From a virus (Duplodnaviria > Heunggongvirae > Uroviricota > Caudoviricetes > Crassvirales), in the IMG/VR virus record IMGVR_UViG_3300037280_000040, positions 20,379-84,378 of that record: DNA of 64,000 bases; one strand, written 5' to 3'. The position numbers and the translations under genes were made by a program. The notes under the pieces are model-generated. The model was not told the origin of the DNA, searched no databases, and saw only the letters and a program-made list of their open reading frames with translations. This document shows, one piece after another, positions 1-64,000 of the stretch; within the stretch, counting starts at the first letter, position 1, and the number at the start of each line of letters is the position of its first letter.

Positions 1-756
1 TCTCTTGCTTGTTGAGCTACCCAACCTTTCTTTAAGCAACCTAAATAACTAAATTCAGATACCATTAAAGAGAATAACCAATAGTCAAAAGCATTCCAAA
101 TACTACAATCACTATGAGCTACATCATGACAGAAATGTTGAATATCTACTAATTCACTAGGAATAGAAGAAGAAACTTCATCATCAGTTACCCAATTAGG
201 TTGAATAAAAGTAACTTCATTACCAAATTGTTCTTTAGAGAAGTTACAATATCTAGTAGATTGTTCAGCAATAGAATCAACTCTATGTCTATTAAACTCT
301 CTACTCACACCAATATCACAAGTGAATCTTACAGAGATTCTTTTTTGATGTAATTCATCTGGAGTATTGACTATATAAGGTTTATGGGCAAACCATCCAC
401 TCTCTATAATAACTCTGTAATTAGTAGTTATATAATAATAAATACCTCCCAAAGTAAAATGCATCTTTACTCTACTATATTTGCTTCGTTTAAATCCTTG
501 TATAAGAACTTCTTTTATAGCTTTTTCTTCATCCTCAGGTTCATCTTCTTTAATCTTAGGTACAAATATAACAAGATAAACAGTACCATGTTCAAGCATA
601 GCTCCATGACCTCTCTCAATAAGATTAGATACAATCTTTTCAGCAGAACCCTGCATGATTTTATCTTGACTCATATAACAGGTCCTAGCTGCTCTCTCAA
701 TATCTTTATACAATCCTTCTGATTGTAAAATTTCAAACTTAGGTTTAATTAGTTTC
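1..756 (-). CDS. thyX: Flavin-dependent thymidylate synthase ThyX. The start ATG is at 754-756 and the C-terminus runs off the window edge.
   Basis: My own translation of the minus strand from 756 gives MKLIKPKFEILQ... and contains the ThyX signature RHRVDSIAEQSTRY (RHR-x7-S-x-RY). Confidence 0.8.
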
Positions 757-757
757 A

Positions 758-1372
758 TTACTTAACAATTCTAATTAATTCAGGGTCAATTCCAATTCCT
801 TTACCTTCAGATATATCTTGTAGAGTAAGTTTAACAATAGTACCTTTTGGGGTAACTTTTTTAATTTTACTACAAGTAACAATATCTCCATTTTTACCCT
901 CTTTTAATCTTGCATAAGATTCAGGAGTCATAACAATATAAGGAGATTCACTATTCTCAAGTTTACCAATATAAACTCTTATTCTATTAGACTTACTAAA
1001 ATCAGTATCATTTAAAGGAGCTAATACTAAATCTCCAATATTAAATACATCAGGTTTAGTAGAAGTTTCAACTTCCTTAACTTCTTCTACTACATCTTTA
1101 ACAGATTCTGTAGCACTTGGTCTTGGATATTTTTGAAAGAAATCATTATAATAATGGGTGTTTATTATAGCTGCCCAAAATACAATACCTTCTCCATCAT
1201 TTTTAGTTATACCCCAATCAAATCCTCCTAATCTCCTAGAAGTATCACGTTTTGCTTGGAATATTTTAATATTTCTTACATTACCTTGTATCTGTTGATG
1301 ATACAACATCCTCTCTACTACTTCAATAGGTAAATTTTTTATATCACCTATTAAATCATCTTTTGTAACCAT
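758..1372 (-). CDS. Hypothetical protein (204 aa)
   Basis: Long ORF packed tightly in the minus-strand gene array. No motif recognised. Confidence 0.5.
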   Translation of the reverse strand: MVTKDDLIGDIKNLPIEVVERMLYHQQIQGNVRNIKIFQAKRDTSRRLGGFDWGITKNDGEGIVFWAAIINTHYYNDFFQKYPRPSATESVKDVVEEVKEVETSTKPDVFNIGDLVLAPLNDTDFSKSNRIRVYIGKLENSESPYIVMTPESYARLKEGKNGDIVTCSKIKKVTPKGTIVKLTLQDISEGKGIGIDPELIRIVK

Positions 1373-1553
1373 TTCTTACAATTTTAATTTTATTTCTTTT
1401 AATAATTCAAACTCTTCATTAGAGATTAATTTATCTCTAAAACCAATCTTTTTTTGAGAAGCAATTACTTTAGTAATAGCTGATTTAAAAAGATTAATTT
1501 CCTTTTCTCCATTCAACTGCACCATTGCAATGTTGGTAATTGCTATCTCCATA

Positions 1554-1751
1554 TTATTGTAATTCTATTGATTCTACTGTAAAATCTTTTTCACTATTAA
1601 TAAAATAATCTCTTACTTTTTCTTCTAAATCCTTATTTATTTCTTCTTCAGAAATAGTAGGACTAAAATCTCCATGTACAAATAATTTAATAGTTACTAT
1701 TACTTCTTTCTCTACATAAATATCATCACAAGGGTCTCCTATCTCACTCAT
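1554..1751 (-). CDS. Hypothetical small protein
   Basis: ORF overlapping the next gene by 4 nt, which suggests translational coupling. Confidence 0.3.
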   Translation of the reverse strand: MSEIGDPCDDIYVEKEVIVTIKLFVHGDFSPTISEEEINKDLEEKVRDYFINSEKDFTVESIELQ

Positions 1752-1978
1752 TTTAACTTACCTTTACAAAATTTCCAAACTATTTCAGCATTTTCTTCAG
1801 TATCAGACATATGTTCATCTAAGAAGTCTTTTCCTTCTTTAAGACCAATATTTTTATAGTAATCTTTAGGATTTCTACTAAGTTCTACCATTCCTTTTAG
1901 AACTGTTAATTTATTACCTTTTCTTATATTTTCAATAAAAAAGATAATAAATTCATCTTTACTCAATTTCTTTTCCAT
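1748..1978 (-). CDS. Hypothetical small protein
   Basis: ORF in an operon-like array. Confidence 0.3.
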   Translation of the reverse strand: MEKKLSKDEFIIFFIENIRKGNKLTVLKGMVELSRNPKDYYKNIGLKEGKDFLDEHMSDTEENAEIVWKFCKGKLK

Positions 1979-2558
1979 CTTTATAGTATAATAATGTTGG
2001 ATTATTCTTATGTATATCTACTGGGAATTCTTCAAAAGTTGTAAACTCTTTAATATTAAAAGGTCTAGTAATTAAATGCCAACCATTTAATGTAGGAATT
2101 TTACCTAATACATTTACTTCAAAACCTGATTGACACTTATTAATACTGTCAGTATAAACATTTATCACATCCTCATTAAAGAAATCTAAATCAACTATCC
2201 ACAGTTTATCACCAGTAGTATATTGACCACATACACTATCAAAAGCTGATTTAACTGACCAAAACTGGTCATTAAGTATCTTATCAGTTACTTCCTTTAG
2301 CATATAAAAAGCTAACTTTTTATAGTTTCTTCTATTTAAGCCAATATAAGCTCTAGCATTAAAGAACTTACATAACTTTTTAATCTCGTCCTGAATAGAA
2401 TCATAGTACTCTAAAGTACTTATATAATAAGTTTTAATAATCCTATTATTATTATTCTCATCAGGATTTTCTTTTCTCCTTCTTATAATTTGTAGAAAGT
2501 AGAAATCACCTTCTTTAAATTTAAGAAATTGCTTAATTAATTCAAAATTATCAATCAT
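1959..2558 (-). CDS. Hypothetical protein (199 aa)
   Basis: ORF. No motif recognised. Confidence 0.4.
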   Translation of the reverse strand: MIDNFELIKQFLKFKEGDFYFLQIIRRRKENPDENNNNRIIKTYYISTLEYYDSIQDEIKKLCKFFNARAYIGLNRRNYKKLAFYMLKEVTDKILNDQFWSVKSAFDSVCGQYTTGDKLWIVDLDFFNEDVINVYTDSINKCQSGFEVNVLGKIPTLNGWHLITRPFNIKEFTTFEEFPVDIHKNNPTLLYYKDGKEIE

Positions 2559-3364
2559 AATATTTCTTCTTTAATAAGTATTTCTTTTACTTTAATAATT
2601 AAATCTTCAATAGTACCATTATTTTCAATTACATAATCAAACTTATAATCATCTAAAGCAGTTTCAGATTCATGTTCTATAGCTAAAGATTTTATTGCAG
2701 CATCAAATATATTAGGTCTATTAACTCTAATAGTTATACCATTTCTATCTTTAATAGCTTTAGCTTCATTAGGAAATCTACAATCAGTTATAATCCAATT
2801 AGGATAACCATTATTATATCTTTCAGGATTAGATAAAATTGTCATTTCAATTTGTCCTCCAAAACCAATATTTCCAGTAGGTTTTACTTTATATTCATAT
2901 CCTTCATTAGGAGTATAATCCCCCATAGTAGCATTAACCCAAATATCAGGATGAATTATTTGTCTACCACATTGAGTACCTATTAATTGTAATAACTTTC
3001 TAGGTGTTAAAGGAACTTGTTTACATTCACAAAATGAACAATTTTCTTTATCTAAATTTTTACATACATATTCTTTGGGTTGATTCCATTCCTCACCTAA
3101 TTCAGTCTCTTTAAATTTTTGGTTTTCAAGTTGTTCTCTTGTACATCCTATTAAAAGACATACAATATCTTTTAATTTATCTGCAAACTTTTTAATTTCA
3201 ACTCCTGATACCTTACTTAAGTCTACAGTAGCTAATTCTTCTATAAATACATCAGGTGGATAATATCTTCCTCTAACTTCTTTAGTCATATAAAGATGAT
3301 ATTGAATTATTTTACCTACTAAGTCTTTTCCCGACCCTATCTTACCACTAACCCCTATTAACAT
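2555..3364 (-). CDS. P-loop NTPase, putative (deoxy)nucleotide kinase. It has an inserted Cys cluster, CSFCEC.
   Basis: The N-terminal Walker A, MLIGVSGKIGSGKD, resembles phage dNMP kinases. It sits between thyX and the DNA polymerase. Confidence 0.5.
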   Translation of the reverse strand: MLIGVSGKIGSGKDLVGKIIQYHLYMTKEVRGRYYPPDVFIEELATVDLSKVSGVEIKKFADKLKDIVCLLIGCTREQLENQKFKETELGEEWNQPKEYVCKNLDKENCSFCECKQVPLTPRKLLQLIGTQCGRQIIHPDIWVNATMGDYTPNEGYEYKVKPTGNIGFGGQIEMTILSNPERYNNGYPNWIITDCRFPNEAKAIKDRNGITIRVNRPNIFDAAIKSLAIEHESETALDDYKFDYVIENNGTIEDLIIKVKEILIKEEIL

Positions 3365-3725
3365 TCTTTTCCTCCTTTTCTTTATCTTTTAAAGTGATAT
3401 AATTATCTAAAAGGTATTTAGTTTTAATAGCTATTTGTCTGTACTCTAAATCATTATCTTTATCATCTAAAGCTATTAATAATATAGCTGGATAAGCATG
3501 TTTATCTTCATCATTATAAATCCAACAATTTTTAATAGCTTTAAATCTAAACCCTGATTTTTTATTAATAAATATCCTTTCTTTATCTACAGTAGTTTGC
3601 ATTTTACAAAGTAAATATATACCAAATAGAAATATAATACTAACAATACCTAATACAAGTATCAATTTTAATATATGTGGGTCCATTATTTTAAAATTTA
3701 AAAGTGGCACTATTACTAATGCCAC
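3348..3725 (-). CDS. Small membrane protein
   Basis: Hydrophobic stretch ILKLILVLGIVSIIFLFGIYLL. Confidence 0.35.
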   Translation of the reverse strand: MALVIVPLLNFKIMDPHILKLILVLGIVSIIFLFGIYLLCKMQTTVDKERIFINKKSGFRFKAIKNCWIYNDEDKHAYPAILLIALDDKDNDLEYRQIAIKTKYLLDNYITLKDKEKEEKNVNRG

Positions 3726-3883
3726 TTATTTATTATTAATCACTTAACTCTTTATTAAGAAGTCTTTTTACTCTTCTTTTGTATATTCTCATAAGTTGTG
3801 TTTTACCTATACTTGGTTTAAAATCACTTTTTCTATCACATCTTTTTGATATAATATACTTTCTAAATAATCCTTTTTCCATA

Positions 3884-4129
3884 TTAATGAATCCAATATT
3901 TAGCTGTTTCAGGTACTGCAACTAATTTAACTGATTTACAGAATATAGCAGCTGCTTCATCCATAGCTTTTTTTAAATTTGCTGCTACTTCATCTACTAT
4001 TTCATCAGGAGATTCAACTAAGTACTCATCATGTACATCATTAGGAATCCAAACTGTAAACAATAGATTATTTCTAAGTAAATAATTAAAGAATCTAATA
4101 CCTGCTATTTTTGTAACTATAGCTGCTGT
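3884..4129 (-). CDS. DNA polymerase I family (PolA), 3' exon. It carries motif C and the C-terminus.
   Basis: Manual translation of the minus strand gives TAAIVTKIAGIRFFNYLLRNNLLFTVWIPNDVHDEYLVESPDEIVDEVAANLKKAMDEAAAIFCKSVKLVAVPETAKYWIH*. VHDE is PolA motif C. It joins in frame to ...NAPVQG of exon 1. Confidence 0.7.
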   Translation of the reverse strand, partial: TAAIVTKIAGIRFFNYLLRNNLLFTVWIPNDVHDEYLVESPDEIVDEVAANLKKAMDEAAAIFCKSVKLVAVPETAKYWIH

Positions 4130-4918
4130 CAGCTTTGTTATCTTATAGGCTCTTTATCCTATAATTCAATACCTTTAACTTTCGGTATTGCTCGGACTAT
4201 ATCTTAAAATATTATTACAAAAATTTATAAGTTCTTGTGTGGTAGCAGAATTTTTCATAGAGTTAGCTTTCTTACTGATAATCATAATGTTATTTTTAGT
4301 GTAACCAATACTATTATCTATCCTATCTAGAGATGGACTATACTCGTAGTTCCCCTTACTGCCTTTAACTAAAGGAACAAGTAATATAGGACAAATATCA
4401 GGAATAATTATATCTTCTACTGTTAAAGTAAATTCCATATTTTTTCTTTCTGCCCTCTTTTTAGCTGCATTTAGCATACCTACTTTATAAGGAATATCCT
4501 TTTTTAAAGAATTTCTCTTTAAAAGATTAGTTCTTTCCTTAAAACTAGTATCATATAACCTTCTAAATTGTCTCATAGACATATCTTCTGGTTTAGATTC
4601 TATACAATCTATGCAAGCCCACTCTCTTTTATACTCTCCCTTATAAGCAATTCTAAAAGAATCTAGGGGAAGTAATCTTCCACATTTTTTACAAATTTTT
4701 GTTTCCATACATATAGTTATTTATTACTTACACAAAGGTAAGTAATAATTTTGATATATGCAAATATTTTACCCCTTTTCTTGGTGTTTTACCTTCCCAT
4801 AGGGAATCCATACACTAGTCTCTACACCTTCTACTTATTACTAAGTAGCTTGGCTCGGTATTCCCATCTCAGGGTTCACCGAATTTAAGGGTTTTAAATA
4901 GGGCACAACTTTATGTCC
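4130..4918 (-). mobile_element. Group I intron interrupting the PolA gene, with an HNH endonuclease ORF in the P8 position
   Basis: On the minus-strand RNA there is an R-like element, GGUGUAGAGACUA (plus 4816-4828), and an S element, AAGAUAUAGUCC (plus 4194-4205). Exon 1 ends in U and the intron ends in G. A homologous core with compensatory stem changes is present in the RNR intron. Confidence 0.7.
4175..4708 (-). CDS. HNH homing endonuclease encoded inside the PolA intron
   Basis: The N-terminal CKKCG...CIDC zinc ribbon and SLDRIDNSIGYTKNNIMIISKKANSMKN resemble the second HNH ORF at 9137-9805. Confidence 0.6.
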   Translation of the reverse strand: METKICKKCGRLLPLDSFRIAYKGEYKREWACIDCIESKPEDMSMRQFRRLYDTSFKERTNLLKRNSLKKDIPYKVGMLNAAKKRAERKNMEFTLTVEDIIIPDICPILLVPLVKGSKGNYEYSPSLDRIDNSIGYTKNNIMIISKKANSMKNSATTQELINFCNNILRYSPSNTES

Positions 4919-6724
4919 ACCCTGTACAGGTGCATTTAAAGCATTTCTCTCATAACCACTTTTAGTCTGAAAGAATTTACTTACATCTAACATCATTTGA
5001 GGTCTATCATCTCTATTACTTCCATTAGCTATCCATTGCTGTTTAACTACTCTATACTCTGACCAAAACTCATAATCCATTGATTTTTCAATCGCTTTTA
5101 ATTCTTTCCAATCATGTATAAACATTTTATGACCAGTTATAGAATTAATAAGAATATAACCTTTATCCCACATATCTTTCTTTACTCTTTTAAAGTAAAC
5201 TTCTATATTAGGTAACCCAGTTAAATAAGATTTTTCAATAGCATTACCTTGTTCTAAAGGTAAAGATAAATTTCTTGCAATAGTTGAACCATTTCCTCCA
5301 TAATGTATTGAAAATTTAGCTTTTTTTGCTAATGTTCTTAAATCAGGTCTTTTAGGTTTCACTTCTTCTTCAGATAAAATATCTAAATCTTTAGGAAAGC
5401 AAATTTTAGCAACAAAACTATGTCCATCTCTTTTTCTAGTATCATTGTAAAATTCAATAAGTTTTTGTTCCTGAGATAACTCAGCAAATATAAAATCTTC
5501 TTGAGCAGTATAATCACAATCAATTAAAGTATAGCCACTTTGAGCTACAAAACTATGTCTTGTCTCATCATTATTAGGTAGATTTTGTAGGTTAAGATGC
5601 TCTATATTATTAGTTTTATCTTTACCACCACAACTTAATCTACCAGTGTCCATCATCTGATTAAAATTAGTATGAATTCTACCACTAATAGGATTTATTT
5701 GGTCTATAACACCTTGTCCATAAGTACTTACTACCTTATCAAAACCTTTATAATCTAAATAAGGTTGGGTAATAGTTGATACATCTTTCTGTAAACTAAT
5801 TACTTTAGCTTCAACAGATTTTTTCATCAATCCAGTTTTCTTATCTTTAGTAAGTAATTTAAATCCTAAAATTTCAAACAACTTAACTACTTGAGGAGAA
5901 CTAGCCCAATTAATATTACATACAGGTTCAGCATTAAAACCTTCAAATAAATCACCTTGTAAATCAGTTTCTGTAAATTTTAATAATCTTGAATCAGTTT
6001 TACTATTATCTACTACCCATTTATTAAGTACTATTCTAGAATCTTCTAATTTCTTAGAATCATTAGCCATTTTAGACTTCCACTTCTCAATATCTAACTT
6101 AATGCCACTATACTCAATATAAGCAAGTACTTTAACAAATTCATTTTCAACTCTAGCAGCTGAATGTAAGTCTTTTTCTGTTAGAGCTAACTCTTGAGCA
6201 TCTTTGATTTGACTAAGATATTTTACATCATTACAACCATATTCTATAACTTCTTCTGTTAAAGCTCTTTTAATATTACCTCTTTCTGATTTATCAAGAT
6301 AAATGTTTAGATAATTACCAGCACAGCCTTGTAAACCCATGCTTCTTTTACCTGGAGGATAACCCATATAGAGTAATTTCTCTACTACAAAAGTATCATA
6401 AACATTCCTTATAACAATTCTTTTATGATACAAGAATTGTAAATCAAATTTAGCATTATGTAATATAAATAGCTTAGAAGAATCTTCTAATAATGGCTTT
6501 AATAATTCAATATTGATAGTATAATCTATAGCAAATTGATTCTCAAAATCTCCCAACTGAAGTAATAATAATGCTTTTGTATAAACATCTAATCCTTCAG
6601 TTTCAGTATCAAGACCTATGATAGGTTTATCAGCAAAATAATCTAAACAAAATTGTAAATTACATACTGATACTCTATCATAGGTATTGAATAGTTGAAC
6701 ATTATTAGTTATAAAATACTTCAT
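4919..6724 (-). CDS. DNA polymerase I family (PolA), 5' exon. It carries the 3'-5' exonuclease domain and polymerase motifs A and B.
   Basis: Exo I is DTETEGLD. Motif A-like is LIDCDYTAQEDFIFAELS. Motif B is RTLAKKAKFSIHYGG. The conserved ERNALNAPVQG lies just before the splice point. The 24 codons that follow it are intron read-through. Confidence 0.75.
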
Positions 6725-6987
6725 TACTTAAATGTAATTATACAACCTGTTCCAGGAATAAAATCAATAAATCTTACAATAAATCCCTCAATATCAGAAC
6801 CTAATCTAATATTGGGACCATCTACTATGTTTACATAAATATGATTAAACTCATCATATTCAGGTATAATCCCTTCACTAGCTTTAACAATATAAGTTTT
6901 AGAGTCAATTCCTTCAGTTACAGAGTTTAATTTCTGTAAATAATTATTAGCTCCATTTTTACAATTTAACTTTATGATTTTGTCCAT
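6724..6987 (-). CDS. Hypothetical protein (87 aa)
   Basis: ORF whose stop abuts the PolA start. Confidence 0.35.
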   Translation of the reverse strand: MDKIIKLNCKNGANNYLQKLNSVTEGIDSKTYIVKASEGIIPEYDEFNHIYVNIVDGPNIRLGSDIEGFIVRFIDFIPGTGCIITFK

Positions 6988-7550
6988 ATTACCATGTTAT
7001 TAAAGTCAAGTTCCCATTGATGAGTAGTAAAGAATTTACTACCTAATACACCATGTAACTGTATATTATTATCATGTAATACTACAGTAAATACATCTGT
7101 CATAGGCATTAATACAAATTCTTCTCTAAATTTATAATTATCATAATCAAAATTTAAAGTACATTTAGTACTTTCTTCTATACCACTACCTGTAGTAACT
7201 TTACTATTAGGTAATTCTTCTAAATTATTAGTAGTTTTAATATTATTAAATATGTCTTTATTAAACATATTAACATCAGCCCCACTATCTAATAAGAAGT
7301 TGTATTCTACACCATATAAAGTTAATCTTATGATAGGTAATTTATGCTTCTCAAAATCCTTTTTAAACTTTAATTTATTATCTTTAAGTCTTAATACTCT
7401 TAGATTAAAAATATACTCTTTTTTAATTACTGCTCTAATATGTTTTACCATATAAAACAATGGAATTCCTAAAATTAAAAGGAATCCTAAAATTACCAAA
7501 ATCATTTCTATCATCTTCTCTTTATTTTTTACCAGTTGAGCCAAATCCAC
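6972..7550 (-). CDS. Membrane-anchored retropepsin-like aspartic protease
   Basis: An N-terminal TM helix, MIEMILVILGFLLILGIPLFYMV, plus the LLDSGADVN motif (hh-D-S/T-G-A). Confidence 0.5.
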   Translation of the reverse strand: MDLAQLVKNKEKMIEMILVILGFLLILGIPLFYMVKHIRAVIKKEYIFNLRVLRLKDNKLKFKKDFEKHKLPIIRLTLYGVEYNFLLDSGADVNMFNKDIFNNIKTTNNLEELPNSKVTTGSGIEESTKCTLNFDYDNYKFREEFVLMPMTDVFTVVLHDNNIQLHGVLGSKFFTTHQWELDFNNMVIWTKS

Positions 7551-8010
7551 CTCTATTAGGATTTTTCAAACTCTCAACTTCTACAAATTTAACTTTGCTT
7601 GTAAATAACCATTTTAATTTTATCCATACTGGAGCTGTCTGAGTAGGTCTTATTCTAAACTGACAAATTCTTTCTCCTTCTTTAATGGTAGTAGCTCTAA
7701 AGGCAGTAGCTAAAAATCCCCACTTATCATCATCTCCACAATAAGTATTATCAATAACTCCTTGAGAGTTATTAGATATAATGCCATATTTATTATAGGT
7801 ACTAGACCTAGGTAATACATTAGCTTCAAAATGCTTAGGTAACTGCATACTTACTCCTAATGGAATAATAGCACTATTGAAGAGGATAGAGTTATCACTG
7901 TTAACTTTAGGACCTTGTAAGGTTACTTCTTTTTCAGCTCTAAGGTCTATCCAATCTCCAAAGGATTCAATTTTACAAATAGGATTACTATATTTAATTT
8001 TAATTTTCAT
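7522..8010 (-). CDS. dut: dUTP pyrophosphatase
   Basis: All five dUTPase motifs are present: GDWIDL, PRSS, GVIDNTYCGDD, ERICQF and RGGFGSTG. Confidence 0.85.
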   Translation of the reverse strand: MKIKIKYSNPICKIESFGDWIDLRAEKEVTLQGPKVNSDNSILFNSAIIPLGVSMQLPKHFEANVLPRSSTYNKYGIISNNSQGVIDNTYCGDDDKWGFLATAFRATTIKEGERICQFRIRPTQTAPVWIKLKWLFTSKVKFVEVESLKNPNRGGFGSTGKK

Positions 8011-8013
8011 GTT

Positions 8014-9153
8014 TTATGTTAATGATTGATGAATAAAGAAACATTTAGAGTAAGTACATTCAGAGCACTTAACACAACCTGCTTCATGAACTAGTGGTTT
8101 ACCACAATCAGGACAAACTTCTCCTTTAACTTCTTCTTTAGGAATATATTTACCTAATACTCTACACATTGCTGAACTAAATGAAGTAATATTATCATTT
8201 ATTTTTCTAGTAGTATCTATAATAAAAGATATTGCAGCCCCATGTCTTAATAACATAGAAGTATAAATAGTACAAGCTTTTTCTTCAATCTTATCATTAG
8301 CTAATTGTAAATTAGGATAAACATAAAATTCAGAATTAAACTGATATTGTCCTTTTTTAACTTTAGTAATAGTACCAATAGTATTCTTAGCTAATTTTTC
8401 TCCTAATGAATCTTTCTTTAATTCATAAGCAAATATCTCAAAAGGTTTGCCATCTAATAATCCTACTATAACTGCATAACTAATACCTTGAGATTTAACT
8501 ACATACATTTCAGCAGGTAATGTTTTAGGTCTTTTGGGAGCAGAATTTTCTTTAATTGTACCTAATTTTTCTTCAGTAGTAATGTTATTTAATATACCAT
8601 CTCTACAACCATCTCTATAAATAGTAATACCTTTAAGATTTTTATTCCAAGCCATCATAAATATCTGAGAAATAGTCTCTTCTTTTACATCCTTAGGTAA
8701 ATTAATAGTAGAACTAATAGAATGAGTAGTATATTTTTGAACTATTGATTGTAATTCAATTCTATCCTCCCAATCAATACTAGCTGAATCAGAGTTGTAC
8801 CAAGGAGATTTTTTAAAATAATCTTCTAACTCAAATGTTTTTATTCCTTCACAACCATCATCATATTTAAGTTGAATCCATTGTTTAAATGGTTCATGTA
8901 AAACATAGAATTTAGTAAATTTCTCTCCAGTAATATCAGTAAAATCAACTCTATCATTCTCAGACATACATTTCTTACTTCTCTCATAATAAGGAGCAAA
9001 TATAGGTTCAATACCTGAAGATACTTGTGCCATAATACTTACAGTACCAGTTGGTGCTACAGTAGAAAAAGAAACATTCCTCCTCCCATACTTTTGCATT
9101 TTCTCATATTGTTGTGGAAAATTTTCTTTTATAAATTTATACCAAGCATTCAT
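8014..9153 (-). CDS. Ribonucleotide reductase large subunit, C-terminal fragment, translated as a separate ORF
   Basis: RRNVSFSTVAPTGTVSIMAQVSSGIEP matches the RNR alpha LRNSLLIAPMPTASTSQI...ESIEP region. It ends in a Cys cluster, CPDCG...CVKCSEC. Confidence 0.7.
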   Translation of the reverse strand: MNAWYKFIKENFPQQYEKMQKYGRRNVSFSTVAPTGTVSIMAQVSSGIEPIFAPYYERSKKCMSENDRVDFTDITGEKFTKFYVLHEPFKQWIQLKYDDGCEGIKTFELEDYFKKSPWYNSDSASIDWEDRIELQSIVQKYTTHSISSTINLPKDVKEETISQIFMMAWNKNLKGITIYRDGCRDGILNNITTEEKLGTIKENSAPKRPKTLPAEMYVVKSQGISYAVIVGLLDGKPFEIFAYELKKDSLGEKLAKNTIGTITKVKKGQYQFNSEFYVYPNLQLANDKIEEKACTIYTSMLLRHGAAISFIIDTTRKINDNITSFSSAMCRVLGKYIPKEEVKGEVCPDCGKPLVHEAGCVKCSECTYSKCFFIHQSLT

Positions 9154-9805
9154 ATTTTTTTCTTTTTTGATTTAATGCAATTTTGGTGCACATATTTATA
9201 AAATGTTCTTGAGTATATACATTTTTCATTATATTAATATCCCTATGTACCCATTGTACATTTCCTTCAATATAACCCTTTGTAGAATCTATTCTATCCA
9301 AAGAAGCATCAAAAGCTCCAAAATCTAGATTACCACTATAGACATTTTTTTTATTAATAAGTACTCCTGGTTCAAATAGTTTTATATCTATACCAGATAA
9401 ATTACATTTTTTATTTTGTTTAATAAATAATTCCCATAAATATTCTATAGATATATTAAATTCATGACCTCTTGACTTGGCTGCATTTTTATAATGCCAA
9501 TATAAAGATCTTGGTAAATCCCCTATTCCTTGATGTTTAGGAGAATATCCAACTGAACATATTCTGCCATTTAATTTATTATTTTTCCATTTTTCTCTAT
9601 TAGAACATTTTCTACATCTCGTAGACTTTTCTGATTTTAAAGTATCTCCTCTAATTAATTTTTCAGCTCCACATTTAATACATTGTACTTTTATAAATCC
9701 TCTATGTATATTATTAGTTTTATTCTTAACATTATATACAGTTGAATCAATTACTTTATAAATACCATATATTTCATCTTCTTTAAAATTATATTGTCTT
9801 GGCAT
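9137..9805 (-). CDS. HNH homing endonuclease inserted between two RNR fragments
   Basis: It has a zinc ribbon, CIKCG...CRKCS, and SLDRIDSTKGYIEGNVQWVHRDINIMKN. Its start overlaps the upstream RNR fragment stop as TAATG. Its end overlaps the downstream fragment start by 17 nt. Confidence 0.6.
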   Translation of the reverse strand: MPRQYNFKEDEIYGIYKVIDSTVYNVKNKTNNIHRGFIKVQCIKCGAEKLIRGDTLKSEKSTRCRKCSNREKWKNNKLNGRICSVGYSPKHQGIGDLPRSLYWHYKNAAKSRGHEFNISIEYLWELFIKQNKKCNLSGIDIKLFEPGVLINKKNVYSGNLDFGAFDASLDRIDSTKGYIEGNVQWVHRDINIMKNVYTQEHFINMCTKIALNQKRKKYECLV

Positions 9806-10677
9806 TATAATACTTTTTCTAATTCTGCATCATAACCATCAAATGTACCTCTTATTATAGCTAAATCAATAGTAGAATCTAATTCTCCCATCATTTTAGT
9901 ATAAAGAATTAAATCAGTATATTCTAAAGACTCTTCACTACCATATCTTATACCTAACATAGCAAATACATCTGCTAATCCAGTAAATCCTACTCCAGCT
10001 CTTCTACCTTTTTTAGCAGTTTCTTGGATTTTAATCCATAAATCTAATTCTAATATATCAGGTTCTTCTGCTCTACTAATATGGTCTATAATTCTATCAA
10101 TTGCTTCAACTTCTAAATCAATTAAATCATCTGCTAATCTCATTGTTTTATAAGCTACTTCATATAACTTATCTGTCTCAAATTGAGCAGAATCTGTATA
10201 AGGATTAGATACAAAACTAGCTAAATTAATATGAATTAATCTACAAGAATCATAAGGTTGCATAAAGATTTCACCACAAGGATTTGTTGTAACTCCTCTG
10301 TATTGAGGATATACTCCATCAGGACTATAATCATGATGATTATCTTCAAACATAATTCCTGGCTCAGCAGTATTCCAAGCACAATGTACTAGAGAATTCC
10401 ATAATTCTTTTGCTTTTACTTTCTTAAACCATAATGGATTTAAACTATTTTGAGCTGAATATAACTCATTATAATTAAAATCTCCTATAATCATATTAGC
10501 TCCTGCATTAATAGGAAACTGTTGTATAAAATCTTTATTTTTATCTACTGATTCCATAAATTCAGTAGTAAGCTTTACTGATATATTAGCACCAGTAATC
10601 TTATCTAAATTCTGTTTAGAAGTAATAAAATCTCCACTATCAGGATGTACTATACTAATAGTTTCCATTAATGCCCC
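9805..10677 (-). CDS. Ribonucleotide reductase large subunit, middle exon with the active site
   Basis: The NPCGEI active-site motif and RRAGVGFTGLADVFAMLGIRYGSEESLEY match RNR alpha. It joins in frame to exon 1 as GGRR|GALMETISIVHPD. Confidence 0.7.
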   Translation of the reverse strand, partial: GALMETISIVHPDSGDFITSKQNLDKITGANISVKLTTEFMESVDKNKDFIQQFPINAGANMIIGDFNYNELYSAQNSLNPLWFKKVKAKELWNSLVHCAWNTAEPGIMFEDNHHDYSPDGVYPQYRGVTTNPCGEIFMQPYDSCRLIHINLASFVSNPYTDSAQFETDKLYEVAYKTMRLADDLIDLEVEAIDRIIDHISRAEEPDILELDLWIKIQETAKKGRRAGVGFTGLADVFAMLGIRYGSEESLEYTDLILYTKMMGELDSTIDLAIIRGTFDGYDAELEKVL

Positions 10678-11657
10678 CTATTTGGACTATATCACACCTT
10701 AATTTAATAATTAAGGCTTGGGTTCTAATTCTGGTTATTAAGGGAAACCAATTTCCCTCCAGTAGTCTCTACACCTTCTATAGAATGGTCTATAGCTCGG
10801 CTCGGTATTGCATTATCACTAATGGTTTCACCGAATTCTCCCAATTCAAGACGCAGGGCATTGAATTTATCAAATTTTCTCTTTAATGGTATAAAATCTC
10901 TATCTTGGTATAACCAATCATAGAATTTTAATACATCTTTTTTATTAGAGAATTCTAATACAAAACAATCAGATTTTGTCTTAGGTTTAATAGAAGTAGA
11001 TATCCCTATTTTATATAGTATTTTTTGAGTAGCTAATAAAAGACCATAAGAAGAAGTAAAAGACACTTTTTGCCATATTCTTCCTCTATCTATTCTTTTG
11101 CCCCAAGTTATACAACCATCAGCATCAAATAAACCTTGTATCATATACTTTTCTAAACTATTTTTTAAAATAGGAAGATTTCTTTCTTTTTTAAGAGTAT
11201 TTCCTAAAAATTTAGATAATCCATTTATCTTTCTAGTAATACTAACATCAGGGAATTTTTTAGTAATTTCATTTCTAGTTAAATCTTCAAATGTATTACA
11301 TCCTAATATATTACCTAAAAAATCAATCAATTCTTTATCCCTATGTTGTAGTACTAATTGTACCATATCATTATTTATATAACTATCAGCAGCTATAAAT
11401 CCAATAAGATAAGCCCATTCTTTTGTTTCTATTTTATCTAAAATTAAAGTTGGATTTTTTTTATGAATCATTAAATTAGTTAATTCATACTTTTTAATCC
11501 AATATCTTAAAGATAAAGGTAATAACCCTAAATCTCTTTCTATTTGTCTTACACTTTTTCCCTCTAATAGGAAATTTGATAATTGTTCTTTTGTAATATT
11601 ACATACTCTATTCATTTTCTGTATATATTTAATTAAAATTTAATTAAGAACTTGTTT
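10678..11657 (-). mobile_element. Group I intron in the RNR gene, carrying a LAGLIDADG endonuclease ORF
   Basis: The R-like element is at plus 10762-10774 and the S-like element, GUGAUAUAGUCC, at plus 10684-10695. The core is homologous to the PolA intron, and the variable hairpin shows compensatory changes (ctatag/ctatag here, ctactta/taagtag there). Exon 1 ends ...cgU and the intron ends ...AAAUAG. Confidence 0.7.
10725..11615 (-). CDS. LAGLIDADG homing endonuclease, double-motif, encoded inside the intron
   Basis: The two motifs are LIGFIAADS and GLFDADGCI. Confidence 0.7.
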   Translation of the reverse strand: MNRVCNITKEQLSNFLLEGKSVRQIERDLGLLPLSLRYWIKKYELTNLMIHKKNPTLILDKIETKEWAYLIGFIAADSYINNDMVQLVLQHRDKELIDFLGNILGCNTFEDLTRNEITKKFPDVSITRKINGLSKFLGNTLKKERNLPILKNSLEKYMIQGLFDADGCITWGKRIDRGRIWQKVSFTSSYGLLLATQKILYKIGISTSIKPKTKSDCFVLEFSNKKDVLKFYDWLYQDRDFIPLKRKFDKFNALRLELGEFGETISDNAIPSRAIDHSIEGVETTGGKLVSLNNQN

Positions 11658-12224
11658 ACGTCTACCTCCCTGAGCCACTTCTCTAGTGATTTCAGAGTCT
11701 ACTTCCATAAAAGAAACAGGTCCTGTAGAAGTCTTTGCAGCATTGTTTACAAAAGCTCCATTAGGTCTAAGTAAAGATAAATCTTTACCTACTCCTCCAC
11801 GTCTCTTCATAAGTTGAGCTTGCTCAGTTCTTTTAAGCATAATGCCACCATAAGAATCACTAGGTTGTCCAATTACAAAACAATTAGATAATGAACCTAT
11901 TTGAGTAGTATTACCTAACATACTCATTACTGAACCACCTGGAATGACATATTTAAAATTCTTAAATAATCTATAAATATCAGAATATATATCAGCAGAA
12001 GTAGCTTTTAATAAATCTACTTGTAGCTTTTTTCCATAATCTGATAAAGAATTAACATCATAAGATTTATCTGATTGTTTATAATTCCATTCAATCCTAG
12101 TAAACTCTTTTGCCATTCTTTTGTGCATATCATCAGGAGTTATTTCTCCTTCAATAGCATACTTACTTTTCCAAGCTTGTGTAGCTAATTCATCTCCATT
12201 AAAATACTTAAGTATTTCTTTCAT
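11658..12224 (-). CDS. Ribonucleotide reductase large subunit, 5' exon. No ATP cone is present.
   Basis: GSLSNCFV is the first catalytic Cys motif and VAQGGRR follows it. The ORF tail KQVLN* is intron read-through. Confidence 0.7.
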
Positions 12225-12225
12225 C

Positions 12226-13272
12226 TTAGTTTTTTAAAAATAAGTTAGTTATATCTCTTTGTCCATTAGCTTGATAAGAAGCAAATGAATAATCTATTTT
12301 TCCACTTTCTATGTGCCAATTAAATTCAGTTAATAGATTGTACCAACCTTTATAAAGAGTGCCATCTATTGATATTCTATCTCCTGTAATTTTACTGTCT
12401 TTATAAATCCAACACAATGGTTTCTGATTATATCTATTAATACAAATAAACATAAAAGGTAATATCTCAAAATCTTTAAAATATTCATCTTCTGAGCATA
12501 TTTTTCTTAATATATAAGAATACATAGTAGCTTGTAAATCATATCTCCATGCTGTAAAAGAATGTTCAAATTCTTCTTCAGGTTTACCTGTAGTTTTTAA
12601 ATCTATAGGTTGAATAGTTTTTTCTTTATGATTTACTATTACTCTATCAAACATACATCTAATAGATAATTTACTACCAATTATTCTAAATTTAAGTTGA
12701 TAGAAAGCTTCAGTATCTGTATCAAAAGGATTATCATAAAAGAACTTAGATGTAAATGGATGTGTTTTTAATACTTCTATACATTGTTGTGCTCTATTAT
12801 AATCATTTTGAGACATTAAAGTTTTACCATCACATAATGCTAATAATTCAAAATAAGATTGACCCTCTTCTATAATTTTATTAATTCTAGTAGTATCTTT
12901 CCAATTGGTATAGTAATTTTCTTCATTAATGTACATAAGTATAATATCATGATTAACTTTACTAAGATTATTATTAGTCTTATCAGATTTATCCCATATA
13001 TTAGTAATAATTTTGGTAATTACTTCTGTTGGTTTATTAAATTCAGCTATGACAAATTTATCATTAAGTAACTCTGGCTCAGTCATTAATGTATCTGTTA
13101 GTGACCCAAATCTTAAGGCTTCACTATTTTTTTTATCTTTTAAATGAGGTATGCATTTAGCTCCCTCTCTTGCAAACATACTTAGAGTAGAATATGAAAC
13201 TGCTTCACTTGCTCTATATGTTTCTTCATCAACATCCCATGCTAATTCTTTAATACTTTTTCTTTCTAGCAT
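12226..13272 (-). CDS. Putative PD-(D/E)XK family nuclease (exonuclease-like)
   Basis: MFDRVIV...IQPIDLKTTGK fits the D...(D/E)xK core. Confidence 0.4.
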   Translation of the reverse strand: MLERKSIKELAWDVDEETYRASEAVSYSTLSMFAREGAKCIPHLKDKKNSEALRFGSLTDTLMTEPELLNDKFVIAEFNKPTEVITKIITNIWDKSDKTNNNLSKVNHDIILMYINEENYYTNWKDTTRINKIIEEGQSYFELLALCDGKTLMSQNDYNRAQQCIEVLKTHPFTSKFFYDNPFDTDTEAFYQLKFRIIGSKLSIRCMFDRVIVNHKEKTIQPIDLKTTGKPEEEFEHSFTAWRYDLQATMYSYILRKICSEDEYFKDFEILPFMFICINRYNQKPLCWIYKDSKITGDRISIDGTLYKGWYNLLTEFNWHIESGKIDYSFASYQANGQRDITNLFLKN

Positions 13273-13586
13273 AAATCCTCTTCATTAACTATAGGTTCAT
13301 CTTCCTTATCATCTACTCTATACACCTCATCGTCATCATCTTCAATTCTTTGTGCTCTATAAGATATAATCATAGCTAGTAACATCTCTAAATCAGCCAT
13401 ATTTATACTTAAATATTCTTCTTTAGGATTCTCTCCTCTTAGATTATATTCTATTATAACAATAGCAGAATCTACTAAGTTCTGTAACTCAGAAAAGTTT
13501 CTATCATCTAATAATTTTAGACCTATAGTTACATCTGATTTAGGTAAAGAACTTATCAATAATTTTATTTTATCTATTGTTTTCAT
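13266..13586 (-). CDS. Acidic hypothetical protein
   Basis: ORF with an Asp/Glu-rich C-terminus. Confidence 0.35.
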   Translation of the reverse strand: MKTIDKIKLLISSLPKSDVTIGLKLLDDRNFSELQNLVDSAIVIIEYNLRGENPKEEYLSINMADLEMLLAMIISYRAQRIEDDDDEVYRVDDKEDEPIVNEEDLC

Positions 13587-14050
13587 AATTCTTTAATTAT
13601 TTTAATACACTCTTTCATTTGTTTTTTACTATGAGGTTCAAAAAATATAAATTTATCTCCAGTTTTAACAGCTTCTCTCTCTAAATAAGCTAAAAATAGC
13701 TTCTTTTTAAGAGGATAAGTATCATTAGGATTACCTTTTGATTCAATAAATATTTTATATCCTTTATATTCTAAGTAAAAATCAGGAGTATAAGTCATAC
13801 TTATTATTTTCTGATGATTTAAACCAAATACTCTTCTTAGATTTCTTGGCTTATATACATCATAAATTATAAGAGAATTAGAGGGATAAAAACCTTCTAA
13901 TAATACTATTTTAGTAGTCTCATAGCCAAATTTAAAATCTTCCTCTAATTCTAATAACTTATAACAATTGCATTCAAGTTCACTTCTGAATTTTATACCA
14001 TTGTACTCAATTCTTTTAGCATTCTTGACCTTTTTATTTTCTTCTTCCAC
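13583..14050 (-). CDS. Small PD-(D/E)XK nuclease, possibly resolvase or VRR-NUC-like
   Basis: YTPDFYLEYKGYKIFIESKG carries PD...ExK. Confidence 0.4.
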   Translation of the reverse strand: MEEENKKVKNAKRIEYNGIKFRSELECNCYKLLELEEDFKFGYETTKIVLLEGFYPSNSLIIYDVYKPRNLRRVFGLNHQKIISMTYTPDFYLEYKGYKIFIESKGNPNDTYPLKKKLFLAYLEREAVKTGDKFIFFEPHSKKQMKECIKIIKEL

Positions 14051-14678
14051 TGAAAATTTCCTTCTTTAAAGGAGCTAAGATTTTAATAGCTACAATAGCA
14101 TCTACTTCTGACCTAAATAAACCAATTGTATTGGTAGATTTAAGAAATCCTGGTTCAATAAAATAAGGATTACCTGTAGCAGAACTAATAGTATATAATC
14201 TAGGAGAATTACTAATATGGTCAGGATATTGACTATCTAAAGCAACAGCAATTTCTTTAAGTATTAAACTAAAATAAGCACCTTTATTAATATGTTTAAT
14301 TGCTTTTATGTATTCAACAGCTTCTACTATTGTCAAATTTTCACTAGTTCCTGCCACTTTTTTAGCAAGAATAAACTCATAGTGACTAATACTAGTATGT
14401 ACCAATTTAAGTGTATCAGAAATAGCCACACTAAGGTTAGACTTATCTGCTTTTACACGTTCAATATTTGGTTTATATGTAGCTATTTCTTTTTTTCCTT
14501 CTTCTTTAATATTAATTACTTGGATAATTCCTACACTTATAAGAAAAGGAATTGTATCTTCTGATACTATTACTTCTCTATGAGTACTACTAGTATTATC
14601 TTTTGAAGGAGTAATAAGTAAAACAGTATCACCCATAAATACTTCTTTATCATTCCCCTTAAATTTCAGGTTCTTCAT
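14034..14678 (-). CDS. Hypothetical protein (214 aa)
   Basis: ORF. Confidence 0.4.
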   Translation of the reverse strand: MKNLKFKGNDKEVFMGDTVLLITPSKDNTSSTHREVIVSEDTIPFLISVGIIQVINIKEEGKKEIATYKPNIERVKADKSNLSVAISDTLKLVHTSISHYEFILAKKVAGTSENLTIVEAVEYIKAIKHINKGAYFSLILKEIAVALDSQYPDHISNSPRLYTISSATGNPYFIEPGFLKSTNTIGLFRSEVDAIVAIKILAPLKKEIFSGRRK

Positions 14679-15345
14679 ACCATTTTATTTTTAAATTGTT
14701 TTTTAATTTAAGTAAATTATTAATTTTTATAAACACATCATAGTTGGTTTTAACTCCTAATCTAGCATAATAAGCTGGGTGTTTATATTCAAAAACATAA
14801 TTAAGTTCTTGATTTATATAAGGTTTAAAAGTTTTAGCAGTCTCACCAAATAAAACATAAACAATTCCCATATTTTTATCAGATAATTCAGATAATAAGG
14901 AGCTAATAAACGGTCTCCAAAACATTGTATGTGACCCTACTTTATTTGCCTCAACTGTAAGAGCTGAATTTATCATTAGAATACCTTGTTTAGACCAAGA
15001 TTCTAATGTTGTATCAAATATTATAGGATTCATCATAGTACTTTTAGTATAATCAAGTACATTTTCTTTTATTAGTTCTAAAGAGGGACTTAAATTAATA
15101 GTTCCCTCTTTATTACCAAATAAAATTCCAGTAGCTATGTCCTTTTGAGGATAAGGGTCTTGCCCTATCATAACTACTTTTAAATCAGAATAGTTACATA
15201 AATTAAAAGCTTTAAATATATTTGATTGTAAAGGATATACTATAGATTTTGAATATAAAATACCCAATTTCTGTAGTAATTCTAACAATTTATTTTTATC
15301 TATTACTTTCAACCAGTCATTAAAAAAATTCTCTAGTAAATCCAA
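14659..15345 (-). CDS. Uracil-DNA glycosylase (family 1-like)
   Basis: VVMIGQDPYPQ contains the GQDPY water-activating loop. HPAYYARLG sits near the C-terminus. Confidence 0.6.
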   Translation of the reverse strand: MDLLENFFNDWLKVIDKNKLLELLQKLGILYSKSIVYPLQSNIFKAFNLCNYSDLKVVMIGQDPYPQKDIATGILFGNKEGTINLSPSLELIKENVLDYTKSTMMNPIIFDTTLESWSKQGILMINSALTVEANKVGSHTMFWRPFISSLLSELSDKNMGIVYVLFGETAKTFKPYINQELNYVFEYKHPAYYARLGVKTNYDVFIKINNLLKLKNNLKIKWYEEPEI

Positions 15346-16096
15346 CTTCTGAAGTTATAAAGTTAATACTTTCTTTAAGTAACTCATTCATTACAAGATT
15401 AACATTTTCTTTAGGTTTTACAACCTTTTGTAACCAAGAGCTTTTATCCTGAATTTCTATATCAATAGGTAAACCACCATTATAATTACTTTTACTTATA
15501 TAAGTAGGAATAATCTTATTTATAATAGTTTTAGATATTAAATCTTTAGAAGTAAATGCTATAGGATTAACATAAATAGTTCTTTTAATTTGTGCTACTT
15601 TAAACTCACTTATATTATACTTAATAGTAGTCATTAATAATATATTATAATTAGCATCTACTATTAAACCTTTGCCACAAAAGAATTTATCTCCATTAGT
15701 TATAGTAAAAGGTACAAATCTTGCATTAGCATTCTGTTCATATATAAATTTAATAATAGCATCTCCTGTTTTTAATACAGGAGTAATAATATTTTCTCCC
15801 CAAGATAAATCACCTACTTCAGGCATAGGTATTATTACATTTTTAAAATCATTTATCAAAGTTTCAGCTTCTTCTACTGAACTATTTAATATTATACTTC
15901 TATAGTTTAGCATACTTCTCTCAAATATAACTTTTCCAATAGTAGGAATTTCTACACTAGTAGGATATACATTAGTAATTAAAAACTTGGAATATAATCT
16001 ATTATCTACTAATAATCTATTATAATAAGAATTACTACTATTGGAACTATTACTTATAAATACAGCAAACATACGTTCTATAACAGATTCTCTCAT
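15320..16096 (-). CDS. Hypothetical protein (258 aa)
   Basis: ORF directly downstream of the E1/JAB pair. Confidence 0.4.
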   Translation of the reverse strand: MRESVIERMFAVFISNSSNSSNSYYNRLLVDNRLYSKFLITNVYPTSVEIPTIGKVIFERSMLNYRSIILNSSVEEAETLINDFKNVIIPMPEVGDLSWGENIITPVLKTGDAIIKFIYEQNANARFVPFTITNGDKFFCGKGLIVDANYNILLMTTIKYNISEFKVAQIKRTIYVNPIAFTSKDLISKTIINKIIPTYISKSNYNGGLPIDIEIQDKSSWLQKVVKPKENVNLVMNELLKESINFITSEVGFTREFF

Positions 16097-16097
16097 A

Positions 16098-17108
16098 TCA
16101 ATCTACAGTTTTAAAGTACATAGTACTTGCATTATATTCTGTTAAGAATGGTAGAGTTCTATCTATAATAGGATTACATTTATTAGCTATAAAATTTACA
16201 AATAAATTAACCATAGTAGAAGCTATATGATTAGCCATAAAAGTAGTTTGCTTATAAGAGCAAATAGTAGGGTCAGCTTCTTCATCAGAGAATAAGTACT
16301 CATTAGTATATTTATTAATAGAATAATCATCATTACCTTGAATACATAAAATTTGATATTCCTCAGCAGCTAATCTACCATCAATAAATAAAGCATTGGC
16401 TTTTTCATTACCTTTTAATCTCTTAACATGTTTAAGCCAATTAGTAAAGTATACTTTTCTTGCTTGCATATTATCAAATCCACAAATCATAATGTTTTTA
16501 ACTGAATTATCAACAGTATATCTATCATTATAAGTGTAAATCTTATGAAATTTAGAATAAATTCTTATCATATTAGCTATAGCTCCTACTTTACTACTAT
16601 TTATATCTTGAATACTAAATAGTTGTCCAGACAAGTTACCTTCTTCTACAATATCATTATCAAATAAGACTAATTGTTGTATATTTAATCTTGATAATAA
16701 AAATGCTACATAAGAACCAATACCTCCAACACCTGCTAACATTACCTCTGCTTTCTGTATTTCTTCATACCATTCAGCTGAGCTAAATCTAGAAGTTACT
16801 ACATCTACACTTAAAGACTCTGAGTTAACTGGTATTAAATCAGGTATAGGTTCTAATATAGTTGGTACTGGTGGGGCTATTTGTATAGCTTCTCCACTTC
16901 CTAAATCATCTATATCAAAAAATTCTTCAATATCCAAGGATTCTTCAGTATGTGTACCTGTTATTGGTACTGGTACATCTTCTGCTAATTGATTTGTTTC
17001 ATGTAAATATGCTCCTATACTACTAGCATCTATTGCATCTCTACTAGTTCCAGTTGAATCTACTTCCAATGAGTCTAATAATTCATCTATTACTTCATCT
17101 TCATCCAT
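16098..17108 (-). CDS. E1-like (ThiF/MoeB/UBA superfamily) adenylyltransferase with a 115-aa acidic N-terminal extension
   Basis: The nucleotide-binding loop is VMLAGVGGIGSYVAFLLSRLNIQQLVLFDNDIVEEGNLSGQ, encoded at 16717-16736. ICGFDNMQARKVYF matches the E1 D-x-D-N...R motif. Confidence 0.65.
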   Translation of the reverse strand: MDEDEVIDELLDSLEVDSTGTSRDAIDASSIGAYLHETNQLAEDVPVPITGTHTEESLDIEEFFDIDDLGSGEAIQIAPPVPTILEPIPDLIPVNSESLSVDVVTSRFSSAEWYEEIQKAEVMLAGVGGIGSYVAFLLSRLNIQQLVLFDNDIVEEGNLSGQLFSIQDINSSKVGAIANMIRIYSKFHKIYTYNDRYTVDNSVKNIMICGFDNMQARKVYFTNWLKHVKRLKGNEKANALFIDGRLAAEEYQILCIQGNDDYSINKYTNEYLFSDEEADPTICSYKQTTFMANHIASTMVNLFVNFIANKCNPIIDRTLPFLTEYNASTMYFKTVD

Positions 17109-17121
17109 TTTTATTCATTTT

Positions 17122-18411
17122 TTAAATTACATAATTAGAAAGTTCTGTTATAATAGCATTAAGATACTCATTCATAGGAAATTCTTGCAAATAACTTATA
17201 AGAGAAAATGCAGCTATTGCAGCTGTTTTATCTTCATCAAATGAATATAAATTAACATCATCAATATTGAATAAGATAGTTTCAATAAATCCTGAAATAA
17301 AGAAATCAAATGCTTCTTTAGTAGGTAAAATAGCTGTATAAGCTTCTTCCATCCTAGGTATAAAGTTATTTAAATTTATCTTATTATTCTCAGGAACTAA
17401 CATAGACCCCATAACTATTTTTTTAGCTAATAAGTCAGTTAGTTTATCTTGCAATACTGTATCATAAAGTAAAGAGTTATCCTCTTCATCTGTAGCTGTT
17501 TCCTCTTTAGTAGGAACTGTTATTACAGAATCTTTAATCCTTTTGTCTGAAAATTCTTTAATAGGAAATGTTTTAGCAGTAGGAACTTCTCTTACAACAG
17601 GAATCTTAAAATCTCTATTAAAATCCATTTCCTGCATACCTTTAGTAAAGCTATTATTAGGATTATTACCTTGCCAACCTGCTGTACCATTGTACTTATT
17701 AGATTGATATATAGGAGCTCTATAAGCTTCTCTTTTTTTCTTAGCTATTTCATCTAATCTAGCAATAATTTCAGCATTATTATACGCAGGTACATCAATG
17801 ATTACTTTTAATTTAGACCAAATAATTTCTGACTTTTCCTCATCAATTTCAGTTTCTTCAGTATCAGAAATAACACTACCATCAAAAGTTACATATTCAT
17901 ATAACTCTGTTACTTTTGATTTAGATTTAGTTTTAAGAACAGTAGTAACAGCAGCTGTATAAGTACGTCTATTATTTACAATTAATGACACAAAATGATT
18001 ATGACACATTGCTTCTTCTCTCAAAGTATTAGTATCAGTACCACTAAAGAAAGTTTCCATATTATTATGAGAATGGATTAAACCCATACCACAATCTAAT
18101 AGGTCATTTTCTGCCATATATGTAATAATATCAGGTGATTCTGTATACTCTGTATAAGCAGCACTACCAATATCCATAACATAAATATCTTGAGCTAAGA
18201 CATTTAAATTATTTTCTGTAAATGAACCTTCAGTTGTATAAAATAATACTCCTGACCATTCATCTTTATTAATTTTTGAACAAATTAAATCTATTTTGTC
18301 CTGTACCTCTTTTTTAATTGTTAATGAAAAAGGCTTTTGGACTTCCTTGAACCCTATAACTGGTAATTTCTTCTCCTGTATAGGGATGGGTATCTGTGTG
18401 TTTTGTTCCAT
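17122..18411 (-). CDS. JAB/MPN (JAMM) metalloprotease-domain protein with a roughly 290-aa C-terminal extension
   Basis: The JAMM motif is H113-S-H115-x7-S123-x2-D126 (LIHSHNNMETFFSGTD), with HSH encoded at 18067-18075. Glu residues lie upstream in TTEGSF. Confidence 0.65.
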   Translation of the reverse strand: MEQNTQIPIPIQEKKLPVIGFKEVQKPFSLTIKKEVQDKIDLICSKINKDEWSGVLFYTTEGSFTENNLNVLAQDIYVMDIGSAAYTEYTESPDIITYMAENDLLDCGMGLIHSHNNMETFFSGTDTNTLREEAMCHNHFVSLIVNNRRTYTAAVTTVLKTKSKSKVTELYEYVTFDGSVISDTEETEIDEEKSEIIWSKLKVIIDVPAYNNAEIIARLDEIAKKKREAYRAPIYQSNKYNGTAGWQGNNPNNSFTKGMQEMDFNRDFKIPVVREVPTAKTFPIKEFSDKRIKDSVITVPTKEETATDEEDNSLLYDTVLQDKLTDLLAKKIVMGSMLVPENNKINLNNFIPRMEEAYTAILPTKEAFDFFISGFIETILFNIDDVNLYSFDEDKTAAIAAFSLISYLQEFPMNEYLNAIITELSNYVI

Positions 18412-19651
18412 AATTTACGTTACTAATTACTATTATTTTTTTAACTATGTGTTGTACTAATCCTGGATTTAATAAGATTGAGTGGTTATCTACTGTATTC
18501 TCTAAGGTACTTCTTGTAATAGTTATAGGAATTCTATTACCTTTAAAGGTACAGGCAGATTGTCTCTCTGCTTTTTCTATATCACTATCACTAACACTTT
18601 GAGAAACTGACAATACTTTAATAAAAGTAGATGATACTATAGCTTTTACTAATAATCCTGATGCTAACATAGCATTTAAATTAGGAAAAAGAATTCCTTC
18701 TTTATTTTTTTCATTGATATACTTTATAAAAGTATTACTAATTAAAACATTAGTATCAACAAAATTCATAGCTATATTATAAGCATTATTATTAAAATTA
18801 AATGGCAATACATTACTATTAAATAAGTATTCTAAGAATCCAGTGATTATAGGTTTAATACTAAATCCTGGTATATTATTAATTGAAGTATAATTTTGCT
18901 TATCTAAAGTAAAACTTTTATGTTCTCTATAACTAAAATTTCTTTTACCTATATTTTCAAATCTTTGATAAGGAGTTCCTTTAATAGATTCTACTTGAAC
19001 ATATTTAGATAACTCTAGACAGAACATTAACCATTCATCTTCATCATAATGAGTAGTTAATCTTAATATAGTATCTCTAATTGGACCTGAGCCAGTACAA
19101 CATCCTTTAAATAAGTTAAGTTGTGATAATTCAATTTGATGTACATGGGAATGCATATATAAGCTTGCAAGTTCATCTTCTGTATATTCAGCTCTATTAA
19201 ACTTCATAGCTTGTCCTCCCATAGTACCTTCATTATCTATATGGATTCTTGCAAATAACTTATTAATCTCCATATGTTTATCATTCTCATTAGAAATGGT
19301 AACTTTAGGAAAATATACTAATATAAATATTTCTTTAAAATATTCAAATATTATTCTTTCAACAATCTTATTAAAGAATAAATCTAAAATATCAGGATTA
19401 AGGATAGTTTCTATTCCCTTATTAGCTTTTATATTACTATAACAAATAAATTCAGGAGAATCTTCACTATACTTAGAAAAACTAACTATATTTCCTATCT
19501 TTATATCTTTAGCTATGATTGAAAAATCTTCATAACTTAAAATATGCATGTCTACTTTATCTTCTCCAAAAAAATCTGAGAATATAGTAAAAACTTGGTT
19601 AGGAATTCTAACCAAGTCTTTATATTTATTTGTAAGAATCTCTTCTAACAT
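18314..19651 (-). CDS. Hypothetical protein (445 aa). The true start is probably an internal Met, because the 5' end overlaps the JAB gene.
   Basis: Long ORF immediately upstream of the JAB/E1 pair. No motif assigned. Confidence 0.4.
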   Translation of the reverse strand: MLEEILTNKYKDLVRIPNQVFTIFSDFFGEDKVDMHILSYEDFSIIAKDIKIGNIVSFSKYSEDSPEFICYSNIKANKGIETILNPDILDLFFNKIVERIIFEYFKEIFILVYFPKVTISNENDKHMEINKLFARIHIDNEGTMGGQAMKFNRAEYTEDELASLYMHSHVHQIELSQLNLFKGCCTGSGPIRDTILRLTTHYDEDEWLMFCLELSKYVQVESIKGTPYQRFENIGKRNFSYREHKSFTLDKQNYTSINNIPGFSIKPIITGFLEYLFNSNVLPFNFNNNAYNIAMNFVDTNVLISNTFIKYINEKNKEGILFPNLNAMLASGLLVKAIVSSTFIKVLSVSQSVSDSDIEKAERQSACTFKGNRIPITITRSTLENTVDNHSILLNPGLVQHIVKKIIVISNVNYGTKHTDTHPYTGEEITSYRVQGSPKAFFINN

Positions 19652-19662
19652 ACTTTTTCTAC

Positions 19663-20427
19663 TTATTTACGAATAGAAGCTTCAAATTCTCTTAATTCAG
19701 CATCTGAGTAAGAAGAAGTTAATTCTTCTACTTTAGCTACTACTTTATCTTCAGACTCAGTAACTGCATGGTCATCAATACTGGCAATATCTGTTACTAA
19801 AGTATCATACTCATCATCAGCAATAACTTCAGCACCAAAGAGTAAACCTACTATTGCAGTCAATACACTTTTTACAGTAGCTTTAGAAGCTTTTACTTCT
19901 TTAGAAGCAGCTGGTTTTTTAGCTTCTTTTTTAACTACAGGAACAATTTCTTCCACTTTAACTACTGGAGTAGCAGGATTTTTCTTACTAGCTTTAGATG
20001 CAGTAGTACTTACTCCTTGTTTAGAGTTTTTATGTCCATCAACAAATTTTAGCAAATCTTCAGTTTTTACCTGAGTATAGTTTTTACCATCAAATTTTAG
20101 TTTAATAGCATCACCTAATTTGTTTTCTTTGATATAATCAAAGGCATCAGTTCTATCAGAACCTGATTTGATTTTTTTGTTTTTGAGAGTAAGCATAATT
20201 ACTAACTCATTGGTGGTTTCACCTTTATAAGGAAGATTTGTAGGTAATACAGAGCTGTCATCCAATAATTCTACCTTAGCAATTGCTACATAGAATGTCA
20301 TATCATCAAAGTTAATATTGTTTTCAATTAAATTTCCTTTTAATTGACCCAATGTTTCAGCATTACTTACAAAAGTGATTTTACCTTGACCTGCTGCTTT
20401 AATTACCGTAATTTTTCTTGGTTCCAT
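19663..20427 (-). CDS. Hypothetical protein with a Lys/Ala-rich region and a compact N-terminal domain of about 90 aa
   Basis: KKEAKKPAASKEVKASKATVKS is histone H1-like low complexity. The N-terminal domain ends ...KIKSG. Confidence 0.4.
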   Translation of the reverse strand: MEPRKITVIKAAGQGKITFVSNAETLGQLKGNLIENNINFDDMTFYVAIAKVELLDDSSVLPTNLPYKGETTNELVIMLTLKNKKIKSGSDRTDAFDYIKENKLGDAIKLKFDGKNYTQVKTEDLLKFVDGHKNSKQGVSTTASKASKKNPATPVVKVEEIVPVVKKEAKKPAASKEVKASKATVKSVLTAIVGLLFGAEVIADDEYDTLVTDIASIDDHAVTESEDKVVAKVEELTSSYSDAELREFEASIRK

Positions 20428-20461
20428 AATAATTTTTTTTGTTTGTTTTTAAAAAAGTTTT

Positions 20462-21481
20462 TTATTTATTTATAAGTTTAAAGATTATTTCTCTAAACAT
20501 TTCTACACCACAATTTTTTCTTAAATCTGATGAGTCTTTTGATAGATACTTTTGATTAATTTCTATCTGAGGTAGACCAAACTCATTTGCTATTTTAGCT
20601 CCTAATGTTCTACCAGGATTATCTTTCTTTTCCCAATCATTATCATATAAAACCCAAACATTTTTAAATCTGAATTTTAATTCTTCAACTACTTGTTTCT
20701 TAGGAAAATAAGATTCTGCTTGTAGACTGCAACTAGGAATACCTGTATTCTCCCATATACATAAAGCATCTTTTCTACTTGAAGTGATAATTACATCATC
20801 TCCATATTGAGGAAGTTGTTGCCATAAATCCCAAACGGAAGAATCATGATTATTAGACCATTTATGGTTAATACTATAAGGTTGATAGATTTTAATAGAC
20901 TCTACTCCATCCTTAAATTCAACATATACATATGCATATTTTTCTGCTCCAATGACTATTTTTTGGTCATCTTTTGTTATTATAATATGAGAAATAGGAT
21001 AAGTACAAGAGAATTTTAACCAAGGAAGGGATATACCATATTGTTTCCAATATGCTATATCATAGTCCTTCCATTCTCTAACTTTAACTTGTAGTGTTAC
21101 TGGGGTTTTATTAATCTTAATTTCTTTTATATTATTTAATTTGGAGTTTAATGTATAGTTAGGTTCTAATAAGTTACTATTATCTAATAACTCTTCAGTT
21201 ATTTTGTTAATAGTTTCTTGTATAGTAGTATGTCCCCACATTAATTGTAGTAAATTAAAGGTATTACCTCTTTCTTGAGTTTTAAAATCTCTAAAGAATA
21301 TATGTTCACCATCATAAGTATTTAAACTTAATGAGGGATGATTATCTACTCTTAAAGGAGAATGTATTAAACAAGGAAGTTCTGTTATACCTAAATAATA
21401 AGCTAATATCTTAGATTCTGATACTATACTACTTAATTCATTGATAGACATACTATCTTTTCTACTTTTTCCAAATCCCAT
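20462..21481 (-). CDS. DnaG-like DNA primase (zinc-binding plus TOPRIM)
   Basis: CLIHSPLRVDNHPSLSL resembles the CHC2 zinc finger CPFHxEKTPSF. VLYDNDWEKKDNPGR is a TOPRIM DxD motif. Confidence 0.55.
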   Translation of the reverse strand: MGFGKSRKDSMSINELSSIVSESKILAYYLGITELPCLIHSPLRVDNHPSLSLNTYDGEHIFFRDFKTQERGNTFNLLQLMWGHTTIQETINKITEELLDNSNLLEPNYTLNSKLNNIKEIKINKTPVTLQVKVREWKDYDIAYWKQYGISLPWLKFSCTYPISHIIITKDDQKIVIGAEKYAYVYVEFKDGVESIKIYQPYSINHKWSNNHDSSVWDLWQQLPQYGDDVIITSSRKDALCIWENTGIPSCSLQAESYFPKKQVVEELKFRFKNVWVLYDNDWEKKDNPGRTLGAKIANEFGLPQIEINQKYLSKDSSDLRKNCGVEMFREIIFKLINK

Positions 21482-21490
21482 AATTAAATT

Positions 21491-22429
21491 TTACATAGGT
21501 AAATCATTACCTCCAAAGAAACTACCTAAATCAGCAGCTGCTACTGGAGGTTGTCCAGCTGGTGCTTCTGTAAATGTAGTAGCATTTACTACATATTCAT
21601 GCAAAGGTTCAATACTAAATTCTGTTTTAGAATAAGCATTATTAGCCTTAGCATCTTTAATAGCTGCATCTACTTTAGAGTAATCAGCAATACTATTTCT
21701 AATAGGCATTCTACTAAAAATATCTTGATACTGTTTACCTTCATCTATAGTTTTAATACCTACTGCTAACTTGATTTTATTTTCAGGTTGTAACTTGATA
21801 AGTTCCTTAATTTCTTTTACATTACCTGTAAAATAATTAGCAATATTATCTAATCTTGCTTCAGCATCAGATATATTATCAAGAGTTACAACTTCCCCAT
21901 TTTTCTTTTTGTAAGACTTATTAGGAATATTCAAATACACTTTTAAGAAGGCAGTTAATTCTTCTTCACCTACTACTACTTTTTTGTAAGGTCCTTCAAA
22001 CCAAGTAGCAACTTTTTCAGGGATTGCTCCAGTAGCTACATCATCAACACCTACCCAAGTACATTCTCCATAAGCATTGATAACCTGAACTTTAGTTTTA
22101 TCTTTATTCAGTTTATCTTCTTGTTTAAGGAAGAAGCTTTGTTTAGTAAGTAATTCAATACCATTATTTTTATCAGGTACTGTTTTAATAATAAAGTCAA
22201 GTCTTACTTGATTAACACCTGTTTCTTCTTCTACTGAAGTATATTCAGGTTCTTTCTCAAGTTCTCTACCATAAATCTTTTCAGATTCAGCCATAGTAGG
22301 ATTTAAAGCAATTACATTGAATACACCAATACCAATGTATTTAGGATAAACTACTGCATCTGTAGTTTCTCTACCACCACCAAATGCCATAAACAATGAA
22401 CCACTACTTAATTTTTCTTCTTCTTTCAT
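21491..22429 (-). CDS. Putative ssDNA-binding protein
   Basis: It lies between the primase and the helicase. It ends FFGGNDLPM, reminiscent of SSB C-terminal tails. Weak call. Confidence 0.3.
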   Translation of the reverse strand: MKEEEKLSSGSLFMAFGGGRETTDAVVYPKYIGIGVFNVIALNPTMAESEKIYGRELEKEPEYTSVEEETGVNQVRLDFIIKTVPDKNNGIELLTKQSFFLKQEDKLNKDKTKVQVINAYGECTWVGVDDVATGAIPEKVATWFEGPYKKVVVGEEELTAFLKVYLNIPNKSYKKKNGEVVTLDNISDAEARLDNIANYFTGNVKEIKELIKLQPENKIKLAVGIKTIDEGKQYQDIFSRMPIRNSIADYSKVDAAIKDAKANNAYSKTEFSIEPLHEYVVNATTFTEAPAGQPPVAAADLGSFFGGNDLPM

Positions 22430-22473
22430 TACTCTTTCTATTTTTATATATTAAAGGATATTTTTTTTTATTT

Positions 22474-22851
22474 TTAAAGTACTATTTCTTCTGTAGGAGT
22501 ATTAGTAGGTTCAAGAATCTCATCTTCAGATTGTTGACTTCTCAACTCAGCTGTTACATCAATTTCTTCAGGAGTAGCAGTTTCATCAATATTATTGGCT
22601 AAAACTGAAGTAGATGGAGAAATAACAGACTGAGGGTTAAGTACCTCTTCAATTGTTTTACCACCTGTATAAGCTATAGCAGCTTCATGTATACGTTTAA
22701 TTTCAGTTTCTAACTCTTCTTTTTCAGTTTTGTTTTTGTTTAACAATTCTGCTTCTTTTTCATTGATACGGTCAAGTTTTCTTTGTAAAGATACTAAATC
22801 TCTTGACATGCTTTTAATAGCATTTACTTTAAAATTACTTAAATCACTCAT
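22474..22851 (-). CDS. Coiled-coil small protein
   Basis: Heptad-like charged helix, LQRKLDRINEKEAELLNKNKTEKEELETEIKR. Confidence 0.35.
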   Translation of the reverse strand: MSDLSNFKVNAIKSMSRDLVSLQRKLDRINEKEAELLNKNKTEKEELETEIKRIHEAAIAYTGGKTIEEVLNPQSVISPSTSVLANNIDETATPEEIDVTAELRSQQSEDEILEPTNTPTEEIVL

Positions 22852-22874
22852 TTTTTCTTACTTTTTATTTATTT

Positions 22875-23555
22875 TTAATTATAATACTCATCCATAGCTG
22901 TAAATACTAAAGCTAAGTCATTTGGTATTGTTTTTGATTCAAACATTTCTTCAGGAGTCTTAGCAGGTATTTCTATACCATTAATAAGAGCTTTCCTTGT
23001 ATAAAATTGAAATACTGGCTCATTGTTTTTATCAAAACTAGGGGCACAATATAAACACATTGATACTACTTCAATTGGATTATAATGAGCTTCTACCATT
23101 TGTCCAACTAACTTACATTTTTTACCAACAATAGTTTTATCATTGATAATATCATCATCATGTAGCATCATTACTACTTTTAAATCTACTCTAGCTTGTT
23201 CAGCAGCTTCAATAATACTATGAAAATGTTGAGCATACTCAGTAAACTTAGTATATCCAACTTCTTTTGCTCTCTTCATAAATTCTTTTTCCATTATGAA
23301 TCTAGCATCATCAATAATGATAGTTTTAACACCTGGAGCTTGAGAGCTAACCATCTGAATAAATGGTACTACTTTATCCCAAGTATCAATACTAACCATA
23401 TTTTTATTAGCCTCAGAATACAATGTTCTTGACCCTCTAAAAGGTAAATCCTTTTTTAAAGTATTAATAATGATTGTTTCTTTTGGATTTAAGTTTTTAG
23501 TACTCCTACTCTTTCCTGACCCTGTTGGTCCTAGCACAATTAAAATCTTTCCCAT
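22875..23555 (-). CDS. P-loop ATPase, AAA_24/Sak4-like or helicase-loader-like
   Basis: Walker A is ILIVLGPTGSGKS and Walker B is TIIIDDARF. It sits directly downstream of the helicase. Confidence 0.5.
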   Translation of the reverse strand: MGKILIVLGPTGSGKSRSTKNLNPKETIIINTLKKDLPFRGSRTLYSEANKNMVSIDTWDKVVPFIQMVSSQAPGVKTIIIDDARFIMEKEFMKRAKEVGYTKFTEYAQHFHSIIEAAEQARVDLKVVMMLHDDDIINDKTIVGKKCKLVGQMVEAHYNPIEVVSMCLYCAPSFDKNNEPVFQFYTRKALINGIEIPAKTPEEMFESKTIPNDLALVFTAMDEYYN

Positions 23556-24796
23556 TAATTTAATAAATTGTTTAACATTACTTTTCTGGTTTTATGTAAT
23601 GTTGATTGTAAAAACTTAGGAGTGTATTTATCAGCTCCATATAACATCATCATCAGATTATTTCTTAGAATAATCTCTCCACTTCTAATTCTATCTAGCA
23701 TTTTAAAGCTAGATTTTAATAACTCAGATTCATTAGGTAAAGGTAATTCACTAAAGAAATTAACACCTCCATCAAAGAATAAGGGACATACTGTTCCACC
23801 TCCTCCTTCTCTACCAGCAATAAGTTCCATGAATCTTATATTATCTCTAAATTTAGTTATATCATAATTTTCATAGCTTTGTATGCCATGTCTAAAAGGA
23901 CTAAATAAACCAATAATTACATCAGCATCTCTGGCTATTACTTTAGCATCACCATAACCATCTAAAGTGGGTTGTAACTTTCCTAACTTTCTATTCTCAT
24001 TACCTTCTTGAGCAGCAGCTTGTTGTATAACTATAATCATAATATATCTATACTTATTTCTTAAAGTAATAGAATATTCAGAAGAGAATTTTACAATAGC
24101 ATCCCTTAATGTACCATTTTTTTCAGGGCTTAATAAAGCAATATGGTCTATAACACATTCAACATATTCATCAGGGTCATTTGCTTCATAATAATCATCA
24201 ATTTCTTGTTGAGATTCAACTTCTCCTGTATTATTATTAATAAAAGGGACTATTTTAGTATGCTGCACACCGTTAGACTGAGCATATTGTTTCATGAATT
24301 TATAAATCCCAAAAGGATTTTTAATATTATCAATAAATACAACAGTCTCTTCAAAGAATTGAAAATATTGCTTATAAGTATCAGAAGCTAATATATCAAG
24401 AATATCTTGAGATAAAGGGTTTCTAATATCAGCACTTCTTAAATCTTTTGGTGTAATTCTTATATTACCTCTTGAAAGCATAAATAATAAGTGACACATA
24501 AATTGCTGATACTTTTGTTCTTTACTCATTTCAAGAGTAAAATAAAATATCTTTAATCTAATTTTTTCTTTATTTTTTAATGCATAAAAATAAGGAGTAT
24601 AAAGAAATAAATAATCAGATAATTGTGTCTTACCTACTTTAGTACTTGCTGTAACATGATAGGTTGTTTTCTGCTCAATTCCAGGCAATTCTGTAGAGAA
24701 TCTATGTAAACTAAAAGGTATTGAATTAACTTTACCTTCTTCTAATCTATTCTTTCTTGTTATTAAATCATCTATAACTCTATTATATAATTCCAT
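23555..24796 (-). CDS. DnaB-like replicative helicase (SF4 RecA-fold domain)
   Basis: IPFSLHRFSTELPGIEQKTTYHVTASTKVGKTQ matches DnaB GVPTGF..LD..T.G....LIIVAARPSMGKTA. FTLEMSKEQ matches FSLEMS. Confidence 0.6.
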   Translation of the reverse strand: MELYNRVIDDLITRKNRLEEGKVNSIPFSLHRFSTELPGIEQKTTYHVTASTKVGKTQLSDYLFLYTPYFYALKNKEKIRLKIFYFTLEMSKEQKYQQFMCHLLFMLSRGNIRITPKDLRSADIRNPLSQDILDILASDTYKQYFQFFEETVVFIDNIKNPFGIYKFMKQYAQSNGVQHTKIVPFINNNTGEVESQQEIDDYYEANDPDEYVECVIDHIALLSPEKNGTLRDAIVKFSSEYSITLRNKYRYIMIIVIQQAAAQEGNENRKLGKLQPTLDGYGDAKVIARDADVIIGLFSPFRHGIQSYENYDITKFRDNIRFMELIAGREGGGGTVCPLFFDGGVNFFSELPLPNESELLKSSFKMLDRIRSGEIILRNNLMMMLYGADKYTPKFLQSTLHKTRKVMLNNLLN

Positions 24797-24972
24797 TATA
24801 ATAGTTCATCAATTCTAATTAAAAAACTAACTATATCACTTTCAGTTAATCCTTCTTCTTCATATTTTTCTTCTGCTTCATTCATGATATTATCAATATC
24901 CTCTTTAAGCAAAGGGAAGTCACTAATTAGCTTTTTAGCATGTTCTCTTAATCTTTTCATCATCTTCATTTT

Positions 24973-25572
24973 TTACTTTAATTTACTAGTCCAATTTTGG
25001 TCTAATCTATTCTCAACAGCACCAGCATTCTCAATATAATTCATCAACTCACTTACTTCATCACCTTTATCAGGACTTTTTTTCCAAATAAAGTATTTAA
25101 GTAATTGCATATAAGTTATATCATTCTTAAAAGACTGCATATATCTTGTAGTTGCATCTACTAATTGTTCATCTGTATAGTTACTACCATATTTTTTAAA
25201 AAAAGATTGTAGTTTCTTTACAATATCAGGAACATTACCTCTCCAGTAATAATTAGTTCCTTGCTTCTTACCTTCAGGATAAATGACTTGTAATTTAACA
25301 GCAAGTGCTTTTAATCTATCTAAGGCAGGTACATCTTTATCAGACTCTAATGTAAGGTCCTCTAATACTGCTACTCCTTTATCCATTATAAAAAGTTCAT
25401 TAGTAGGTTTAGTCATAAAATACTTTCTACTAACATATCCTTTCTCTAATAAAATAGGAACAGTTTTATCCAAATCTACATGGTAATATAAAGCTAGTAA
25501 TACAACAGCTTCTTGGAAGCTAACATTATGTTTCTCTAATATATTAGAGGTTATATTAATACCATTACTCAT
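24973..25572 (-). CDS. Hypothetical protein
   Basis: ORF. Confidence 0.4.
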   Translation of the reverse strand: MSNGINITSNILEKHNVSFQEAVVLLALYYHVDLDKTVPILLEKGYVSRKYFMTKPTNELFIMDKGVAVLEDLTLESDKDVPALDRLKALAVKLQVIYPEGKKQGTNYYWRGNVPDIVKKLQSFFKKYGSNYTDEQLVDATTRYMQSFKNDITYMQLLKYFIWKKSPDKGDEVSELMNYIENAGAVENRLDQNWTSKLK

Positions 25573-25840
25573 TTTTTTCCTCCAATTTTTTTCTTAATTT
25601 ATTAGCAATAAATAATCTTTTAAACTTAGGTCTAATTAGGACATCTCCTATAAATTTTACCTTAGCTTCATCTTTAATATTATCTAATTTAGCAATTTTT
25701 TCAATATTTATTAATTTACTCTGTACAGAATTACTATTATATGCTTCCATAATAATAGTTGCTGCTTCAATTCCATAAGAAAGGATAACATTTATATTAA
25801 TATTATCCTTTCTAGGAATATTCTCTTTAACTGAATTCAT
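25565..25840 (-). CDS. Hypothetical small protein
   Basis: ORF overlapping its neighbours by 8 nt. Confidence 0.3.
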   Translation of the reverse strand: MNSVKENIPRKDNININVILSYGIEAATIIMEAYNSNSVQSKLINIEKIAKLDNIKDEAKVKFIGDVLIRPKFKRLFIANKLRKKLEEKNE

Positions 25841-25858
25841 AATAAAACTTTTTTAAGA

Positions 25859-27082
25859 TTATAAAATATCTATTTCCTCTGCACTTGTAACTATGTTAAT
25901 ATATTCAGGGTCTATATCCTTGATTATATTTTGCATGTACTCTTCATCTCTGGTATCTTTATAATAAAATACTAATAAAATTGGCTCATCTGCTCTTAAA
26001 GTTCTACCACTTTTTTGTGTAAATGGTCTTTCTACTCCATCTAATTGAATAATTACTCCTGCTTCAATACCTGAAAGATTTTGACCCTCTTGCAACATTC
26101 CTACTGCAAAGATACTATTTATTTTCCTTTTATCAAAATTATCAATAACTTCAGCTGGTGTACTATCTTTCATTTTAGAATGTATAGCATTCTTTTTACC
26201 TAATAATTCAGCTTGTACAATACTACCACAAAAACAAATAAATCTCTTTTTCTTAAGTAACTTAATAAAAGGTTTTACTTTATTTGTCTTAGAATCAGCT
26301 AGAAATCTCTTTCTCTCAGACCCTATTAACATCCATTTTACCTTAGCAAATTCTTGTCTTGTTCTCATATAAAGATTCTTGTAATAAATGAATTGAGCAT
26401 TTAAATGAAAATTCTTTTCATATTGAGTACAGGAAATTACTAATTTTACATTAGGATATGTATCTTTTTTATGCGTTAAATATTGCCATCTATCACCATA
26501 ATTACAGTAAATAGTAACTCTATCTTTTACTTTACCCCATGATTCTTCTACAATACAGTCTCTAATAACTTTTTCAAGTGTGAGAGGTATAAGAAAAATT
26601 CTAGGTTTAGGGAGTATACCCCATAGAATAGCTTGTTTTAAAGATATTTTAAATTCTTTAAACTTACCATAGATTCCTTCAATATAGTACTTATTTTCCA
26701 CTCCTAATGTAGCAGTTAATAACACTATTTTATTAGCCTTAATAGTAGATAAATAATCTAATCTTATCTCTGAAGCAGCATGATGCCCCTCATCTAAACA
26801 TAATAAATCAATATTATCATTAACATTGTTTTTAAGAGAAGCATAGCAGAATATCTTAGTTTTTTTAAGTAATTCTTCTTTACCATGCTTTTTATACTCA
26901 TCTTCCCAGTTTTTAATATGAGCTATTTCTGCTACTACAATCCAAGTAATCTCAGCTTTAAGATATTCTTGTATTTTAATAAAAGCATAACTTTTACCAC
27001 AACCAGTTGCCCATGATAATAATAATCTGTTATTAGTACTTATTAGGCTAATAGATTCACTTTGTATGTCATCTTTAGTCAT
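25859..27082 (-). CDS. SF2 helicase (DEAH-like)
   Basis: Motif I is ATGCGKS, motif II is LCLDEGHH and motif III is LLTATL. Confidence 0.6.
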   Translation of the reverse strand: MTKDDIQSESISLISTNNRLLLSWATGCGKSYAFIKIQEYLKAEITWIVVAEIAHIKNWEDEYKKHGKEELLKKTKIFCYASLKNNVNDNIDLLCLDEGHHAASEIRLDYLSTIKANKIVLLTATLGVENKYYIEGIYGKFKEFKISLKQAILWGILPKPRIFLIPLTLEKVIRDCIVEESWGKVKDRVTIYCNYGDRWQYLTHKKDTYPNVKLVISCTQYEKNFHLNAQFIYYKNLYMRTRQEFAKVKWMLIGSERKRFLADSKTNKVKPFIKLLKKKRFICFCGSIVQAELLGKKNAIHSKMKDSTPAEVIDNFDKRKINSIFAVGMLQEGQNLSGIEAGVIIQLDGVERPFTQKSGRTLRADEPILLVFYYKDTRDEEYMQNIIKDIDPEYINIVTSAEEIDIL

Positions 27083-27085
27083 TTT

Positions 27086-27433
27086 TTACTTCTTCTCTCT
27101 ATTTTTTAAAATCTCTAAAGCAGCTTCAATACCTTTTAATAAAGCAGCATCATAATCTTTTCCATGTGGAATAAATGTAGCCATTCTATTAAAACTAGCA
27201 TAAGTCCTATTATAACTATTAATATCAAATAATTCTGCCCAATATAATCTTTCTTCTCTTGTAGTTGAATAAGTAATATCTATTCTAATATGAATATTTT
27301 GAGTATCTCTTAACCAAGCTTGTATATCTGTCATAAAATTATGACAATTACTAACAGGACATCCTAGTTTAATATATTCTTGTAGTATATCCATTTTAAA
27401 TACCTTTAGAGGAAAGAAGTTTATAAATACCAC
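27086..27433 (-). CDS. Hypothetical protein
   Basis: ORF. Confidence 0.35.
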   Translation of the reverse strand: MVFINFFPLKVFKMDILQEYIKLGCPVSNCHNFMTDIQAWLRDTQNIHIRIDITYSTTREERLYWAELFDINSYNRTYASFNRMATFIPHGKDYDAALLKGIEAALEILKNREKK

Positions 27434-27812
27434 TTACTGTCTTACCCTCAAATAGACCTTCATGATTAGCCTTAAAATAAGCCATACATACTCCTATTGA
27501 AGTAAAGCATTGTTCTGTAATAATATCACTTATTTCTTCTTTACTTAATTGAGTAGGAAGGAATAAATTTAATAACAAATTCTCATCCTCTAATTCTTTA
27601 GTTGCTACACACTTATTATTATCAGTAATAATACCTTTAATAATTCTTATAACATCAGAATCACTAGGATTTCTAGGGTCTTTAGTATTTAATTTGCTAT
27701 TTAATTCCTCATCTCTTGAAATCTCTGCAAGAACAATACCTAGAATTACTCTACTCTCTTTATGAGTATTTCTATAGGTAATAATTTTTTCTAACAATGT
27801 ACTTTCTGCCAT
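27396..27812 (-). CDS. Hypothetical protein
   Basis: ORF. Confidence 0.35.
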   Translation of the reverse strand: MAESTLLEKIITYRNTHKESRVILGIVLAEISRDEELNSKLNTKDPRNPSDSDVIRIIKGIITDNNKCVATKELEDENLLLNLFLPTQLSKEEISDIITEQCFTSIGVCMAYFKANHEGLFEGKTVSGIYKLLSSKGI

Positions 27813-28279
27813 TCTACCATCTGTTTTAATTTATAAATATACTTCTTATCTTTAGCATATTTTATTCTTTTTAAGAAACTAAAGTAATCCTCACTGGGAG
27901 GTTTAAATCTAGCTTGTATGAATAAAGAATATGCTTTTACTGATTCATGCCAATGATTAAATTTCATATACTTACCATTTTGTCCTGTTAGACCAAATAA
28001 GTTCTTTCTTAGTATAAAATTATTAGATTTAAAATGACTTGATTCTAGTAAAGCTTGTACTAATACTACATTTTTACATTTTATACTATAATAATCTAAA
28101 CATTTATTTAGTTCTACAATACTTATAGAATCTGAATTTAAGAAGTTAGGTCTTATCTCAGGCAATAAAATGCCTATATGAGGTCTACTATCTATATACT
28201 CAGTTCTAACAACTCTAGGACTACAAGAAGATATAATATTTAACACCACTAACATAATAATTACTACTTTCTCTCTCAT
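27791..28279 (-). CDS. Lipoprotein with a GH73 glucosaminidase (FlgJ-like) domain. It is a putative peptidoglycan hydrolase and a possible endolysin.
   Basis: The lipobox is LNIISSCSP. VQALLESSHFKSNNFILRKNLFGLTG matches the GH73 signature AQAALESGWG...NNLFGIK. Confidence 0.5.
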   Translation of the reverse strand: MREKVVIIMLVVLNIISSCSPRVVRTEYIDSRPHIGILLPEIRPNFLNSDSISIVELNKCLDYYSIKCKNVVLVQALLESSHFKSNNFILRKNLFGLTGQNGKYMKFNHWHESVKAYSLFIQARFKPPSEDYFSFLKRIKYAKDKKYIYKLKQMVEWQKVHC

Positions 28280-28299
28280 ACTTTATTATTTAATTAATA

Positions 28300-28545
28300 C
28301 TAAATTCTTTCTCTCTCTCTCTGTTTCTTTTTAAAACCTTTCATTAACATAGTAATACCTAAGTCAAATTTTTGTAAATCTGTACTTAAAGTGTTTCTTC
28401 TAATTAAATCTTTGTTTATGAATCTTTTCCTTCTCTTTGCTGTATAAGCTACATCTAATCTTCTTATAGCCATGAGTAAAAGACCTTTTCTCTCTTGAGT
28501 ACTAAATACTAAATCATACTCTTTATCATTAAATCTTTTTCTCAT
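28300..28545 (-). CDS. Basic small protein
   Basis: Lys/Arg-rich ORF. Confidence 0.3.
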   Translation of the reverse strand: MRKRFNDKEYDLVFSTQERKGLLLMAIRRLDVAYTAKRRKRFINKDLIRRNTLSTDLQKFDLGITMLMKGFKKKQRERERI

Positions 28546-28811
28546 AATTTTTTACTATTATGATAAATAATAAACCCTTGAGTAAACATTATACAAATAA
28601 TTAAAAACCATTTACCTATAAAGTTATATTTAGTACTAGATATTAAATCAATTTGTACATGCATACAGATAGTTATAAATCCAATAGTTGCTAATAAGAT
28701 ATAGACAAATCCTAATACTTTGTTTAATTTTTTGCCTGCCATAATGTGATTTGTTTTTAAGTTATTAAAATAATTGATTAATGTATTGATTAATGTATTG
28801 ATTATCAACAC
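28542..28811 (-). CDS. Small two-TM membrane protein, possibly a holin. The true start is probably the internal MAGKK.
   Basis: Two hydrophobic helices, VLGFVYILLATIGFITICMHV and FIGKWFLIICIMFTQGFIIY. The 5' end overlaps a 12-bp tandem repeat. Confidence 0.35.
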   Translation of the reverse strand: MLIINTLINTLINYFNNLKTNHIMAGKKLNKVLGFVYILLATIGFITICMHVQIDLISSTKYNFIGKWFLIICIMFTQGFIIYHNSKKL

Positions 28812-28813
28812 TT

Positions 28814-29224
28814 TGGTGGAGCTAGAGGGAGTCGAACCCTCGTGTTATCTTAATACTTACTAATAATCTTATATATGCTTAGTATTTACTGTACTTTTTC
28901 AGCTATTTCTAGTAATAGAGTGAAATATTGAAAACTCTAGGACTGTTTGGGACACAAACAGACACCACCATGCAATGAGATTGCAATACTTAATATTCCT
29001 CAGTAAGGAGGCAATATATCTCAAGACTTTTTAAGAAAGTTTAAACTTTTTACAACTTTATTTGATAAGGTTGTTGTCACCCCAGTTCTCTTACGCTACT
29101 AAAGCAAGCTTTGCAGCAGGAACAAAAACAATAGTTTTGCCTGTTATTCTTCTTTGAGTATTTAAAGGACTCCTCCATGCATAAATTACTACTTTTCTTG
29201 AGATAGTCTAAACCAACTAGCCCC
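28814..29224 (-). ncRNA. ssrA: tmRNA-like RNA (ssrA-like), about 411 nt
   Basis: The 5' end, GGGGCUAGUUGGUUUAGACUA, parallels E. coli GGGGCUGAUUCUGGAUUCGAC. The 3' end is GAGGGUUCGACUCCCUCUAGCUCCACCA, with a T-arm, an acceptor stem with a G3:U wobble, and an encoded CCA. A tag-like ORF reads AAUAACAGGCAAAACUAUUG...GCUUUAGUAGCGUAA, giving GKTIVFVPAAKLALVA* from a GGC resume codon or AKLLFLFLLQSLL* from GCA. Confidence 0.55.
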
Positions 29225-29246
29225 AGTTTTTTATTTAAAAATAAGA

Positions 29247-29272
29247 GTATAACATAGTTACCTATGTTATAC
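29247..29272. promoter_or_regulatory. Perfect 11-bp inverted repeat, gtataacatag-ttac-ctatgttatac, 23 nt upstream of the tmRNA 5' end
   Basis: Read directly from the sequence. On the minus strand it is followed by a U-rich run. Confidence 0.4.
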
Positions 29273-29429
29273 CCTTAATAAATTAACTAACTTCACAGTC
29301 TGCTAATTTTCAGTGTTAAATTTTCTATTTTAATAAGAAATTTAATACTTATAATACACAATACACATAAATAAAACCGTTATCAAATGTTTAATATTTT
29401 ATATTTTTACTTTAATAGAATTAAAAAGT

Positions 29430-29460
29430 AAATAGCATGACTATTAAAGCCATGCTATTT
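29430..29460 (-). terminator. Candidate intrinsic terminator, 10-bp stem aaatagcatg/catgctattt
   Basis: A hairpin followed on the minus strand by ACUUUUUAAU, downstream of gene 29771-30112. Confidence 0.4.
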
Positions 29461-29770
29461 AAAAATAATTCTATCACCTCTTAAGCCTTCAGTTATTTTT
29501 TCAAATCCTCTATGTATTTCATTCAATTAATTTAATATAATTTAGTCTTTCAGATTCATGCTATAGTGTTTCACTGATGAGAGCATTATCTCATTCAAAG
29601 AGGAGTATTTAGATTATTGTTGTCTACAAGTTTTATATACCAAACAGTATATGGGGAGACACTTACCCTGCTTGATTTAAGAATCTCACTTAAATCTCCT
29701 TAACTTCATATTATATTATATAATATGTAAGGTATGGGTCTAACCAGCCTAGATTATTACTAATCTATTT

Positions 29771-30112
29771 TTATTTTAGCATAGCTTCTAACTCTTCATC
29801 AGAAATTTGAGTAATTTTCAACTCTTTTCTTCTTGCTATTTCAACAAGAATTTTCTGATTATTTTCTTTAATAGCAGCAGCATCTCTAAGAGTTTTAGCT
29901 GCATCCTTTTTAGTAATGTAAATATCTTTTAAGATATTAAAAGATAATTCAATTAACTTATCAACTTTACTTTCAGATTCTTCTAAAAAGTCAAGTTCAT
30001 CATCATCACTAGCTTTAAGAGATTTCTTAATAGCTTTAATAGTGATTTTTAAAGTTGTTACAGAGATTACAATTGTGTACTGATGATTTAGGGTCTCTAA
30101 AAATAGGGTCAT
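29771..30112 (-). CDS. Hypothetical protein
   Basis: ORF overlapping the upstream ORF by 77 nt in a different frame. Confidence 0.3.
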   Translation of the reverse strand: MTLFLETLNHQYTIVISVTTLKITIKAIKKSLKASDDDELDFLEESESKVDKLIELSFNILKDIYITKKDAAKTLRDAAAIKENNQKILVEIARRKELKITQISDEELEAMLK

Positions 30113-30239
30113 CTATAGGTGAAAAGGATTCTAAATATAAATCCCAAGCTTGTTGTCCAGTAATACTACTTCTAAATAGCTTACCTCTCTCGCACATTTT
30201 ATCAAATTGTGCTTGCATTAATTGATTTAATTCTTTCAT
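30036..30239 (-). CDS. Hypothetical small protein
   Basis: ORF with a C-terminal CNLCNNF. Confidence 0.3.
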   Translation of the reverse strand: MKELNQLMQAQFDKMCERGKLFRSSITGQQAWDLYLESFSPIDDPIFRDPKSSVHNCNLCNNFKNHY

Positions 30240-30493
30240 TTATTTAATGTTTTGATTTATAATCTAAAAGTATTTATTAGCACCCTCCTCCTTAGACTCA
30301 CTAAGATTTATTCCACGCATTTAAGGTAGGGTCACATTATAACAATCTCAGGTTAGTAGCCCAATGCTATAATTTGCTGAGAACTCATTTGTGTTGATAT
30401 ACTACTTAGGATATATTCCCTACACCTTTCCTTTCTCAAAGGAACAACACATTCAGACTCTCATCTGATATCCAATTATTTAAGTGGTTTTCA

Positions 30494-31075
30494 ATGTTTA
30501 GTCCACTATTTCTCAAAATAATAATCAATAGATTTGGTAATATGAGATATTTTACTTATATTTGTATTTTAAGATTTAAAATTATGAATAAAGAAACTTT
30601 AATTAATCTGATTAATCAGAATTTAAGCACTTGGCAGATTGCTGAACAATCTAATACTACTCAAGCTAATGTAAGATATTGGCTTAAAAAGTATGATTTA
30701 CAAACTATTAGAACTATTAATAAAGAGAATGAATTAAAATTATGCCCTAAATGTAATACATCTAAGTTAAAATCTGAATTTTATCAATATAAGAAAAGTA
30801 GTTCTTATTGTAAATCTTGTATTGTTGAATCTAATTTAGAAAGACAAAGAGATACTAAATCTTTAGCTGTTGAATATAAAGGAGGAAAATGTTCTATATG
30901 TGGTTACAATAAATCTATTGCAGCTTTAGAATTTCATCATTTAAATCCAACAGAAAAAGATAAAGATTACTTTAATATGAGAGCAGGATTAACTCCTACT
31001 CTAAAAATAGAATTGGATAAATGTGTACTTCTTTGTGCAAATTGTCATAGAGAAACACATCATTTAATTCAATAA
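30494..31075 (+). CDS. Free-standing HNH endonuclease with an N-terminal HTH. It is the only plus-strand gene in the minus-strand block.
   Basis: The HNH motif is EFHHLNP...CANCHRETHH, with a Cys ribbon CPKCN...CKSC. The HTH-like region is STWQIAEQSNTTQANVRYWLKKY. Confidence 0.6.
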   Translation: MFSPLFLKIIINRFGNMRYFTYICILRFKIMNKETLINLINQNLSTWQIAEQSNTTQANVRYWLKKYDLQTIRTINKENELKLCPKCNTSKLKSEFYQYKKSSSYCKSCIVESNLERQRDTKSLAVEYKGGKCSICGYNKSIAALEFHHLNPTEKDKDYFNMRAGLTPTLKIELDKCVLLCANCHRETHHLIQ

Positions 31076-32743
31076 TTACCTCTTATTAGTTAGGTAACAT
31101 GCATCATTATTTACAATCACAATACCTGCATTAGTACAATGAATAATTGAGTTAGCTGAAGCTACAGAACAATCAAATTCAAGTATTGGATTCATATCTA
31201 ATAATCTAGCAAATTGTATTTTATTATCATAAGGTATTACTGCTAAATCATTATTAAGCACATCAAAGTATTTTAATTCGGTCTCAGAAGCTAAATAAGT
31301 AAGTTTTAGATTTGAGATACTAGCATATTGATAAGTTACCTTCTCATTAGCTATTTCTTCAAGTAAAACTAAGTTTCCTCTTTGAATTATATTCTTAATT
31401 GCTATATCAGCCATTACATAGTTTAAACTATTCTTTTCACAATACATCAATACAGTTTTACCTGATACACTCTGATAAATACTATCTATCTGAGTAAATC
31501 CTCTACCATATACAGAAGTTATAGTATAAGATAATCCTAATAAACTTTTACTTAAATCAAAATTATACAGTTTATCTTCTGTTACTAATACAAGATTAGA
31601 ACCATATAAATCAGCTTTGATTTTAATAGTACTAGGAACACTAGCTATATGTTCTAATTTAGGATAGAGTTGAAGTAAGTTACCATTACTATTGAGACAA
31701 TAAATAGCTTTTTCATATACAAAAAACTTAGGATTTTTAGCAGTTATTTTGTCACTTTTTACAAGAGTAGCAGTACCTTTAAGTGAGGTATCATATATAA
31801 AATACTCACCTCTAACTGTATACAATAATAACAAATCCTTACTAGCAGTTGATTGAATAATCTGAGTACCTACTCCTCCAAACATTGTTCTTACAGTCAT
31901 ATTAGCTGATTGTATATTTACAGGTTGTTTAATTACAGTATTAATAATCATAGTATTAAGACTTATAATAAATCTTTCTCCATTATTAAATACTCTATTA
32001 AATTGATTGAGTAACATATTATCAGAAATAGGCTCATAGCACTTAGGAATTATAATATCAGGAGAATTAGACAATATTGATTCCTTCTTAATCATTCTAT
32101 CTGCTATCTTAGGTATCTTTTTATGCATACCTTTGAATGGGTGTACATAAGTAAGCATATTAAATACCAAAATAGACAAGGCAAAATAATCAGAATTAAT
32201 AGATACATCTCCATTAAATAAAAAGTCCCTAACATCTTCTAATAACACACCTGAATGTTTAAATCCAGGGGTCTGAAAGGAATCAGTATCTATAAAATAC
32301 ACAATTCCATCTCTATTAATTAAGATATTATAAGGATTTAAATCTCCTATAACTACCTGATTGCTATGAGCATATTTAACACCTTGTATTAAAGCTTCAA
32401 TTACTTTTTTCTTTGTATCTAAAGTAATTGATTCTCTATTACAAAACACTTTATTTAATAATGAAACTAAAGGAAAGAAATCACTAGGAATTTTCCTCAT
32501 TGAGAATCCAAGAACATGTTTATTAGCATCATAAAGTAATGATTCAGGCTTGATAAACATGGGATTATCTAATTTGTGTAATTCTAGAAATTTACTTTCA
32601 GCAATAGGTTTAACATTGGGAAGATACAATTTAACCACATGGTTAGCATCCAAATCAAGGACTCTTCCTTCTCCACCTCTTGCAATCTCTTTAGATTCAT
32701 TAATATCATAAAGTAGTTGACCATTCTTATCAAATACTTTCAT
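31076..32743 (-). CDS. Eukaryotic-like Ser/Thr protein kinase with a C-terminal domain of about 280 aa and unknown fold
   Basis: The Gly-rich loop is IARGGEGRV, followed by the VVKL lysine. The catalytic loop is HSNQVVIGDLNPYNILI and the DFG-like motif is FIDTDSF. Confidence 0.6.
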   Translation of the reverse strand: MKVFDKNGQLLYDINESKEIARGGEGRVLDLDANHVVKLYLPNVKPIAESKFLELHKLDNPMFIKPESLLYDANKHVLGFSMRKIPSDFFPLVSLLNKVFCNRESITLDTKKKVIEALIQGVKYAHSNQVVIGDLNPYNILINRDGIVYFIDTDSFQTPGFKHSGVLLEDVRDFLFNGDVSINSDYFALSILVFNMLTYVHPFKGMHKKIPKIADRMIKKESILSNSPDIIIPKCYEPISDNMLLNQFNRVFNNGERFIISLNTMIINTVIKQPVNIQSANMTVRTMFGGVGTQIIQSTASKDLLLLYTVRGEYFIYDTSLKGTATLVKSDKITAKNPKFFVYEKAIYCLNSNGNLLQLYPKLEHIASVPSTIKIKADLYGSNLVLVTEDKLYNFDLSKSLLGLSYTITSVYGRGFTQIDSIYQSVSGKTVLMYCEKNSLNYVMADIAIKNIIQRGNLVLLEEIANEKVTYQYASISNLKLTYLASETELKYFDVLNNDLAVIPYDNKIQFARLLDMNPILEFDCSVASANSIIHCTNAGIVIVNNDACYLTNKR

Positions 32744-33461
32744 CAGTTGGCTCTTTTATGAATCTAACAATACTAATATCATCAAAATTAATATAACCTT
32801 TTTTTCTAAAAATGTTATACTTTCTTGATAACATAGCATCTGACCCTATTAAACTTCTATCATTTAAGAATGTATCAATTGCTAATGCTGTAGCATCTTC
32901 TTTAAGTGCATTTCTAAATGAACAGATACCATCACTACAGATACTTACATCTTTTTTAAATGTAAATGAATGTAGATTAGTATGTTTAGCCATTACTAGT
33001 GTAGGATTCTTATCTAAGTAGTAAGCCATATAATCAGGAGCATTATCTTTAGATTCAAGAATTATTAATTCATCATCCACTTTTATTACTCCATCACCTG
33101 AGCTAAGAATTAAAACTTCATCACCTCTAATAATACAAATTATCATAGTTGATACTAATTCTAATTCTTTTAAATCTAATAAATGTTGTACTTCTTTAAA
33201 TCCATCAAATATATCATGAAATAGTATATTCATAATAAAATGAAGATTTAAATCAGCTACATTCTTAAAATTATTACAGGAATGTTTTAATACTTTAACT
33301 AATAGAGAAGAAGCAAAATGAGAATCCATACCGGTGGAGCAACCATCAAAGATTGCTCCAATGTATAAAGGTTCTTTTGCATCTTGAACTCTAAAGAATA
33401 AGGAATCCTCACAATAAGTGAGATGGTCATCTCCTTTTTTAACAAGAGTTCTAACTTCCAT
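32730..33461 (-). CDS. PP2C-family Ser/Thr phosphatase
   Basis: GAIFDGCSTG matches the (V)FDGHGG metal-binding motif. ILSSGDGV matches the GDSR-like motif. Confidence 0.55.
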   Translation of the reverse strand: MEVRTLVKKGDDHLTYCEDSLFFRVQDAKEPLYIGAIFDGCSTGMDSHFASSLLVKVLKHSCNNFKNVADLNLHFIMNILFHDIFDGFKEVQHLLDLKELELVSTMIICIIRGDEVLILSSGDGVIKVDDELIILESKDNAPDYMAYYLDKNPTLVMAKHTNLHSFTFKKDVSICSDGICSFRNALKEDATALAIDTFLNDRSLIGSDAMLSRKYNIFRKKGYINFDDISIVRFIKEPTDESI

Positions 33462-34144
33462 TAGAAAGTTACATCTAAAGGATTAGCACCACTACTTGAT
33501 TTAGAGATAGAAGAAGAAATGAAATTAATCATTTTTCTTATCTCAGCACCAGTATTACCTACTTTAGCCAAATGTTGAATACCCATTAACTTTTGAGCTC
33601 TCTCAAAAGAAGAATCATCTCCTACTCCAAATAAGATTGAAGTAAAAGAAAAGGCACTTGCTTCATTTTTAGCAATATCATCAAGAGTAGTTTTAACAGC
33701 ATCAGCTGCACCTCTCTGTGATGAATTATCTTCACCATCAGTAATTACAAATACTAATGTTTTAACATTAATACCAGTATTTTCAAGGTTCTCTCTGTAC
33801 TCAATAGCATTTTTAATACCTTGAGCCACTGCATCATATAAAGCTGTACCATGACCTGATGGAGTAAATTGAATAGTTGGTACTCCAATAATAGGTTGGA
33901 ATCCACTTCTTACTTTAACTTTATCATGGAATTCTACAATAGAAACAAATAATCTATCATGAATATGACTTTGTTGCATAGTTTGAATAAAATCATTGAA
34001 GGCATTATTCAAGTCACTAGAATATGGGTATATTGATGGAGAAATATCCACAATGAATACAGCATTAATAGTTTCTTCTACTTGAATTTGCTCTGGGTCA
34101 AAATTATTAAAATCCAGAGATAAGTCTAAATCATTAAAATCCAT
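33461..34144 (-). CDS. von Willebrand factor A (vWA) domain protein with a MIDAS motif
   Basis: The MIDAS is FIVDISPSI (DxSxS), then TALYDAV, then VFVITDGEDN. Confidence 0.6.
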   Translation of the reverse strand: MDFNDLDLSLDFNNFDPEQIQVEETINAVFIVDISPSIYPYSSDLNNAFNDFIQTMQQSHIHDRLFVSIVEFHDKVKVRSGFQPIIGVPTIQFTPSGHGTALYDAVAQGIKNAIEYRENLENTGINVKTLVFVITDGEDNSSQRGAADAVKTTLDDIAKNEASAFSFTSILFGVGDDSSFERAQKLMGIQHLAKVGNTGAEIRKMINFISSSISKSSSGANPLDVTF

Positions 34145-34149
34145 GATAG

Positions 34150-34938
34150 TTACAGTTTAATATTGGTTGATATTTCAAATTTAATTCCCATAGCTTGAGC
34201 ATCTGCATAAATACTATCAGCCATATGTTCAAATCCTGTTACAGGACTCATACAGTCAGTTAAGATTATAAATTTCTTAGCTAACTCAGGAAATTGCATG
34301 GCTTGTTTAAGAGTATTAGCCACACAATGAGATTGTGCTTCTCCTGCAAAGTAAATAACATCAAATGTTTCCAGCTTTTGTAACAAAGCTTGATTCAATT
34401 GAGTCTCAGGATGTCCTGCTACTGGAATATTTGCTCTGAATGCACCAAAGTGTTCAGTTAAGGGATAAGTTCCTTTTGCTACTACTTGATAGAAAGATTT
34501 TGTTTCTCTAGCCCAAGCTGTAACAGCATCCATAATAGGCTCAACAAAAGAAGCTCCTTTAGTTCCAATAACACAATGCTCAGCCCAAATACAATGAGGG
34601 AATTCTCCTTGTTTCTCAAGTTCCTCAATATACTTAGTAGCTTCATTAGGCACAAATCTTGGACTCCATTTACCATCTAACACATCTTGATATGTTATGA
34701 TTGTAAAAATAGGTGGGAAATTACCATCTTTATCTGTCCAAAATCCTGGGTGAGCAATATCTAATACTTGGTGACTGTCCATAGTCATACCAATGTAATT
34801 AATGCTGTTTTTATTTTTAGTAATAAATTCAGCTAGTCTCAACATGTCTTTATCTGCATTATCTACAAATAATGATCCTTTTGGGTCACAAAAGTCAAAT
34901 TGAGCATCTATAATTAAAAGAGCTATTTTTTTATACAT
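34150..34938 (-). CDS. Isochorismatase-family cysteine hydrolase, nicotinamidase (PncA)-like
   Basis: IALLIIDAQFDFCDPKGSLFV matches PncA ALLLVDLQNDFC..G.L.V. A candidate catalytic Cys lies in FAGEAQSHCV. Confidence 0.55.
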   Translation of the reverse strand: MYKKIALLIIDAQFDFCDPKGSLFVDNADKDMLRLAEFITKNKNSINYIGMTMDSHQVLDIAHPGFWTDKDGNFPPIFTIITYQDVLDGKWSPRFVPNEATKYIEELEKQGEFPHCIWAEHCVIGTKGASFVEPIMDAVTAWARETKSFYQVVAKGTYPLTEHFGAFRANIPVAGHPETQLNQALLQKLETFDVIYFAGEAQSHCVANTLKQAMQFPELAKKFIILTDCMSPVTGFEHMADSIYADAQAMGIKFEISTNIKL

Positions 34939-34962
34939 TGTGTAAATATTTAATAAGTGAAT

Positions 34963-35295
34963 TTAAATCTTTTTAGTGAGAAATGTAATAATTTTACCTG
35001 CTTTATATACAATATTCTTATCATCAGTATAATACTGAATTATTAGATTTATAATAAAAGCTAATGACATAATAATATTAATAAAAGGAATAAAGAATGT
35101 TATTCCCATTACTATATATACAATTAATGGATATTTTACTCTTTCAGTAGCTACTGAATCTTCAATTAATTCTAATTTATTAGAGTAAAATCCAGTATTT
35201 TTTCTAAAACAATCTTCAGTATATCTATAAGATTGTTTTAGCATATTGTATAATAGAATATACAATATTAAAGCTATGATATATCCTATCCACAT
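34963..35295 (-). CDS. Small membrane protein
   Basis: Two hydrophobic segments. Confidence 0.35.
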   Translation of the reverse strand: MWIGYIIALILYILLYNMLKQSYRYTEDCFRKNTGFYSNKLELIEDSVATERVKYPLIVYIVMGITFFIPFINIIMSLAFIINLIIQYYTDDKNIVYKAGKIITFLTKKI

Positions 35296-35299
35296 AGTA

Positions 35300-36154
35300 C
35301 TACTTAATTAATAGTCCACCATTAACTCCATAAGTAGTAGGATATTTACCATCCCATACTTTTAATCTTTGTAATTCTACAAGAGCAGGAGTTAAAGATT
35401 TTGATACTTTCTGATTATAATATTCTTCTGCATCTGCTTCAATTTTTCTTGCATCTGCACGTCCTTTTGCTTCAGCTATAGCTATATTGGCATGAGCTGT
35501 TGCAAGAGCAACTTTATTCTCTTCCTTTTGAGCATCTTGAGTCATTGCAACTTTAGCATCTAAAGCATCTTTTATAGATTTAGGTATTCTTACTGAACCA
35601 ATTAGATATATATTATCAATTAATATACCATCATTCTTAAGATTAGCTGTTACAACCTTTTTAACTGAATCAATTAATAATCCTTTACCAGCACCATACA
35701 CTGATTCAACAGGCATATTACCACTAATTCTATTCAATGCATCTCTTACTGTATTCCTTAATACTATACTTCTTATTTCTTCAACTTGTTTATGATAGGT
35801 AGTATACATATGAGGTAATTTATCAAAATCAAAATGCATAGCTATTCCTAAATCAACTGCACATTCCATTCCTTCTTTTGTTTGAAATGTAAATTCTTCA
35901 TTGTCTTTAGAACCTTCAGTTGAACTGGCAGTAAATGTATAATTAACCTTAAAGGTAGGGAAATCATAGTAGTTTTGACCCCATGATTCAAAATAATTAC
36001 CTGGTCCAACTGCTTTAGGTTGTACTCCTTTATTATCACCATACTTTTCAAGAATAACTGAAGCTGAGCCTATCTCAGTTCTGTGCATACAACTTGTGAG
36101 AGTCATAGTCAAAGCTACCATAAGTAGCATAGAAAAAATCTTTAATCCTTTCAT
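35300..36154 (-). CDS. Lipoprotein with an SPFH/Band-7 (HflK/C-like) domain
   Basis: Signal plus lipobox MLLMVALTMTLTSCM. The C-terminus has an Ala/Glu-rich coiled coil, ALATAHANIAIAEAKGRADARKIEADAEE, typical of SPFH proteins. Confidence 0.5.
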   Translation of the reverse strand: MKGLKIFSMLLMVALTMTLTSCMHRTEIGSASVILEKYGDNKGVQPKAVGPGNYFESWGQNYYDFPTFKVNYTFTASSTEGSKDNEEFTFQTKEGMECAVDLGIAMHFDFDKLPHMYTTYHKQVEEIRSIVLRNTVRDALNRISGNMPVESVYGAGKGLLIDSVKKVVTANLKNDGILIDNIYLIGSVRIPKSIKDALDAKVAMTQDAQKEENKVALATAHANIAIAEAKGRADARKIEADAEEYYNQKVSKSLTPALVELQRLKVWDGKYPTTYGVNGGLLIK

Positions 36155-36177
36155 CTTTTTACTTTTTTTGTTTGTTT

Positions 36178-36414
36178 TTAATTATTATTTTGAGAATTTA
36201 AATCCTGATATAAGAAAATACCAAATCTGATTATTTTATATAATGCAAATAGTATTAAAATTGCTGAGATACTTATACCTCCAATAAATGCAATAGTACT
36301 TGCCTGACTCATAAGTCTAGGTATTTCTATTGCAAATGCTATAAAATAAATTGCTATAAATATAAGCAATTTAATAGTAAAGGTTGTATAAGTAATTTTA
36401 TTAAACTGTTTCAT
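36178..36414 (-). CDS. Small membrane protein
   Basis: Two TM helices. It is part of a run of four small TM ORFs. Confidence 0.35.
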   Translation of the reverse strand: MKQFNKITYTTFTIKLLIFIAIYFIAFAIEIPRLMSQASTIAFIGGISISAILILFALYKIIRFGIFLYQDLNSQNNN

Positions 36415-36660
36415 TTAATGTTTATATTTACTATGAACTTCTTCATGATTATCTATTAGTTTAGATAACCATTTTGCTAATTTAAAAAATGTTATCACTA
36501 TTAAAACTAATTCAATACCTACAGCAATAATAGTTGTAAGAAATATTTCTAATTTTAATAATGCAGGGACCACTAAGAACATTAATATAACATATATCAA
36601 TATCCATAGAACATATTTACCTAGTATTAATAGCAGGTAATTAAATTTATAAGAACTCAT
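36415..36660 (-). CDS. Small membrane protein
   Basis: Two TM helices. Confidence 0.35.
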   Translation of the reverse strand: MSSYKFNYLLLILGKYVLWILIYVILMFLVVPALLKLEIFLTTIIAVGIELVLIVITFFKLAKWLSKLIDNHEEVHSKYKH

Positions 36661-36839
36661 GCTATAAAAGCTTTAATTATAATTACAATAATAATAATTA
36701 AGAATAAATGATATATAAAGAATCTTCTTATTGTATCAATTCTTATAAATAGAATGTTAGTTTGTATTATCTTATATAATAAATATATAAGTCCTAATCC
36801 AGGAATTAAACTAACAATAAAAGGATAATGATTATGCAT
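36657..36839 (-). CDS. Small membrane protein
   Basis: Hydrophobic ORF. Confidence 0.3.
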   Translation of the reverse strand: MHNHYPFIVSLIPGLGLIYLLYKIIQTNILFIRIDTIRRFFIYHLFLIIIIVIIIKAFIA

Positions 36840-36902
36840 ATTATATTTTTTTAATAGTTTAAACTTATTAGATTCTAGGTCTAAGAAGATAGATAAAATA
36901 TA

Positions 36903-37175
36903 TTACTTTATACTTACCTCATTATTATTCACTGTTTTAGTAGGATGTTCAGGTATATTAAACCATCCAATTACACCACCTATAGGGGGCATAAATATAC
37001 CTACAGTATAAAGAACTTCTCTTTTACCTAGATTATTTATATCCCAATCAGATTTAATATCTTTTACAATACATTGAATCCATCCTATTATTAGGAAAAT
37101 TACTACTATGAATGTAAAACATCCTGAACCTTGTGCTATATGATTATAGCCAAAATTGCCACCACTTCTTCTCAT
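36903..37175 (-). CDS. Small membrane protein
   Basis: Two TM helices. Confidence 0.35.
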   Translation of the reverse strand: MRRSGGNFGYNHIAQGSGCFTFIVVIFLIIGWIQCIVKDIKSDWDINNLGKREVLYTVGIFMPPIGGVIGWFNIPEHPTKTVNNNEVSIK

Positions 37176-37500
37176 ACTTTCTAATTAATTTATTTATAAA
37201 TTTTAATCTTACTTTAAAATCTCCTTGTTTCCACCAATATAAACTAATGCAATATTCCTTATGAAATTCATCATAATTTTTATAAGGTTTTTTAGGTCTG
37301 TTTATTGATAAAAACCTATTTAATGTTATATACTCATATGTATTAAGTGTACCATCAAATAATAAACAATGTGTCATATTACATAATCCTAAACTATCAG
37401 AATATTTATCTGATATTATAGCATCTCTTAATAGTATTAATAATGTTTTTATTCCTCTTTCTATAAGAGTATTATCTATTCCAGTTATTGAATTATCCAT
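37144..37500 (-). CDS. Hypothetical protein
   Basis: ORF. Confidence 0.35.
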   Translation of the reverse strand: MDNSITGIDNTLIERGIKTLLILLRDAIISDKYSDSLGLCNMTHCLLFDGTLNTYEYITLNRFLSINRPKKPYKNYDEFHKEYCISLYWWKQGDFKVRLKFINKLIRKYEKKWWQFWL

Positions 37501-37585
37501 ATGATTTTAATTTTAGAAGAGTTATATCTATATAGTACTTTGTAAGCTTTTATTATTAGCTTCTATATGATATAACTCTTACTTA

Positions 37586-37903
37586 TTACTTAGTAGTAAT
37601 AATATTATTTTCCTTAAACACATTATGAATCTGTTCAATCTCTGCTCTTTTAAGCTGATGAATAGTTTTACCCTCAAAATAAGCATCAGATTTATACAAT
37701 CTTTTCTCATCAGTGGTTAATTCTCTCCACCATAATATAGCAGCTTTTCTTGACTCTAAAGTACTAGGATTTACTACTTTAGTTTCTTGAATTTCTTCAT
37801 TAGTATCATCAGATACTTCTACTGGGATTACTTTTTTAGGTTTCTTAAGTAACACTAGGCTTATAATACTTCCTACAATAATAATAATTAATGGAATACT
37901 CAT
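37586..37903 (-). CDS. Membrane-anchored hypothetical protein
   Basis: N-terminal TM segment, IPLIIIIVGSIISLVLL. Confidence 0.35.
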   Translation of the reverse strand: MSIPLIIIIVGSIISLVLLKKPKKVIPVEVSDDTNEEIQETKVVNPSTLESRKAAILWWRELTTDEKRLYKSDAYFEGKTIHQLKRAEIEQIHNVFKENNIITTK

Positions 37904-37952
37904 GATTTGTAAATGTTTTTGTATTAGTTAATAAATAATTTGTTTATATAAT

Positions 37953-38585
37953 TTAAAGATTTTCTTTAATCCAATATTTCCAAATTTCATCTTCAGTATT
38001 AAATCTATGATTATGGTCTTGAGCTAAGAATTTAAGAAAATTTAATCCTATTTCTTTTATCTCTTTTCTATTCCAAAGTTCTTTTACTTCTTTAATAGTG
38101 ATAGTATTTTTTTTAGGATTTATTTTAATAGTATCAAATACTGGTGATGCACCATTATCCATCCATTTATTATAATCAGCTTTATCATATTCAACTAAAA
38201 CATCAGTAATAACATTACCTTTATTATATTCTTCAATATATTTTTCAATAAATTGTTGAGAAAGTTTAGGTATAATTGCTTGTAATGAATTAGGTGATAT
38301 TTTAAAATCAGTCGTTGCAATTATTTTAGAAGAATATACATTATTATGTTGTCCTATACTTTGCATCATTCTGTCATAACTCCAATCATTTTCTTTTATT
38401 TCTTCATCAGAAGTAATATAAAGATGTTGAGAAATATCAGGTAAAGTTCTAAAAATATTAAATCCAATTGATAATTTACTATCACAATCAAAGTATATAA
38501 TACTTTGTGCTTTTTCATTAGTAGGAAGCATAACTACTTTACAATTCTTATAATATTTACTATTAATTTCTTTTAACTGTGACAT
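37953..38585 (-). CDS. Hypothetical protein (210 aa)
   Basis: ORF. Confidence 0.4.
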   Translation of the reverse strand: MSQLKEINSKYYKNCKVVMLPTNEKAQSIIYFDCDSKLSIGFNIFRTLPDISQHLYITSDEEIKENDWSYDRMMQSIGQHNNVYSSKIIATTDFKISPNSLQAIIPKLSQQFIEKYIEEYNKGNVITDVLVEYDKADYNKWMDNGASPVFDTIKINPKKNTITIKEVKELWNRKEIKEIGLNFLKFLAQDHNHRFNTEDEIWKYWIKENL

Positions 38586-38625
38586 AATGTTCTTAAGTAC
38601 TAAGATTAATAATTTATTTAATTGT

Positions 38626-38698
38626 GATTCAGAAGGGATTCAAACCCTTGACCCCTACCTTAGAAGGGTAGTGCTCTATTCAGCTGAGCTACTGAACC
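38626..38698 (-). tRNA. tRNA-Arg (anticodon UCU)
   Basis: Manual fold: acceptor GGUUCAG/CUGAAUC, D stem GCUC/GAGC, anticodon stem CUACC/GGUAG with loop CUUCUAA, T arm AAGGG-UUUGAAU-CCCUU. Confidence 0.7.
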
Positions 38699-38758
38699 GT
38701 TTAAAATAAGTCTTAACTATTAGCTAAGACTTATATTATGGTATTTAATTTATTCTTT

Positions 38759-39229
38759 TTAAGCTTCTGCTTTTTCTACTTCTTGAGCAAGAATGGGAGA
38801 ATCATCTTTTTCTCTCTCATTAATTTCCCTCATACTATCTTCAATATCACAACTACCTGCATTTGGGCAATTGTCACAATCATGAGAATGAGTTCTACTT
38901 AATAAGTTTGCTTGGTCAATTAAATCTTTATTCATTATATCCTCAGGAGTAATCTTAATTTCTTCCCTTTGTTCAGGATGTTCAAGATTATAAGCCTTTA
39001 ATTCTTCAGATATTCTAGCCAAAGCTGAGACAATAGAATCAGATTCTATTTTATCTAAACCTTTATCAGGAAGTAATAAACATAATGCAAGTAATCCTGC
39101 AAGATATTTATCTTTATCTTCTTCAGTAATACCTTCTTTAAGATATTCAGTAGAATACTTAGAGAATAATGTAATCAGGAAATTAAAGCTACAAATTTTA
39201 GCTAATAACATTAATGCAATTTTTAACAT
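38759..39229 (-). CDS. Hypothetical protein with an N-terminal hydrophobic segment and a CxxC-type cluster, HSHDCDNCPNAGSCD
   Basis: ORF. Confidence 0.35.
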   Translation of the reverse strand: MLKIALMLLAKICSFNFLITLFSKYSTEYLKEGITEEDKDKYLAGLLALCLLLPDKGLDKIESDSIVSALARISEELKAYNLEHPEQREEIKITPEDIMNKDLIDQANLLSRTHSHDCDNCPNAGSCDIEDSMREINEREKDDSPILAQEVEKAEA

Positions 39230-39253
39230 AATGAATAATTTTGAGTGTTTTGT

Positions 39254-39448
39254 TTATAAATGTTTAATACTAATATTTAATAAAATAGGAATATAAACTC
39301 CTGTTTGAATAAAAGGAATTATAGTTACTTTACCTTGTTTATAAAGTAATAGTAACATATCTATTTCCTCACTTGTTAGTGTGTCCATATAATTCACAAT
39401 TATGAGGTTCAACATATAAATCCTTGTTATTGGGGTCAGTATCTTCAA
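39254..39448 (-). CDS. Hypothetical small protein. It overlaps the next ORF in another frame, so it is uncertain.
   Basis: ORF. Confidence 0.2.
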   Translation of the reverse strand: MKILTPITRIYMLNLIIVNYMDTLTSEEIDMLLLLYKQGKVTIIPFIQTGVYIPILLNISIKHL

Positions 39449-39575
39449 TATAAATTCTTACTCCTGATAAAGGTATTACTACTACTCTATCAACAGTAAG
39501 AATTTGTGTTATGACTCCTGTACTAACAATAACTTGGTTACCTTTTTCTAATAAATGAGCTTGTTTAATGGTCAT
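39369..39575 (-). CDS. Hypothetical small beta-rich protein
   Basis: KGNQVIVSTGVITQILTVDRVVVIPLSGVRIYIED looks like real protein sequence. Confidence 0.3.
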   Translation of the reverse strand: MTIKQAHLLEKGNQVIVSTGVITQILTVDRVVVIPLSGVRIYIEDTDPNNKDLYVEPHNCELYGHTNK

Positions 39576-39868
39576 CTTAATAGGGCTATTTTATAATCAA
39601 TTTGAGCATGAATAGAATCACAATCATAGTTTAATGGAACTGAATCATTAAACTTCTTATAAGCTTCAGTTTTACTTGTAGCTTTAATAATGGCTTGATT
39701 ACAATCACCTAAATGATAAGTACTATCATCATGGTCTTTATAATATACTTCATAATCCACTATAAATAATGAATCATGAGTATGAGCAGGAACAGGCAAG
39801 AATACAGCAATAATAATACTAATTATTATTATGATAGAAACAGTAATAAAAAATGTTTTTCTTTGCAT
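39572..39868 (-). CDS. Membrane-anchored small protein
   Basis: N-terminal TM segment, FFITVSIIIIISIIIAVFL. Confidence 0.35.
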   Translation of the reverse strand: MQRKTFFITVSIIIIISIIIAVFLPVPAHTHDSLFIVDYEVYYKDHDDSTYHLGDCNQAIIKATSKTEAYKKFNDSVPLNYDCDSIHAQIDYKIALLR

Positions 39869-39888
39869 TTTAATAGATTTAATAATGA

Positions 39889-40218
39889 CTATTGTTTTGG
39901 GTTTAATAAATACCCTAGAGTATTTTCGTCTGCTACATGAGTATTAATTATATTATTTACCTCAGAGTATATCCAATTCTCAAAATGAGATTTCTTATAT
40001 TCTGATATTTTCTTTAATATACTTAATATATCATACAATTCTTTCTCAGCTTGTTTGAGGTCAAAGGATTTACTACTAGTCATATCAAATCCTGCATTCT
40101 GTAATAATACACTAATAGTAGCATAATTATCAGATTTCCAGTGATTTGAAATGTCTTGTACAATAGCTTGAAAAGCTCTTATTTCCTTTTTGATTAAAAT
40201 TAAAGTATTTACTTTCAT
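39889..40218 (-). CDS. Hypothetical protein
   Basis: ORF. Confidence 0.35.
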   Translation of the reverse strand: MKVNTLILIKKEIRAFQAIVQDISNHWKSDNYATISVLLQNAGFDMTSSKSFDLKQAEKELYDILSILKKISEYKKSHFENWIYSEVNNIINTHVADENTLGYLLNPKQ

Positions 40219-41437
40219 CTTGATTAATAGTTTTTTAATGGTTTAATTCTCAACTATTAATATAGATTAGTTGAGATAGTTTAATAATAATGTTTCATTT
40301 TTCTTGAATTATAGTGAATAATTAGTAAAAAAGAATTAGACAGGTAAATAAAAAATAAACTATAACTAGTCCAATAGAGTGTGTTAATACATCTTTATTT
40401 AGACTTAGTTATAGAATTATACTATCAAATAACTGATGTTTATAATTTTTAATTGGTTTGTTCTTGCTTATCAGGTTCATAATAAACCTTAGCAGGATGA
40501 GTTAATTGGATATCTAATACTTTAGTAAATAAATAGAAAAATCCTATTATAACTACTAAAGCAATGATTAATCCAGTTACTTTTACATGGATAACTTTGA
40601 TTGTTTTCATTAGGACTATTGATTATTGATTGTTGATTAAAAATAAAATAACTCTCTTACTTGACCTGACTATCCTAAGTTATCAAAGATTAACTAGTAT
40701 TCCTAATAGGGCTTTCTGTTGTCTTTCAGAGAGTTAAAAAATAATCTTAAACTATGGGTTGTATGCATTCTTTATCTCGTAGGCTTTACTTGCATAATAT
40801 CAACTCTGACGTTTCTCAGCTTTTAGAGTCCATAATTTAAGATTAAGGGATTGTAATATAAATAAACAAGGCTCTTTACAATCTCAACAATAGTTAAGTT
40901 CTGCAAGTCTTATACAATTATTCATTGCCTTTAAATAGGATTAAACTTATTATATTCAGGGCTGTAATGTGACACCTGCTTGTTTAAAATTTACTACACT
41001 TATTACCACTATTATTTTCAAATGGCTGTATAGTTGATTTATATCTAGAGAGTATTCTAGTTATATTTCATTGGCTATTTAATATAATAAAGAGCTATTT
41101 AAACCCAAACAATACTCGTTTGTAGCTGAATACTCTCTAATATATTTTTTACTATTACTTAATCACTACCATCTAATCCTGGGTAGTCATAATCTTGTGA
41201 ACAATCATCTAAATCACCATCAAGGTCATCTAAATCTCTTTTTCTATAAGCCATAATGGTTAAATTAAGATATTATTGTATCACAATTTTGTTGATTGGC
41301 AAATTTAATTGCTCTAGCTAATGACCTACTAGCACCTTTATTTTTATTAGGTGCTAGTACATCTTCAAATTTATCAGTTTTATTGTTTTTACGTTTGGAC
41401 TGTTTAACTGTACTTACTCTATGAATGGTCATAATAT

Positions 41438-41749
41438 TTACTTTATTAGTTCATTAACATTATAATCAGTAAAGAAGTGTTTCATGATTGTACCTCTACC
41501 TGAGTAGGCAAAGATACTATCATTACTTTCTACAATAATAGTGTAAGACCTTGTATCTATATTACATATTTGGTCTATTATTCTCACAGAATCTTTAAAT
41601 GAATTAAGATTCTCAATAAATTGAGTATCACTAATTAGTTCTAACTCAGGACTTGTGTTAATACTAGTATCTCTTTTGTAATTCTCAGGAGTACATGAAG
41701 TTATTACTATACTTAGTATAATAATAATAAATAAGATAGTTCTTTTCAT
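41438..41749 (-). CDS. Small lipoprotein
   Basis: Signal plus lipobox ILSIVITSCTP. Confidence 0.4.
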   Translation of the reverse strand: MKRTILFIIIILSIVITSCTPENYKRDTSINTSPELELISDTQFIENLNSFKDSVRIIDQICNIDTRSYTIIVESNDSIFAYSGRGTIMKHFFTDYNVNELIK

Positions 41750-42151
41750 TGTGTTTGTATGTGTAATTGTTGATTAATTAAAGAATTTAACTTCTCCAGT
41801 AGGATATGCAATGCATATTCTATTGCTATTAATACGTGTTTTCATTGTGTTTAATGTGTTTATTAATGTATTATTGATTATTGTATGTTAAGTTATAACA
41901 GTAAATACTGTTAAGTAATAATAAATGTATGTATTTGTTCTATATGTTGCTATCAGGCAATAAATAGTGGGTTGTTTATAGACATCAGATTATCAACACA
42001 TTAGCTACATAAATCTAAAGTAATACTGTAGGTATGACCAATGTTAGAGATTTATTATTAAGGGTAATGTATAACTTTAACAATGTGAGTTCTATCAATG
42101 TAACAATGTGAAATGTATTAATGTATCAATGATTTAATGTTACTCTTAACA

Positions 42152-42182
42152 ATAAAAAAAAGAACAGGAGATTGCTCTCCTG
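42152..42182 (-). terminator. Intrinsic terminator downstream of gene 42202-42507
   Basis: GC-rich hairpin caggaga-ttgc-tctcctg. On the minus strand it is followed by UCUUUUUUUU. Confidence 0.6.
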
Positions 42183-42201
42183 CTCTTAGTTTAGAATTTG
42201 C

Positions 42202-42507
42202 TTAGAATTCTGCCAATACAGCAGCATTGGTGTTTTCACCTAATTGGTGTAACATAAAGAATACACCACTTGGATTCCTTTCAGTTGGGTCACCTGTAAC
42301 TTCAGATACAACTGGTTTGTCCATTGCAGCTAATGTACCAACTTTTTTGATACTGACTGAACCAACTACTTGGTTAAGGTCATTTAGCATACTTAAAGAA
42401 CCTGCATTAAGTTCTTTCACTTTGATAACTTTTGTTCCAATAGAAGCTTTGAAGTCTTCTACACTCATAGTCTTATTAAAGACTAGAGGATTTGCATGTT
42501 CTGTCAT
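42202..42507 (-). CDS. Hypothetical protein (101 aa). It is the first gene of the minus-strand block and has its own terminator.
   Basis: ORF adjacent to the divergent control region and followed by a strong terminator. Confidence 0.45.
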   Translation of the reverse strand: MTEHANPLVFNKTMSVEDFKASIGTKVIKVKELNAGSLSMLNDLNQVVGSVSIKKVGTLAAMDKPVVSEVTGDPTERNPSGVFFMLHQLGENTNAAVLAEF

Positions 42508-42866
42508 AATGAATGTTGTTTAAAGAATGTAAATAATAAATGTTGATTAAATGAAATTTGCCAAATTTGAATGTCCCAGAGGGGGATATACCCAAGTGGC
42601 TAAGAGGTGGGGAGAGTCTGGATAGTTTATATATCACTTGTATAAAAATTTATAATTTTCAAAATTTTAGAGTATACATCACTTGCATAAACTTTTTTTA
42701 TTTCAAAAAAAAAATTAGAATTTTTAAATTTTGAATATTCAGACTAGTTAGTATAATAGGTACATAGAAAGAAGAAGTAAAAAAGGAGTGTACTCAAAGT
42801 CTTGAAATATAGATAGATATATTTATTAAAACTTATTAACTTTTATTGTGTTGTGTATGTCAATTA

Positions 42867-42885
42867 TTTTACTTATCTTTGTTGC
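42867..42885 (+). promoter_or_regulatory. Bacteroidetes-type promoter -7 box (TAtcTTTG at 42874-42881) inside the conserved TTTTACTTATCTTTGT motif
   Basis: The same extended motif recurs before six further plus-strand transcription units. Confidence 0.5.
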
Positions 42886-43586
42886 ATCTGATTAGAGTAT
42901 TACTTTCTAATATCATCCAATCTTATATAAATAAGAAGAAATGTAAGTATTGGATTAGAAGTTGGGTTGTAAGTATACAAATATAGTATATTGAGATGTC
43001 CCCAATACAGATAAAAATGACTTATATATAAGTAAATTTCAGACACCCAAGTAATTGAGAAAAGGTAAAGGTAAAGTCTGTTGAGGGATAAAAGTAGAAA
43101 TACTTTAAGACGTGGTTTATGAAGTTATAAGTTTATAAGGACTCTCAGCAATGAGAAGTTTTTTAGTCATTAACAATTTGGCTAGGACTTCTTATATCAA
43201 TAATTAAATAAATAGAAATATTAAAAACAAATAAGGAATAGAACTTAATAGGGGATTGGGGATTGTTGTATGGCAAAGAAAACTCCATTTAAAGCCTTAT
43301 TAAAGTTTATAAATTTGTAAATAAATAAATATTAATAGTATGAAATTAAAAGTAATGAACTTTAAGATTAAACTAGATATGTTTATGGTTAAATATAATA
43401 ATAATATTATTACAAGTATTATTGCTATGTTGCCATTACTATATCTATTATTTTTACTGTAGGAGAAGGAGATAAATACATAAGAATCAAGGTCTAGGAA
43501 GATAGAAAAAATTAAATATAGTTTATTTTTATCTTCTTAATCAAGTTATATGCTTAGAAATTTTATAAAAGATTTGGTAATCTCAA

Positions 43587-43608
43587 TTATTTTACATATC
43601 TTTGTATA
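43587..43608 (+). promoter_or_regulatory. Promoter motif TTTTACATATCTTTGT, with the -7 box at 43597-43604
   Basis: It shares 22 nt of context, caattattttacNtatctttgt, with the copy at 42861. Confidence 0.5.
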
Positions 43609-43794
43609 GACTTTAAGAGATGTCTATATAATTATTAATTTTTAAACTCATATCCTACTATGAAAACAACTAAGAAATCACCTAAAAAGGGTGGTGGCAA
43701 ATGCTAAAGATTTAGTAATTAAGGGGATAAGTAGTTATTCCCTTTTTTATTATTAATTTATAAAGTTTTAACTATATTTATTTGGTATATTAAG

Positions 43795-43816
43795 TAATTA
43801 TACTTATCTTTGTGTA
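43795..43816 (+). promoter_or_regulatory. Promoter motif TACTTATCTTTGTG, with the -7 box at 43805-43812, upstream of gene 43836
   Basis: Motif match. Confidence 0.5.
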
Positions 43817-43835
43817 TAATTTTAAAGGTAAGATA

Positions 43836-44117
43836 ATGAATGAAGTAGAAAGATTTATATCAGTAGTAAGAGATTCTTTTATAGGGTCACAACAAGTATA
43901 TACAGAAGGTAGTTGTTATCATTTTTATTTAATACTTAAAGAAGTATTTCCTACAGCTGAACCTTATTTTGATAAGGACCATGTTATTACTAAAATAGAT
44001 GATAAATTTTATGATATTACTGGAGAAGTAAGAGGTGATTTAACTCTCTATAAGTATGAAAGATTACCTTCTTATGGATTAAAAAGTCCTTATAATATTT
44101 ATAAGAATAATAACTAA
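43836..44117 (+). CDS. Hypothetical protein. The start was moved to the ATG at 43836 behind the promoter and an aggtaag spacer.
   Basis: The ORF listed from 43812 overlaps the promoter box. The internal Met, MNEVERF, is the likely start. Confidence 0.4.
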   Translation: MNEVERFISVVRDSFIGSQQVYTEGSCYHFYLILKEVFPTAEPYFDKDHVITKIDDKFYDITGEVRGDLTLYKYERLPSYGLKSPYNIYKNNN

Positions 44118-44123
44118 TAAAAT

Positions 44124-44194
44124 AGTTTCCTAGTGTAATGGTAGCACAAGAGTCTTTGGTCCTCTTAGTTAAAGTTCAAATCTTTAGGAGACTA
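44124..44194 (+). tRNA. tRNA-Gln (anticodon UUG)
   Basis: Manual fold: acceptor AGUUUCC/GGAGACU, D stem GUG/CAC, anticodon loop CUUUGGU, T arm UAAAG-UUCAAAU-CUUUA. Confidence 0.55.
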
Positions 44195-44203
44195 CAATAA
44201 TAT

Positions 44204-44275
44204 GCCTTTATAGTGTAATGAATAGCACACGATTCTTCTAAGATTATAGTATAGGTTTGAATCCTATTAGGGGTA
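44204..44275 (+). tRNA. tRNA-like, probably tRNA-Arg (UCU), with a weak anticodon stem
   Basis: Acceptor GCCUUUA/UAGGGGU is wobble-rich. The T arm is AUAGG-UUUGAAU-CCUAU. The anticodon loop is CUUCUAA, but only 4 of 5 stem pairs form. Confidence 0.4.
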
Positions 44276-44290
44276 CAATAATTAATAAAT

Positions 44291-44557
44291 ATGATACAAA
44301 GAGTTCCTGTATTGAGAGAATGTTCTTATAAAGAATATAATGATAACATAGATAAACATCCTGATGAATATCTTAGATTATTTGTAGTTGATAGTAATAC
44401 TGAAAGTACTGAGGATATTACAAAAGAGGTTGATGATAATATTGATGCAATAGGTAATACTGATAAGAATAAGTTTTACAAAGTATTAGGATTAGTTAGT
44501 TCTCAAGAGTTAGAAAAAGATATACAACAAACACAACAAAGTAGTTTGTTGAATTAA
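44291..44557 (+). CDS. Hypothetical acidic protein
   Basis: ORF. Confidence 0.35.
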   Translation: MIQRVPVLRECSYKEYNDNIDKHPDEYLRLFVVDSNTESTEDITKEVDDNIDAIGNTDKNKFYKVLGLVSSQELEKDIQQTQQSSLLN

Positions 44558-44718
44558 ATCATAAATGTTTTTAATAAAGTTGATTTAGCTATACTTAGTC
44601 TGTGAAGATAGAGATAGCACAAAAATATAGATATAGTTCAGTTGCTAGAATGCTTGGTTTGGGACCAAGAGGTCAAGAGTTGGAGTCTCTTTATCTATAC
44701 AATTTATTTTAGAATTAA

Positions 44719-44932
44719 AATGGAAGAAGAAAAGAAAACATTAGAACCTTATCAACTAAGAGTTATTGATGAGTTTAAAGATATTGATTTTAAAGTAAGA
44801 AAGATAGAGAAATTTATATTAACTGATGTATATAAAAATTTATCTAAATCAGAACAAAGTATGATAGACTTACAGGTTATGTATATGACTGGTTATTATA
44901 AAGTTTTAATGGAAAGAATAAATAGATTTTAA
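44719..44932 (+). CDS. Hypothetical small protein. The start was moved to the internal MEEEKKT.
   Basis: ORF. The upstream part of the listed ORF is unlikely to be coding. Confidence 0.35.
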
Positions 44933-44935
44933 TAA

Positions 44936-45009
44936 GGGGTCTTAGCTCAATTGGCTAGAGCGATTGCTTTGCAAGCAATAGGTAGTGGGTTCAATCCCCA
45001 CAGATTCCA
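44936..45009 (+). tRNA. tRNA-Ala (anticodon UGC)
   Basis: Acceptor GGGGUCU/AGAUUCC with G3:U70. D stem GCUC/GAGC. Anticodon stem AUUGC/GCAAU with loop UUUGCAA. T arm GUGGG-UUCAAUC-CCCAC. Confidence 0.75.
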
Positions 45010-45014
45010 CATAT

Positions 45015-45088
45015 GTTCTAATAGCTCAATTGGTTAGAGCTTTTGACTGTTAATCAAAGGGTTGTAGGTTCAAGTCCTACTTAGAACG
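45015..45088 (+). tRNA. tRNA-Asn (anticodon GUU)
   Basis: Acceptor GUUCUAA/UUAGAAC. Anticodon stem UUUGA/UCAAA with loop CUGUUAA. T arm GUAGG-UUCAAGU-CCUAC. Confidence 0.75.
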
Positions 45089-45111
45089 CAGTATTAATTT
45101 AATTAAAAACA

Positions 45112-45414
45112 ATGGCACAAATTGAAGTAATGTTAGAGATTATAGATGATGTAATTCCTTTATATCCTGATTTAGTATCAAAAGATTATAAAGAAACTAT
45201 CATATATGATTATAAAAATTTATTAGATACTAAAGAATCTCTATATAAATATAGAGAAATAGTAAGAGAATTAGAAGTAGCTTTAAAAGAAAGAGAATAT
45301 AAATTTAATAAACAATCTCAATTTTTTAATATTGTTTATAAGACTGAAATTAAACAAGGAGTTGATAAACCTGAATATGCTGATACTATGCATGTAAAGG
45401 GAAAAGTATATTAA
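45112..45414 (+). CDS. Hypothetical protein
   Basis: ORF. Confidence 0.4.
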   Translation: MAQIEVMLEIIDDVIPLYPDLVSKDYKETIIYDYKNLLDTKESLYKYREIVRELEVALKEREYKFNKQSQFFNIVYKTEIKQGVDKPEYADTMHVKGKVY

Positions 45415-45415
45415 T

Positions 45416-45643
45416 ATGACTTGGGAAGAAGCTTACTTAGAGATGGAGAAAGGTAATATTATTACCACTCCTAATAGTCCTAATTATTGTTTACTATATG
45501 CTCCTAATCATATATTAGTATTTTGTGAACCTGATAGATTATATCATATTAGTAGTAATAAAAGAATTAAAGAAGTTACTGATTATATAGTTGATAATAC
45601 TAAGAGAGATATTATTAATAATTTAGTAATAAAACTAAAATAG
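45416..45643 (+). CDS. Hypothetical small protein
   Basis: ORF 2 nt after the previous stop. Confidence 0.35.
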   Translation: MTWEEAYLEMEKGNIITTPNSPNYCLLYAPNHILVFCEPDRLYHISSNKRIKEVTDYIVDNTKRDIINNLVIKLK

Positions 45644-45677
45644 TTTATTTTTATCTTCCTACTCAATTTTAAAGCGT

Positions 45678-45938
45678 ATGAATAGATACTTTATAGTTAA
45701 TCCAAATCTTTATATATCTAAAGATAAATACATAGTAAGACTAACTGAATACAATATTGATACTCATATCTTTAAAGGAACTAAGATTAGTTGGATTACA
45801 AATGATGAGGATGGTAAAATAGAAGATATTAGAATAGAAGATATTGAATTGGATGATAATAAATTATCAATATTTAAAGAAATAAATAAAAGAATTTTTT
45901 ATAAGATATTATTAGTACTATTAAAGAATTCTTATTAA
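45678..45938 (+). CDS. Hypothetical small protein
   Basis: ORF. Confidence 0.35.
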   Translation: MNRYFIVNPNLYISKDKYIVRLTEYNIDTHIFKGTKISWITNDEDGKIEDIRIEDIELDDNKLSIFKEINKRIFYKILLVLLKNSY

Positions 45939-45956
45939 CCTTAAAAACTTAATAAA

Positions 45957-46397
45957 ATGGACAATTTTGATTTAGATTTAAGTCTAAGACCTAAGGGTGG
46001 TAGTGGTAATACTAGTGGTACTAGTACTTTTAAAGATTTTATATGTAAACTTGAAAGTTATAAAACTAAATTTAAGAATTTACATTGGGGAGCTATGAAT
46101 GATACTTTACATTTAAGAGTAGACCAATTCTTAGATGAGTTAACTGACTTCCAAGATGAATTATCTGAGACAGGGCAAGGTATTATAGGATTCCAATTTG
46201 GACCTAATGATATAGTTACTACTCACTTAAATTATACTGACCCAATAGTAGCTTTAACTACTCTTAAAGATAAAACATTAGCATTTCATAAAAGTATTAA
46301 TTCTAATCCTGAATTAATTGGTTTAGTAAATTCTGTAGAAGGATTTATGACTATAGTAGGAAAATTCTTATATTTATTTAGAATAGCTGCTAAGTAA
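45957..46397 (+). CDS. Hypothetical protein (146 aa)
   Basis: ORF. Confidence 0.4.
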   Translation: MDNFDLDLSLRPKGGSGNTSGTSTFKDFICKLESYKTKFKNLHWGAMNDTLHLRVDQFLDELTDFQDELSETGQGIIGFQFGPNDIVTTHLNYTDPIVALTTLKDKTLAFHKSINSNPELIGLVNSVEGFMTIVGKFLYLFRIAAK

Positions 46398-46406
46398 TTA
46401 GTCTAA

Positions 46407-46479
46407 GGACCAGTAGCTCAGTTGGTAGAGCACCTGACTCATAATCAGTAAGTCCCAAGTTCAATCCTTGGATGGTCCA
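46407..46479 (+). tRNA. tRNA with a CAU anticodon, Met or Ile2-lysidine type
   Basis: Acceptor GGACCAG/AUGGUCC with a G7·A66 mismatch. D stem GCUC/GAGC. Anticodon loop CUCAUAA. T arm CCAAG-UUCAAUC-CUUGG. Confidence 0.55.
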
Positions 46480-46480
46480 C

Positions 46481-46553
46481 TGTGTGGAAAGCTCTTATGG
46501 TGAGAGTGCCAAATTGTGGATTTGGAGGGAGGGTTCGAGTCCCTACTACACCC
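46481..46553 (+). tRNA. tRNA-like, probably tRNA-His (GUG). The acceptor/D-stem junction is irregular.
   Basis: Clean anticodon arm CCAAA-UUGUGGA-UUUGG. T loop UUCGAGU. Discriminator C, as in tRNA-His. Three A residues separate the acceptor and D stems. Confidence 0.4.
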
Positions 46554-46558
46554 TTAAT

Positions 46559-46631
46559 GGAAATATGGCAGACATGATGTATGCACTAGTTTGAAGCACT
46601 AGCTAAGGGAGTTTGAGTCTCTCTGTTTCCA
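46559..46631 (+). tRNA. tRNA-Phe (anticodon GAA)
   Basis: Acceptor GGAAAUA/UGUUUCC. Anticodon stem CUAGU/ACUAG with loop UUGAAGC. T arm GGGAG-UUUGAGU-CUCUC. Confidence 0.55.
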
Positions 46632-46692
46632 CAATATTAGTTAATACTTAAAACTTTAACAATAATAATTAGGTCATGTAGTTTATTTTACT

Positions 46693-46700
46693 TACCTTTG
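46693..46700 (+). promoter_or_regulatory. Promoter -7 box TAccTTTG inside TTTTACTTACCTTTGT, upstream of gene 46724
   Basis: Motif family match. Confidence 0.45.
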
Positions 46701-46723
46701 TATCAACAAATAAAAAATAAAGT

Positions 46724-47092
46724 ATGAGTGTAGTTTTATTAAATAGTTTGAATGCTGATAGAGATTTTATTTTAAATCTTAATGGTATTTTTAATAATGG
46801 AAAAATTATAGATAAAAAATTATTTTTTCATTCTGAAATTTATATATATTCTAATTCTACAGTAGAAGGAGTAGTAATGTATGTACCTACTAATGAGGTT
46901 TTTCTTAGAATTAAAGTAACTTATCCTACCCAAAATATTGCTAATAAGAGTGCATGGATTATGACTAGTAACTTAGAAGAAGAATTATTAAGACAAATAT
47001 TATTTGCTAAAGAAACTAATAATACTATAACTGATACTAAAGGTAATATTATTAAAACATTTGCTGATTATAAAAAAGAAATAATGCCTTGA
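46724..47092 (+). CDS. Hypothetical protein
   Basis: ORF behind the promoter motif. Confidence 0.4.
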   Translation: MSVVLLNSLNADRDFILNLNGIFNNGKIIDKKLFFHSEIYIYSNSTVEGVVMYVPTNEVFLRIKVTYPTQNIANKSAWIMTSNLEEELLRQILFAKETNNTITDTKGNIIKTFADYKKEIMP

Positions 47093-47171
47093 TGGTGGAA
47101 TTGGTAGACACGCAGGACTTAAAATCCTGTGAGCAGTAATGCTCGTATGGGTTCAAGTCCCATTCAAGGTA
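47086..47171 (+). tRNA. tRNA-Leu (anticodon UAA), type II with a long variable arm
   Basis: Acceptor GCCUUGA/UCAAGGU. Anticodon stem CAGGA/UCCUG with loop CUUAAAA. Variable-arm hairpin GAGC-AGUAAU-GCUC. T arm AUGGG-UUCAAGU-CCCAU. Confidence 0.75.
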
Positions 47172-47254
47172 CAATTATTTAGTTTCTAACAAAGTGGATG
47201 GAAGTTAGAATTAAGTGGAGACATGTAATATTCCAACTAAATAATTTTTAAAAT

Positions 47255-47326
47255 GCCAAATAAACTTTGATGATGAAGCCCACTCTTGTAAAGTGGTTTA
47301 ACTAGGTTTGAGTCCTAGATTTGGCT
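47255..47326 (+). tRNA. tRNA-Thr (anticodon UGU) with an atypical D arm
   Basis: Perfect acceptor GCCAAAU/AUUUGGC. Anticodon stem CCACU/AGUGG with loop CUUGUAA. T arm CUAGG-UUUGAGU-CCUAG. The D stem pairs poorly. Confidence 0.5.
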
Positions 47327-47337
47327 CAAAAAAAAAT

Positions 47338-47411
47338 AGCGGGTTAGAGCAGTCAGGTAGCTCAACAGACTCATAATCTGTAGGTCACTGGTTCAAATCC
47401 AGTACCCGCCA
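47338..47411 (+). tRNA. Second CAU-anticodon tRNA, with an A1·C72 mismatch
   Basis: Acceptor AGCGGGU/ACCCGCC. D stem GAGC/GCUC. Anticodon stem ACAGA/UCUGU with loop CUCAUAA. T arm ACUGG-UUCAAAU-CCAGU. Confidence 0.6.
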
Positions 47412-47434
47412 CTAAATACTTTAAATATATAAAT

Positions 47435-47680
47435 ATGAATCTAATTCAAAGACTTAAAGCTCCAACACCTATAGTTTATAAAAAGTGGGGCAAAACATTT
47501 AAATGGATTGCAGGTGCTTTAATAGCAGGAACTGTAGGAGTTAATACAACAGGATTAACATTACCAACTAATTTTAATACTTACATAGCTTCTGCTATTT
47601 TTATAACTAGTGCAGTATCAACTGCTTGTTATGCTCAAGTAGAAGATAATACAAAAGAAGATGATACTAAAAACAACTAA
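47435..47680 (+). CDS. Small membrane protein
   Basis: TM segments WIAGALIAGTVGV and ASAIFITSAVSTA. Confidence 0.35.
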   Translation: MNLIQRLKAPTPIVYKKWGKTFKWIAGALIAGTVGVNTTGLTLPTNFNTYIASAIFITSAVSTACYAQVEDNTKEDDTKNN

Positions 47681-47831
47681 CTTTACTACTAGTAGGGACT
47701 TATGTAAATTTGTTAATGCTAATGGAATTACAAAAACTAATATAGCTGCTATCTTTATTAAAGATGATGCTTTATATTTATTATATTGGGATGAAATTAA
47801 ATAATAATTAAAAATATTTGGGAGGATATTT

Positions 47832-48287
47832 ATGAGTGAAAATTTAGAAGACACTAATGTTTATCATTATGACAAACTTAGTATAGAAAAGATTGAAAAA
47901 GTTATGATAGAAATGTCTAAAGAAGAAAAAAAGACATTTAATAGAAAAGTACAAGATACTGTAAAAGAAAAGTTTCCTGATTATAAAGAAGATGTAGATG
48001 AATTACCAGTACAAGTAAAAGCTCTTGAAGTAGGAGAAAGTTTTGAGGATAGAAGGATTAATAATCTTAAGAATCAAGGTATTGACTTAGAAAAACCTCA
48101 TGATTTAGTTTATTTTGATGGTACTAGAAAACATAAATCTGTATGGAGAGCTATGAGAAGAGGTCATACAAGTGTTAATGGAGAAGAGTTTCCTAATAGA
48201 CCTTTTAATAATAGGAAAGATAAAAAAATTAATGAGATTAAAAAAGACATTTATGGAGAATACAAAAAAGTTGCCAGTAGAGAATAA
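47832..48287 (+). CDS. Hypothetical basic protein
   Basis: ORF with a ggagg RBS-like element upstream. Confidence 0.4.
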   Translation: MSENLEDTNVYHYDKLSIEKIEKVMIEMSKEEKKTFNRKVQDTVKEKFPDYKEDVDELPVQVKALEVGESFEDRRINNLKNQGIDLEKPHDLVYFDGTRKHKSVWRAMRRGHTSVNGEEFPNRPFNNRKDKKINEIKKDIYGEYKKVASRE

Positions 48288-48480
48288 GACTACTACTGAA
48301 GAATATAATAATATTCCTGTACATTATTGTAGTAAATGTCTCTCATTAAAAATAATGAATTACGATAATAGTATAAGTTACTGTGATGATTGTGGTAGTA
48401 CTGAAATAGAATCTACTCATATAAATAATTATTTACAACTAGTTAAAAACAAAAAAGAAGAAGATGGAAAAAGGAAATAA
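48253..48480 (+). CDS. Small zinc-ribbon protein. The start was moved to MENTKK.
   Basis: Four Cys in CSKC...CDDCGS. Confidence 0.35.
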   Translation: MENTKKLPVENKTTTEEYNNIPVHYCSKCLSLKIMNYDNSISYCDDCGSTEIESTHINNYLQLVKNKKEEDGKRK

Positions 48481-48787
48481 ACTACATATTGTAGAAAAAG
48501 AAACAATATCTGATGACAAAGAAGTATTAGAAAGTGTTCAATCTAAACAAGAAGAGGTTAATCAAGAAGTATCTTATGAGCAAATGAAAACAATTGCTAT
48601 ACAAGCTACTCAACAAACAGAAATGCTTCAAAAAGAGTTACAAAGACTTCAACAAGAATCATTCTATATTAGATTAGACTTTTTATTTAAAGTAGTACAG
48701 TTTAATAAATCATTTCCACCATCATTTGTAAATAAATGTGCAAAAGAAATTGAGGGTAGTATAACTATTCCTGATTTAAAAAAATAA
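48464..48787 (+). CDS. Hypothetical protein
   Basis: ORF. Confidence 0.35.
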   Translation: MEKGNKLHIVEKETISDDKEVLESVQSKQEEVNQEVSYEQMKTIAIQATQQTEMLQKELQRLQQESFYIRLDFLFKVVQFNKSFPPSFVNKCAKEIEGSITIPDLKK

Positions 48788-48799
48788 ATATTAAGAGGT

Positions 48800-49180
48800 A
48801 TGGCTAAAAATATAAATATACTTAGAATACCTACCTCATTAAATACTAAGTTTTTTAGATATTGGTTTGAATTTTTAGAACCAGTACACAAGTTAACTGG
48901 GAGAGAGATTGATGTTATTACCTCTTTTATTAAACATAGGTATTTATTATCTAAAGTAATTCAAGATGAAGATATTTTAGATAAGGTAGTCATGAGTGAA
49001 GATACTAAAAAGAAAATTAGAGAAGAATGTGACATTACTCTTTCTCATTTTCAAGTGATTATGAGTAAATTAAAAAAGAATAAACTTATAATTGATGGTA
49101 AAATAAATAAAAAGTATATTCCTAATATTGAGGAAAATGCTGGAGAATTTAGACTAATATTACATTTTGAGTTAAAGTAA
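48800..49180 (+). CDS. Hypothetical protein
   Basis: ORF. Confidence 0.4.
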   Translation: MAKNINILRIPTSLNTKFFRYWFEFLEPVHKLTGREIDVITSFIKHRYLLSKVIQDEDILDKVVMSEDTKKKIREECDITLSHFQVIMSKLKKNKLIIDGKINKKYIPNIEENAGEFRLILHFELK

Positions 49181-49181
49181 T

Positions 49182-49469
49182 ATGATATATGACAAGTTAT
49201 TTCAAAAAATTATTAAAGAATTAGCAGTTAAACATAATTTACCTGAAGAAGTTATTACAGTAGCTTATAGGTCTTATTGGGAGTTTGTAAAATCTACTAT
49301 AAAAGAATTAGAACTAAAAGAAGGTATAACTGAAGAAGAGTTTAATAAATTAAGAACTAACTTTAATATACCTAGTATAGGTAAACTATATGTAACTTGG
49401 GATAAATTAGAAAAAATAAAAAAGAGAAGAATCTATATTAAAAATTTAAGGGAGAAGAAAGATGATTAA
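49182..49469 (+). CDS. Hypothetical protein
   Basis: ORF. Confidence 0.35.
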   Translation: MIYDKLFQKIIKELAVKHNLPEEVITVAYRSYWEFVKSTIKELELKEGITEEEFNKLRTNFNIPSIGKLYVTWDKLEKIKKRRIYIKNLREKKDD

Positions 49470-49908
49470 ATTAAAGAAAATTACACCAATGTTTAATGGT
49501 ATTATCACCACTGCTGATGTATATGAGCAAGATAGTGTATCAGCAGCAGGTATAATTGATGGTAAAACTAAGAAAGGTGCTTTAAAAGAGTATCAGACTG
49601 TAATATCAATTGGTAGTTCTGTTAGAGCTTGTAAAGTAGGAGATATGATTTGTGTAAATCCTAAAAGATATGAAGTTAGAAAGTATGGTAAGGATAGCAC
49701 CAAAGAAGCTATGGTTGAAAATTATAATACAGTTGTTAGTTATAATTTTAATTTCATTGAGATTAATGATGAGTTATGTTTGCAATTATATGATGATGAC
49801 ATCAAATATGTAGTAGATGAATTTGAAGAAGTAGATGACCCAGTTATGGAACCACCTAAAGAGAAAAGTAATTTAATTTTACCACCAACCAATCTAATAT
49901 TACCATAA
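49462..49908 (+). CDS. Possible GroES/gp31-like co-chaperonin
   Basis: ITPMFNGIITTADVYEQDSVSAAGII...VISIGSS...CKVGDMICV loosely follows the GroES pattern IKPLxDRVLV...GGIxL...VxAVGxG...VKVGDxVL. Weak call. Confidence 0.3.
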   Translation: MIKLKKITPMFNGIITTADVYEQDSVSAAGIIDGKTKKGALKEYQTVISIGSSVRACKVGDMICVNPKRYEVRKYGKDSTKEAMVENYNTVVSYNFNFIEINDELCLQLYDDDIKYVVDEFEEVDDPVMEPPKEKSNLILPPTNLILP

Positions 49909-49922
49909 TACTTAACAATTAA

Positions 49923-49952
49923 AAAGCCTTTCTTACCAGTTAGGCTTTTTCT
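49923..49952 (+). terminator. Intrinsic terminator, stem aaagcct/aggcttt followed by a T run
   Basis: A hairpin plus TTTTTCT directly after gene 49462-49908. Confidence 0.5.
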
Positions 49953-49966
49953 ATATAAATTAAAAT

Positions 49967-50515
49967 ATGAAACTAGTAAAATTTGAGAATTATAAACTTA
50001 CTATAAGTGAAGAAGCTTTATTTATAAAGTCTTTTGCAGCTCTATGGGATAGAGATAAATCAGTAGATAAAAGTAAAGCTTTATCAGAATTAGGATTTAT
50101 TTACTTTCAATATGACCCAAGAAGTGACTACATGTATCTTGATGATGAAAATGAAAGATTTGAAAAGATTAAACAAAGTGAAGGTTTACCTTCTAATTGG
50201 AAACCTGATAAATTAATATTAGCAGCTATTAAAGATTATTTACCATTAGTTAATACAACTAGTTCATTATTATTAGAAGATACTAGAGGAGCTATAGCTA
50301 AAATTAGGAAGTTTTTAAGAGAATTAGATATGGATGCTACTGATGATAAAGGTAAACCAAAGTATACTATTAATACTATTACTTCTGCTGTTAATCAGAT
50401 GCCTAAATTAGCTAAAGACTTAACTGTTGCTGAAAAAGAAATATCTAAAGAAATTACTGAGAATAGTAGAATGAGAGGTAAAAAAGAAAAGAAAATATGT
50501 GAGGATGGTATGTAA
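49967..50515 (+). CDS. Hypothetical protein, a candidate small terminase subunit by position only
   Basis: It precedes the large terminase gene. No motif seen. Confidence 0.25.
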   Translation: MKLVKFENYKLTISEEALFIKSFAALWDRDKSVDKSKALSELGFIYFQYDPRSDYMYLDDENERFEKIKQSEGLPSNWKPDKLILAAIKDYLPLVNTTSSLLLEDTRGAIAKIRKFLRELDMDATDDKGKPKYTINTITSAVNQMPKLAKDLTVAEKEISKEITENSRMRGKKEKKICEDGM

Positions 50516-50814
50516 TGGCTAATATAAAATATACATTAAGAGTAGAGGATTTAGCAATAGCTTTAAATAATCTTACTGGAAGTAAAGGACTTTATGTTAT
50601 TAAAAGAAACATAGAAAAGAATGAACTCTTTGGAGCTATTAAAATCTTTACTATTGAACTATTATACAAAGAAATAGGTAAAGAAATAGTATCAGTATTA
50701 AGAAGTATTAGAAGTAATAAATGTACTACTGATGTAGAAGAATTAAATAACTGGAATGAAGTAAGTATTGAGTTTACAAAAGAAGTATTAAACTATATAA
50801 AATGGAAGAAATAA
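50515..50814 (+). CDS. Hypothetical protein
   Basis: ORF with ATGA overlap. Confidence 0.35.
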   Translation: MANIKYTLRVEDLAIALNNLTGSKGLYVIKRNIEKNELFGAIKIFTIELLYKEIGKEIVSVLRSIRSNKCTTDVEELNNWNEVSIEFTKEVLNYIKWKK

Positions 50815-53171
50815 TATTAAATAAGTATCAAACTCCTATTACAGAAGAGTATTTAGAATCTCTAAATCCTGAAGTAAAAGATGATTTATTAGATGCTATT
50901 ACTAATATTGAATTTATAAAAAGATTAATAAGTCCTGATAGAAAATATGCTAAAGATTTAGATAGAAGAGCAGTAAGTATAGTTACTGATATTACTACTA
51001 ATACAAGAGTAATTGAGAATAGAATTATAGTAGATATAGTTAATCCTCATATACTTGAAGATATGGAATATTTTAGACCAACAGGTAATCATTTTAGACA
51101 ACATGGTACACTTACTAACTTAAGACCTAATGCTAATCCTAGTAGTGAATTTGGTAAATGGTTAAGACAAGAAAAGTTAAGAATTTGGTATGGAATGGTT
51201 AGACCTAGTGATGGTGAATGGATTACAGGAGATATGTATTTTTATTTAAACTATACTCCAATTATTCAATCTAAAATTAGAGAAGGTACTAAACAAGCTG
51301 ATAGAGTTATTGACTTCCCTGAGGTATGGGAAGGTATTTACTTATGGTTTCATTATCAAGACCAAGCTAGAAATGGAGGTATATATAATAATTGGGAAGG
51401 AGCAGAACATGCTATACAGATAGCTAGACGTGGAGCTAGTAAGAGTTATAGTGCTGCTGCAAGACTTGCCAAGCTATTTATATGTGGAGAGAATGAGTTA
51501 GCATGTAAGTCAGTAAAAGGAGCTGTTACAGCTTATCAGAAAGAGTATTTAACTAAAGATGGTATTCTTAATAAGTTTATTGATATTATAGATTTTAATG
51601 CTGAACATACTCAATTTCCTTCTCAAAGATTAAAGGATTCTTTGGCAGATATGTCATGGATGATGGGATATAAAGATGCTGATACTAATACTAATAAGGG
51701 TACAGGTAATGAAGTTTTAGGTATATCAGCAAAAGATAATACTGATAAATCCAGGGGTAAAAGGTCTAATATTTTTATCTATGAAGAATTTGGAGCTTTC
51801 CCTAAATTTATTGATACATGGGGAGTTAATAAATCAAATGTTCAGGAAGATGATATTGTATTTGGTCAAGCTGTAGGATTTGGTACAGGAGGTTCTGAAG
51901 GTTCAGATTTTAGTGGAGCTTTAGAAATGATTTATAATCCTATTGGTTATGGTGTATATGCTTTACCTAATGTGTATGATAAAAATAGTCAAGGTAAACA
52001 AAAGACTGTATTCTTTTTTGGTTCTTATCTAAATAGAAAAGGGTGTTATAATAAGGATGGAGTATCTGATGTTATATTAGCTTTAACTAGAGAGTTTGAA
52101 GCTAGGTTTAAAGTTAAATATAATAGTAGTGACTCAATGGCTTTAACTAGAAAAAAAGCAGAGCAAGCTATTACTATTCAAGAAGCTGTAATGAAAAGAG
52201 AGGGAACTATTTATCCAGTAGCTGACCTTACAGATAGATTAAATGAATTAGATTTTAATCCTAAAAGTTATGATGATATCTTAGTAGGACTCATCTCTTT
52301 AGATAAGGATGCTGTAGTTAGATTTAAACCTAGTAGTGAAGTTAAACCTATTAGAGAATTCCCACATAAAGATAATAAATTAGAAGGATGTATTGAGATA
52401 CATGCATTACCAGTAATGGATTCTAATAATAAAGTTTATAGAGGTAGATATATTGCAGGTATTGACCCTTATGATGATGATGCTTCAGGTACTTTATCTT
52501 TAGGTTCTTTATATATTTTAGATTTATATACTGATAAAATTGTATTTGAATATACAGGTAGACCTATGTTTGCTAATGATTTTTATGAGATTTGTAGAAG
52601 AGCTTTATTAATGTATAATGCTGAGTGTAACTATGAAAATAATAAGAAAGGTTTATTTACTTATTTTTCTACTCATAATTGTACTTACTTATTATCAGAT
52701 AATCTTGAGTTTTTAAAAGATAAAGCTTCTACTAAGGTTGAAGCAAACTATGGAAATAAAGCTAAAGGTACTATATCATCTGCTCCTATTAAAGCTTATG
52801 GTAGGAGAGCAATTAAAGAATGGTTATTAAAACCTTATACTGTTACTAAAGTTATTGATAAAGAAGAAGTAGATGTAAAAGTACCTTTTCTTACTCAACT
52901 TAACTCAAGAGCACTTATCAAGGAATTAATACTATGGAATCCTGATGGTAACTTTGATAGACATGATGCTTTAGCTATGCTTATGTTAATAAGAGAAGAT
53001 AAGTTAAGGTTATTTGGTACTAATACTCCTTCAGAATCTTTAGGTAAAGAGAGAGGAAGTGAATTAGCAGATGACCCATTTTTTACAAATAACTATAAAC
53101 CTTATAAAGAAGATACTTTTACTAAGAATTACAAGGCATTAGGACTACATTTAGATAATAATCAAGAGTAA
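50802..53171 (+). CDS. Terminase large subunit
   Basis: Walker A-like IARRGASKSYS. The C-terminal nuclease-domain motif is YIAGIDPYDDDASG. It precedes the portal gene. Confidence 0.55.
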   Translation: MEEIILNKYQTPITEEYLESLNPEVKDDLLDAITNIEFIKRLISPDRKYAKDLDRRAVSIVTDITTNTRVIENRIIVDIVNPHILEDMEYFRPTGNHFRQHGTLTNLRPNANPSSEFGKWLRQEKLRIWYGMVRPSDGEWITGDMYFYLNYTPIIQSKIREGTKQADRVIDFPEVWEGIYLWFHYQDQARNGGIYNNWEGAEHAIQIARRGASKSYSAAARLAKLFICGENELACKSVKGAVTAYQKEYLTKDGILNKFIDIIDFNAEHTQFPSQRLKDSLADMSWMMGYKDADTNTNKGTGNEVLGISAKDNTDKSRGKRSNIFIYEEFGAFPKFIDTWGVNKSNVQEDDIVFGQAVGFGTGGSEGSDFSGALEMIYNPIGYGVYALPNVYDKNSQGKQKTVFFFGSYLNRKGCYNKDGVSDVILALTREFEARFKVKYNSSDSMALTRKKAEQAITIQEAVMKREGTIYPVADLTDRLNELDFNPKSYDDILVGLISLDKDAVVRFKPSSEVKPIREFPHKDNKLEGCIEIHALPVMDSNNKVYRGRYIAGIDPYDDDASGTLSLGSLYILDLYTDKIVFEYTGRPMFANDFYEICRRALLMYNAECNYENNKKGLFTYFSTHNCTYLLSDNLEFLKDKASTKVEANYGNKAKGTISSAPIKAYGRRAIKEWLLKPYTVTKVIDKEEVDVKVPFLTQLNSRALIKELILWNPDGNFDRHDALAMLMLIREDKLRLFGTNTPSESLGKERGSELADDPFFTNNYKPYKEDTFTKNYKALGLHLDNNQE

Positions 53172-53242
53172 ATTTAGTAATAAACTATACCTAAATACAT
53201 TAGTTTTTTAATTATCTTATTGTATATATCATAAAATTTACA

Positions 53243-53250
53243 TATCTTTG
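53243..53250 (+). promoter_or_regulatory. Promoter -7 box TAtcTTTG inside TTTACATATCTTTGT, upstream of the portal gene
   Basis: Motif family match. Confidence 0.5.
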
Positions 53251-53271
53251 TATTTTAAAATTTAAAAAAAT

Positions 53272-55686
53272 ATGTTTCAAAATAATTTACCTCCACAACA
53301 AATATCCTTCTTAAGAAAAAATAAAGAATGGAGAAAGAAACATTTAGACTGGGCAGACCACAGAACATTTGCTACTGATAGTTTAGTAAGAAACTCTGTT
53401 ATACATAAAAGAATCAATTATGATTTACTTAATGGTAAACTTAATGTAGATGATATGAATCAAGTATTAAATCCTGACTCTATACAAGCAGGATTTATAC
53501 CTGAACATATTACTCATTATCCTATTATGAATGCTAAATTAAATGTTCTTAGAGGTGAAGAATCTAAAAGAAGATTTGATTTCAGAATGATAGTAACCAA
53601 TCCAAATGCTATATCTGAGATAGAAGATAAAAAGAAAGAATTATTATTTGCTGATGTAAAAAAGTTAGTATCTAAGAATGGCTTATCAGATGACCAGTTT
53701 AATGGTGAACTAGATAAAATAAATGACTATTATAGTTATGAGTATCAAGATATTAGAGAGATTAGAGCTAATGCTTTAATACAACATTATACTAAAGAAT
53801 TAGAAATTCCTACTACATTTAACGCAGGTTTTGTAGACGCTATGAGTGTTGGTGAAGAAATTTATCAATCTGATATAGTATCAGGAGAACCAACCTTTCA
53901 AAGAATTAATCCATTAAAAATAAGAATATTTAGGTCAGGATTCTCTAACAGAATAGAAGATGCTGATATTATTGTGCTTGAAGATTTTTGGAGTCCTGGT
54001 AGAATTATTGATAATTATTATGATGCATTATCTCCAGCAGATATGGATTATATTGAACATTTACCTCAAGCTGCTTATGCAGACCAAATGGGTAATATAG
54101 ATGAAAGAAGAGCCTTTATTAATGTTAATGATTTAAGTGGTACTACAGAAGAAGGTGTAGTAATTGATAGTTATGCATTATTTACAGGACCATCAGCTAC
54201 TAATAATTACTATGATAATAGTGGTAATATTAAAGTACTTAGAGTATATTGGAAGTCTAAAAGAAAAATTAAAAAAGTAAAATTCTATGACCCTGAAACA
54301 GGTGAACCTGATTTTAAATTTTATCCTGAAACTTATACAATAGATAAAAATAAAGGAGAAGAAGAAAGTATTTATTGGATTAATGAAGCTTGGGAAGGTA
54401 CTAAAATAGGACAACATATTTATTTGAATATGAGACCTAGATTAGTTCAGTATAATAGATTAAGTAATCCATCAAGATGTCACTTTGGAATAGTAGGAAC
54501 ATTATATAATTTAAATGATTCTAGACCATTCTCAATGGTTGATATGATGAAACCTTATAATTATATGTATGATGCTACTCATGATAGATTAAATAAAGCA
54601 ATTGCTTCTAACTGGGGTAAAATACTTGAGTTAGATTTAGCATTAGTTCCTAAAGGATGGGATGTTGAGAAATGGTTATACTATGCTAAAATTAATCATA
54701 TAGCTATTAAAGATAGTTTTAAAGAGGGTAATATTGGAATAGCTACAGGTAAGTTAGCAGGGTCAATGAATAATGCTTCTAAGGGAGTAATTGATGCTGA
54801 AACAGGTTCTTATATTCAACAACATATAAATCTACTTGAGTTTATTAAAATGGAAATGGCTGAAGTAGCAGGTATTTCTAAACAAAGAGAGGGACAAATA
54901 AGTAATAGAGAAACAGTTGGAGGAGTTGAAAGGTCTAATTTACAATCATCACACATAACTGAATGGTTATTCTTACAACATGATAATACTAAAAAAAGAA
55001 GTTTAGAGTGTTTTATAGAAACAGCTAAAGTAGCTATGAAAGGTAGAAGTAAGAAATTTCAATATATCTTACCTGATGCTTCTTATAGATTAATGGATAT
55101 TGATGGTGATGAATTTGCTGAATGTGATTATGGTTGTGTTATAGATAATTCTAATGGTACAGCTGAATTAGCTTCTAAGTTAGATACATTAGCTCAAGCA
55201 GCATTACAGAATCAAACACTTGACTTCTCTACTATTATGAAGATATATACTACTACTTCATTAGCTGAGACTCAAAGAATTGTAGAAAAGAATGAACAAG
55301 CTATGCAAGAAAATAAACAAAAATCTGAGCAAGCTCAACAACAACATGAACAATCTATTGAGCAAATGAAGCAACAAAATATTATTAATAGTAATCAATT
55401 ATTAGATTCAATGAATCAAAGAGATAATGAAACTAAAATAACAGTTGCTACTATAACTGCTAATGCTAAGAGTCAACAACAACAAACCCAAGAGGAAGAT
55501 ACTCAAGAATATGACCCAGTTGCACAAGCTAAATTGTTTGAAGATATGAAACAATTTAGTTTAGAACATGGATTAAAAATTGATGATTTACAATTTAAGA
55601 AGAAAGTTCATGCTGATAATATGGATATTAAAAAGCAAGACATTGCTATTAAGAGACAGAATGCTAATAAGAAAACTACTAAATAA
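53272..55686 (+). CDS. Portal protein (804 aa) with a Gln-rich C-terminal region
   Basis: It follows the large terminase and matches crAss-like portal size. The C-terminus reads QENKQKSEQAQQQHEQSIEQMKQQN. Confidence 0.5.
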   Translation: MFQNNLPPQQISFLRKNKEWRKKHLDWADHRTFATDSLVRNSVIHKRINYDLLNGKLNVDDMNQVLNPDSIQAGFIPEHITHYPIMNAKLNVLRGEESKRRFDFRMIVTNPNAISEIEDKKKELLFADVKKLVSKNGLSDDQFNGELDKINDYYSYEYQDIREIRANALIQHYTKELEIPTTFNAGFVDAMSVGEEIYQSDIVSGEPTFQRINPLKIRIFRSGFSNRIEDADIIVLEDFWSPGRIIDNYYDALSPADMDYIEHLPQAAYADQMGNIDERRAFINVNDLSGTTEEGVVIDSYALFTGPSATNNYYDNSGNIKVLRVYWKSKRKIKKVKFYDPETGEPDFKFYPETYTIDKNKGEEESIYWINEAWEGTKIGQHIYLNMRPRLVQYNRLSNPSRCHFGIVGTLYNLNDSRPFSMVDMMKPYNYMYDATHDRLNKAIASNWGKILELDLALVPKGWDVEKWLYYAKINHIAIKDSFKEGNIGIATGKLAGSMNNASKGVIDAETGSYIQQHINLLEFIKMEMAEVAGISKQREGQISNRETVGGVERSNLQSSHITEWLFLQHDNTKKRSLECFIETAKVAMKGRSKKFQYILPDASYRLMDIDGDEFAECDYGCVIDNSNGTAELASKLDTLAQAALQNQTLDFSTIMKIYTTTSLAETQRIVEKNEQAMQENKQKSEQAQQQHEQSIEQMKQQNIINSNQLLDSMNQRDNETKITVATITANAKSQQQQTQEEDTQEYDPVAQAKLFEDMKQFSLEHGLKIDDLQFKKKVHADNMDIKKQDIAIKRQNANKKTTK

Positions 55687-55694
55687 TAAATATA

Positions 55695-56342
55695 ATGATT
55701 ATAATTTTAAATTTAATTAAAGATTTTATATTAAAACATAAGAAAGTTTTAATAAGTACTATAGGTATATTAATAACTTTATTAACTATAGTAATAATGA
55801 AGTCTACTATTAATAAACTTGAGAAAGATTTAAATGCTTCTGTTATTAATAATAAGGCATATAGTAATGAAAACTCAACTCTTAAGAATAATACAAGAGT
55901 TTTCTTATTAACTATAGACCAATTAAATGATAGCAAAGATTCTTTAAATGTTTCTTTGAATGATACTAAGAAAGCTCTAAAAATTAAAGATAAAAATTTA
56001 ATTGCTATGCAGAGTATTAAAGACCATTTTACTAAGAAAGATACTACTATTTTAAGAGATACTACTTTTGTTAAAGGTTTAGATATAGATACTATAATTG
56101 GAGATAAATTTTATACTCTTAATTTAAGATTACAATATCCTAATATCATAACTGACTCTATATCAATTGTAAATACTAAACAGATTTTTATATCAAGACA
56201 AAAAGAAACTATTAACCCTCCTAAAAAATTCTTTTTATTAAGATGGTTTCAGAAGAAACAAGAGGTTATAATAGTAAATATTAAAGATAGTAATCCTTAT
56301 ATCATAAAAGACCAAGATAGATTCATACAAATATTTAAATAA
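55695..56342 (+). CDS. Membrane-anchored protein
   Basis: N-terminal TM segment, VLISTIGILITLLTIVIM. Confidence 0.4.
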   Translation: MIIILNLIKDFILKHKKVLISTIGILITLLTIVIMKSTINKLEKDLNASVINNKAYSNENSTLKNNTRVFLLTIDQLNDSKDSLNVSLNDTKKALKIKDKNLIAMQSIKDHFTKKDTTILRDTTFVKGLDIDTIIGDKFYTLNLRLQYPNIITDSISIVNTKQIFISRQKETINPPKKFFLLRWFQKKQEVIIVNIKDSNPYIIKDQDRFIQIFK

Positions 56343-56352
56343 ATAAAGATAC

Positions 56353-56706
56353 ATGACAACACTAATAGGAGGATTAATATCAGCACTTCTAATTATCCTA
56401 GGATATGTGGTAGGTATAAGAAAAAATGATTCAGAGGTTAGAAAAAATGATGCTGATACTGCTAAAAGTACAGCTGAAACTAAAAAGATAGAATTAGATA
56501 CAAGAACAGAAGAAATAAAATTCTATGATACTTTATCTAAAACTATGACTGAACATAATAAAAGATTATTAATACAAAATGAAGAATTAATTAAAACTGT
56601 TCATAGGTTAGATGATAGGATTAAAGCTCTTGAAAATACTGTAGAGAAAATGACCTGTAATAATGCTCTTACTTGTGATAAAAAAATAAATATTAAGGCA
56701 AAATAA
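56353..56706 (+). CDS. Membrane-anchored coiled-coil protein
   Basis: TM segment LIGGLISALLIILGYVVGI followed by a charged helix. Confidence 0.4.
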   Translation: MTTLIGGLISALLIILGYVVGIRKNDSEVRKNDADTAKSTAETKKIELDTRTEEIKFYDTLSKTMTEHNKRLLIQNEELIKTVHRLDDRIKALENTVEKMTCNNALTCDKKINIKAK

Positions 56707-56707
56707 T

Positions 56708-57109
56708 ATGGATGATTTATTAGTAATATTTGATGTAGTTTCTGAGGGTAGTACTTTTCCAGGAGTAGAATTAGAAGTATATGAAGAAATAGCAGTAGAA
56801 GGGTCAGTTGACCCTACTCTTATTCCTGTTGATTTAACAGGAGCTTCTATTATTATGAACTGTGTTAAATCTAACATGGTTCATGCTATATATTCTACTG
56901 ATAATGGTAAACTAGTTATTGGTACTACTGAAATAATTAATGGTGTTACTCAAAGTGTTACACATAAGATAATTATGCCTGAACATATACCCACTTTAAC
57001 TCATGGTACATATGACTTTGACTTTAATATTACCTTAGCTAGTGGTGATAAAATCACTGGATTTGCTAAAGGACAATGGAAAATAACTAACCCTATAACT
57101 AAATTATAA
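56708..57109 (+). CDS. Hypothetical structural protein
   Basis: ORF with ATGA overlap. Confidence 0.4.
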   Translation: MDDLLVIFDVVSEGSTFPGVELEVYEEIAVEGSVDPTLIPVDLTGASIIMNCVKSNMVHAIYSTDNGKLVIGTTEIINGVTQSVTHKIIMPEHIPTLTHGTYDFDFNITLASGDKITGFAKGQWKITNPITKL

Positions 57110-59814
57110 TGCAAACTTTCAGGATAATAGTTAACCAAACTACTCAATCCTATAATGTTGTTGTAAAAAATATCATAAGGTCTTATGTTATACAAGCAAA
57201 TAGTATAAGATGGAAAAGTTTAGGAGAAAGGGGACCAGCTGGTAGAGATGGTAAGTCTGCTTTTGAACTTTCTCAAGATGCAGGATTTACTGGCTCTTTA
57301 GATGATTTTACTAAAGCACAAAAAGGAAAAGATGGATATACTCCTATAAAAGAAGTAGATTATTTTGATGGTAGTAGAGGTGTAGATGGTTATACTCCAA
57401 TTAAAGGTAAAGACTATTTTGATGGACATACTCCAGTTAAAAATGTTGATTATTTTGATGGAAGAGATGGTAATACTCCTTATATACAAGATGGTAATTG
57501 GTGGATTAGTCAATTAGATACAGGTATTTCTGCTAATGGTATAGCAGGTATAAGTCCTAATATTGGGACTAATGGTAATTGGTTTATTGGTACTACAGAT
57601 ACTGGTGTATATGCACAAGGTCCTGCGGGTGACCCTACATTATTATTAGATGATACTCAAGTTAGTTTAACTAAAACTTATAGTTCTAGTTATATTAATA
57701 GTAACTATGAAAGAATTATAGGATTAGGTAATAGTAATCAATACTTTAATGGATTAAAACAATGGGTTAATTTTCCTACTATTCCTACTCAGTATACTGA
57801 TACAATGGCTAGAGCTGCACAATATACAGCTAATGGTACAACAACAGGATTACTTACTTATACAGACTTTTTAGTTTTTAATGCTAAAGTTACATTTCCT
57901 GGATTTGGTACTAGTCATGTTACAGCAGCTTATGGTGACCATAGCCATAGTGGAATATATCAACCAGTTGGAAGTTACCTTACTTCATATACCGAGACTG
58001 ACCCCATATTTACTGCTTGGAATAAGTCTACAGGAATTAGTATAACTAAATCACAAGTATTAGACTTCCCCACACAGTTATCCCAATTTACTAATAATTT
58101 AGGAAACTATGGGGGATATCTAACTAGTATTACCTCAAGTCAAATTACTACAGCTTTAGGTTTTACTCCATATAATGCTACCAATCCTAATAATTATATT
58201 AGTAGCATAACAAGTTCACAAATAACAAATGCACTAGGTAGTCAAACTGCTAATATGGTATATGCATCACCTAATGGAAGTGCAGGTAATCCATCATTCA
58301 GATATTTACAATCAGCTGATATACCAAGTGGAGTCAATGCATATATTTGGAATCAAACCTCTCAACAGTCAGCTACTATAAATGTAAGTGGTAGTGTAAC
58401 AGGGACTGGTGGCTTATTTAAAAGTGACTATTATATGTCATCTCCAAATGGGGGATTATTTATAACATCTAATGGAGGTTTTACAGGAGCAATAACTATA
58501 ACTCTACCTGCTTCAATAGGTGCTACTATGACAAGCATGTGGATAGATGTTTATAACTATGCTGCTGATACTAGCTTTTCTGTTCAAGTTGGTGGATATA
58601 CCTATACTGGGAATACATGGGCTAATAGTCCATTTGCTATAGTATATGGTGCTGATTATACAGTTAGATTAGGTCATAATGGGACTAACTTTGTGATTTA
58701 TATAGGTGAAACTTCTACAACATGGTCTTACCCACAAGTATCAGTAAGAGATATTATTTTAGGTTATGCAGCATCTACTACTAATTGGAAAAATAGTATA
58801 GGAGTATCATTTTCAACATCTTTTTTAAATGTTACTGCAACTTGTACAACAAAAGCATGGACAACTAAAAATTTTTCACCATCTAATTATTTACCTTTAA
58901 CAGGTGGTTCATTAAGTGGTTCACTAAATATAACTGGTTCTAATTGGCTTAATATGACAACAGCAACTTACTCTAATGTTGCTATACTTACAGGAAATTG
59001 GGTAGGTGCAGGTATATGGGGTTTTGGAAATGAAAATGGACATATTTTAAAATTTGACCAAGTTTCAGGACAAGCATTTCAAGGGGCAAGCGATATAACT
59101 TTAAAATTAGGAACTAAAACAGTTATTGATAGTAGTTCTATTGGTGCACAATCAGTAAACTATGCATCTACAGCAGGCAGTGCAGGTTATGCAGGAAGTG
59201 CAAATGGTATTAGTCTAGGTACAGCTATAACAAACCTAAACACATTCTATACATCAAATGGTAATTCAATCCAATTTGCCCAATATGGAGTTGGGACTAC
59301 TGGTATACCTACATTTAACAGTGCTGCATTCGATGGATTTGTTATGAATTTTAATTGGTATTCAACTAATGCTAATAGTTATGGCTCTCAAATTGCTTTT
59401 GGTAATGATAGTGCTAGTGGTCAAGAGGAGATTGCATTTAGAGGTCGCGATATAAATGGCAATCAAGGTACTTGGAAACAGATATTTCATAGTGGAAATA
59501 TTGCTAGTTTACAAACAGCATTTGGTACTCCTTGGACATCAGCTGGTTATTTAGCAAGTTCTGCAGCAAGTTATGTTACAAATGGATATCAGAAACTTAG
59601 TAATGGATTCATAATACAATGGGGACAAGCAACAGCAAACAATACAGTTTATTTCCCAGTTGCATTTACTACAAGAGTATTCTATATAGGTGGTAGCAAT
59701 ATATCAAACAATAATACAGAAGCATTCTCTATAACTAGTTTAACCCTATCTAGTTTCTACTTTAATGAGTATGGAAAGACAAATACTGGTAACTGGTTAG
59801 CTATGGGATATTAA
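57109..59814 (+). CDS. Tail fibre / receptor-binding protein with collagen-like repeats
   Basis: GERGPAGRDGKS and the repeats KGKDGYTPIKEVDYFDG, SRGVDGYTPIKGKDYFDG and HTPVKNVDYFDGRDG. The long C-terminal region is Ser/Thr/Gly/Asn-rich. Confidence 0.5.
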   Translation: MQTFRIIVNQTTQSYNVVVKNIIRSYVIQANSIRWKSLGERGPAGRDGKSAFELSQDAGFTGSLDDFTKAQKGKDGYTPIKEVDYFDGSRGVDGYTPIKGKDYFDGHTPVKNVDYFDGRDGNTPYIQDGNWWISQLDTGISANGIAGISPNIGTNGNWFIGTTDTGVYAQGPAGDPTLLLDDTQVSLTKTYSSSYINSNYERIIGLGNSNQYFNGLKQWVNFPTIPTQYTDTMARAAQYTANGTTTGLLTYTDFLVFNAKVTFPGFGTSHVTAAYGDHSHSGIYQPVGSYLTSYTETDPIFTAWNKSTGISITKSQVLDFPTQLSQFTNNLGNYGGYLTSITSSQITTALGFTPYNATNPNNYISSITSSQITNALGSQTANMVYASPNGSAGNPSFRYLQSADIPSGVNAYIWNQTSQQSATINVSGSVTGTGGLFKSDYYMSSPNGGLFITSNGGFTGAITITLPASIGATMTSMWIDVYNYAADTSFSVQVGGYTYTGNTWANSPFAIVYGADYTVRLGHNGTNFVIYIGETSTTWSYPQVSVRDIILGYAASTTNWKNSIGVSFSTSFLNVTATCTTKAWTTKNFSPSNYLPLTGGSLSGSLNITGSNWLNMTTATYSNVAILTGNWVGAGIWGFGNENGHILKFDQVSGQAFQGASDITLKLGTKTVIDSSSIGAQSVNYASTAGSAGYAGSANGISLGTAITNLNTFYTSNGNSIQFAQYGVGTTGIPTFNSAAFDGFVMNFNWYSTNANSYGSQIAFGNDSASGQEEIAFRGRDINGNQGTWKQIFHSGNIASLQTAFGTPWTSAGYLASSAASYVTNGYQKLSNGFIIQWGQATANNTVYFPVAFTTRVFYIGGSNISNNNTEAFSITSLTLSSFYFNEYGKTNTGNWLAMGY

Positions 59815-59893
59815 TATAGTGATAAATACATATACATATTCAGTTTAGTATTAATAAAATAATAAATAGCTTGTATATATAAAATATTTTTCT

Positions 59894-59901
59894 TATATTT
59901 G
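59894..59901 (+). promoter_or_regulatory. Promoter -7 box variant TAtaTTTG upstream of gene 59935
   Basis: TTTTTCTTATATTTGTATATT. Confidence 0.4.
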
Positions 59902-59934
59902 TATATTAATTTAATAAAATAATAAAAAAAGATT

Positions 59935-60210
59935 ATGGAAATTACAAAAACAAATGAAACTACTACTACAGAAGCTAATGTAATTATAGGTAGTATTATT
60001 TATACTTTTAACTATGTATCAAAGGATTCTAAAGTTCTAAGTTTAAATGGAAATGCAGTTATAGATAGTAAAAATATAGCTACTTTTAATGTATATCCTT
60101 CAGGGATTACATCTAATAGTAATATTAATTTTTCTGCTGATTGTACTATTGATAATAAAAAATTAATAGTAGGAGATGTAGATGATATCTATACTACAAT
60201 AAGTAAATAA
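59935..60210 (+). CDS. Hypothetical small protein
   Basis: ORF. Confidence 0.35.
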   Translation: MEITKTNETTTTEANVIIGSIIYTFNYVSKDSKVLSLNGNAVIDSKNIATFNVYPSGITSNSNINFSADCTIDNKKLIVGDVDDIYTTISK

Positions 60211-60233
60211 TTAATTAATTTTAAAAAGGGGAG

Positions 60234-60677
60234 ATGAAAAATTACAAAGTAAAAATGCTATTTGAAGGAGTATCAGAACTATTAAACTATTGTTATAAAC
60301 AAAACATTAAAAATATAGTTCTTACTACTAGATTGAATCAAAATTTAATTCTTTTAAAAGATGCTACAGAAATCATAGATAAATGTGTATCTCAAGAATT
60401 AAAAGACTTGGAAAAGAAAGCTTGGGAAGCTTTAGAATTAAAGAAAAAAGAAATGATTGAAGCAAAAGAATCAATTGATAATCTTAATTTCTTTGATGCT
60501 CTTAAATTACTATCTGAGGAAGAAAGAGAGAAACATACAGAGTTAATGAAAGAGTATGAGAAAGATATGGATAAAGAATATGTGATTAAACTTATTCTTA
60601 TTGATGTTGAAGATTTAAAAAATACATCAATTGACCCAAGATACTCACCTTTATTAGCTGAATTAATAACAAAATAA
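60234..60677 (+). CDS. Hypothetical protein
   Basis: ORF with a gggaga RBS-like element upstream. Confidence 0.4.
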   Translation: MKNYKVKMLFEGVSELLNYCYKQNIKNIVLTTRLNQNLILLKDATEIIDKCVSQELKDLEKKAWEALELKKKEMIEAKESIDNLNFFDALKLLSEEEREKHTELMKEYEKDMDKEYVIKLILIDVEDLKNTSIDPRYSPLLAELITK

Positions 60678-60678
60678 T

Positions 60679-61104
60679 ATGGAACTATTAGTTAAAAGAA
60701 TATATTTAGCTCCTGATTATACTATAGGTAAACTTAGTATAAATGGAGTTTATTTCTGTGATACCTTAGAAGATACTAACAGAGATATTAATAAAGATGG
60801 TAAGTTTGATAATAATGAAGCTAAAGTATTTAGTAAAACATGTATTCCTTTTGGAAAATATGAAGTAACTATGACTTACTCTAATCATTTTAAAAGAGTA
60901 TTACCTTTACTTATTAATGTACCTTCCTTTGCAGGAGTTAGAATACATTCAGGTAATGATGTTGAAGATACAGAAGGTTGTATTTTAGTAGGTAATAATA
61001 CTGCAAAAGGTAAGTTAACTACATCAAGAGTTGCTTCAGATAAGTTAAATCAATTAATAACAGAAGCTATTAAGACTGAGAAAGTTTTTATAACTTTAGA
61101 GTAA
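60679..61104 (+). CDS. Hypothetical protein with an H-x11-GC motif reminiscent of L,D-transpeptidase (YkuD-like) catalytic sites
   Basis: VRIHSGNDVEDTEGCILVG. Confidence 0.3.
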   Translation: MELLVKRIYLAPDYTIGKLSINGVYFCDTLEDTNRDINKDGKFDNNEAKVFSKTCIPFGKYEVTMTYSNHFKRVLPLLINVPSFAGVRIHSGNDVEDTEGCILVGNNTAKGKLTTSRVASDKLNQLITEAIKTEKVFITLE

Positions 61105-61139
61105 AATTAGTATTATAAATAATTTCAAAGTATAAGTAA

Positions 61140-61172
61140 AAAACTTAATGATTTGCATATATTAAGTTTTTT
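61140..61172 (+). terminator. AT-rich hairpin terminator, 10-bp stem aaaacttaat/attaagtttt, directly before a promoter box
   Basis: Perfect inverted repeat with an 11-nt loop followed by TT. The promoter box is at 61176-61183. Confidence 0.45.
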
Positions 61173-61175
61173 ACA

Positions 61176-61183
61176 TATCTTTG
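61176..61183 (+). promoter_or_regulatory. Promoter -7 box TAtcTTTG inside TTTTACATATCTTTGT, upstream of the scaffold gene
   Basis: Motif family match. Confidence 0.5.
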
Positions 61184-61212
61184 TTTAATAAATTAAAAAG
61201 GGAGAACAATTT

Positions 61213-62349
61213 ATGCCAGGATTTGATAAAATTGATGAATTAGATATTGAAAATATCTTTATGGATGAAACTGAATTAGGGTTTGAAGATAAAGATAAAG
61301 TAGATAATTCTGATGAAGATAAAGATAAAAAGATAGAAACTAATGAGGTGGATGAGAATAATTTATTCCCAACATCAGAGAGCGTAGTTAGTGAAGATAA
61401 AGACAACAAGGACAAGGAGGACACCAATCTTGAGAAAGATAAAGATAAACAAAGTGCTTCTCCCAACACCTACTCTTCTCTTGCTAAAGCTTTAAAAGAT
61501 GAAGGTGTCCTACCTGACCTTGATGATGATTTCTTAAAGACAGTTACTGATGCTGAAACTTTTGTTACAGCTATGGAGAAGCAAGTAGAGTCTAAACTAG
61601 AAGAATCACAAAAAAGAATTAAAGATGCTCTTGATAGTGGAGTAGAAACCTCAGAGATTAAATATTTTGAGAATACTATTAGTTATTTAAATGGTTTAAC
61701 TGAAGAGTTTATTTCTGAAGAAACTGAGCAAGCTACTAAACTTAGAGGACAATTAATATTTCAAGATTATATTAATAAAGGATTCTCAGAAGAAAGAGCA
61801 CAAAAGCAAGTAAATAAATCAATAGCTTCAGGTTCTGATATTGAAGATGCTTTAGAAGCATTAGTAAGTAATAAAGAACATTTTGTTGGTAAGTATGAAG
61901 ATACTATTAAAGCAGCTAGAACTGAAGTAGAAAATGAAAAGAAAGCTATTAAAAAAGAAGCTGCTGAGCTAGAAAAAAAGATATTAGAAACAGAGAAGCC
62001 TTTCTCTGATATAGTACTTAATAAAGATACAAGAAAGAGAATATTTGATAATGCTAGTAAACCTATTTTTAAAGATGAAGAAGGTAATTACTATACAGCT
62101 ATTCAAAAGTATCAAAAAGAAAATAAATCTGATTTCCTTCATAAAGTAGCTGTTATTTTTACCCTTACTGATGGGTTTAAAAATATGGATAACTTAATTA
62201 AAGGTGCTGTTAAAGCTGAGAATAGAAAGAGTATGAAAGAATTTGAGCATACTCTTATCAATAATAGCAGTTTATCTAATGGTAACTTAGAGTTTGTAGG
62301 AGGTATTGAAGATAAAGAGAAACATATAGGTCTAAGATTAGACGTATAA
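61213..62349 (+). CDS. Putative capsid scaffolding protein
   Basis: Highly charged protein with KDKDK repeats and long helices. It lies immediately upstream of the capsid gene. Confidence 0.5.
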   Translation: MPGFDKIDELDIENIFMDETELGFEDKDKVDNSDEDKDKKIETNEVDENNLFPTSESVVSEDKDNKDKEDTNLEKDKDKQSASPNTYSSLAKALKDEGVLPDLDDDFLKTVTDAETFVTAMEKQVESKLEESQKRIKDALDSGVETSEIKYFENTISYLNGLTEEFISEETEQATKLRGQLIFQDYINKGFSEERAQKQVNKSIASGSDIEDALEALVSNKEHFVGKYEDTIKAARTEVENEKKAIKKEAAELEKKILETEKPFSDIVLNKDTRKRIFDNASKPIFKDEEGNYYTAIQKYQKENKSDFLHKVAVIFTLTDGFKNMDNLIKGAVKAENRKSMKEFEHTLINNSSLSNGNLEFVGGIEDKEKHIGLRLDV

Positions 62350-62392
62350 TAATAAAGTATTTTATAAACAAGATTAAAAAAATTAATAAGAA

Positions 62393-63883
62393 ATGGCACA
62401 ATTAGGAAGATTCCAAACTTACGGTTTCAGCCACTGGAAAGGTCTTACTAAAGACAATCACTTAGGAGCTATATTCCAAAGAGCACCACAGAAAGCAACT
62501 AACTTAATGGTTCAGTTGTTAGCATTACAAAGAGGTAAATCTCTTGAAACTTATCTTTCTCAATTCCCTATTAAGGAATTTGATACAGATGAGGAATATA
62601 CTTGGGATGTTATTGGTAGCTCAAGAAGAAATATTCCTTTAGTAGAAGCTAGAGACCAAAATGGTAATGTTATCACTTCAGGTAATGCTGGTGTTGCAGG
62701 TGAACCTTTTTACTTAGTATTTAACGAGGATTGGTTTGCTGATGGTAATGTTATTGTAGGGGAAAAGAATGAAGTTTACCCATTGAGATTGCTTGCTGAA
62801 GGTAAAGCAGAAGGTTCTAATACAGTCTATAAGGTTGAACTTATGGGTGGAGTTATGACTGGTATGCCTTTTGATGAGTTAACCTTAGGTAAAAGATTTA
62901 GTGTTGAATACTCTCCAGTAGAAAGAGAAATGTCAAGAGGTGTAGGTGATGTAAGATTCAGCTCTCCAATTGCAATGAGAAATGAATGGTCTCAAATTAG
63001 AATCAAACATAAAGTTCCTGGTTCTATGTTGAACAAAAAATTAGCTATTGGTATACCTTTCTTAGATGAAAGTGGTAAGAAAGTAGTTGATAATATGTGG
63101 ATGCACCACGTAGATTACCAAGTAGAAACAACTTTTTCTGAGGAAAAAAATAATGTTACTATGTATGGTAGAAGTAATAGAAATAGAAATGGTGAATATT
63201 TGAACTTTGGTAAATCAGGTAATGTTATTAAACAAGGTGCTGGTTTAAGAGAACAAATGGAAGTATCTAATGTTATCTATTACAATAGATTCAGTTTAAA
63301 ATTAATTGAAGATGCTTTATATCAATTATCTTCTTCAAAATTAGCTTTAAATGACCGTGTATTCATTATGAAAACAGGGGAAAGAGGTGCTGCTCAATTT
63401 AGTAAAGTAGTATTAAATGAAGTATCAGGATGGACTGCATTCAAAATTAATGCTGATGCATTAGGAATGATTCAGAAAGTTCAATCACCTTTACATCAAA
63501 ATGCTTTAGCTGCTGGGTTCCAGTTCACTGAATTTAGAGCACCTAATGGGGTTACTGTAAAAGTAGAAGTTGATTCATTATATGATGATGAAATTAGAAA
63601 TAAAATTCAACATCCTGATGGAGGTCCAGCTGAATCATATAGATATGATATTCTTTATATTGGGTCTACTGACCAACCTAATATTCAGTTAGCTAGAATT
63701 AAAGGTCAAAATGATATTAGAGGTTATATTTGGGGTTTAAGAAATCCTTTTACTGGTGAAGTAAATAACTTTAATATGGCTCATGATGAAGATTCTGCTG
63801 TTATCCATAAAATGTGGACTGGTGGTGTATTTATCTTAGATGCTACAAGAACAATATCATTGATACCATCTATTCTTAGATAA
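62393..63883 (+). CDS. Major capsid protein (crAss-like, 496 aa)
   Basis: Its size and its position after the scaffold gene fit. A strong terminator follows. Confidence 0.55.
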   Translation: MAQLGRFQTYGFSHWKGLTKDNHLGAIFQRAPQKATNLMVQLLALQRGKSLETYLSQFPIKEFDTDEEYTWDVIGSSRRNIPLVEARDQNGNVITSGNAGVAGEPFYLVFNEDWFADGNVIVGEKNEVYPLRLLAEGKAEGSNTVYKVELMGGVMTGMPFDELTLGKRFSVEYSPVEREMSRGVGDVRFSSPIAMRNEWSQIRIKHKVPGSMLNKKLAIGIPFLDESGKKVVDNMWMHHVDYQVETTFSEEKNNVTMYGRSNRNRNGEYLNFGKSGNVIKQGAGLREQMEVSNVIYYNRFSLKLIEDALYQLSSSKLALNDRVFIMKTGERGAAQFSKVVLNEVSGWTAFKINADALGMIQKVQSPLHQNALAAGFQFTEFRAPNGVTVKVEVDSLYDDEIRNKIQHPDGGPAESYRYDILYIGSTDQPNIQLARIKGQNDIRGYIWGLRNPFTGEVNNFNMAHDEDSAVIHKMWTGGVFILDATRTISLIPSILR

Positions 63884-63894
63884 AAAAATTAATT

Positions 63895-63924
63895 AGTAGG
63901 GGATTAATACTCCCCTACTTTTTA
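63895..63924 (+). terminator. Intrinsic terminator after the capsid gene
   Basis: GC hairpin agtagggga-ttaatac-tcccctact followed by TTTTTA. Confidence 0.7.
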
Positions 63925-64000
63925 TAAAAAAATAAAAAACAAAATGGGAGAGGGAGAAAAAACAAAAAAGATTTAGATTTAGATTTAGATTTAAATGAAA

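Follow-up and report, generated by a model that had tools for sequence, protein, structure and literature searches.

Introduction

Group I introns are known from phage ribonucleotide reductase (RNR) genes, among them T4 nrdB and nrdD/sunY, SPbeta bnrdE/F and Twort nrdE, and crAss-like phages rank among the human gut's most abundant viruses. Further group I introns have been described in nrdE/nrdF of the Bacillus cereus group (PMC2248736). For crAss-like phages, Yutin et al. 2021 (PMC7886860) reported core genes with introns bearing LAGLIDADG and other endonucleases. Those introns were detected via the protein domains of their endonucleases, and the genes named in that study are MCP, PolB, primase, ATP_43b and TerL, with RNR not listed there.

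Here we analyse a 980-nt element that interrupts an RNR gene within a stretch of 64,000 nucleotides (64 kb) of crAss-like phage DNA, hereafter the window. Judged from its sequence, the element is very probably a group I intron that is mobile and self-splicing, has a subgroup-IA-like architecture and resides in a class II-type RNR gene. All coordinates refer to the window, and the intron, its ORF and the RNR exons all lie on the minus strand.

Results

The initial annotation had placed the intron (10678..11657) on the minus strand from 11657 to 10678, and these boundaries hold to the base. The element is exactly 980 nt long, begins with AAACAAG and ends with AAAUAG; as had been proposed, the final base of exon 1 is U (U11658), and the intron-final base is G. 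The NrdJ-like exon 1 (11658..12224; 189 codons), delimited by the ORF list, Pfam and an alignment with 1xje up to the junction, ends with ...VAQGGRR, and its ORF (11640..12224) runs into a stop five codons inside the insert (UAA, 11642-11640). Exon 2 (9805..10677) starts with GALMETISIVHPD and carries the Pfam domain Ribonuc_red_lgC; P10 is formed by its first six bases and the guide sequence. Removal of the intron joins ...EVAQGGRR to GALMETISIVHPD and restores the frame inside a conserved RNR motif, the nucleotides at the ligated junction being ...GGTAGACGT followed by GGGGCATTA... Positions 1-76 of the Ribonuc_red_lgC profile fall in exon 1 and positions 78-341 in exon 2, and the NrdJ protein 1xje is aligned over the junction (QGGR.RGALM versus QGSRRRGALM). 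The RNR gene is uninterrupted in about 35 related phage loci, each with a single ORF containing AQxGRRGALM, and T. maritima NrdJ likewise has no break across the motif at the intron site.

While the claimed break and resumption of the RNR frame stand, with excision being precise and in frame, the accompanying likeness to class I NrdA needs to be amended, since a class II protein of the NrdJ type is closer. The best PDB match is 1xje (E 3.5e-51), whereas class I matches reach ~1e-23. It is class II (B12-dependent, NrdJ-type) RNR that the encoded enzyme most resembles.

The 5' leader of the intron (11616..11657) contains the stop of the exon-1 frame and, directly before the ORF start, a hairpin composed of A and U only (UUAAUUAAA..UUUAAUUAA). 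Similar leader hairpins and early stops are present in relatives; a function of the A/U-only hairpin can only be inferred.

The group I core, P3 to P8 including P7.1 and P7.2, is contained in 10678-10862. P3 pairs UUGGG (10840..10844) with CCCAA (10718..10722), the latter lying just downstream of the UAG stop of the ORF (10727-10725); 96% of its cells are paired, both sides are changed in five of the five pairs among 23 introns, and the helix also appears in the Rfam alignment. At 10801..10835, P4 (UUCGGU 10835-10830 / ACCGAG 10806-10801) encloses P5 (CAUUA 10824-10820 / UAAUG 10815-10811). Among the same-site introns, P4 is 100% paired with three compensatory pairs, and P5 is 88% paired with four. 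The P6 hairpin (CUAUAG ... CUAUAG; 10778..10795) is 97.8% paired in the 23 introns, five of its six pairs being compensatory, and its differences from P6 of the intron in L058, a distant phage of higher GC content, are compensatory as well.

J6/7 and the 5' strand of P7 (10763..10777) read AAGGUGUAGAGACUA and are invariant in the 23 introns. P7 itself is formed by GACUA (10767-10763) and UAGUC (10685..10689), the latter strand, also invariant, lying within the S element GAUAUAGUCC. The R-like element GGUGUAGAGACUA (10775-10763) and the S-like element GUGAUAUAGUCC (10696-10685) that the initial annotation had recognised are both present on the minus strand. An insertion at 10731..10762, between P7 and the 3' strand of P3, comprises P7.1 (CUGG/CCAG) and P7.2 (GGGAAA/UUUCCC). 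Pairing in P7.1 amounts to 83-100% and is accompanied by compensatory changes; for P7.2 the figure is 84% among same-site introns and 45% in a wider MAFFT alignment in which loop lengths differ. The P8 hairpin (10696..10717; GCCUUAAUU auua AAUUAAGGU) is ~90% paired, with 4-6 compensatory pairs. Only AAAUA separates the terminal G of the intron (omega-G, G10678) from the C that follows P7, and thus there is no P9 helix. P2 is absent as well, so that recognition of the 3' splice site would depend on P10 and the terminal G alone. The presence of extra helices P7.1 and P7.2 between P7 and the P3 3' strand is reportedly the criterion of Michel and Westhof for subgroup IA; the helices predicted at 10762-10731 are of this kind and mark the architecture as subgroup-IA-like.

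A covariation-supported core had been claimed from comparison with the intron in PolA, and the claim is borne out beyond that pair, by six same-site introns and 23 wider homologues. In sets picked by a shared 16-mer or a shared ORF and scored on a structure derived from the window sequence, choices that somewhat inflate the paired-cell percentage and that the slid controls address, 94.9% of cells are paired in the six same-site introns (30-46% when slid; 21 compensatory pairs) and 82.9% in the 23 viral introns (29-44% when slid). Among the latter, 37 pairs are changed on both sides, and none of 500 shuffles matches. The minimum-free-energy fold (z = -2.8) recovers P4, P5, P6, P7, P7.1, P7.2 and P8. 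A conserved P3-P8 core with a P3/P7 pseudoknot is thus maintained by covariation, with P7 itself, being invariant, neither supported nor contradicted.

Some 800 nt separate the 5' splice site from the internal guide sequence, UGCCCUGCGUCU (10860-10849), which is followed after 4 nt by P3. Its position was recognised by inspection and from the alignment of the core to the Rfam model, and was then put to the test: against the ligated junction the guide sequence makes 12 of 12 contiguous pairs, a result reached anywhere by 17 of 5000 intron shuffles. One part of it, GCGUCU (10849..10854), supplies the 3' strand of P1 and is complementary to exon AGACGU (11658..11663), which is identical across same-site relatives; U11658 and G10854 form the U.G pair at the 5' splice site. 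The other part, UGCCCU (10855..10860), pairs with GGGGCA of exon 2 (10677-10672) in P10. Two independent compensatory changes affect P10: exon +6 A to U together with guide U to A in L058, and exon +3 G to A together with guide C to U in L191. P1, for which complementarity and position speak, is invariant among relatives, as is P7, and neither therefore provides evidence from covariation.

Because the guide sequence is situated ~800 nt downstream, directly before P3, the endonuclease gene occupies the P1 loop. That P1 needs a loop of ~800 nt is a point against reading the element as a group I intron. A guide sequence was sought next to the 5' splice site as well; the 42 nt from there to the ORF start offered no acceptable pairing. 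The hexamer GUGUCU near 11065, within the ORF, was considered as a guide sequence and rejected on account of its chance frequency, and a UUCAA/UUGAA hairpin sequestering the guide sequence was dropped as it is not conserved in L058.

The Rfam Intron_gpI search that the initial annotation had proposed as a check gave no match on the whole window or the full element, and the core alone stayed below threshold. At the gathering threshold, Rfam returned tRNAs only from the whole window; in E-value mode, no group I match was obtained on 10500-11800, where the ~800-nt ORF comes between P1 and the guide sequence and so accounts for the failure. Region 10670-10900 scored 24.1 bits (E 2e-4) with P3-P8 in the correct register, below the curated 50-bit threshold of Intron_gpI (RF00028), which is an operational criterion and not a structural definition. 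The low score results from the displacement of P1, from the lack of P2 and P9, and from P7.1/P7.2, which form a 38-nt insertion relative to the Rfam model. The group I reading rests instead on covariation and on homology to an Rfam-positive intron, that of Flavobacterium phage vB_FspM_immuto (L001 3940-4195), which passes Intron_gpI with 76.9 bits (E 7e-20) and whose core is 92% identical over 80 nt (P4'-P6-P7-P7.1/7.2). A family model that we built (R1) gave 114-130 bits for same-site relatives outside the seed and 76.8 bits for the PolA intron. An R1 match at 34804-34844 falls inside an ordinary ORF and was dismissed as chance.

The PolA intron (4130-4918, minus strand) is indeed related and carries its endonuclease ORF in P8, as noted initially. 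The core said to be common to both introns was recovered with 51 matches between 10762-10830 and 4815-4880 (66-69 positions; alignment A2), and its alignment score of 27 compares with -3.1 ± 3.5 for shuffles (maximum 14 in 1000). Each intron has one copy of GATATAGTCC and one of the 16-mer GAAGGTGTAGAGACTA, and the 64 kb contain no others. The reported compensatory difference in a hairpin was confirmed and maps to P6, which is CUAUAG/CUAUAG here and CUACUUA/UAAGUAG in PolA. Both introns share the J6/7-P7 16-mer and the P4 sequences; unlike the RNR intron, that of PolA forms P1 as a local hairpin, possesses P9/P9.1, and has an ORF of HNH type in P8. A second break in the RNR gene (9137-9805) was considered as an intron and rejected: it has no Rfam or R1 signal and its ORFs overlap at both ends, from which we take it to be a free-standing HNH gene.

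The intron ORF (10725..11615) encodes a predicted LAGLIDADG homing endonuclease of 296 aa plus stop; a helix-turn-helix at the N terminus is followed by two LAGLIDADG domains, and the coding region of the disordered tail overlaps the ribozyme core. The double motif described initially is present as LIGFIAADS and IQGLFDADG, and is accompanied by a match to Pfam LAGLIDADG_3 (E 1.6e-12; PF14528 on the second domain, 47.9 bits against a cutoff of 22.5) and by a fold match. The ORF also matches the endonuclease family phrog_4645 (E 1.3e-22) and has 396 homologues; one of them, from 'uncultured phage cr151_1', already bears the name 'Intron-encoded endonuclease'. A tblastn search of the annotated phage collection returned distant matches only, at ~27% identity. 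As to the acidic residues of the motifs, D77 is invariant and position 166 is always D or E (alignments A3 and A5). An AlphaFold2 model reached a pLDDT of 79, exceeding 90 across most of residues 61-170, and Foldseek matched it to I-Tsp061I (E 3e-8) as well as I-DmoI, I-AniI, I-OnuI and the bI3 maturase. With two alpha-beta-beta-alpha-beta-beta-alpha domains in the model, the product is predicted to be a monomeric two-domain LAGLIDADG enzyme.

The placement of the ORF upstream of P7 in the initial annotation is right, although it lacks precision: lying in the P1 loop, the ORF reads on across the guide sequence and P3-P7.2. It is the final ~45 codons that share their nucleotides with the guide sequence and with the core as far as P7.2, and the stretch coding for the invariant peptide ALRLELGE contains the guide sequence.

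The intron and its ORF occur as a unit at the same RNR site in syntenic crAss-like contigs, with 51-58% protein identity, and in the distant L058, with 43% identity. Samples that contain this phage include ERZ27248622 and others related to it. At this site the intron is present in the window, L058 and L186-L196 and absent from ~35 loci, for example L122-L149. Such presence/absence polymorphism, together with insertion at the same site in distant hosts, marks the element, on comparative sequence grounds, as a mobile (homing) intron. Candidate targets of the endonuclease are the intron-less junctions of relatives, such as GGTAGACGT followed by GGGGCTTTA in L139; cleavage would be expected to leave 4-nt 3' overhangs close to the insertion site.

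Discussion

From the observed anatomy, covariation, frame restoration, protein fold and presence or absence among relatives, we infer a course of events for catalysis, for the activity and target of the endonuclease, and for the interplay of translation and splicing. In the pre-mRNA, the end of exon 1, AGACGU, would pair with GCGUCU some 800 nt downstream to form P1 with its U.G pair, and the endonuclease gene would be looped out (L1). P3-P8 would fold with the P3/P7 pseudoknot, and free guanosine in P7 would attack after U11658. The guide bases UGCCCU would pair with the start of exon 2 (P10), G10678 would move to the G site, and ligation of the exons would restore ...GGRR-GALM.... The 296-aa endonuclease is expected to cut intron-less RNR alleles in co-infection, whereupon repair would copy the intron in (homing). 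Since the guide sequence and P3-P7.2 lie within the last ~45 codons, the ribozyme would be unfolded by any ribosome that reads the ORF to completion, and splicing and translation of the endonuclease are probably mutually exclusive for any one RNA molecule. That the overlap of ORF and ribozyme might serve as a built-in switch between RNR (splicing) and endonuclease (homing), conserved across a large family of crAss-like introns, is a speculative suggestion to which we give a rather low probability. In a weaker variant of this suggestion, the LAGLIDADG protein might also be a maturase compensating for the missing peripheral helices.

The lack of P2 and P9, the very long P1 loop and the sub-threshold Rfam score might alternatively betray a decayed intron that is no longer self-splicing, in which case either the RNR would be inactive or splicing would need the LAGLIDADG protein or host factors as a maturase. 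Maturases are known among LAGLIDADG proteins, and the structural matches include I-AniI and the bI3 maturase. We nevertheless consider decay improbable. The core helices are kept by compensatory changes over diverged same-site introns, changes in P10 track those in the exon, both flanking RNR exons are conserved and undamaged, and dozens of contigs contain the element with an identical ORF, all of which argues for continuing selection for splicing.

Two further explanations would dispense with an intron altogether. The ATG that exon 2 offers four codons past the junction (ORF 9805..10668), and the true free-standing HNH gene that breaks the same RNR further downstream, might suggest that here, too, a free-standing endonuclease gene splits RNR into separately translated polypeptides and that the group I-like sequence is incidental. 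This is barely credible, however, for a break inside the invariant GRRGALM motif, with a conserved and co-varying ribozyme structure of ~185 nt separating exon 2 from the body of the ORF, a guide sequence that fits both exon ends, an exon 1 ending in U and an intron ending in G. Splicing at the protein level has a precedent close by, a LAGLIDADG intein being inserted after VAQ, four codons upstream, in the relative L184. For the present insert, however, an intein is refuted by the reading frames: the insert is out of frame with the exons and exon 1 stops after five codons; moreover, it has neither a Hint domain nor Cys/Ser...HN boundary residues.

A mobile group I intron with a LAGLIDADG ORF is therefore the reading we prefer. 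As an ordinary selfish element for a phage RNR gene it is well supported, and it adds one more case to the long-known targeting of RNR genes by selfish elements. Base-level splice sites, a guide sequence and a covariation-supported fold are now given for a widespread family of crAss-like introns. Automated annotation fragments this RNR and a default Rfam search misses the intron, and correct joining of the exons matters for annotation. The same-site introns constitute a ready data set on the overlap of ORF and ribozyme, and the predicted RNR target of the LAGLIDADG enzyme is of a kind that serves in meganuclease engineering.

With regard to known systems, a literature search on 'P1 loop' yielded one relevant example, and that is fungal. 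The mitochondrial IA1-like intron cox3-i2 of Hypomyces aurantius (PMC4964425) resembles the RNR intron in that it is of group IA and its P1 loop holds a LAGLIDADG coding sequence with a double motif; it belongs to an organelle, not a phage, and there is no sequence evidence of a relationship. The immuto intron, though so similar in its core, differs from the RNR intron in having no ORF, a conventional local P1/P2 and a P9 hairpin; it resides in a different host gene (in a tail gene region) and is not annotated as an intron in its record. The introns of Yutin et al. 2021 (PMC7886860) come from the same phage assemblage as the RNR intron, and the portion of that paper considered here gives no RNA structure, splice sites or guide sequence, in contrast to the present analysis. 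Like the known phage and bacterial RNR introns, the one described here is of group IA type with P7.1/P7.2, interrupts a highly conserved catalytic segment of RNR, harbours the gene of a homing endonuclease and has a patchy distribution among close relatives. It departs from them in its host, a class II (NrdJ-like) RNR gene of a crAss-like phage, in its endonuclease, which is of the LAGLIDADG rather than the GIY-YIG or HNH type, and in its architecture, with the ORF in the P1 loop and no P2 or P9, whereas the known introns hold their ORFs in P6, P8 or P9.

Results

ORF calling placed both RNR (ribonucleotide reductase) exons, the intron and its endonuclease ORF on the minus strand. The N-terminal part of the enzyme (ORF 11640..12224) reads ...EVAQGGRR before five further codons and a stop, and the continuation (ORF 9805..10668), read from 10677, starts GALMETISIVHPD. 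The intervening 980 nt (11657 to 10678) begin with AAACAAG and end with AAAUAG; the last base of exon 1 is U (11658) and that of the intron is G (10678). The initial annotation had thus drawn the interruption and its ends accurately, and its view that one continuous RNR breaks after VAQGGRR holds as well. The two exons cover positions 1-76 and 78-341 of the Pfam RNR barrel profile, and splicing in silico restores a frame that aligns throughout the junction with the B12-dependent RNR of T. maritima (1xje; E 3.5e-51), QGGR.RGALM facing QGSRRRGALM. Because the match to class I enzymes was much weaker, the RNR is of class II type and not NrdA, to which it had been likened.

In a scan of viral contigs, about 35 of 64 related loci carried an uninterrupted RNR reading AQxGRRGALM at the junction, and in others the gene was interrupted elsewhere (around amino acids 116, 142/143, 323/324, 517, 627 and 657). 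At one locus, L182, a distinct intron (1756-3506, about 1.75 kb) is inserted after the first Arg, 3 nt upstream of the site in the window; its P1 hairpin is local, and it contains two or more ORFs. Another, L184, contains an in-frame LAGLIDADG intein (4803-6001; Cys1 ... HN/S) four codons upstream, after VAQ. This segment of RNR is a hot spot for selfish elements.

The R-like element GGUGUAGAGACUA (10775-10763, minus) and the S-like element GUGAUAUAGUCC (10696-10685, minus) are present as described, and GAAGGTGTAGAGACTA and GATATAGTCC each occur in two exact copies in the 64 kb, one in the RNR intron and one in the PolA interruption. The Rfam search that had been proposed as a check did not succeed in that form. 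At the gathering threshold the whole window returned nothing but tRNAs, and the whole RNR intron element gave no group I match; the core alone (10670-10900) matched Intron_gpI with 24.1 bits (E 2e-4), below the curated threshold of 50 bits, but with P3, P4, P5, P6, the P7 strands and P8 aligned in the correct order. The tRNA genes form a cluster of ten (44124-47411, plus) with one isolated gene (38625-38698, minus); suppressor tRNAs have been described for crAss-like phages.

On the minus strand, the window sequence folds into P3 (UUGGG 10844-10840 with CCCAA 10722-10718), P4 (10835-10830 with 10806-10801), P5 (10824-10820 with 10815-10811), P6 (10795-10790 with 10783-10778), P7 (GACUA 10767-10763 with UAGUC 10689-10685), P7.1 and P7.2 (both inside 10762-10731) and P8 (10717-10709 with 10704-10696). 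P2 is absent, and so is P9, as AAAUAG alone comes after the core. A pseudoknot-free minimum-free-energy fold of 10678-10862 recovered P4, P5, P6, P7, P7.1, P7.2 and P8 (z = -2.8). Moreover, 10731-10817 is about 91% identical by megablast (92.5% over 80 nt by local blastn) to part of an ORF-less group I intron in Flavobacterium phage vB_FspM_immuto that scores 76.9 bits in Rfam (E 7e-20).

The immuto intron (locus L001, 3940-4195; vB_FspM_immuto_2-6A, MW353175.1, ~144975-145230) lies in the tail-gene region of this cultured phage. It is not annotated as an intron, and a 'hypothetical protein' CDS, immuto26A_226, has been called inside it. CDSs 225 and 227 on either side, also hypothetical, are possibly exons of a single gene.

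Covariation supports the core. With a conserved 16-mer we retrieved more than 120 viral loci and aligned 23 of these introns, which had a common P7.1/P7.2 layout. Standard pairs filled 82.9% of cells, against 29-44% when the 3' partners were slid by 1-3 columns; both sides changed in 37 of 46 pairs, and none of 500 shuffles matched these pairing values. The cleanest helices were P6 (98% paired), P3 (96%), P4 (91%) and outer P8 (90%), and P7 was invariant. For the RNR site itself, six introns (from the window, L058, L186, L189, L191 and L192) gave 94.9% paired cells; sliding lowered this to 30-46%, and 21 pairs were compensatory. Same-site relatives outside the seed scored 114-130 bits with a covariance model derived from the 23 introns. 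The core that had been reported as common to the PolA intron is correct and now has far wider backing, with 51 matches over 66-69 nt and compensatory differences in P6, CUAUAG/CUAUAG in RNR as opposed to CUACUUA/UAAGUAG in PolA.

The PolA intron (4130-4918, minus; 789 nt) interrupts a family A DNA polymerase gene between ...NAPVQG of exon 1 (U at 4919) and TAAIVTKIAG, the start of exon 2 at 4129. It scored 19.9 bits with Rfam (E 0.014) and, lying outside the seed, 76.8 bits (E 2e-18) with our model. Inspection by eye shows P1 to be local (AGGGU/GCCCU) and reveals P10 (GUUGU/ACAGC) and P9/P9.1 hairpins. Its HNH-type ORF (4175-4708; phrog_3322, phrog_1035) sits in P8, as had been noted, and reads through the P7 3' strand.

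The 42 nt from the 5' splice site of the RNR intron to the ORF start hold no plausible guide sequence. A guide, UGCCCUGCGUCU, lies at 10860-10849 (minus), 4 nt ahead of P3, and is complementary at 12 of 12 positions (10 Watson-Crick and 2 G.U) to the ligated junction of AGACGU with GGGGCA, its U.G pair coinciding with the 5' splice site. A comparable 12-mer appeared anywhere in the shuffled intron in 17 of 5000 shuffles. Among relatives P1 is invariant and P10 co-varies: exon 2 GGGGCU is accompanied by guide AGCCCU in L058, and GGAGCA by UGCUCU in L191. Given the position of the guide just ahead of P3, the P1 loop is about 790 nt long and holds the endonuclease gene.

Relatives conserve the early in-frame stop (UAA 11642-11640) that exon-1 ribosomes meet, in keeping with the usual phage arrangement, whereby exon-translating ribosomes are kept away from the core. 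This stop is contained in an A/U-only hairpin, UUAAUUAAA..UUUAAUUAA, located within 11616-11657 (minus) directly 3' of the 5' splice site. The hairpin seems to be kept in L186, L189, L191 and L192 despite different sequences, and may extend P1 or serve the endonuclease ORF as a translational signal.

The intron does encode the double-motif LAGLIDADG protein originally reported (Pfam LAGLIDADG_3, E 1.6e-12; PHROG 4645 'endonuclease', E 1.3e-22), with acidic residues conserved in both motifs. In its AlphaFold2 model, a bundle of three helices at the N terminus (residues 9-49) precedes two alpha-beta-beta-alpha-beta-beta-alpha domains, which span residues 61-170 and most of 181-250 and have block-mean pLDDT of ~84-96; the top Foldseek matches in the PDB were I-Tsp061I (E 3e-8), PI-SceI, bI3 maturase, I-AniI, I-DmoI and I-OnuI. 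The ORF (11615 to 10725, minus) runs on into the ribozyme. The guide sequence encodes residues 252-256 and P3-P7.2 the later ones, and the stop codon is directly 5' of the P3 3' strand. Residues 263-296 have pLDDT <50. Homologues show almost no variation in the peptide ALRLELGE, a pattern that fits a combined RNA and protein constraint.

We found 396 endonuclease homologues; at least 31 contigs carry the identical protein. One large group (300-312 aa, 51-58% identity, contigs of ~100 kb) includes one from 'uncultured phage cr151_1' labeled 'Intron-encoded endonuclease'. In every context examined the same two RNR pieces flank the homologue, in the gene order PD-(D/E)XK/DUF3799, then RNR; after RNR comes dUTPase in the two loci with flanks long enough to show it, L186 and L187. 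The same intron, with a 43%-identical ORF, also occupies the identical codon boundary in L058, a phage of higher GC content whose RNR is much more divergent. The best DNA match of the RNR gene is crAss-like cr106_1, and the PolA protein best matches crAss-like phages, namely cr108_1, cr85_1, Bacteroides phages DAC15 and DAC17, and IAS virus (42-45% identity).

The covariance model also finds further related group I cores (32-132 bits) elsewhere in and around RNR genes of related phages (L186 5650-5839, L188 4364-4543, L164/L165 9889-10049, L135/L170/L174 and L122 2924-3091), indicating that these phages carry several paralogous introns.

The RNR gene of the window has a second break (9137-9805, minus), where an HNH-type ORF (phrog_3322, E 2e-22) lies between ORFs 9805..10668 and 8014..9153. 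It overlaps its neighbors at both ends, at its start with the upstream stop (TAATG) and at its end, over 17 nt, with the downstream ATG. The break gave no group I signal. In a near-identical strain (L196; exon 2 identical at 843 of 853 nt), RNR is continuous at this position.

Discussion

The initial finding is real and its interpretation correct, with the anatomy now refined. The RNR intron is best explained as a mobile element that self-splices, by what would be the canonical two-step guanosine-initiated pathway, and is spread by its own LAGLIDADG endonuclease. Its boundaries, the restored frame, the covarying core, the complementarity of the guide with P10 covariation, the endonuclease fold and the patchy occupancy of one site are shown in silico; catalysis and the target and activity of the endonuclease are inferred. 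Ribosomes translating the ORF across guide and core may compete with ribozyme folding.

The intron family can already be recognized from proteins in databases, and among crAss-like phages it is widespread. The RNR intron would not surprise specialists. Its modest interest lies in an L1 ORF overlapping guide and core, and further in a periphery stripped of P2 and P9 and in the blindness of a default Rfam scan to it. Yutin et al. 2021 (PMC7886860) report that certain crAss-like groups are dense in group I introns, found via endonuclease domains and hosted by MCP, PolB, primase, ATP_43b and TerL; RNR figures there just as a conserved gene. The ORF location is unusual for phages, yet has a precedent in a fungal mitochondrial group IA intron with a double-LAGLIDADG gene in its P1 loop (PMC4964425).

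Group I introns and inteins classically target RNR genes in phages and bacteria (PMC2248736, PMC3653736, PMC3045599). The second break in the window looks like a free-standing homing endonuclease splitting the enzyme into two polypeptides, much as in nrdA/mobE of Aeromonas phage Aeh1, where a free-standing endonuclease likewise divides RNR in two (PMC3045599).

Follow-up and report, generated by a model that had tools for sequence, protein, structure and literature searches.

A one-piece tmRNA gene with a long hydrophobic tag in a crAss-like phage

Few viruses of the animal gut are as abundant as the crAss-like phages, and to our knowledge it is poorly understood how they take over host translation. 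Here we analyze a 64,000-nucleotide stretch of phage DNA (the window), whose minus strand had been read as carrying a complete tmRNA-like gene with a non-canonical tag reading frame. The locus raises the questions of whether this is a genuine tmRNA gene, whether it came recently from a bacterial host, and what an RNA of this type would do during infection. The features named in the sequence-only reading are in place: the 5' start GGGGCUAGUUGGUUUAGACUA and the 3' end GGUUCGACUCCCUCUAGCUCCACCA are both present on the minus strand, as are a tRNA-Ala-like acceptor stem with a G3:U70 pair, a T-arm and an encoded CCA.

Gene call and genomic setting

The window derives from a crAss-like, Steigviridae-like phage. 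The open reading frame at 62393-63883 matches the Pfam family Crass_capsid (E = 1.8e-198), and the closest GenBank relatives of this capsid protein belong to the Steigviridae (cr111_1 with 70.5% identity, followed by cr108_1 and the crAss001 group). The tmRNA locus is found within a 960-bp non-coding gap of the minus-strand replication module. Its 3' side (lower coordinates) is occupied by genes for a 66-aa membrane protein, an 81-aa protein, a glucosaminidase, a YqeY-like protein and an SNF2-type helicase, its 5' side (higher coordinates) by a 113-aa ORF, an HNH endonuclease on the opposite strand and a kinase/PP2C/VWA/Band-7 block. Pfam scans detected neither an integrase nor SmpB in the 64-kb window, with ∼36 kb of the ∼100-kb genome, which might encode a phage SmpB, lying outside it; an additional SmpB search by two approximate seed sequences is weak evidence, and the Pfam scans carry the result.

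ARAGORN calls a complete one-piece tmRNA at exactly the coordinates proposed beforehand (28814-29224, minus strand), with the tag GKTIVFVPAAKLALVA and a stop codon read from RNA position 84. A default Rfam scan of the window lists 11 tRNAs and no tmRNA, because the match to the tmRNA model RF00023 amounts to 46.2 bits and the gathering score, a curated value and not a biological feature, is 47. In E-value mode with local search, the covariance model matches the gene over its full length (model positions 1-374, E = 5e-17) and falls 0.8 bits short of the gathering score. ARAGORN and Rfam are concordant, and the default-mode miss is therefore a threshold effect, by which a routine scan loses the gene. 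We count the sub-threshold score against a working tmRNA. The complete homologous tmRNAs of related phages score 54.2-96.2 bits on RF00023, all above the gathering score.

The locus could in principle be a false positive, that is, a tRNA-Ala-like gene with an intervening sequence or a chance pairing of tRNA-like halves. A score just below the Rfam cut-off would fit such a case, as would the exact 3' 26-mer of the gene, which occurs at 18 loci in IMG/VR, all of them ordinary tRNA-Ala genes of unrelated phages; the exact 5' 19-mer and the tag-start 21-mer have no match in IMG/VR. However, neither ARAGORN nor Rfam calls a tRNA at the locus and no anticodon arm is present, the tmRNA model is matched over its full length, the homologues score well above threshold, covariation is seen in helices H2 and H5 and pseudoknot PK2, and the phages retain the tag frame (see below). 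We consider a false positive next to impossible, and a tRNA with an intervening sequence is refuted by the model match, the covariation, the conserved tag frame and the missing anticodon arm. The model for permuted tmRNAs, RF04321, has a gathering score of 47 and yields only 21 bits on the window gene. The pieces are in standard order, the 3' acceptor/T-arm piece not being encoded before the 5' acceptor piece, and we thus reject a permuted two-piece tmRNA. The window gene is a genuine, standard one-piece tmRNA.

The inverted repeat noted earlier upstream of the gene exists, but its 11-bp core lies 22 rather than 23 nt from G1 and extends to 16 pairs. The repeat forms a terminator-like hairpin that is not obviously part of the tmRNA (Table 1), and its location so close to the 5' end counts against a working tmRNA. 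A strong hairpin also stands at the corresponding place in one relative (L045), though with another sequence; three others (L044, L047 and L170) have none and share a different upstream motif, GUGAGCC..AUAAACAAAGCCUUU. Downstream of the gene, the weak hairpin of the window has a similar counterpart in L045 (GUAUUGAUUAUCAAUAC). We found no sigma-70-like or Bacteroides-type (TAnnTTTG) promoter close to the gene, which is again counted against a working tmRNA. The tmRNA is located on the same strand as the neighboring minus-strand genes, and the simplest reading would therefore be co-transcription followed by tRNA-like processing.

Table 1. Features of the tmRNA locus, in window coordinates
Feature	Position	Strand	Details
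tmRNA (ssrA) gene, one-piece	28814..29224	-	411 nt including encoded CCA; ARAGORN, RF00023, phage homologues
Acceptor stem, 5' strand	29218..29224	-	GGGGCUA, RNA 1-7, includes G3; sequence, relatives
Helix H2, 5' strand	29179..29204	-	three segments, RNA 21-27, 34-41, 42-46; RNAalifold
Minimal pseudoknot PK1	29156..29176	-	GGA/UCC (RNA 49-51/56-58) interleaved with GAG/CUC (53-55/67-69); inferred pairing
Tag reading frame	29091..29146	-	resume context U-5 A-4 A-3 (29144-29146), resume codon GGC (29139-29141), stop UAA (29091-29093)
H5 hairpin	29094..29118	-	over 3' part of tag ORF, ends directly before stop codon; RNAalifold
Pseudoknot PK2	29052..29084	-	S1 UGGGGU/ACCUUA (RNA 141-146/154-159), S2 ACAAC/GUUGU (148-152/169-173)
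Helix-rich region in place of PK3/PK4	28889..29017	-	hairpins RNA 208-232, 240-254, 264-282, 286-309, 323-336
Helix H2, 3' strand	28847..28878	-	RNA 347-351, 357-364, 372-378, includes conserved ACUAAGCAU region; RNAalifold
T-arm	28825..28841	-	GAGGG-UUCGACU-CCCUC, RNA 384-400; 100% of cells paired; relatives
Acceptor stem, 3' strand	28814..28824	-	UAGCUCC (RNA 401-407), discriminator A408, CCA (409-411)
Terminator-like hairpin	29242..29277	-	16 pairs, 4-nt loop, then UUUUUAAAUA (T-run); ends 17 nt upstream of tmRNA 5' end
Second terminator-like hairpin	29429..29461	-	within 545-nt non-coding stretch upstream of tmRNA
Weak hairpin and direct repeats	28783..28811	-	UAAUCAAUACAU, ∼2.5 copies; just 3' of tmRNA, before 66-aa gene

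Related phages and conservation of the fold

Using the flanking helicase as an anchor, we selected relatives at graded distances by helicase identity (Table 2). The tmRNA is found in the same region, upstream of the helicase, in every examined relative with a helicase identity of 63-76%, and also in one at 50%. No tmRNA was detected within 8-10 kb on each side of the helicase in the nearest GenBank relatives cr128_1, cr111_1 and cr108_1 (helicase ∼45%) or in L175 (52%), nor on the short contig of L172 (55%). Its absence near the helicase of the former four phages implies that crAss-like phages in general can do without the gene; it marks a sub-lineage and is not universal among them. The phage species of the window was itself recovered from over 60 blocks of the assembly collection, among which its tmRNA varies by no more than a single substitution, and a scan of metagenome contigs for the PK1 block returned the same phage only. 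Comparison with GenBank phages (blastn of the tmRNA, megablast of 20 kb of the window) gave no match, and the close helicase relatives in IMG/VR come from the same phage, on two short contigs ending before the tmRNA.

Table 2. tmRNAs in relatives, ordered by identity of the flanking helicase
Relative	Helicase identity	tmRNA	Tag	RF00023 score
L044	76%	present	GKTIVFVPASTLRVAV	78.3 bits
L047	65%	present	GETKVILFTAAIAEVDEAPCFSMKAAA	54.2 bits
L170	65%	present	GETKVILFTPAVALRAVA	96.2 bits
L045	63%	present	GNKVIIFAPAVAVKAAA	59.1 bits
L171	63%	3' end only, contig edge	-	38.9 bits
L173	50%	present, 329 nt	GNTFCRIAA	57.7 bits

The 5' and 3' tRNA-like halves do pair, as proposed, in a 7-bp acceptor stem (GGGGCUA/UAGCUCC) that contains the G3:U70 alanine identity pair and carries compensatory changes in the relatives. 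Among five aligned phage tmRNAs these affect pairs 5 and 7 (variants GGGGGUG/CACCUCC and GGGGGAU/AUCCUCC), and G3:U70 is retained in all five. The discriminator A is kept in 6/6 phage tmRNAs, and CCA is encoded in the window phage only (1/6). Four of the five T-stem pairs have changed on both sides, the window GAGGG/CCCUC being replaced by AACAG/CUGUU, UGGGG/CCCCA or AAGGG/CCCUU. Helix H2 comprises 20 bp over three segments, with 12 pairs changed on both sides (five sequences), and H5 has 3/7 such pairs. S2 of PK2 covaries as ACAAC/GUUGU, GUAAC/GUUAC and GCAAC/GUUGC, and in the hairpin at RNA 240-254 all five pairs differ between the window and L044 (UGCAA/UUGCA versus CCUGG/CCAGG).

Of the pseudoknots to be looked for according to the sequence-only reading (PK1-PK4), PK2 is present with a covarying S2 stem and PK1 can be drawn with 3+3 bp. 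Between PK2 and the 3' strand of H2 we could make no confident assignment of a classical PK3 or PK4, which counts against a working tmRNA. The Rfam alignment has low posterior probability across the PK2-PK4 region. The PK1 block UGGAGGAGUCC...AAUACUCA is invariant in five phage tmRNAs and aligned to PK1 by Rfam, and a longer probe, CAUGGAGGAGUCCU(N0-3)AAUACUCA, is common to 4/5. Because the invariant block leaves no covariation, its pairing is putative; the short, invariant stems are also counted against a working tmRNA. The tmRNA of L173 lacks the block.

RNAalifold predicts 78 pairs for the five phage tmRNAs, 29 of them with compensatory change. We then scored an explicit structure (H1, H2a-c, T-arm, PK1, H5 and PK2 S1) on the same five sequences, L173 being left out of the covariation count since its 5' half aligns poorly with the others. 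In this structure 89.6% of cells are paired, compared with 41-47% after a shift of the partners by 1-3 columns, and 22 pairs have changed on both sides, compared with 3-6 in these shifted controls; 0/500 shuffles reached its covariation values. The single-sequence minimum free energy fold is not unusually stable (z = -1.12) and does not recover H2. This is counted against a working tmRNA, although the measure is uninformative for an AT-rich, pseudoknotted RNA. The tmRNA fold is kept by selection in the phage lineage through compensatory changes. Two detectors, homologues in the same region of related phages and covariation of the fold hence bear out the earlier claim of a complete, phage-borne tmRNA gene.

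Tag peptide and relation to cellular tmRNAs

As a cellular reference we used loci that match a GGGG-N5-UGGUUUWGAC 5' element together with the T-arm pattern (at least 120 loci); judged by record titles, almost all of the matches listed are from Bacteroidales, Flavobacteriaceae and Paludibacter. The 115 cellular tmRNAs extracted from the matches listed have tags of the 9-residue GENNYALAA type and a mean GC content of 47% (minimum 37%). The window tmRNA resembles the chromosomal tmRNAs of Bacteroidota (RF00023) in the 5' element GGGG-N5-UGGUUUWGAC, the T-arm GGGUUCRAYUCCCUC, G3:U70, the discriminator A, the U-5 A-4 A-3 context, the GGC resume codon and a tag start G-(E/N/K)-(T/N/K), and in the order of tRNA-like domain (TLD), H2, putative PK1, tag with H5, PK2 and further helices. 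Its 5' element, T-arm and resume context are of Bacteroidota type. Differences are found in PK1, which is cut down to ∼3+3 bp in the window RNA, and in the resume codon, which is located at position 81-84 in the phages and at 93-99 in Bacteroidota chromosomes because H2 and PK1 of the phage RNAs are more compact. The tag differs most clearly, with 16 hydrophobic residues ending in LVA in the window phage and 9 polar residues ending in Y-A-L-A-A in Bacteroidota.

ssrA is an integration site for many temperate phages, which carry the 3' end of the gene, and the Bacteroidota-type 5' element and T-arm would also be expected of a host ssrA remnant, either a recent capture or an attP-type fragment without a function of its own. 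We find this highly improbable. The gene is full length and not a 3' fragment, no integrase is present in the window, the PK1 probe has 0 matches in 185,579 species genomes and 0 in IMG/VR, and the compensatory changes have arisen inside the phage lineage. The phage tmRNAs share 44-55% identity with the sampled cellular tmRNAs (among the matches listed), whereas the five close phage copies are 61-84% identical to one another; a neighbor-joining tree places the phage tmRNAs together, a grouping to which their shared AT-richness may contribute. An attP fragment of a host ssrA can be rejected, given the full-length gene, the missing integrase in the window and the lack of any near-identical cellular sequence among those found. 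The gene had been said to share the low GC of the phage. This is only partly correct, since the tmRNA has 34.8% GC and the window ∼27% throughout; its GC content is nonetheless far below the cellular Bacteroidota mean of 47% and minimum of 37% (among the matches listed). The conclusion drawn from it, that the gene is not a recent host fragment, stands on this difference and on the PK1 probe. A PK1 block found in none of the 185,579 genomes, low GC, low cellular identity and the phage grouping fit an old phage-resident lineage and are at odds with a fragment acquired recently from a host; capture from a Bacteroidota host long ago, with subsequent evolution within phage genomes, would thus account for the data. 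The tmRNA features point to a host in the Bacteroidota, whereas the genus Bacteroides had only been assumed.

The tag ORF of the window tmRNA has 16 codons and encodes GKTIVFVPAAKLALVA. The tag-region string given earlier, AAUAACAGGCAAAAC, is found in the sequence, and both peptides quoted with it are true translations. Only one of the two frames is conserved: the alternative AKLLFLFLLQSLL is cut short at 3-4 codons in L045, L047 and L170, whereas the frame starting at GGC is the only one that is open with related peptides in 6/6 phage tmRNAs. U-5 A-4 A-3 and a GGN codon are kept in all six, and the cellular Bacteroidota tmRNAs have U-5 in 111/114, A-4 in 114/114 and A-3 in 96/114 cases (among the matches listed). 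The resume context of the window gene, inspected as had been suggested, therefore corresponds to that of cellular Bacteroidota tmRNAs, and the description of the reading frame as non-canonical does not hold. The tag frame is canonically placed; it is the peptide that is non-canonical.

These findings also bear on the idea that the RNA is mainly a decoy, which soaks up host SmpB, AlaRS or EF-Tu and so shuts down host trans-translation. Such a role has been proposed for the TLD-only tmRNA of mycobacteriophage DS6A, with evidence cited that molecules of this kind inhibit tmRNA (PMC4131195), and in DS6A, too, a gene derived from tmRNA is carried by a phage and has kept its tRNA-like domain intact. 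That the tRNA-like domain is the best conserved part of our phage tmRNAs, and that no phage SmpB is seen in the 64-kb window, would agree with a decoy. A decoy, however, needs the TLD alone. DS6A contains little beyond it (PMC4131195), whereas the window gene retains the whole mRNA-like domain: the resume context, tag ORF, H5, PK1 and PK2 are conserved in the five closer genomes, and 6/6 phage tmRNAs retain the resume context and an open tag frame. We therefore consider a decoy or inhibitor improbable.

The tag is indeed unlike the GENNYALAA peptide of Bacteroidota, having 16 residues, a GRAVY value of 1.51 and the end A-L-V-A. It contains two lysines and is otherwise uncharged, and it is the most hydrophobic tag seen in our cellular, clade and IMG/VR sets. 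The tags of the six phage tmRNAs span 16, 16, 17, 18, 27 and 9 codons, so that all length changes are in frame. Tags of 16-27 residues are present in 5/6 clade phages, compared with 9 residues in 106/115 cellular Bacteroidota tmRNAs (among the matches listed), and the phage GRAVY values of 0.48-1.51 all exceed those of the cellular tags, which average -0.24 and reach 0.36 at most (same matches listed). A hydrophobic core, (I/V)-(V/I)-(F/I/L)-x-(P/A/T), is conserved and encoded by different codons. Position -4 is K or R in 5/6 phage tags and A in 112/115 cellular tags among the matches listed. The phage and cellular tags are alike at their start, G-(E/N/K)-(T/N/K). At the other end, the phage C-termini LVA, VAV, AAA, AAA, AVA and IAA are non-polar like LAA, and 113/115 cellular tags end in LAA or FAA (among the matches listed). 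When compared with the canonical ssrA degron, the window tag shares only the non-polar character of its last three residues.

It is possible, although we would not favor it at present, that the long hydrophobic tag alters the fate of rescued proteins. Such reprogramming might direct them to another protease (for example, Lon or FtsH), make a host adaptor unnecessary, or have them degraded faster or more slowly. It would be a refinement of the ribosome-rescue reading given below and not a substitute for it. Tag length, hydrophobicity, the core retained through different codons and the K/R at position -4 all argue for it, as do the long, non-canonical tags of most viral Bacteroidota-type tmRNAs in IMG/VR. 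In Mycoplasma, ssrA tags have reportedly lengthened along with a switch from ClpXP to Lon, an observation attributed to Gur and Sauer in 2008, which we count on the same side. On the other hand, the C-termini still resemble the canonical non-polar LAA, so that ClpXP- or Tsp-type recognition may be unchanged, and the C-terminal half varies much between close relatives, which would fit relaxed constraint as readily as a new specificity. The stronger proposal, that the tmRNA of this lineage evolved to re-label the products of stalled ribosomes with a strongly hydrophobic peptide of its own, built around an (I/V)(V/I)(F/L)x(P/A)A core and mostly with K or R at position -4, and thereby changes their host protease or quality-control route rather than just adding rescue capacity, seems to us rather unlikely. 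If it were true, the long phage tags in IMG/VR would represent a general and so far undescribed viral strategy.

Proposed role and comparison with known phage tmRNAs

Taken together, our analysis makes it probable that the gene encodes a working one-piece tmRNA, captured long ago, that would act in ribosome rescue dependent on host AlaRS and SmpB. Direct support comes from the identity of the gene, its conservation across phages, the covariation, the Bacteroidota-type determinants, the conserved tag and the finding that the window contains no SmpB. That the RNA is expressed, charged, used together with SmpB and able to tag proteins, and what becomes of those proteins, we infer. A crAss-like lineage would have captured a Bacteroidota-type ssrA long ago and inherited it since. 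The RNA may be transcribed with the minus-strand early and replication genes and trimmed like a tRNA, with RNase P acting at the 5' end, trimming at the 3' end and CCA already encoded. It would then be charged by the host alanyl-tRNA synthetase via G3:U70 and the discriminator A, and delivered by host SmpB and EF-Tu to ribosomes stalled on broken or stop-less mRNAs; judged by these sequence determinants, use of the host AlaRS and SmpB is the most likely arrangement. The ribosome would presumably switch to the GGC resume codon, positioned by the U-5 A-4 A-3 context and PK1, add (A)GKTIVFVPAAKLALVA and terminate at UAA. Ribosomes could thus be freed during infection, and rescued peptides would carry a phage-specific hydrophobic tag with a small aliphatic end.

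One crAss-like lineage has hence kept its own tmRNA under selection, with a probable Bacteroidota origin and a tag far from the host degron. Metaproteomes can be searched for peptides that contain or end with AGKTIVFVPAAKLALVA, which offers a handle on whether ribosome rescue limits phage growth. The type of tmRNA may serve as a clue to the host phylum of uncultured phages, and the natural variant tags provide material for studying degron recognition in Bacteroidota.

There is precedent for such a gene: phage ssrA genes have been described in eight mycobacteriophages and in Bacillus phage G, in addition to the TLD-only form of DS6A (PMC4131195, PMC1475703), and some huge phages encode a tmRNA along with SmpB (PMC7162821). 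Like the window gene, those of mycobacteriophages (Bxz1, Catera, Wildcat and others), phage G and the huge phages are complete tmRNA genes in lytic, tRNA-rich phages, with a presumed role in supporting or manipulating translation during infection (PMC4131195, PMC1475703, PMC7162821). The genomes of these phages measure 150-735 kb, their hosts belong to the Actinobacteria, Firmicutes or other groups, and some of the huge phages have SmpB. The window phage, in contrast, is a podovirus of the crAss-like group with a genome of ∼100 kb; its tmRNA is of Bacteroidota type, and SmpB was not detected in the 64-kb window. We found no paper that discusses tmRNAs in crAss-like phages; RefSeq annotates them in cr7_1 and cr124_1 (Suoliviridae, Burzaovirus). 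These are likewise from Crassvirales and carry a UUUGGUUUUGAC element resembling that of Bacteroidota, together with a non-canonical tag ([D/G]NVNNIVDYTNVA), but they are permuted two-piece tmRNAs (RF04321, tmRNA_permuted; 66.4 bits for cr7_1) from another family and another genomic context, and their similarity to the window tmRNA is confined to ∼40 nt of the TLD.

Further parallels are found in IMG/VR, where 55 viral contigs have a Bacteroidota-type one-piece signature and ARAGORN extracted one-piece tmRNAs from ∼50 of them. Global identities of these candidates have a baseline near 0.6 and are not discriminating. Their tags are of cellular type in only five cases and long and divergent in most, so that long, odd tags are common among phage tmRNAs. 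They share with the window gene the one-piece form, a lowered GC content and long tags with a small aliphatic end (for example, DVELSTMTFEDAMAFVGADYAVAA and GKTIKLSETTFNDIMRQVSNVELEMAA). None has the PK1 block of our clade, and acidic or amphipathic sequences prevail among their tags, whose GRAVY values do not exceed 0.88, compared with 1.51 for the window tag. Phage tmRNAs, some with long and odd tags, are thus already known, and the window gene adds a further case.

Gene neighborhood of the tmRNA

The tmRNA gene of the window is flanked on its 3' side by direct repeats of UAAUCAAUACAU, which overlap a weak hairpin. An 89-aa GTG ORF at these repeats is probably spurious, and the gene callers start the gene downstream of the tmRNA at an ATG, which yields a 66-aa membrane protein. 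A gene for a YqeY/GatB-like protein is located 1 kb from the tmRNA on the same side, and its position is kept in L044, L045 and L047 (relatives whose flanking helicases are 76%, 63% and 65% identical to that of the window). The protein contains a translation-associated domain. Upstream, the block encoding kinase, PP2C, VWA and Band-7 proteins is conserved; it is also present in L044, and parts of it are in L045.

Features of the window and of related loci
Feature	Location	Strand	Remarks
Ribonucleotide reductase large-subunit matches, several ORFs	window ~8014-11615	-	
YqeY/GatB-like protein	window 27396-27812	-	Pfam YqeY, E = 5.6e-05; phrog_1460 'tRNA amidotransferase'
Direct repeats of UAAUCAAUACAU, ~2.5 copies	window 28760-28811	-	immediately 3' of tmRNA
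HNH homing endonuclease	window 30494-31075	+	phrog_2255, E = 2e-34
Ser/Thr kinase, PP2C phosphatase, VWA protein and SPFH/Band-7 protein block	window 31076-36154	-	upstream of tmRNA
Eleven tRNA genes	window 38624-38698 and 44124-47412		
Group I intron	L021:3938-4207		cr128_1, MT774392.1; RF00028, 86.1 bits
tmRNA	L173:1323-1653		95.5-kb contig of a relative with 50% helicase identity
TROVE/Ro60-family gene	L173:1680-3095		adjoins tmRNA, on its downstream side
tmRNA, RefSeq-annotated	L177:5950-6306		NC_055895.1, cr7_1, Suoliviridae crAss-like phage
tmRNA, RefSeq-annotated	L178:5950-6306		NC_055899.1, cr124_1, Suoliviridae crAss-like phage

Variable segment and mobile elements

The segment upstream of the tmRNA is a different one in some strains of the window's phage species (L025, L026, L035-L038; e.g. 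L025:67-2271), and many assemblies break there. The variant segment corresponds to window positions ~29225-29770, where it stands in place of a 113-aa ORF. In it, a 705-aa DUF8224 gene and a 126-aa ORF are accompanied by a tRNA-like gene to which ARAGORN assigns a 4-base anticodon (atga). The HNH endonuclease gene, located ~1.3 kb upstream of the tmRNA and encoded on the plus strand of an otherwise minus-strand module, points to the insertion of a mobile element close to this variable segment.

Elsewhere in the window, the ORF at 8014-9153 matches the ribonucleotide reductase large subunit at profile positions 367-523 only, two more mid-sized ORFs match the same protein, and a LAGLIDADG domain was detected among the mid-sized ORFs. 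An intron or intein with a homing endonuclease may interrupt the large-subunit gene. The group I intron of cr128_1 lies in an unannotated gap and overlaps the start of a gene annotated as hypothetical. A ThiF-like gene (window 16098-17108) adjoins a JAB-domain gene (17122-18411).

tRNA genes and a TROVE/Ro60-family neighbor

The window's tRNA genes specify Arg(TCT) (two copies), Gln, Pro, Ala, Asn, Met (two copies), His, Phe and Leu(TAA), and all but one of the eleven cluster at the transcription strand switch. The acceptor stem of the tRNA-Ala differs from that of the tmRNA. In L173, tRNA genes surround the tmRNA and the TROVE/Ro60-family gene, and this region (1323-3095) looks like a small non-coding-RNA and RNA quality-control cluster.

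One-piece and permuted tmRNAs in other viruses

Scans of IMG/VR located the one-piece, Bacteroidota-type tmRNA signature on 55 viral contigs. Most of the tmRNAs extracted from them encode tags of 12-32 residues, and only five carry a GENNYALAA-type tag. The tag DVELSTMTFEDAMAFVGADYAVAA and close variants occur on ~20 contigs (sizes 17-237 kb). One tmRNA (L222, a 94-kb contig; locus GC 26%) has the tag GKTIKLSETTFNDIMRQVSNVELEMAA and a resume context identical to that of the window tmRNA.

The tmRNA genes of cr7_1 and cr124_1 are permuted and two-piece. They match the Rfam tmRNA_permuted model with 66.4 bits (gathering score 47), are labeled tmRNA* by ARAGORN with predicted tags DNVNNIVDYTNVA and GNVNNIVDYTNVA, and contain a Bacteroidota-like UUUGGUUUUGAC element. 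Permuted tmRNAs classically range over alpha- and beta-proteobacteria and cyanobacteria, and their presence in phages of gut Bacteroidales is therefore unexpected.

What the first reader, a model, noticed from the sequence alone, without database searches (positions are those of the whole stretch)
31076..34144. Three adjacent genes encode a Ser/Thr kinase, a PP2C phosphatase and a vWA (MIDAS) protein on the phage
The three genes are tightly packed and the kinase and phosphatase genes overlap.

The first encodes a Hanks-type kinase (Gly loop GGEGRV, catalytic HSNQVVIGDLNPYN, DTD in place of DFG). It has a roughly 280-aa C-terminal domain of unknown fold.

The second encodes a PP2C phosphatase (FDGCSTG, SSGDGV). 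The third encodes a vWA protein with an intact DxSxS...T...D MIDAS.

Kinase, PP2C and vWA/FHA triads are bacterial signalling modules. Having all three on a phage suggests a self-contained phospho-signalling circuit.

Possible uses:
- Host takeover, as with T7 Gp0.7.
- Neutralising kinase-based abortive-infection defences.
- A phosphorylation-gated assembly step, with the vWA protein acting as a metal-dependent adaptor.

It sits beside a PncA-like nicotinamidase and an SPFH lipoprotein, which makes the region look like an anti-defence or host-manipulation island.
Basis: partly seen in the sequence, partly recalled or inferred. Interest (0 to 1): 0.85.

Follow-up and report, generated by a model that had tools for sequence, protein, structure and literature searches.

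The report
Phage nicotinamidase with kinase-phosphatase switch
A gut crAss-like phage carries four linked genes (a nicotinamide-recycling enzyme plus a vWA protein, a phosphatase and a kinase) that also sit inside the NAD+ salvage operon of its Bacteroidales hosts and recur in many unrelated phages, which suggests a regulated way for phages to handle the NAD+ pool that bacterial immunity often attacks.

Summary
Three tightly packed minus-strand genes encode a vWA protein with an intact MIDAS site, a PP2C phosphatase and a Hanks-type kinase, and every catalytic residue is invariant across their families.

The conserved unit is four genes, not three. The upstream nicotinamidase (PncA-like, 34150-34938) travels with the triad in the same order in 25 of 36 distinct IMG/VR phage lineages. 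These include jumbo phages and a common human-gut phage.

In Bacteroidales chromosomes the triad is inserted into the NAD+ salvage operon: nrtR-pncB-pncA-[vWA-PP2C-kinase]-nadE. Sister genomes have the same operon without the insert.

The vWA and the kinase are of the E. coli YegL and YegI type, so this is a TerY-P-like triad. The kinase's unknown C-terminal domain is a seven-bladed WD40-like beta-propeller found only in this kinase family, not the Zn-ribbon or OB fold of described TerY-P kinases.

The nearest annotated crAss relative (cr111_1) carries NARP1-type NAD+ genes in the corresponding variable arm.

Best reading: a phospho-regulated nicotinamide-salvage module, probably used by phages to sustain NAD+ against NAD+-depleting immunity.

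I found no prior description of this. It is a new variant of a known kind. The mechanism is inferred, not shown.

The parts
34150..34938 (-). Nicotinamidase (PncA-like, 262 aa). First gene of the conserved four-gene unit and its most conserved member.
   Evidence: Invariant catalytic D11/K155/C205, metal ligands D54/H56, and W118-x-x-H121-C122, which aligns with M. tuberculosis PncA W68/H71/C72. AF2 model has pLDDT 95. The top 15 Foldseek PDB hits are all nicotinamidases. Cellular orthologues sit between pncB and nadE. Pfam Isochorismatase (18.8 bits against 27) and NCBIfam PncA (36 bits against 174) are both below their cut-offs.
33461..34144 (-). TerY/YegL-type vWA protein (227 aa) with an intact MIDAS site, a C-terminal phi-I-S-x-S-phi-S motif and a Ser/Thr-rich tail ending in Phe.
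   Evidence: Pfam VWA scores 26.7 bits against a 23.8 cut-off. MIDAS residues D33, S35, S37, T100 and D136 are 97-100% conserved in 66 divergent homologues, as are S210 and S212. hhalign of the family profile against E. coli YegL gives probability 96.7% and E 3.8e-10 over 182 columns, including the C-terminal motif. JGI names homologues 'YegL'.
32730..33461 (-). PP2C-family Ser/Thr phosphatase (243 aa).
   Evidence: Pfam PP2C_2 scores 34.8 bits against a 24 cut-off, the same family as E. coli PphC. Metal-binding residues D19, D39-G40, D123, D177-G178 and D227-D228 are 98-100% conserved in 46 homologues.
31964..32743 (-). Kinase gene, N-terminal Hanks-type catalytic domain (residues 1 to about 260), YegI-like and non-RD.
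   Evidence: Pfam Pkinase scores 36.8 bits against a 31.7 cut-off. The alignment to PDK1 places K38, D134, N139 and D152 at the catalytic positions. G23-G24-E25-G26, K38, D134, N139 and D152-x-D154-S155 are invariant in 118 homologues. BLASTP against E. coli YegI gives E 2e-11, with shared GGEG, GDxN, IDxDSFQ and HPxxG motifs.
31079..31909 (-). Kinase gene, C-terminal seven-bladed WD40-like beta-propeller (residues about 279-555).
34963..36154 (-). Co-oriented upstream genes that are not part of the conserved module: an SPFH/Band-7 lipoprotein (35300-36154) and a 110-aa membrane protein (34963-35295).
   Evidence: Band_7 scores 57.6 bits and phrog_200 E 9e-59. Gaps to the neighbouring genes are 4 and 24 nt. 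Homologues were found only in the closest relative, L004, and in none of the other loci.
30494..31075 (+). HNH endonuclease gene, convergent with the kinase gene and abutting its stop codon. Marks the 3' boundary of the module and is not part of it.
   Evidence: Pfam HNH and phrog_2255 E 2e-34. It is the only plus-strand gene in a minus-strand block. It is absent at this position in L004.

Best explanation
The three genes are the regulatory part of a four-gene module: nicotinamidase (PncA-like), then a TerY/YegL-type vWA protein, then a PP2C phosphatase, then a YegI-type Ser/Thr kinase fused to a beta-propeller.

Shown:
- The four genes form one translationally coupled unit.
- That unit is conserved in the same order across many unrelated phages.
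- It is also present in Bacteroidota chromosomes, where it lies inside the NAD+ salvage operon nrtR-pncB-pncA-[vWA-PP2C-kinase]-nadE.
- All four proteins keep their catalytic or metal-binding residues.

Inferred, step 1 (about 85% likely): the enzyme deamidates nicotinamide to nicotinate. This is the entry step of the Preiss-Handler route, which the host's PncB, NadD and NadE complete.

Inferred, step 2 (about 60%): the vWA protein is a direct partner of the nicotinamidase. PncA-vWA also exists as a stand-alone gene pair. The kinase and PP2C would form an ATP-driven on/off switch acting on that pair. The kinase would autophosphorylate at the invariant S155 of its DxDS loop, as YegI does at Ser-162, and would respond to a protein or ligand bound by its propeller. 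The likely substrate is the vWA's Ser-rich C-terminus or MIDAS-dependent complex.

Inferred, step 3 (about 45%): the phage brings the module to keep NAD+ available in the infected Bacteroidales cell. It would channel the nicotinamide released by NAD+-cleaving defence systems back into NAD+ synthesis. That would make it a functional alternative to the NARP1-type genes that a related crAss-like phage carries in the same genome arm.
For: Unit and coupling:
- Gaps and overlaps between the four genes are 5, -1 and -14 nt.
- tblastn finds all four proteins collinear in 10 of the first 12 related loci. PncA is the most conserved of them.

Census:
- 63 of 80 IMG/VR loci anchored on the nicotinamidase carry PncA>vWA>PP2C>kinase. 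After de-replication that is 25 of 36 lineages, plus a few permuted versions.
- Of the assessable cellular loci, 12 have the full tetrad, 12 have PncA+vWA and 29 have PncA alone.
- PncA-vWA is a self-contained bicistron in Cytophagales and Microscillaceae.

NAD+ link:
- In L018 and L026 the order is NrtR, PncB, PncA, vWA, PP2C, kinase, NadE.
- Sister genomes have nrtR-pncB-pncA-nadE without the triad.
- Some phages interleave PncB or NadE with the triad: L105, L117, L106, L173 and L174.
- One phage has an ADP-ribosylglycohydrolase inserted between the PP2C and the kinase.
- NrtR is released from DNA by ADP-ribose, the product of NAD+ cleavage (PMC2330246).

Enzyme identity.

Triad identity:
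- YegI similarity at E 2e-11 and YegL at E 3.8e-10.
- YegI is an active kinase whose Ser-162, in the sequence DSDSFQ, is essential for autophosphorylation (bioRxiv 10.1101/819920). That residue aligns with the invariant S155 here.

Positional analogy:
- cr111_1 has the same replication backbone.
- In its variable arm it carries genes annotated nicotinamide phosphoribosyltransferase and ribose-phosphate pyrophosphokinase. Those are the annotations carried by NARP1's Namat and Adps (bioRxiv 10.1101/2024.02.11.579819).
- The window has no homologue of those genes, and cr111_1 has no tetrad.
Against: - No experiment exists on any member of this family. The substrate of the kinase, the ligand of the propeller and the partner of the vWA are all unknown.
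- The nicotinamidase shows no residue specific to vWA- or triad-associated copies. There is therefore no sequence sign of a dedicated regulatory interface on the enzyme.
- The conserved Ser motif of the vWA is also present in kinase-less PncA-vWA pairs and in E. coli YegL. It may be structural rather than a phospho-site.
- The window, and the L129 group's locus within its roughly 7-kb flanks, carry PncA but not PncB, NadD or NadE. NAD+ rebuilding would depend on host enzymes, ATP and PRPP.
- Removing nicotinamide could also relieve product inhibition of Sir2-type NADases, which would not help the phage.
- The Pfam and NCBIfam curated cut-offs for Isochorismatase and PncA are not reached.
- The residue aligned to the kinase alpha-C Glu is a conserved Lys (K51) in the PDK1 alignment.
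- The positional argument from cr111_1 concerns a roughly 11-kb variable arm, not an exact gene-for-gene replacement.
Confidence: 0.55

Rival explanations
1. The module is an NAD+-related auxiliary metabolic module with no role in immunity. It would tune nicotinamide and NAD+ for the phage's own needs. Examples are removing nicotinamide that inhibits NAD+-consuming phage or host enzymes (ADP-ribosyltransferases, Tpt1-type RNA repair), or supporting NAD+-dependent ligase during replication.
For: - The cellular operon looks like housekeeping NAD+ homeostasis: NrtR, PncB and NadE flanks, and L014 is flanked by mutS2 and ribF.
- Phage loci carrying the tetrad also encode Tpt1 (PTS_2-RNA), ADP-ribosylglycohydrolase, Hen1/PNKP RNA-repair genes and NUDIX enzymes.
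- A study of gut jumbo phages reports independent NAD+ synthesis and use systems in phages (PMC11662467).
Against: - The three experimentally studied phage NAD+ modules found in the literature search (NARP1-3) were each shown to counter NAD+-depleting defence.
- The cassette sits in a variable accessory arm, where counter-defence genes typically lie.
- This reading does not explain why a kinase-phosphatase switch would be needed.
Confidence: 0.2
2. The module is a TerY-P-type anti-phage or superinfection-exclusion system carried by the phage. The triad would sense a competing infection and the nicotinamidase would be its effector. By destroying nicotinamide it would deprive rival phages of the substrate their NARP1 or NARP2 pathways need to rebuild NAD+.
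For: - TerY-P-like triads are reported as stand-alone anti-phage systems and as parts of restriction-type islands (PMC11090510 citing Gao 2020 and Anantharaman 2012; PMC4978471).
- The vWA and the kinase are YegL- and YegI-type.
- NARP1 and NARP2 both consume nicotinamide.
- The cassette lies in a variable arm.
Against: - In cells the triad sits between pncA and nadE, downstream of pncB, which is a biosynthetic context rather than a defence island.
- The tetrad is much more frequent in phage lineages (25 of 36) than in cellular loci (12 of 54).
- No nuclease or toxin effector is present.
- The kinase lacks the OB fold or Zn-ribbon of the defence-type TerY-P kinases.
- PADLOC gives no TerY-P hit, although a control showed that test is uninformative.
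Confidence: 0.13
3. This is the first reader's view: a free-standing phospho-signalling circuit for host takeover (T7 Gp0.7-like broad phosphorylation of host proteins), for neutralising kinase-based abortive infection, or for gating virion assembly. The nicotinamidase would be only a neighbour.
For: - The kinase is catalytically intact and phage-encoded.
- PADLOC's nearest models are defence kinases such as PD-T4-6, mad6 and MkoA, but these matches cover only the generic catalytic core.
- A beta-propeller could dock many protein substrates.
Against: - The same four-gene unit exists in uninfected Bacteroidota chromosomes inside the NAD+ salvage operon.
- The kinase nearly always comes with its own phosphatase, the vWA and PncA, which indicates a closed circuit rather than a broad takeover kinase.
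- The module lies in the replication and early arm, far from the structural genes.
- There is no similarity to Gp0.7 beyond the kinase fold, and this was not tested directly.
Confidence: 0.07
4. The PncA-like enzyme does not act on free nicotinamide. It would act on another amide, for example a nicotinamide-containing nucleotide or signal, or an unrelated amide, and the module would process that compound.
For: - The protein is about 70 residues longer than canonical PncA. It has a highly conserved insertion (residues about 57-115) containing extra invariant His, Trp and Asp residues.
- It fails the curated Pfam and NCBIfam thresholds.
- The isochorismatase superfamily includes many other amidases, which appear lower in the fold search.
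Against: - The triad-less orthologues are the pncA gene of nrtR-pncB-pncA-nadE operons.
- The nicotinamidase-specific W-x-x-H-C motif and the catalytic triad are invariant.
- All top structural matches are nicotinamidases, including long eukaryotic forms (Pnc1 and Drosophila Naam).
Confidence: 0.05

Closest known systems
TerY-P (TerY-phosphorylation) triad, defined by Anantharaman, Iyer and Aravind 2012 and validated as an anti-phage system by Gao et al. 2020, both as summarised in PMC11090510
   Same: It has the same three components in the same order: a TerY-like vWA, a PP2C phosphatase and a Ser/Thr kinase. It is predicted to be a metal-dependent phospho-switch and it spreads horizontally.
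   Different: - The kinase's C-terminal domain is a WD40-like beta-propeller, not a Zn-ribbon or an OB fold.
- The module is coupled to a nicotinamidase and, in cells, embedded in an NAD+ salvage operon. Described TerY-P triads accompany Ter genes or restriction and DNA-processing genes.
- It is predominantly carried by phages.
- No defence phenotype has been tested.
E. coli yegL-pphC(yegK)-yegI operon (bioRxiv 10.1101/819920 and 10.1101/303594)
   Same: - The vWA profile matches YegL at E 3.8e-10, including the MIDAS site and the C-terminal S-x-S motif.
- The kinase domain matches YegI at E 2e-11, with the same unusual GD-x-N and ID-x-DSFQ loops.
- YegI's essential autophosphorylation site, Ser-162, aligns with the invariant S155.
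- The phosphatase belongs to the same Pfam family (PP2C_2) as PphC.
   Different: - YegI is a two-pass membrane protein with a different C-terminal region. The phage kinase is soluble and has a propeller.
- The phage kinase keeps the canonical catalytic-loop Asn (N139) that YegI lacks.
- The similarity between the PP2C and PphC is weak (hhalign probability 27%).
- The E. coli operon has no nicotinamidase, and its function is also unknown.
Phage NAD+ reconstitution pathways: NARP1 (Adps + Namat), NARP2 (Nampt + Nmnat) and NARP3 (PnuC + NadR-like)
   Same: These are phage-borne cassettes of NAD+ salvage enzymes that use the products of NAD+ cleavage. A NARP1-type gene pair occupies the corresponding variable arm of the related crAss-like phage cr111_1.
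   Different: - The chemistry differs: this module deamidates nicotinamide to nicotinate, which enters the Preiss-Handler route.
- It is not self-sufficient for NAD+ synthesis.
- It carries a kinase-phosphatase-vWA switch that none of the NARPs has.
- No counter-defence phenotype has been tested.
- Neither the NARP1/2 paper nor the NARP3 paper mentions nicotinamidase.
Bacterial NrtR-controlled salvage I operons (nrtR-pncA-pncB-nadE types; PMC2330246)
   Same: Bacteroidales orthologues of the window's nicotinamidase are the pncA of nrtR-pncB-pncA-nadE operons. The enzyme signature is the same.
   Different: The vWA-PP2C-kinase insert between pncA and nadE is not mentioned in the NrtR regulon paper I searched (PMC2330246). 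The phage copies lack nrtR and usually lack pncB and nadE as well.
Deinococcus radiodurans DRA0331-0334 operon (vWA, Ser/Thr kinase, FHA protein, PP2C; bioRxiv 10.64898/2026.01.23.701218)
   Same: It is an operon that couples a vWA protein with a Ser/Thr kinase and a PP2C phosphatase.
   Different: The gene order differs, there is an additional FHA protein, and it is linked to the DNA-damage response. It has no nicotinamidase. Homology to the window's proteins was not tested.

Membership tests
TerY-P triad | A TerY/YegL-type vWA protein with an intact MIDAS site | tested here: met
   hhalign of the vWA family profile against E. coli YegL gives probability 96.7% and E 3.8e-10 over 182 columns. 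The MIDAS residues D-x-S-x-S, T and D are 97-100% conserved. JGI labels homologues YegL.
TerY-P triad | A PP2C-family phosphatase encoded next to the vWA gene | tested here: met
   PF13672 scores 34.8 bits against a 24 cut-off, and PphC is in the same family at 176.7 bits. The metal-binding Asp residues are invariant. Direct similarity to PphC is weak: BLASTP E 0.95 and hhalign probability 27%.
TerY-P triad | A Hanks-type Ser/Thr kinase of the YegI kind as the third gene, in the order vWA, PP2C, kinase | tested here: met
   BLASTP against YegI gives E 2e-11 over residues 1-215, with shared atypical motifs. The gene order and the overlaps were read from the sequence.
TerY-P triad | The kinase is fused at its C-terminus to a Zn-ribbon (Anantharaman 2012) or an OB fold (Gao 2020) | tested here: not met
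TerY-P triad | Association with Ter genes or with restriction and DNA-processing genes; an anti-phage phenotype | tested here: not met
   The context is NAD+ salvage (NrtR, PncB, PncA, NadE) in cells, and PncA in phages. The phenotype cannot be tested with these tools.
TerY-P triad | Recognition by profile models of defence systems (PADLOC) | tested here: inconclusive
   There is no TerY-P hit for the window's proteins. The positive control also failed: E. coli YegL and PphC get no hit and YegI hits only generic kinases.
Nicotinamidase (PncA; isochorismatase-like hydrolase superfamily) | The catalytic triad Asp-Lys-Cys | tested here: met
   D11, K155 and C205 are invariant in 21 sequences that are 56-85% identical to the window protein.
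Nicotinamidase (PncA; isochorismatase-like hydrolase superfamily) | The metal site (Asp, His, His) and the W-x-x-H-C substrate and metal motif of nicotinamidases | tested here: met
   D54, H56, and W118-x-x-H121-C122 are invariant. phmmer aligns IWAEHC with SWPPHC of M. tuberculosis PncA.
Nicotinamidase (PncA; isochorismatase-like hydrolase superfamily) | The fold | tested here: met
   The AF2 model has pLDDT 95. The top 15 Foldseek PDB hits are all nicotinamidases (E 6e-15 to 1e-8, TM on target 0.72-0.82 for all but the longer Drosophila Naam at 0.54), ranking ahead of other family amidases.
Nicotinamidase (PncA; isochorismatase-like hydrolase superfamily) | The curated profile thresholds | tested here: not met
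   PF00857 scores 18.8 bits against a 27 cut-off. NCBIfam NF008623 scores 36.1 bits against a 174 cut-off. A conserved insertion of about 60 residues splits the domain.
Nicotinamidase (PncA; isochorismatase-like hydrolase superfamily) | Genomic coupling to pncB and nadE (salvage I pathway) | tested here: met
   Cellular orthologues lie in nrtR-pncB-pncA(-triad)-nadE operons. This is not the case in the window itself, which has no PncB or NadE.
Nicotinamidase (PncA; isochorismatase-like hydrolase superfamily) | Hydrolysis of nicotinamide to nicotinate | not testable with these tools
   This needs an enzyme assay.
Hanks-type (eukaryotic-like) protein kinase | Gly-rich loop, VAIK Lys, catalytic-loop Asp and Asn, and the Mg-binding Asp of DFG | tested here: met
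   GGEGRV, K38, D134, N139 and D152 align to PDK1 and are invariant in 118 homologues. HRD is replaced by IGD (a non-RD kinase) and DFG by DTD.
Hanks-type (eukaryotic-like) protein kinase | The alpha-C helix Glu that pairs with the VAIK Lys | tested here: inconclusive
   In the PDK1 alignment the equivalent position is K51, which is 93% conserved. E49 and E54 are nearby but are not conserved. The related YegI is active despite lacking 3 of 10 canonical residues.
Phage NAD+ reconstitution pathways (NARP1/2/3) | The component enzymes: Adps + Namat, Nampt + Nmnat, or PnuC + NadR-like | tested here: not met
   The window has no homologue of cr111_1's Nampt-type or Prs-type proteins, and none of PncB or NadE. 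Nmnat, PnuC and NadR were not searched. Only 64 kb of the genome is visible.
Phage NAD+ reconstitution pathways (NARP1/2/3) | Restores NAD+ and rescues the phage from NAD+-depleting defence | not testable with these tools
   This needs infection assays and metabolite measurements.

The most novel reading that the evidence does not exclude
The tetrad would be a fourth, mechanistically distinct phage route for dealing with NAD+-targeting immunity. It would be a nicotinamidase-based (deamidating) salvage entry point whose activity is gated by a eukaryotic-like kinase, PP2C and vWA switch that senses the state of the infected cell through a dedicated beta-propeller. This would also give the first physiological output, control of NAD+ salvage, for the widespread but functionally orphan TerY-P / YegL-PphC-YegI class of triads, in bacteria as well as in phages.
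Probability: 0.35. Interest if true: 0.85.

Novelty: new variant of a known kind. Interest (0 to 1): 0.72.

Why it matters
NAD+ depletion is one of the commonest outcomes of bacterial anti-phage immunity. Phage pathways that rebuild NAD+ (NARP1-3) are a very active field. All known ones are plain enzyme pairs, and none uses nicotinamidase.

This module would add two things:
- A different chemistry, the Preiss-Handler entry step.
- A signalling layer, which is unprecedented in this setting.

It occurs in the phages of Bacteroidota. That includes crAss-like phages, jumbo phages and an abundant human-gut phage lineage. Almost nothing is known about defence and counter-defence in this group.

Independently, TerY-P / YegLKI triads are widespread and validated as defence-associated, but they have no known target. 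The natural pairs of operons described here (nrtR-pncB-pncA-nadE with and without the triad) make the question directly testable in cultivable Bacteroidales.

If the module turns out to be only a housekeeping regulator that phages picked up, it would still be the first Ser/Thr phospho-switch tied to bacterial NAD+ salvage.

Tried and rejected
1. Megablast of the 5.8-kb region against 50,697 phage records found nothing. The phage has no close deposited relative at the DNA level.

2. An IMG/VR scan with the single kinase sequence found nothing, because its peptide patterns were too specific. Anchoring on the nicotinamidase alignment worked.

3. PADLOC gave no TerY-P hit. At first this looked like evidence against TerY-P membership. 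I rejected that reading after the E. coli YegL/PphC/YegI control also got no hit.

4. I hypothesised that genomes with only the PncA-vWA pair replace the PP2C and kinase with other enzymes, as the TPR-SpoIIE phosphatase and Pkinase near the pair in Eisenibacter suggested. I rejected this: in most pair-only loci the next genes are on the opposite strand.

5. A search for residues in the nicotinamidase specific to vWA- or triad-associated copies, as candidate interface or phospho-sites, found none.

6. I considered the Ser-rich vWA tail as a kinase-specific phospho-acceptor. This was weakened because S210 and S212 are equally conserved in kinase-less pairs and in YegL.

7. The sigma-70 promoter scan gave fewer hits than shuffled sequence (54 against 76), and it does not cover Bacteroidota or crAss promoters. 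No convincing internal terminator was found.

8. The original TerY-P paper (PMC4104200) and Gao 2020 (PMC7985843) are not held. Their definitions were taken second-hand from PMC11090510 and PMC4978471.

9. The afdb50 fold library was unavailable.

10. I considered a linker-fused or concatenated PncA+vWA structure prediction but did not run it. The tool returns no inter-chain error estimates, so the interface could not be judged.

Full report
**1. The observation**

The window is part of a crAss-like phage. It encodes a large terminase, a portal, a major head protein and a DNA polymerase. Its major capsid protein is 65-70% identical to those of cr111_1, cr108_1 and the PhiCrAssBcn phages.

At the stated coordinates three minus-strand ORFs are transcribed in this order:
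- vWA, 34144..33461, 227 aa
- PP2C, 33461..32730, 243 aa
- kinase, 32743..31076, 555 aa

Read directly from the sequence, the vWA stop and the PP2C start share TAATG. The kinase ATG lies 14 nt inside the PP2C frame. The upstream PncA-like gene ends 5 nt before the vWA start.

Each protein passes Pfam's curated threshold, though only modestly: VWA 26.7 bits against 23.8, PP2C_2 34.8 against 24, Pkinase 36.8 against 31.7.

**2. Are the proteins functional?**

*Kinase.* A phmmer alignment to PDK1 places K38, D134, N139 and D152 at the VAIK-Lys, catalytic Asp, catalytic-loop Asn and DFG-Asp positions. Across 118 full-length homologues the following are invariant: G23-G24-E25-G26, K38, D134, N139 and D152-x-D154-S155.

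*PP2C.* The metal-binding residues D19, D39-G40, D123, D177-G178 and D227-D228 are 98-100% conserved in 46 divergent sequences.

*vWA.* The MIDAS residues D33, S35, S37, T100 and D136 are 97-100% conserved in 66 sequences.

**3. The kinase's C-terminal domain**

An AlphaFold2 model of residues 262-555, built with 22 family sequences, is confident: pLDDT 88.7, pTM 0.85. It contains 27 beta strands.

A profile of this domain, searched against 1.84 billion representative proteins, finds only 161 matches. Every full-length match is a 520-600-aa protein with the propeller in the same place after a kinase domain. The best match among viral structure predictions is an uncharacterised 'serine/threonine protein kinase' of an uncultured myovirus.

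The domain is therefore a private sensor or docking module of this kinase family.

**4. The conserved unit is four genes**

The kinase is absent from all deposited crAss-like genomes. It has a full-length homologue in a 462-kb uncultured huge phage. There, the order is PncA-like, vWA, PP2C, kinase.

tblastn of the window's proteins against the first twelve related loci shows all four genes collinear in ten of them. These loci include:
- a close crAss-like relative (99-kb contig)
- jumbo-phage contigs
- phages from peat and groundwater metagenomes

Identities to the window proteins are 50-60% for the PncA-like protein, 41-71% for the vWA, 30-45% for the PP2C and 34-41% for the kinase.

Anchoring a search on the nicotinamidase family gave 97 IMG/VR loci and 393 loci in species-representative genomes. 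I examined the best 80 of each.

With family HMMs, the viral loci break down as follows:
- 63 of 80 carry PncA>vWA>PP2C>kinase.
- After collapsing near-identical copies this is 25 of 36 lineages.
- A few more have permuted arrangements.

The largest cluster holds 39 contigs. It is a phage with an SPP1-type portal. A 95%-identical 6.5-kb fragment of it comes from human faecal samples (MT837596).

Among the assessable cellular loci, all from Bacteroidota-type bins apart from one labelled Chlorobi:
- 12 have the full tetrad
- 12 have PncA+vWA only
- 29 have PncA alone

In Cytophagales and Microscillaceae the PncA-vWA pair is a self-contained bicistron.

The SPFH lipoprotein and the 110-aa membrane protein upstream in the window are conserved only in the closest relative. 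They are not part of the module.

**5. What the first gene is**

The family keeps the following invariant:
- the nicotinamidase catalytic triad D11/K155/C205
- the metal ligands D54/H56
- the W118-x-x-H121-C122 motif, which aligns with W68/H71/C72 of M. tuberculosis PncA

Its AlphaFold2 model has pLDDT 95. The top 15 Foldseek matches in the PDB are all nicotinamidases: yeast Pnc1, A. baumannii, Leishmania, P. horikoshii, Drosophila, M. tuberculosis, S. pneumoniae and B. subtilis. They rank ahead of other amidases of the superfamily.

A conserved insertion of about 60 residues explains why the curated Pfam and NCBIfam thresholds are missed.

**6. The decisive context**

In two Bacteroidales loci, L018 and L026 (the latter on a 5.1-Mb contig), the gene order is:
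- NrtR (NUDIX plus NrtR winged helix)
- PncB (nicotinate phosphoribosyltransferase)
- the nicotinamidase
- vWA
- PP2C
- kinase
- NadE (glutamine-dependent NAD synthetase)

Sister genomes have nrtR-pncB-pncA-nadE without the three genes. The triad is therefore an insert into the salvage I / Preiss-Handler operon.

NrtR repressors are released from DNA by ADP-ribose, the product of NAD+ cleavage (PMC2330246).

Several phage loci interleave PncB and/or NadE with the triad: L105, L117, L106, L173 and L174. One has an ADP-ribosylglycohydrolase between the PP2C and the kinase.

The window itself has no PncB, NadE, NrtR, Nampt-type or Prs-type gene.

**7. Relation to known triads**

The TerY-P triad is defined as a TerY-like vWA, a PP2C and a Ser/Thr kinase fused to a C-terminal Zn-ribbon. 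TerY-P-like modules with an OB-fold kinase act as stand-alone anti-phage systems (PMC11090510; PMC4978471). E. coli yegL-pphC-yegI is a triad of this composition (vWA, PP2C phosphatase, Ser/Thr kinase) (bioRxiv 10.1101/819920).

Comparisons with the E. coli proteins:
- The window kinase matches YegI at E 2e-11, with the same atypical GD-x-N and ID-x-DSFQ loops.
- The vWA family profile matches YegL at E 3.8e-10, including a shared C-terminal phi-S-x-S-phi motif.
- The PP2C is in PphC's Pfam family, but its direct similarity to PphC is only weak.

YegI's essential autophosphorylation site, Ser-162, aligns with the invariant S155.

The module is therefore TerY-P-like in composition and order. 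It fails two features of the described family: the kinase's C-terminal domain and the genomic association. I file it as a new variant rather than a member. PADLOC's silence is uninformative, because the E. coli control is not recognised either.

**8. Relation to phage NAD+ biology**

The known phage pathways are:
- NARP1: Prs-like Adps plus Nampt-like Namat
- NARP2: Nampt plus Nmnat
- NARP3: PnuC plus a NadR-like enzyme

Each counters NAD+-depleting defence. Neither the NARP1/2 paper nor the NARP3 paper mentions nicotinamidase, and the NARP3 paper has no vWA or PP2C and no protein kinase. A full-text search found no paper linking nicotinamidase with vWA or PP2C.

The nearest annotated relative, cr111_1 (Steigviridae), shares the window's replication backbone: HKD-helicase, DnaB, Sak4 and primase are collinear. 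In its variable arm, between tRNA-Arg and the helicase, it carries genes annotated nicotinamide phosphoribosyltransferase and ribose-phosphate pyrophosphokinase. These are the annotations of the NARP1 pair. The window's corresponding arm (about 27.4-38.6 kb, also bounded by a tRNA-Arg at 38624-38698) carries the PncA tetrad instead.

This is positional analogy within a variable arm, not a gene-for-gene replacement.

**9. Most likely mechanism**

Shown: a translationally coupled four-gene unit with intact active sites, conserved across very divergent phages and embedded in cellular NAD+ salvage operons.

Inferred:
- The enzyme converts nicotinamide to nicotinate for the host's PncB-NadD-NadE route.
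- The vWA is its direct partner. The nesting PncA, PncA+vWA, full tetrad supports this.
- The kinase and PP2C switch that pair on or off. The kinase is activated through S155 autophosphorylation and is guided by its propeller.
- The phage uses the module to maintain NAD+ when NADase defences or other NAD+ consumers release nicotinamide.

Weak points:
- There are no experiments on any family member.
- The nicotinamidase has no class-specific residue.
- The vWA Ser motif is also conserved in kinase-less pairs.
- The window lacks the downstream salvage enzymes.

Rivals, scored in the report sections:
- an immunity-independent metabolic role
- a TerY-P-type exclusion system that uses nicotinamide removal against rival phages
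- a Gp0.7-like takeover kinase
- a non-nicotinamide substrate

**10. Verdict**

The finding is a new variant of a known kind. It is a TerY-P-like triad with a private beta-propeller kinase, fused operonically to a nicotinamidase and spread mainly by phages of Bacteroidota.

Interest is fairly high. It links two active fields, NAD+-centred phage-host conflict and the orphan TerY-P/YegLKI triads, and it offers natural with-and-without operon pairs for direct testing.

Noticed in passing
window 28814-29224 (-): ARAGORN calls a tmRNA gene with tag peptide GKTIVFVPAAKLALVA. Rfam finds no tmRNA, or any other family, at gathering threshold in 28000-31200. Two strong hairpin-plus-T-run terminator-like sites lie just upstream at 29242-29277 and 29429-29461 on the minus strand. 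Whether this is a real, divergent phage tmRNA is unresolved.
   Followed up: partly
window 38624-38698 (-) and 44124-47412 (+): There are eleven tRNA genes: Arg, Gln, Arg, Pro, Ala, Asn, Met, His, Phe, Leu and Met. Ten of them form a cluster just after the strand switch. GC skew changes sign at about 40-42 kb.
   Followed up: no
window 30494-31075 (+): An HNH endonuclease gene is the only plus-strand gene in a long minus-strand block. Its stop codon abuts the kinase's stop codon (30494..31075 against 31076..). It is absent at this position in the close relative L004, so it looks like a homing-endonuclease insertion. An HNH-like fragment (51% identity) also lies just upstream of the kinase in huge phage L002.
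   Followed up: partly
L176 (NC_055880.1, cr111_1) 9314-12009: The related crAss-like phage cr111_1 carries adjacent genes annotated nicotinamide phosphoribosyltransferase, phosphoheptose isomerase and ribose-phosphate pyrophosphokinase. This is a NARP1-type pair in a Steigviridae genome, and it lies in the arm that holds the PncA tetrad in the window. Whether they are Namat and Adps or true Nampt and Prs was not tested.
   Followed up: partly
L008 5890-6998; L008 1-170; L010 1-3231: In one phage lineage a 107-aa gene and an ADP-ribosylglycohydrolase are inserted between the PP2C and the kinase. The neighbourhood also holds Tpt1 (PTS_2-RNA), DnaJ, AAA ATPases, RlaP and YqeY. A related lineage has Hen1 plus PNKP RNA-repair genes next to the tetrad.
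   Followed up: no
L129 5334-6812 and 12581-14170 (IMG/VR; 39 near-identical contigs, L129-L175): A phage lineage with an SPP1-type portal carries a divergent tetrad (PncA of 302 aa, about 35% identity to the window). A 95%-identical fragment comes from human faeces (MT837596). The tetrad is preceded by a 492-aa DUF2828/DUF7788/VWA_2 protein, which is a second vWA-type gene.
   Followed up: partly
L036 7846-8715: In one Bacteroidales genome an FRG-domain protein is inserted between the nicotinamidase and the vWA gene.
   Followed up: no
L011 (ENA ERZ1292623 contig, 82 kb; NCBI MAG labelled Nanoarchaeota): The contig carries the tetrad together with phage-type RNA-repair, DnaJ and AAA genes. 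NCBI names its kinase 'RIO1 family regulatory kinase/ATPase [Nanoarchaeota archaeon]'. It is probably a phage contig mis-binned into an archaeal MAG.
   Followed up: no
L012 7001-8698 (NCBI GCA_054923775.1): A full-length kinase-propeller homologue (34% identity) stands alone in a cellular context, between a CCA-adding/poly(A) polymerase-type gene and DAP epimerase. It has no vWA, PP2C or PncA nearby.
   Followed up: no
window 36178-37175 (-): A run of four small, strongly hydrophobic ORFs (60-90 aa) lies immediately upstream of the SPFH lipoprotein gene on the same strand. Together with the SPFH gene and the 110-aa membrane protein, this looks like a membrane-directed gene set of unknown role.
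   Followed up: no
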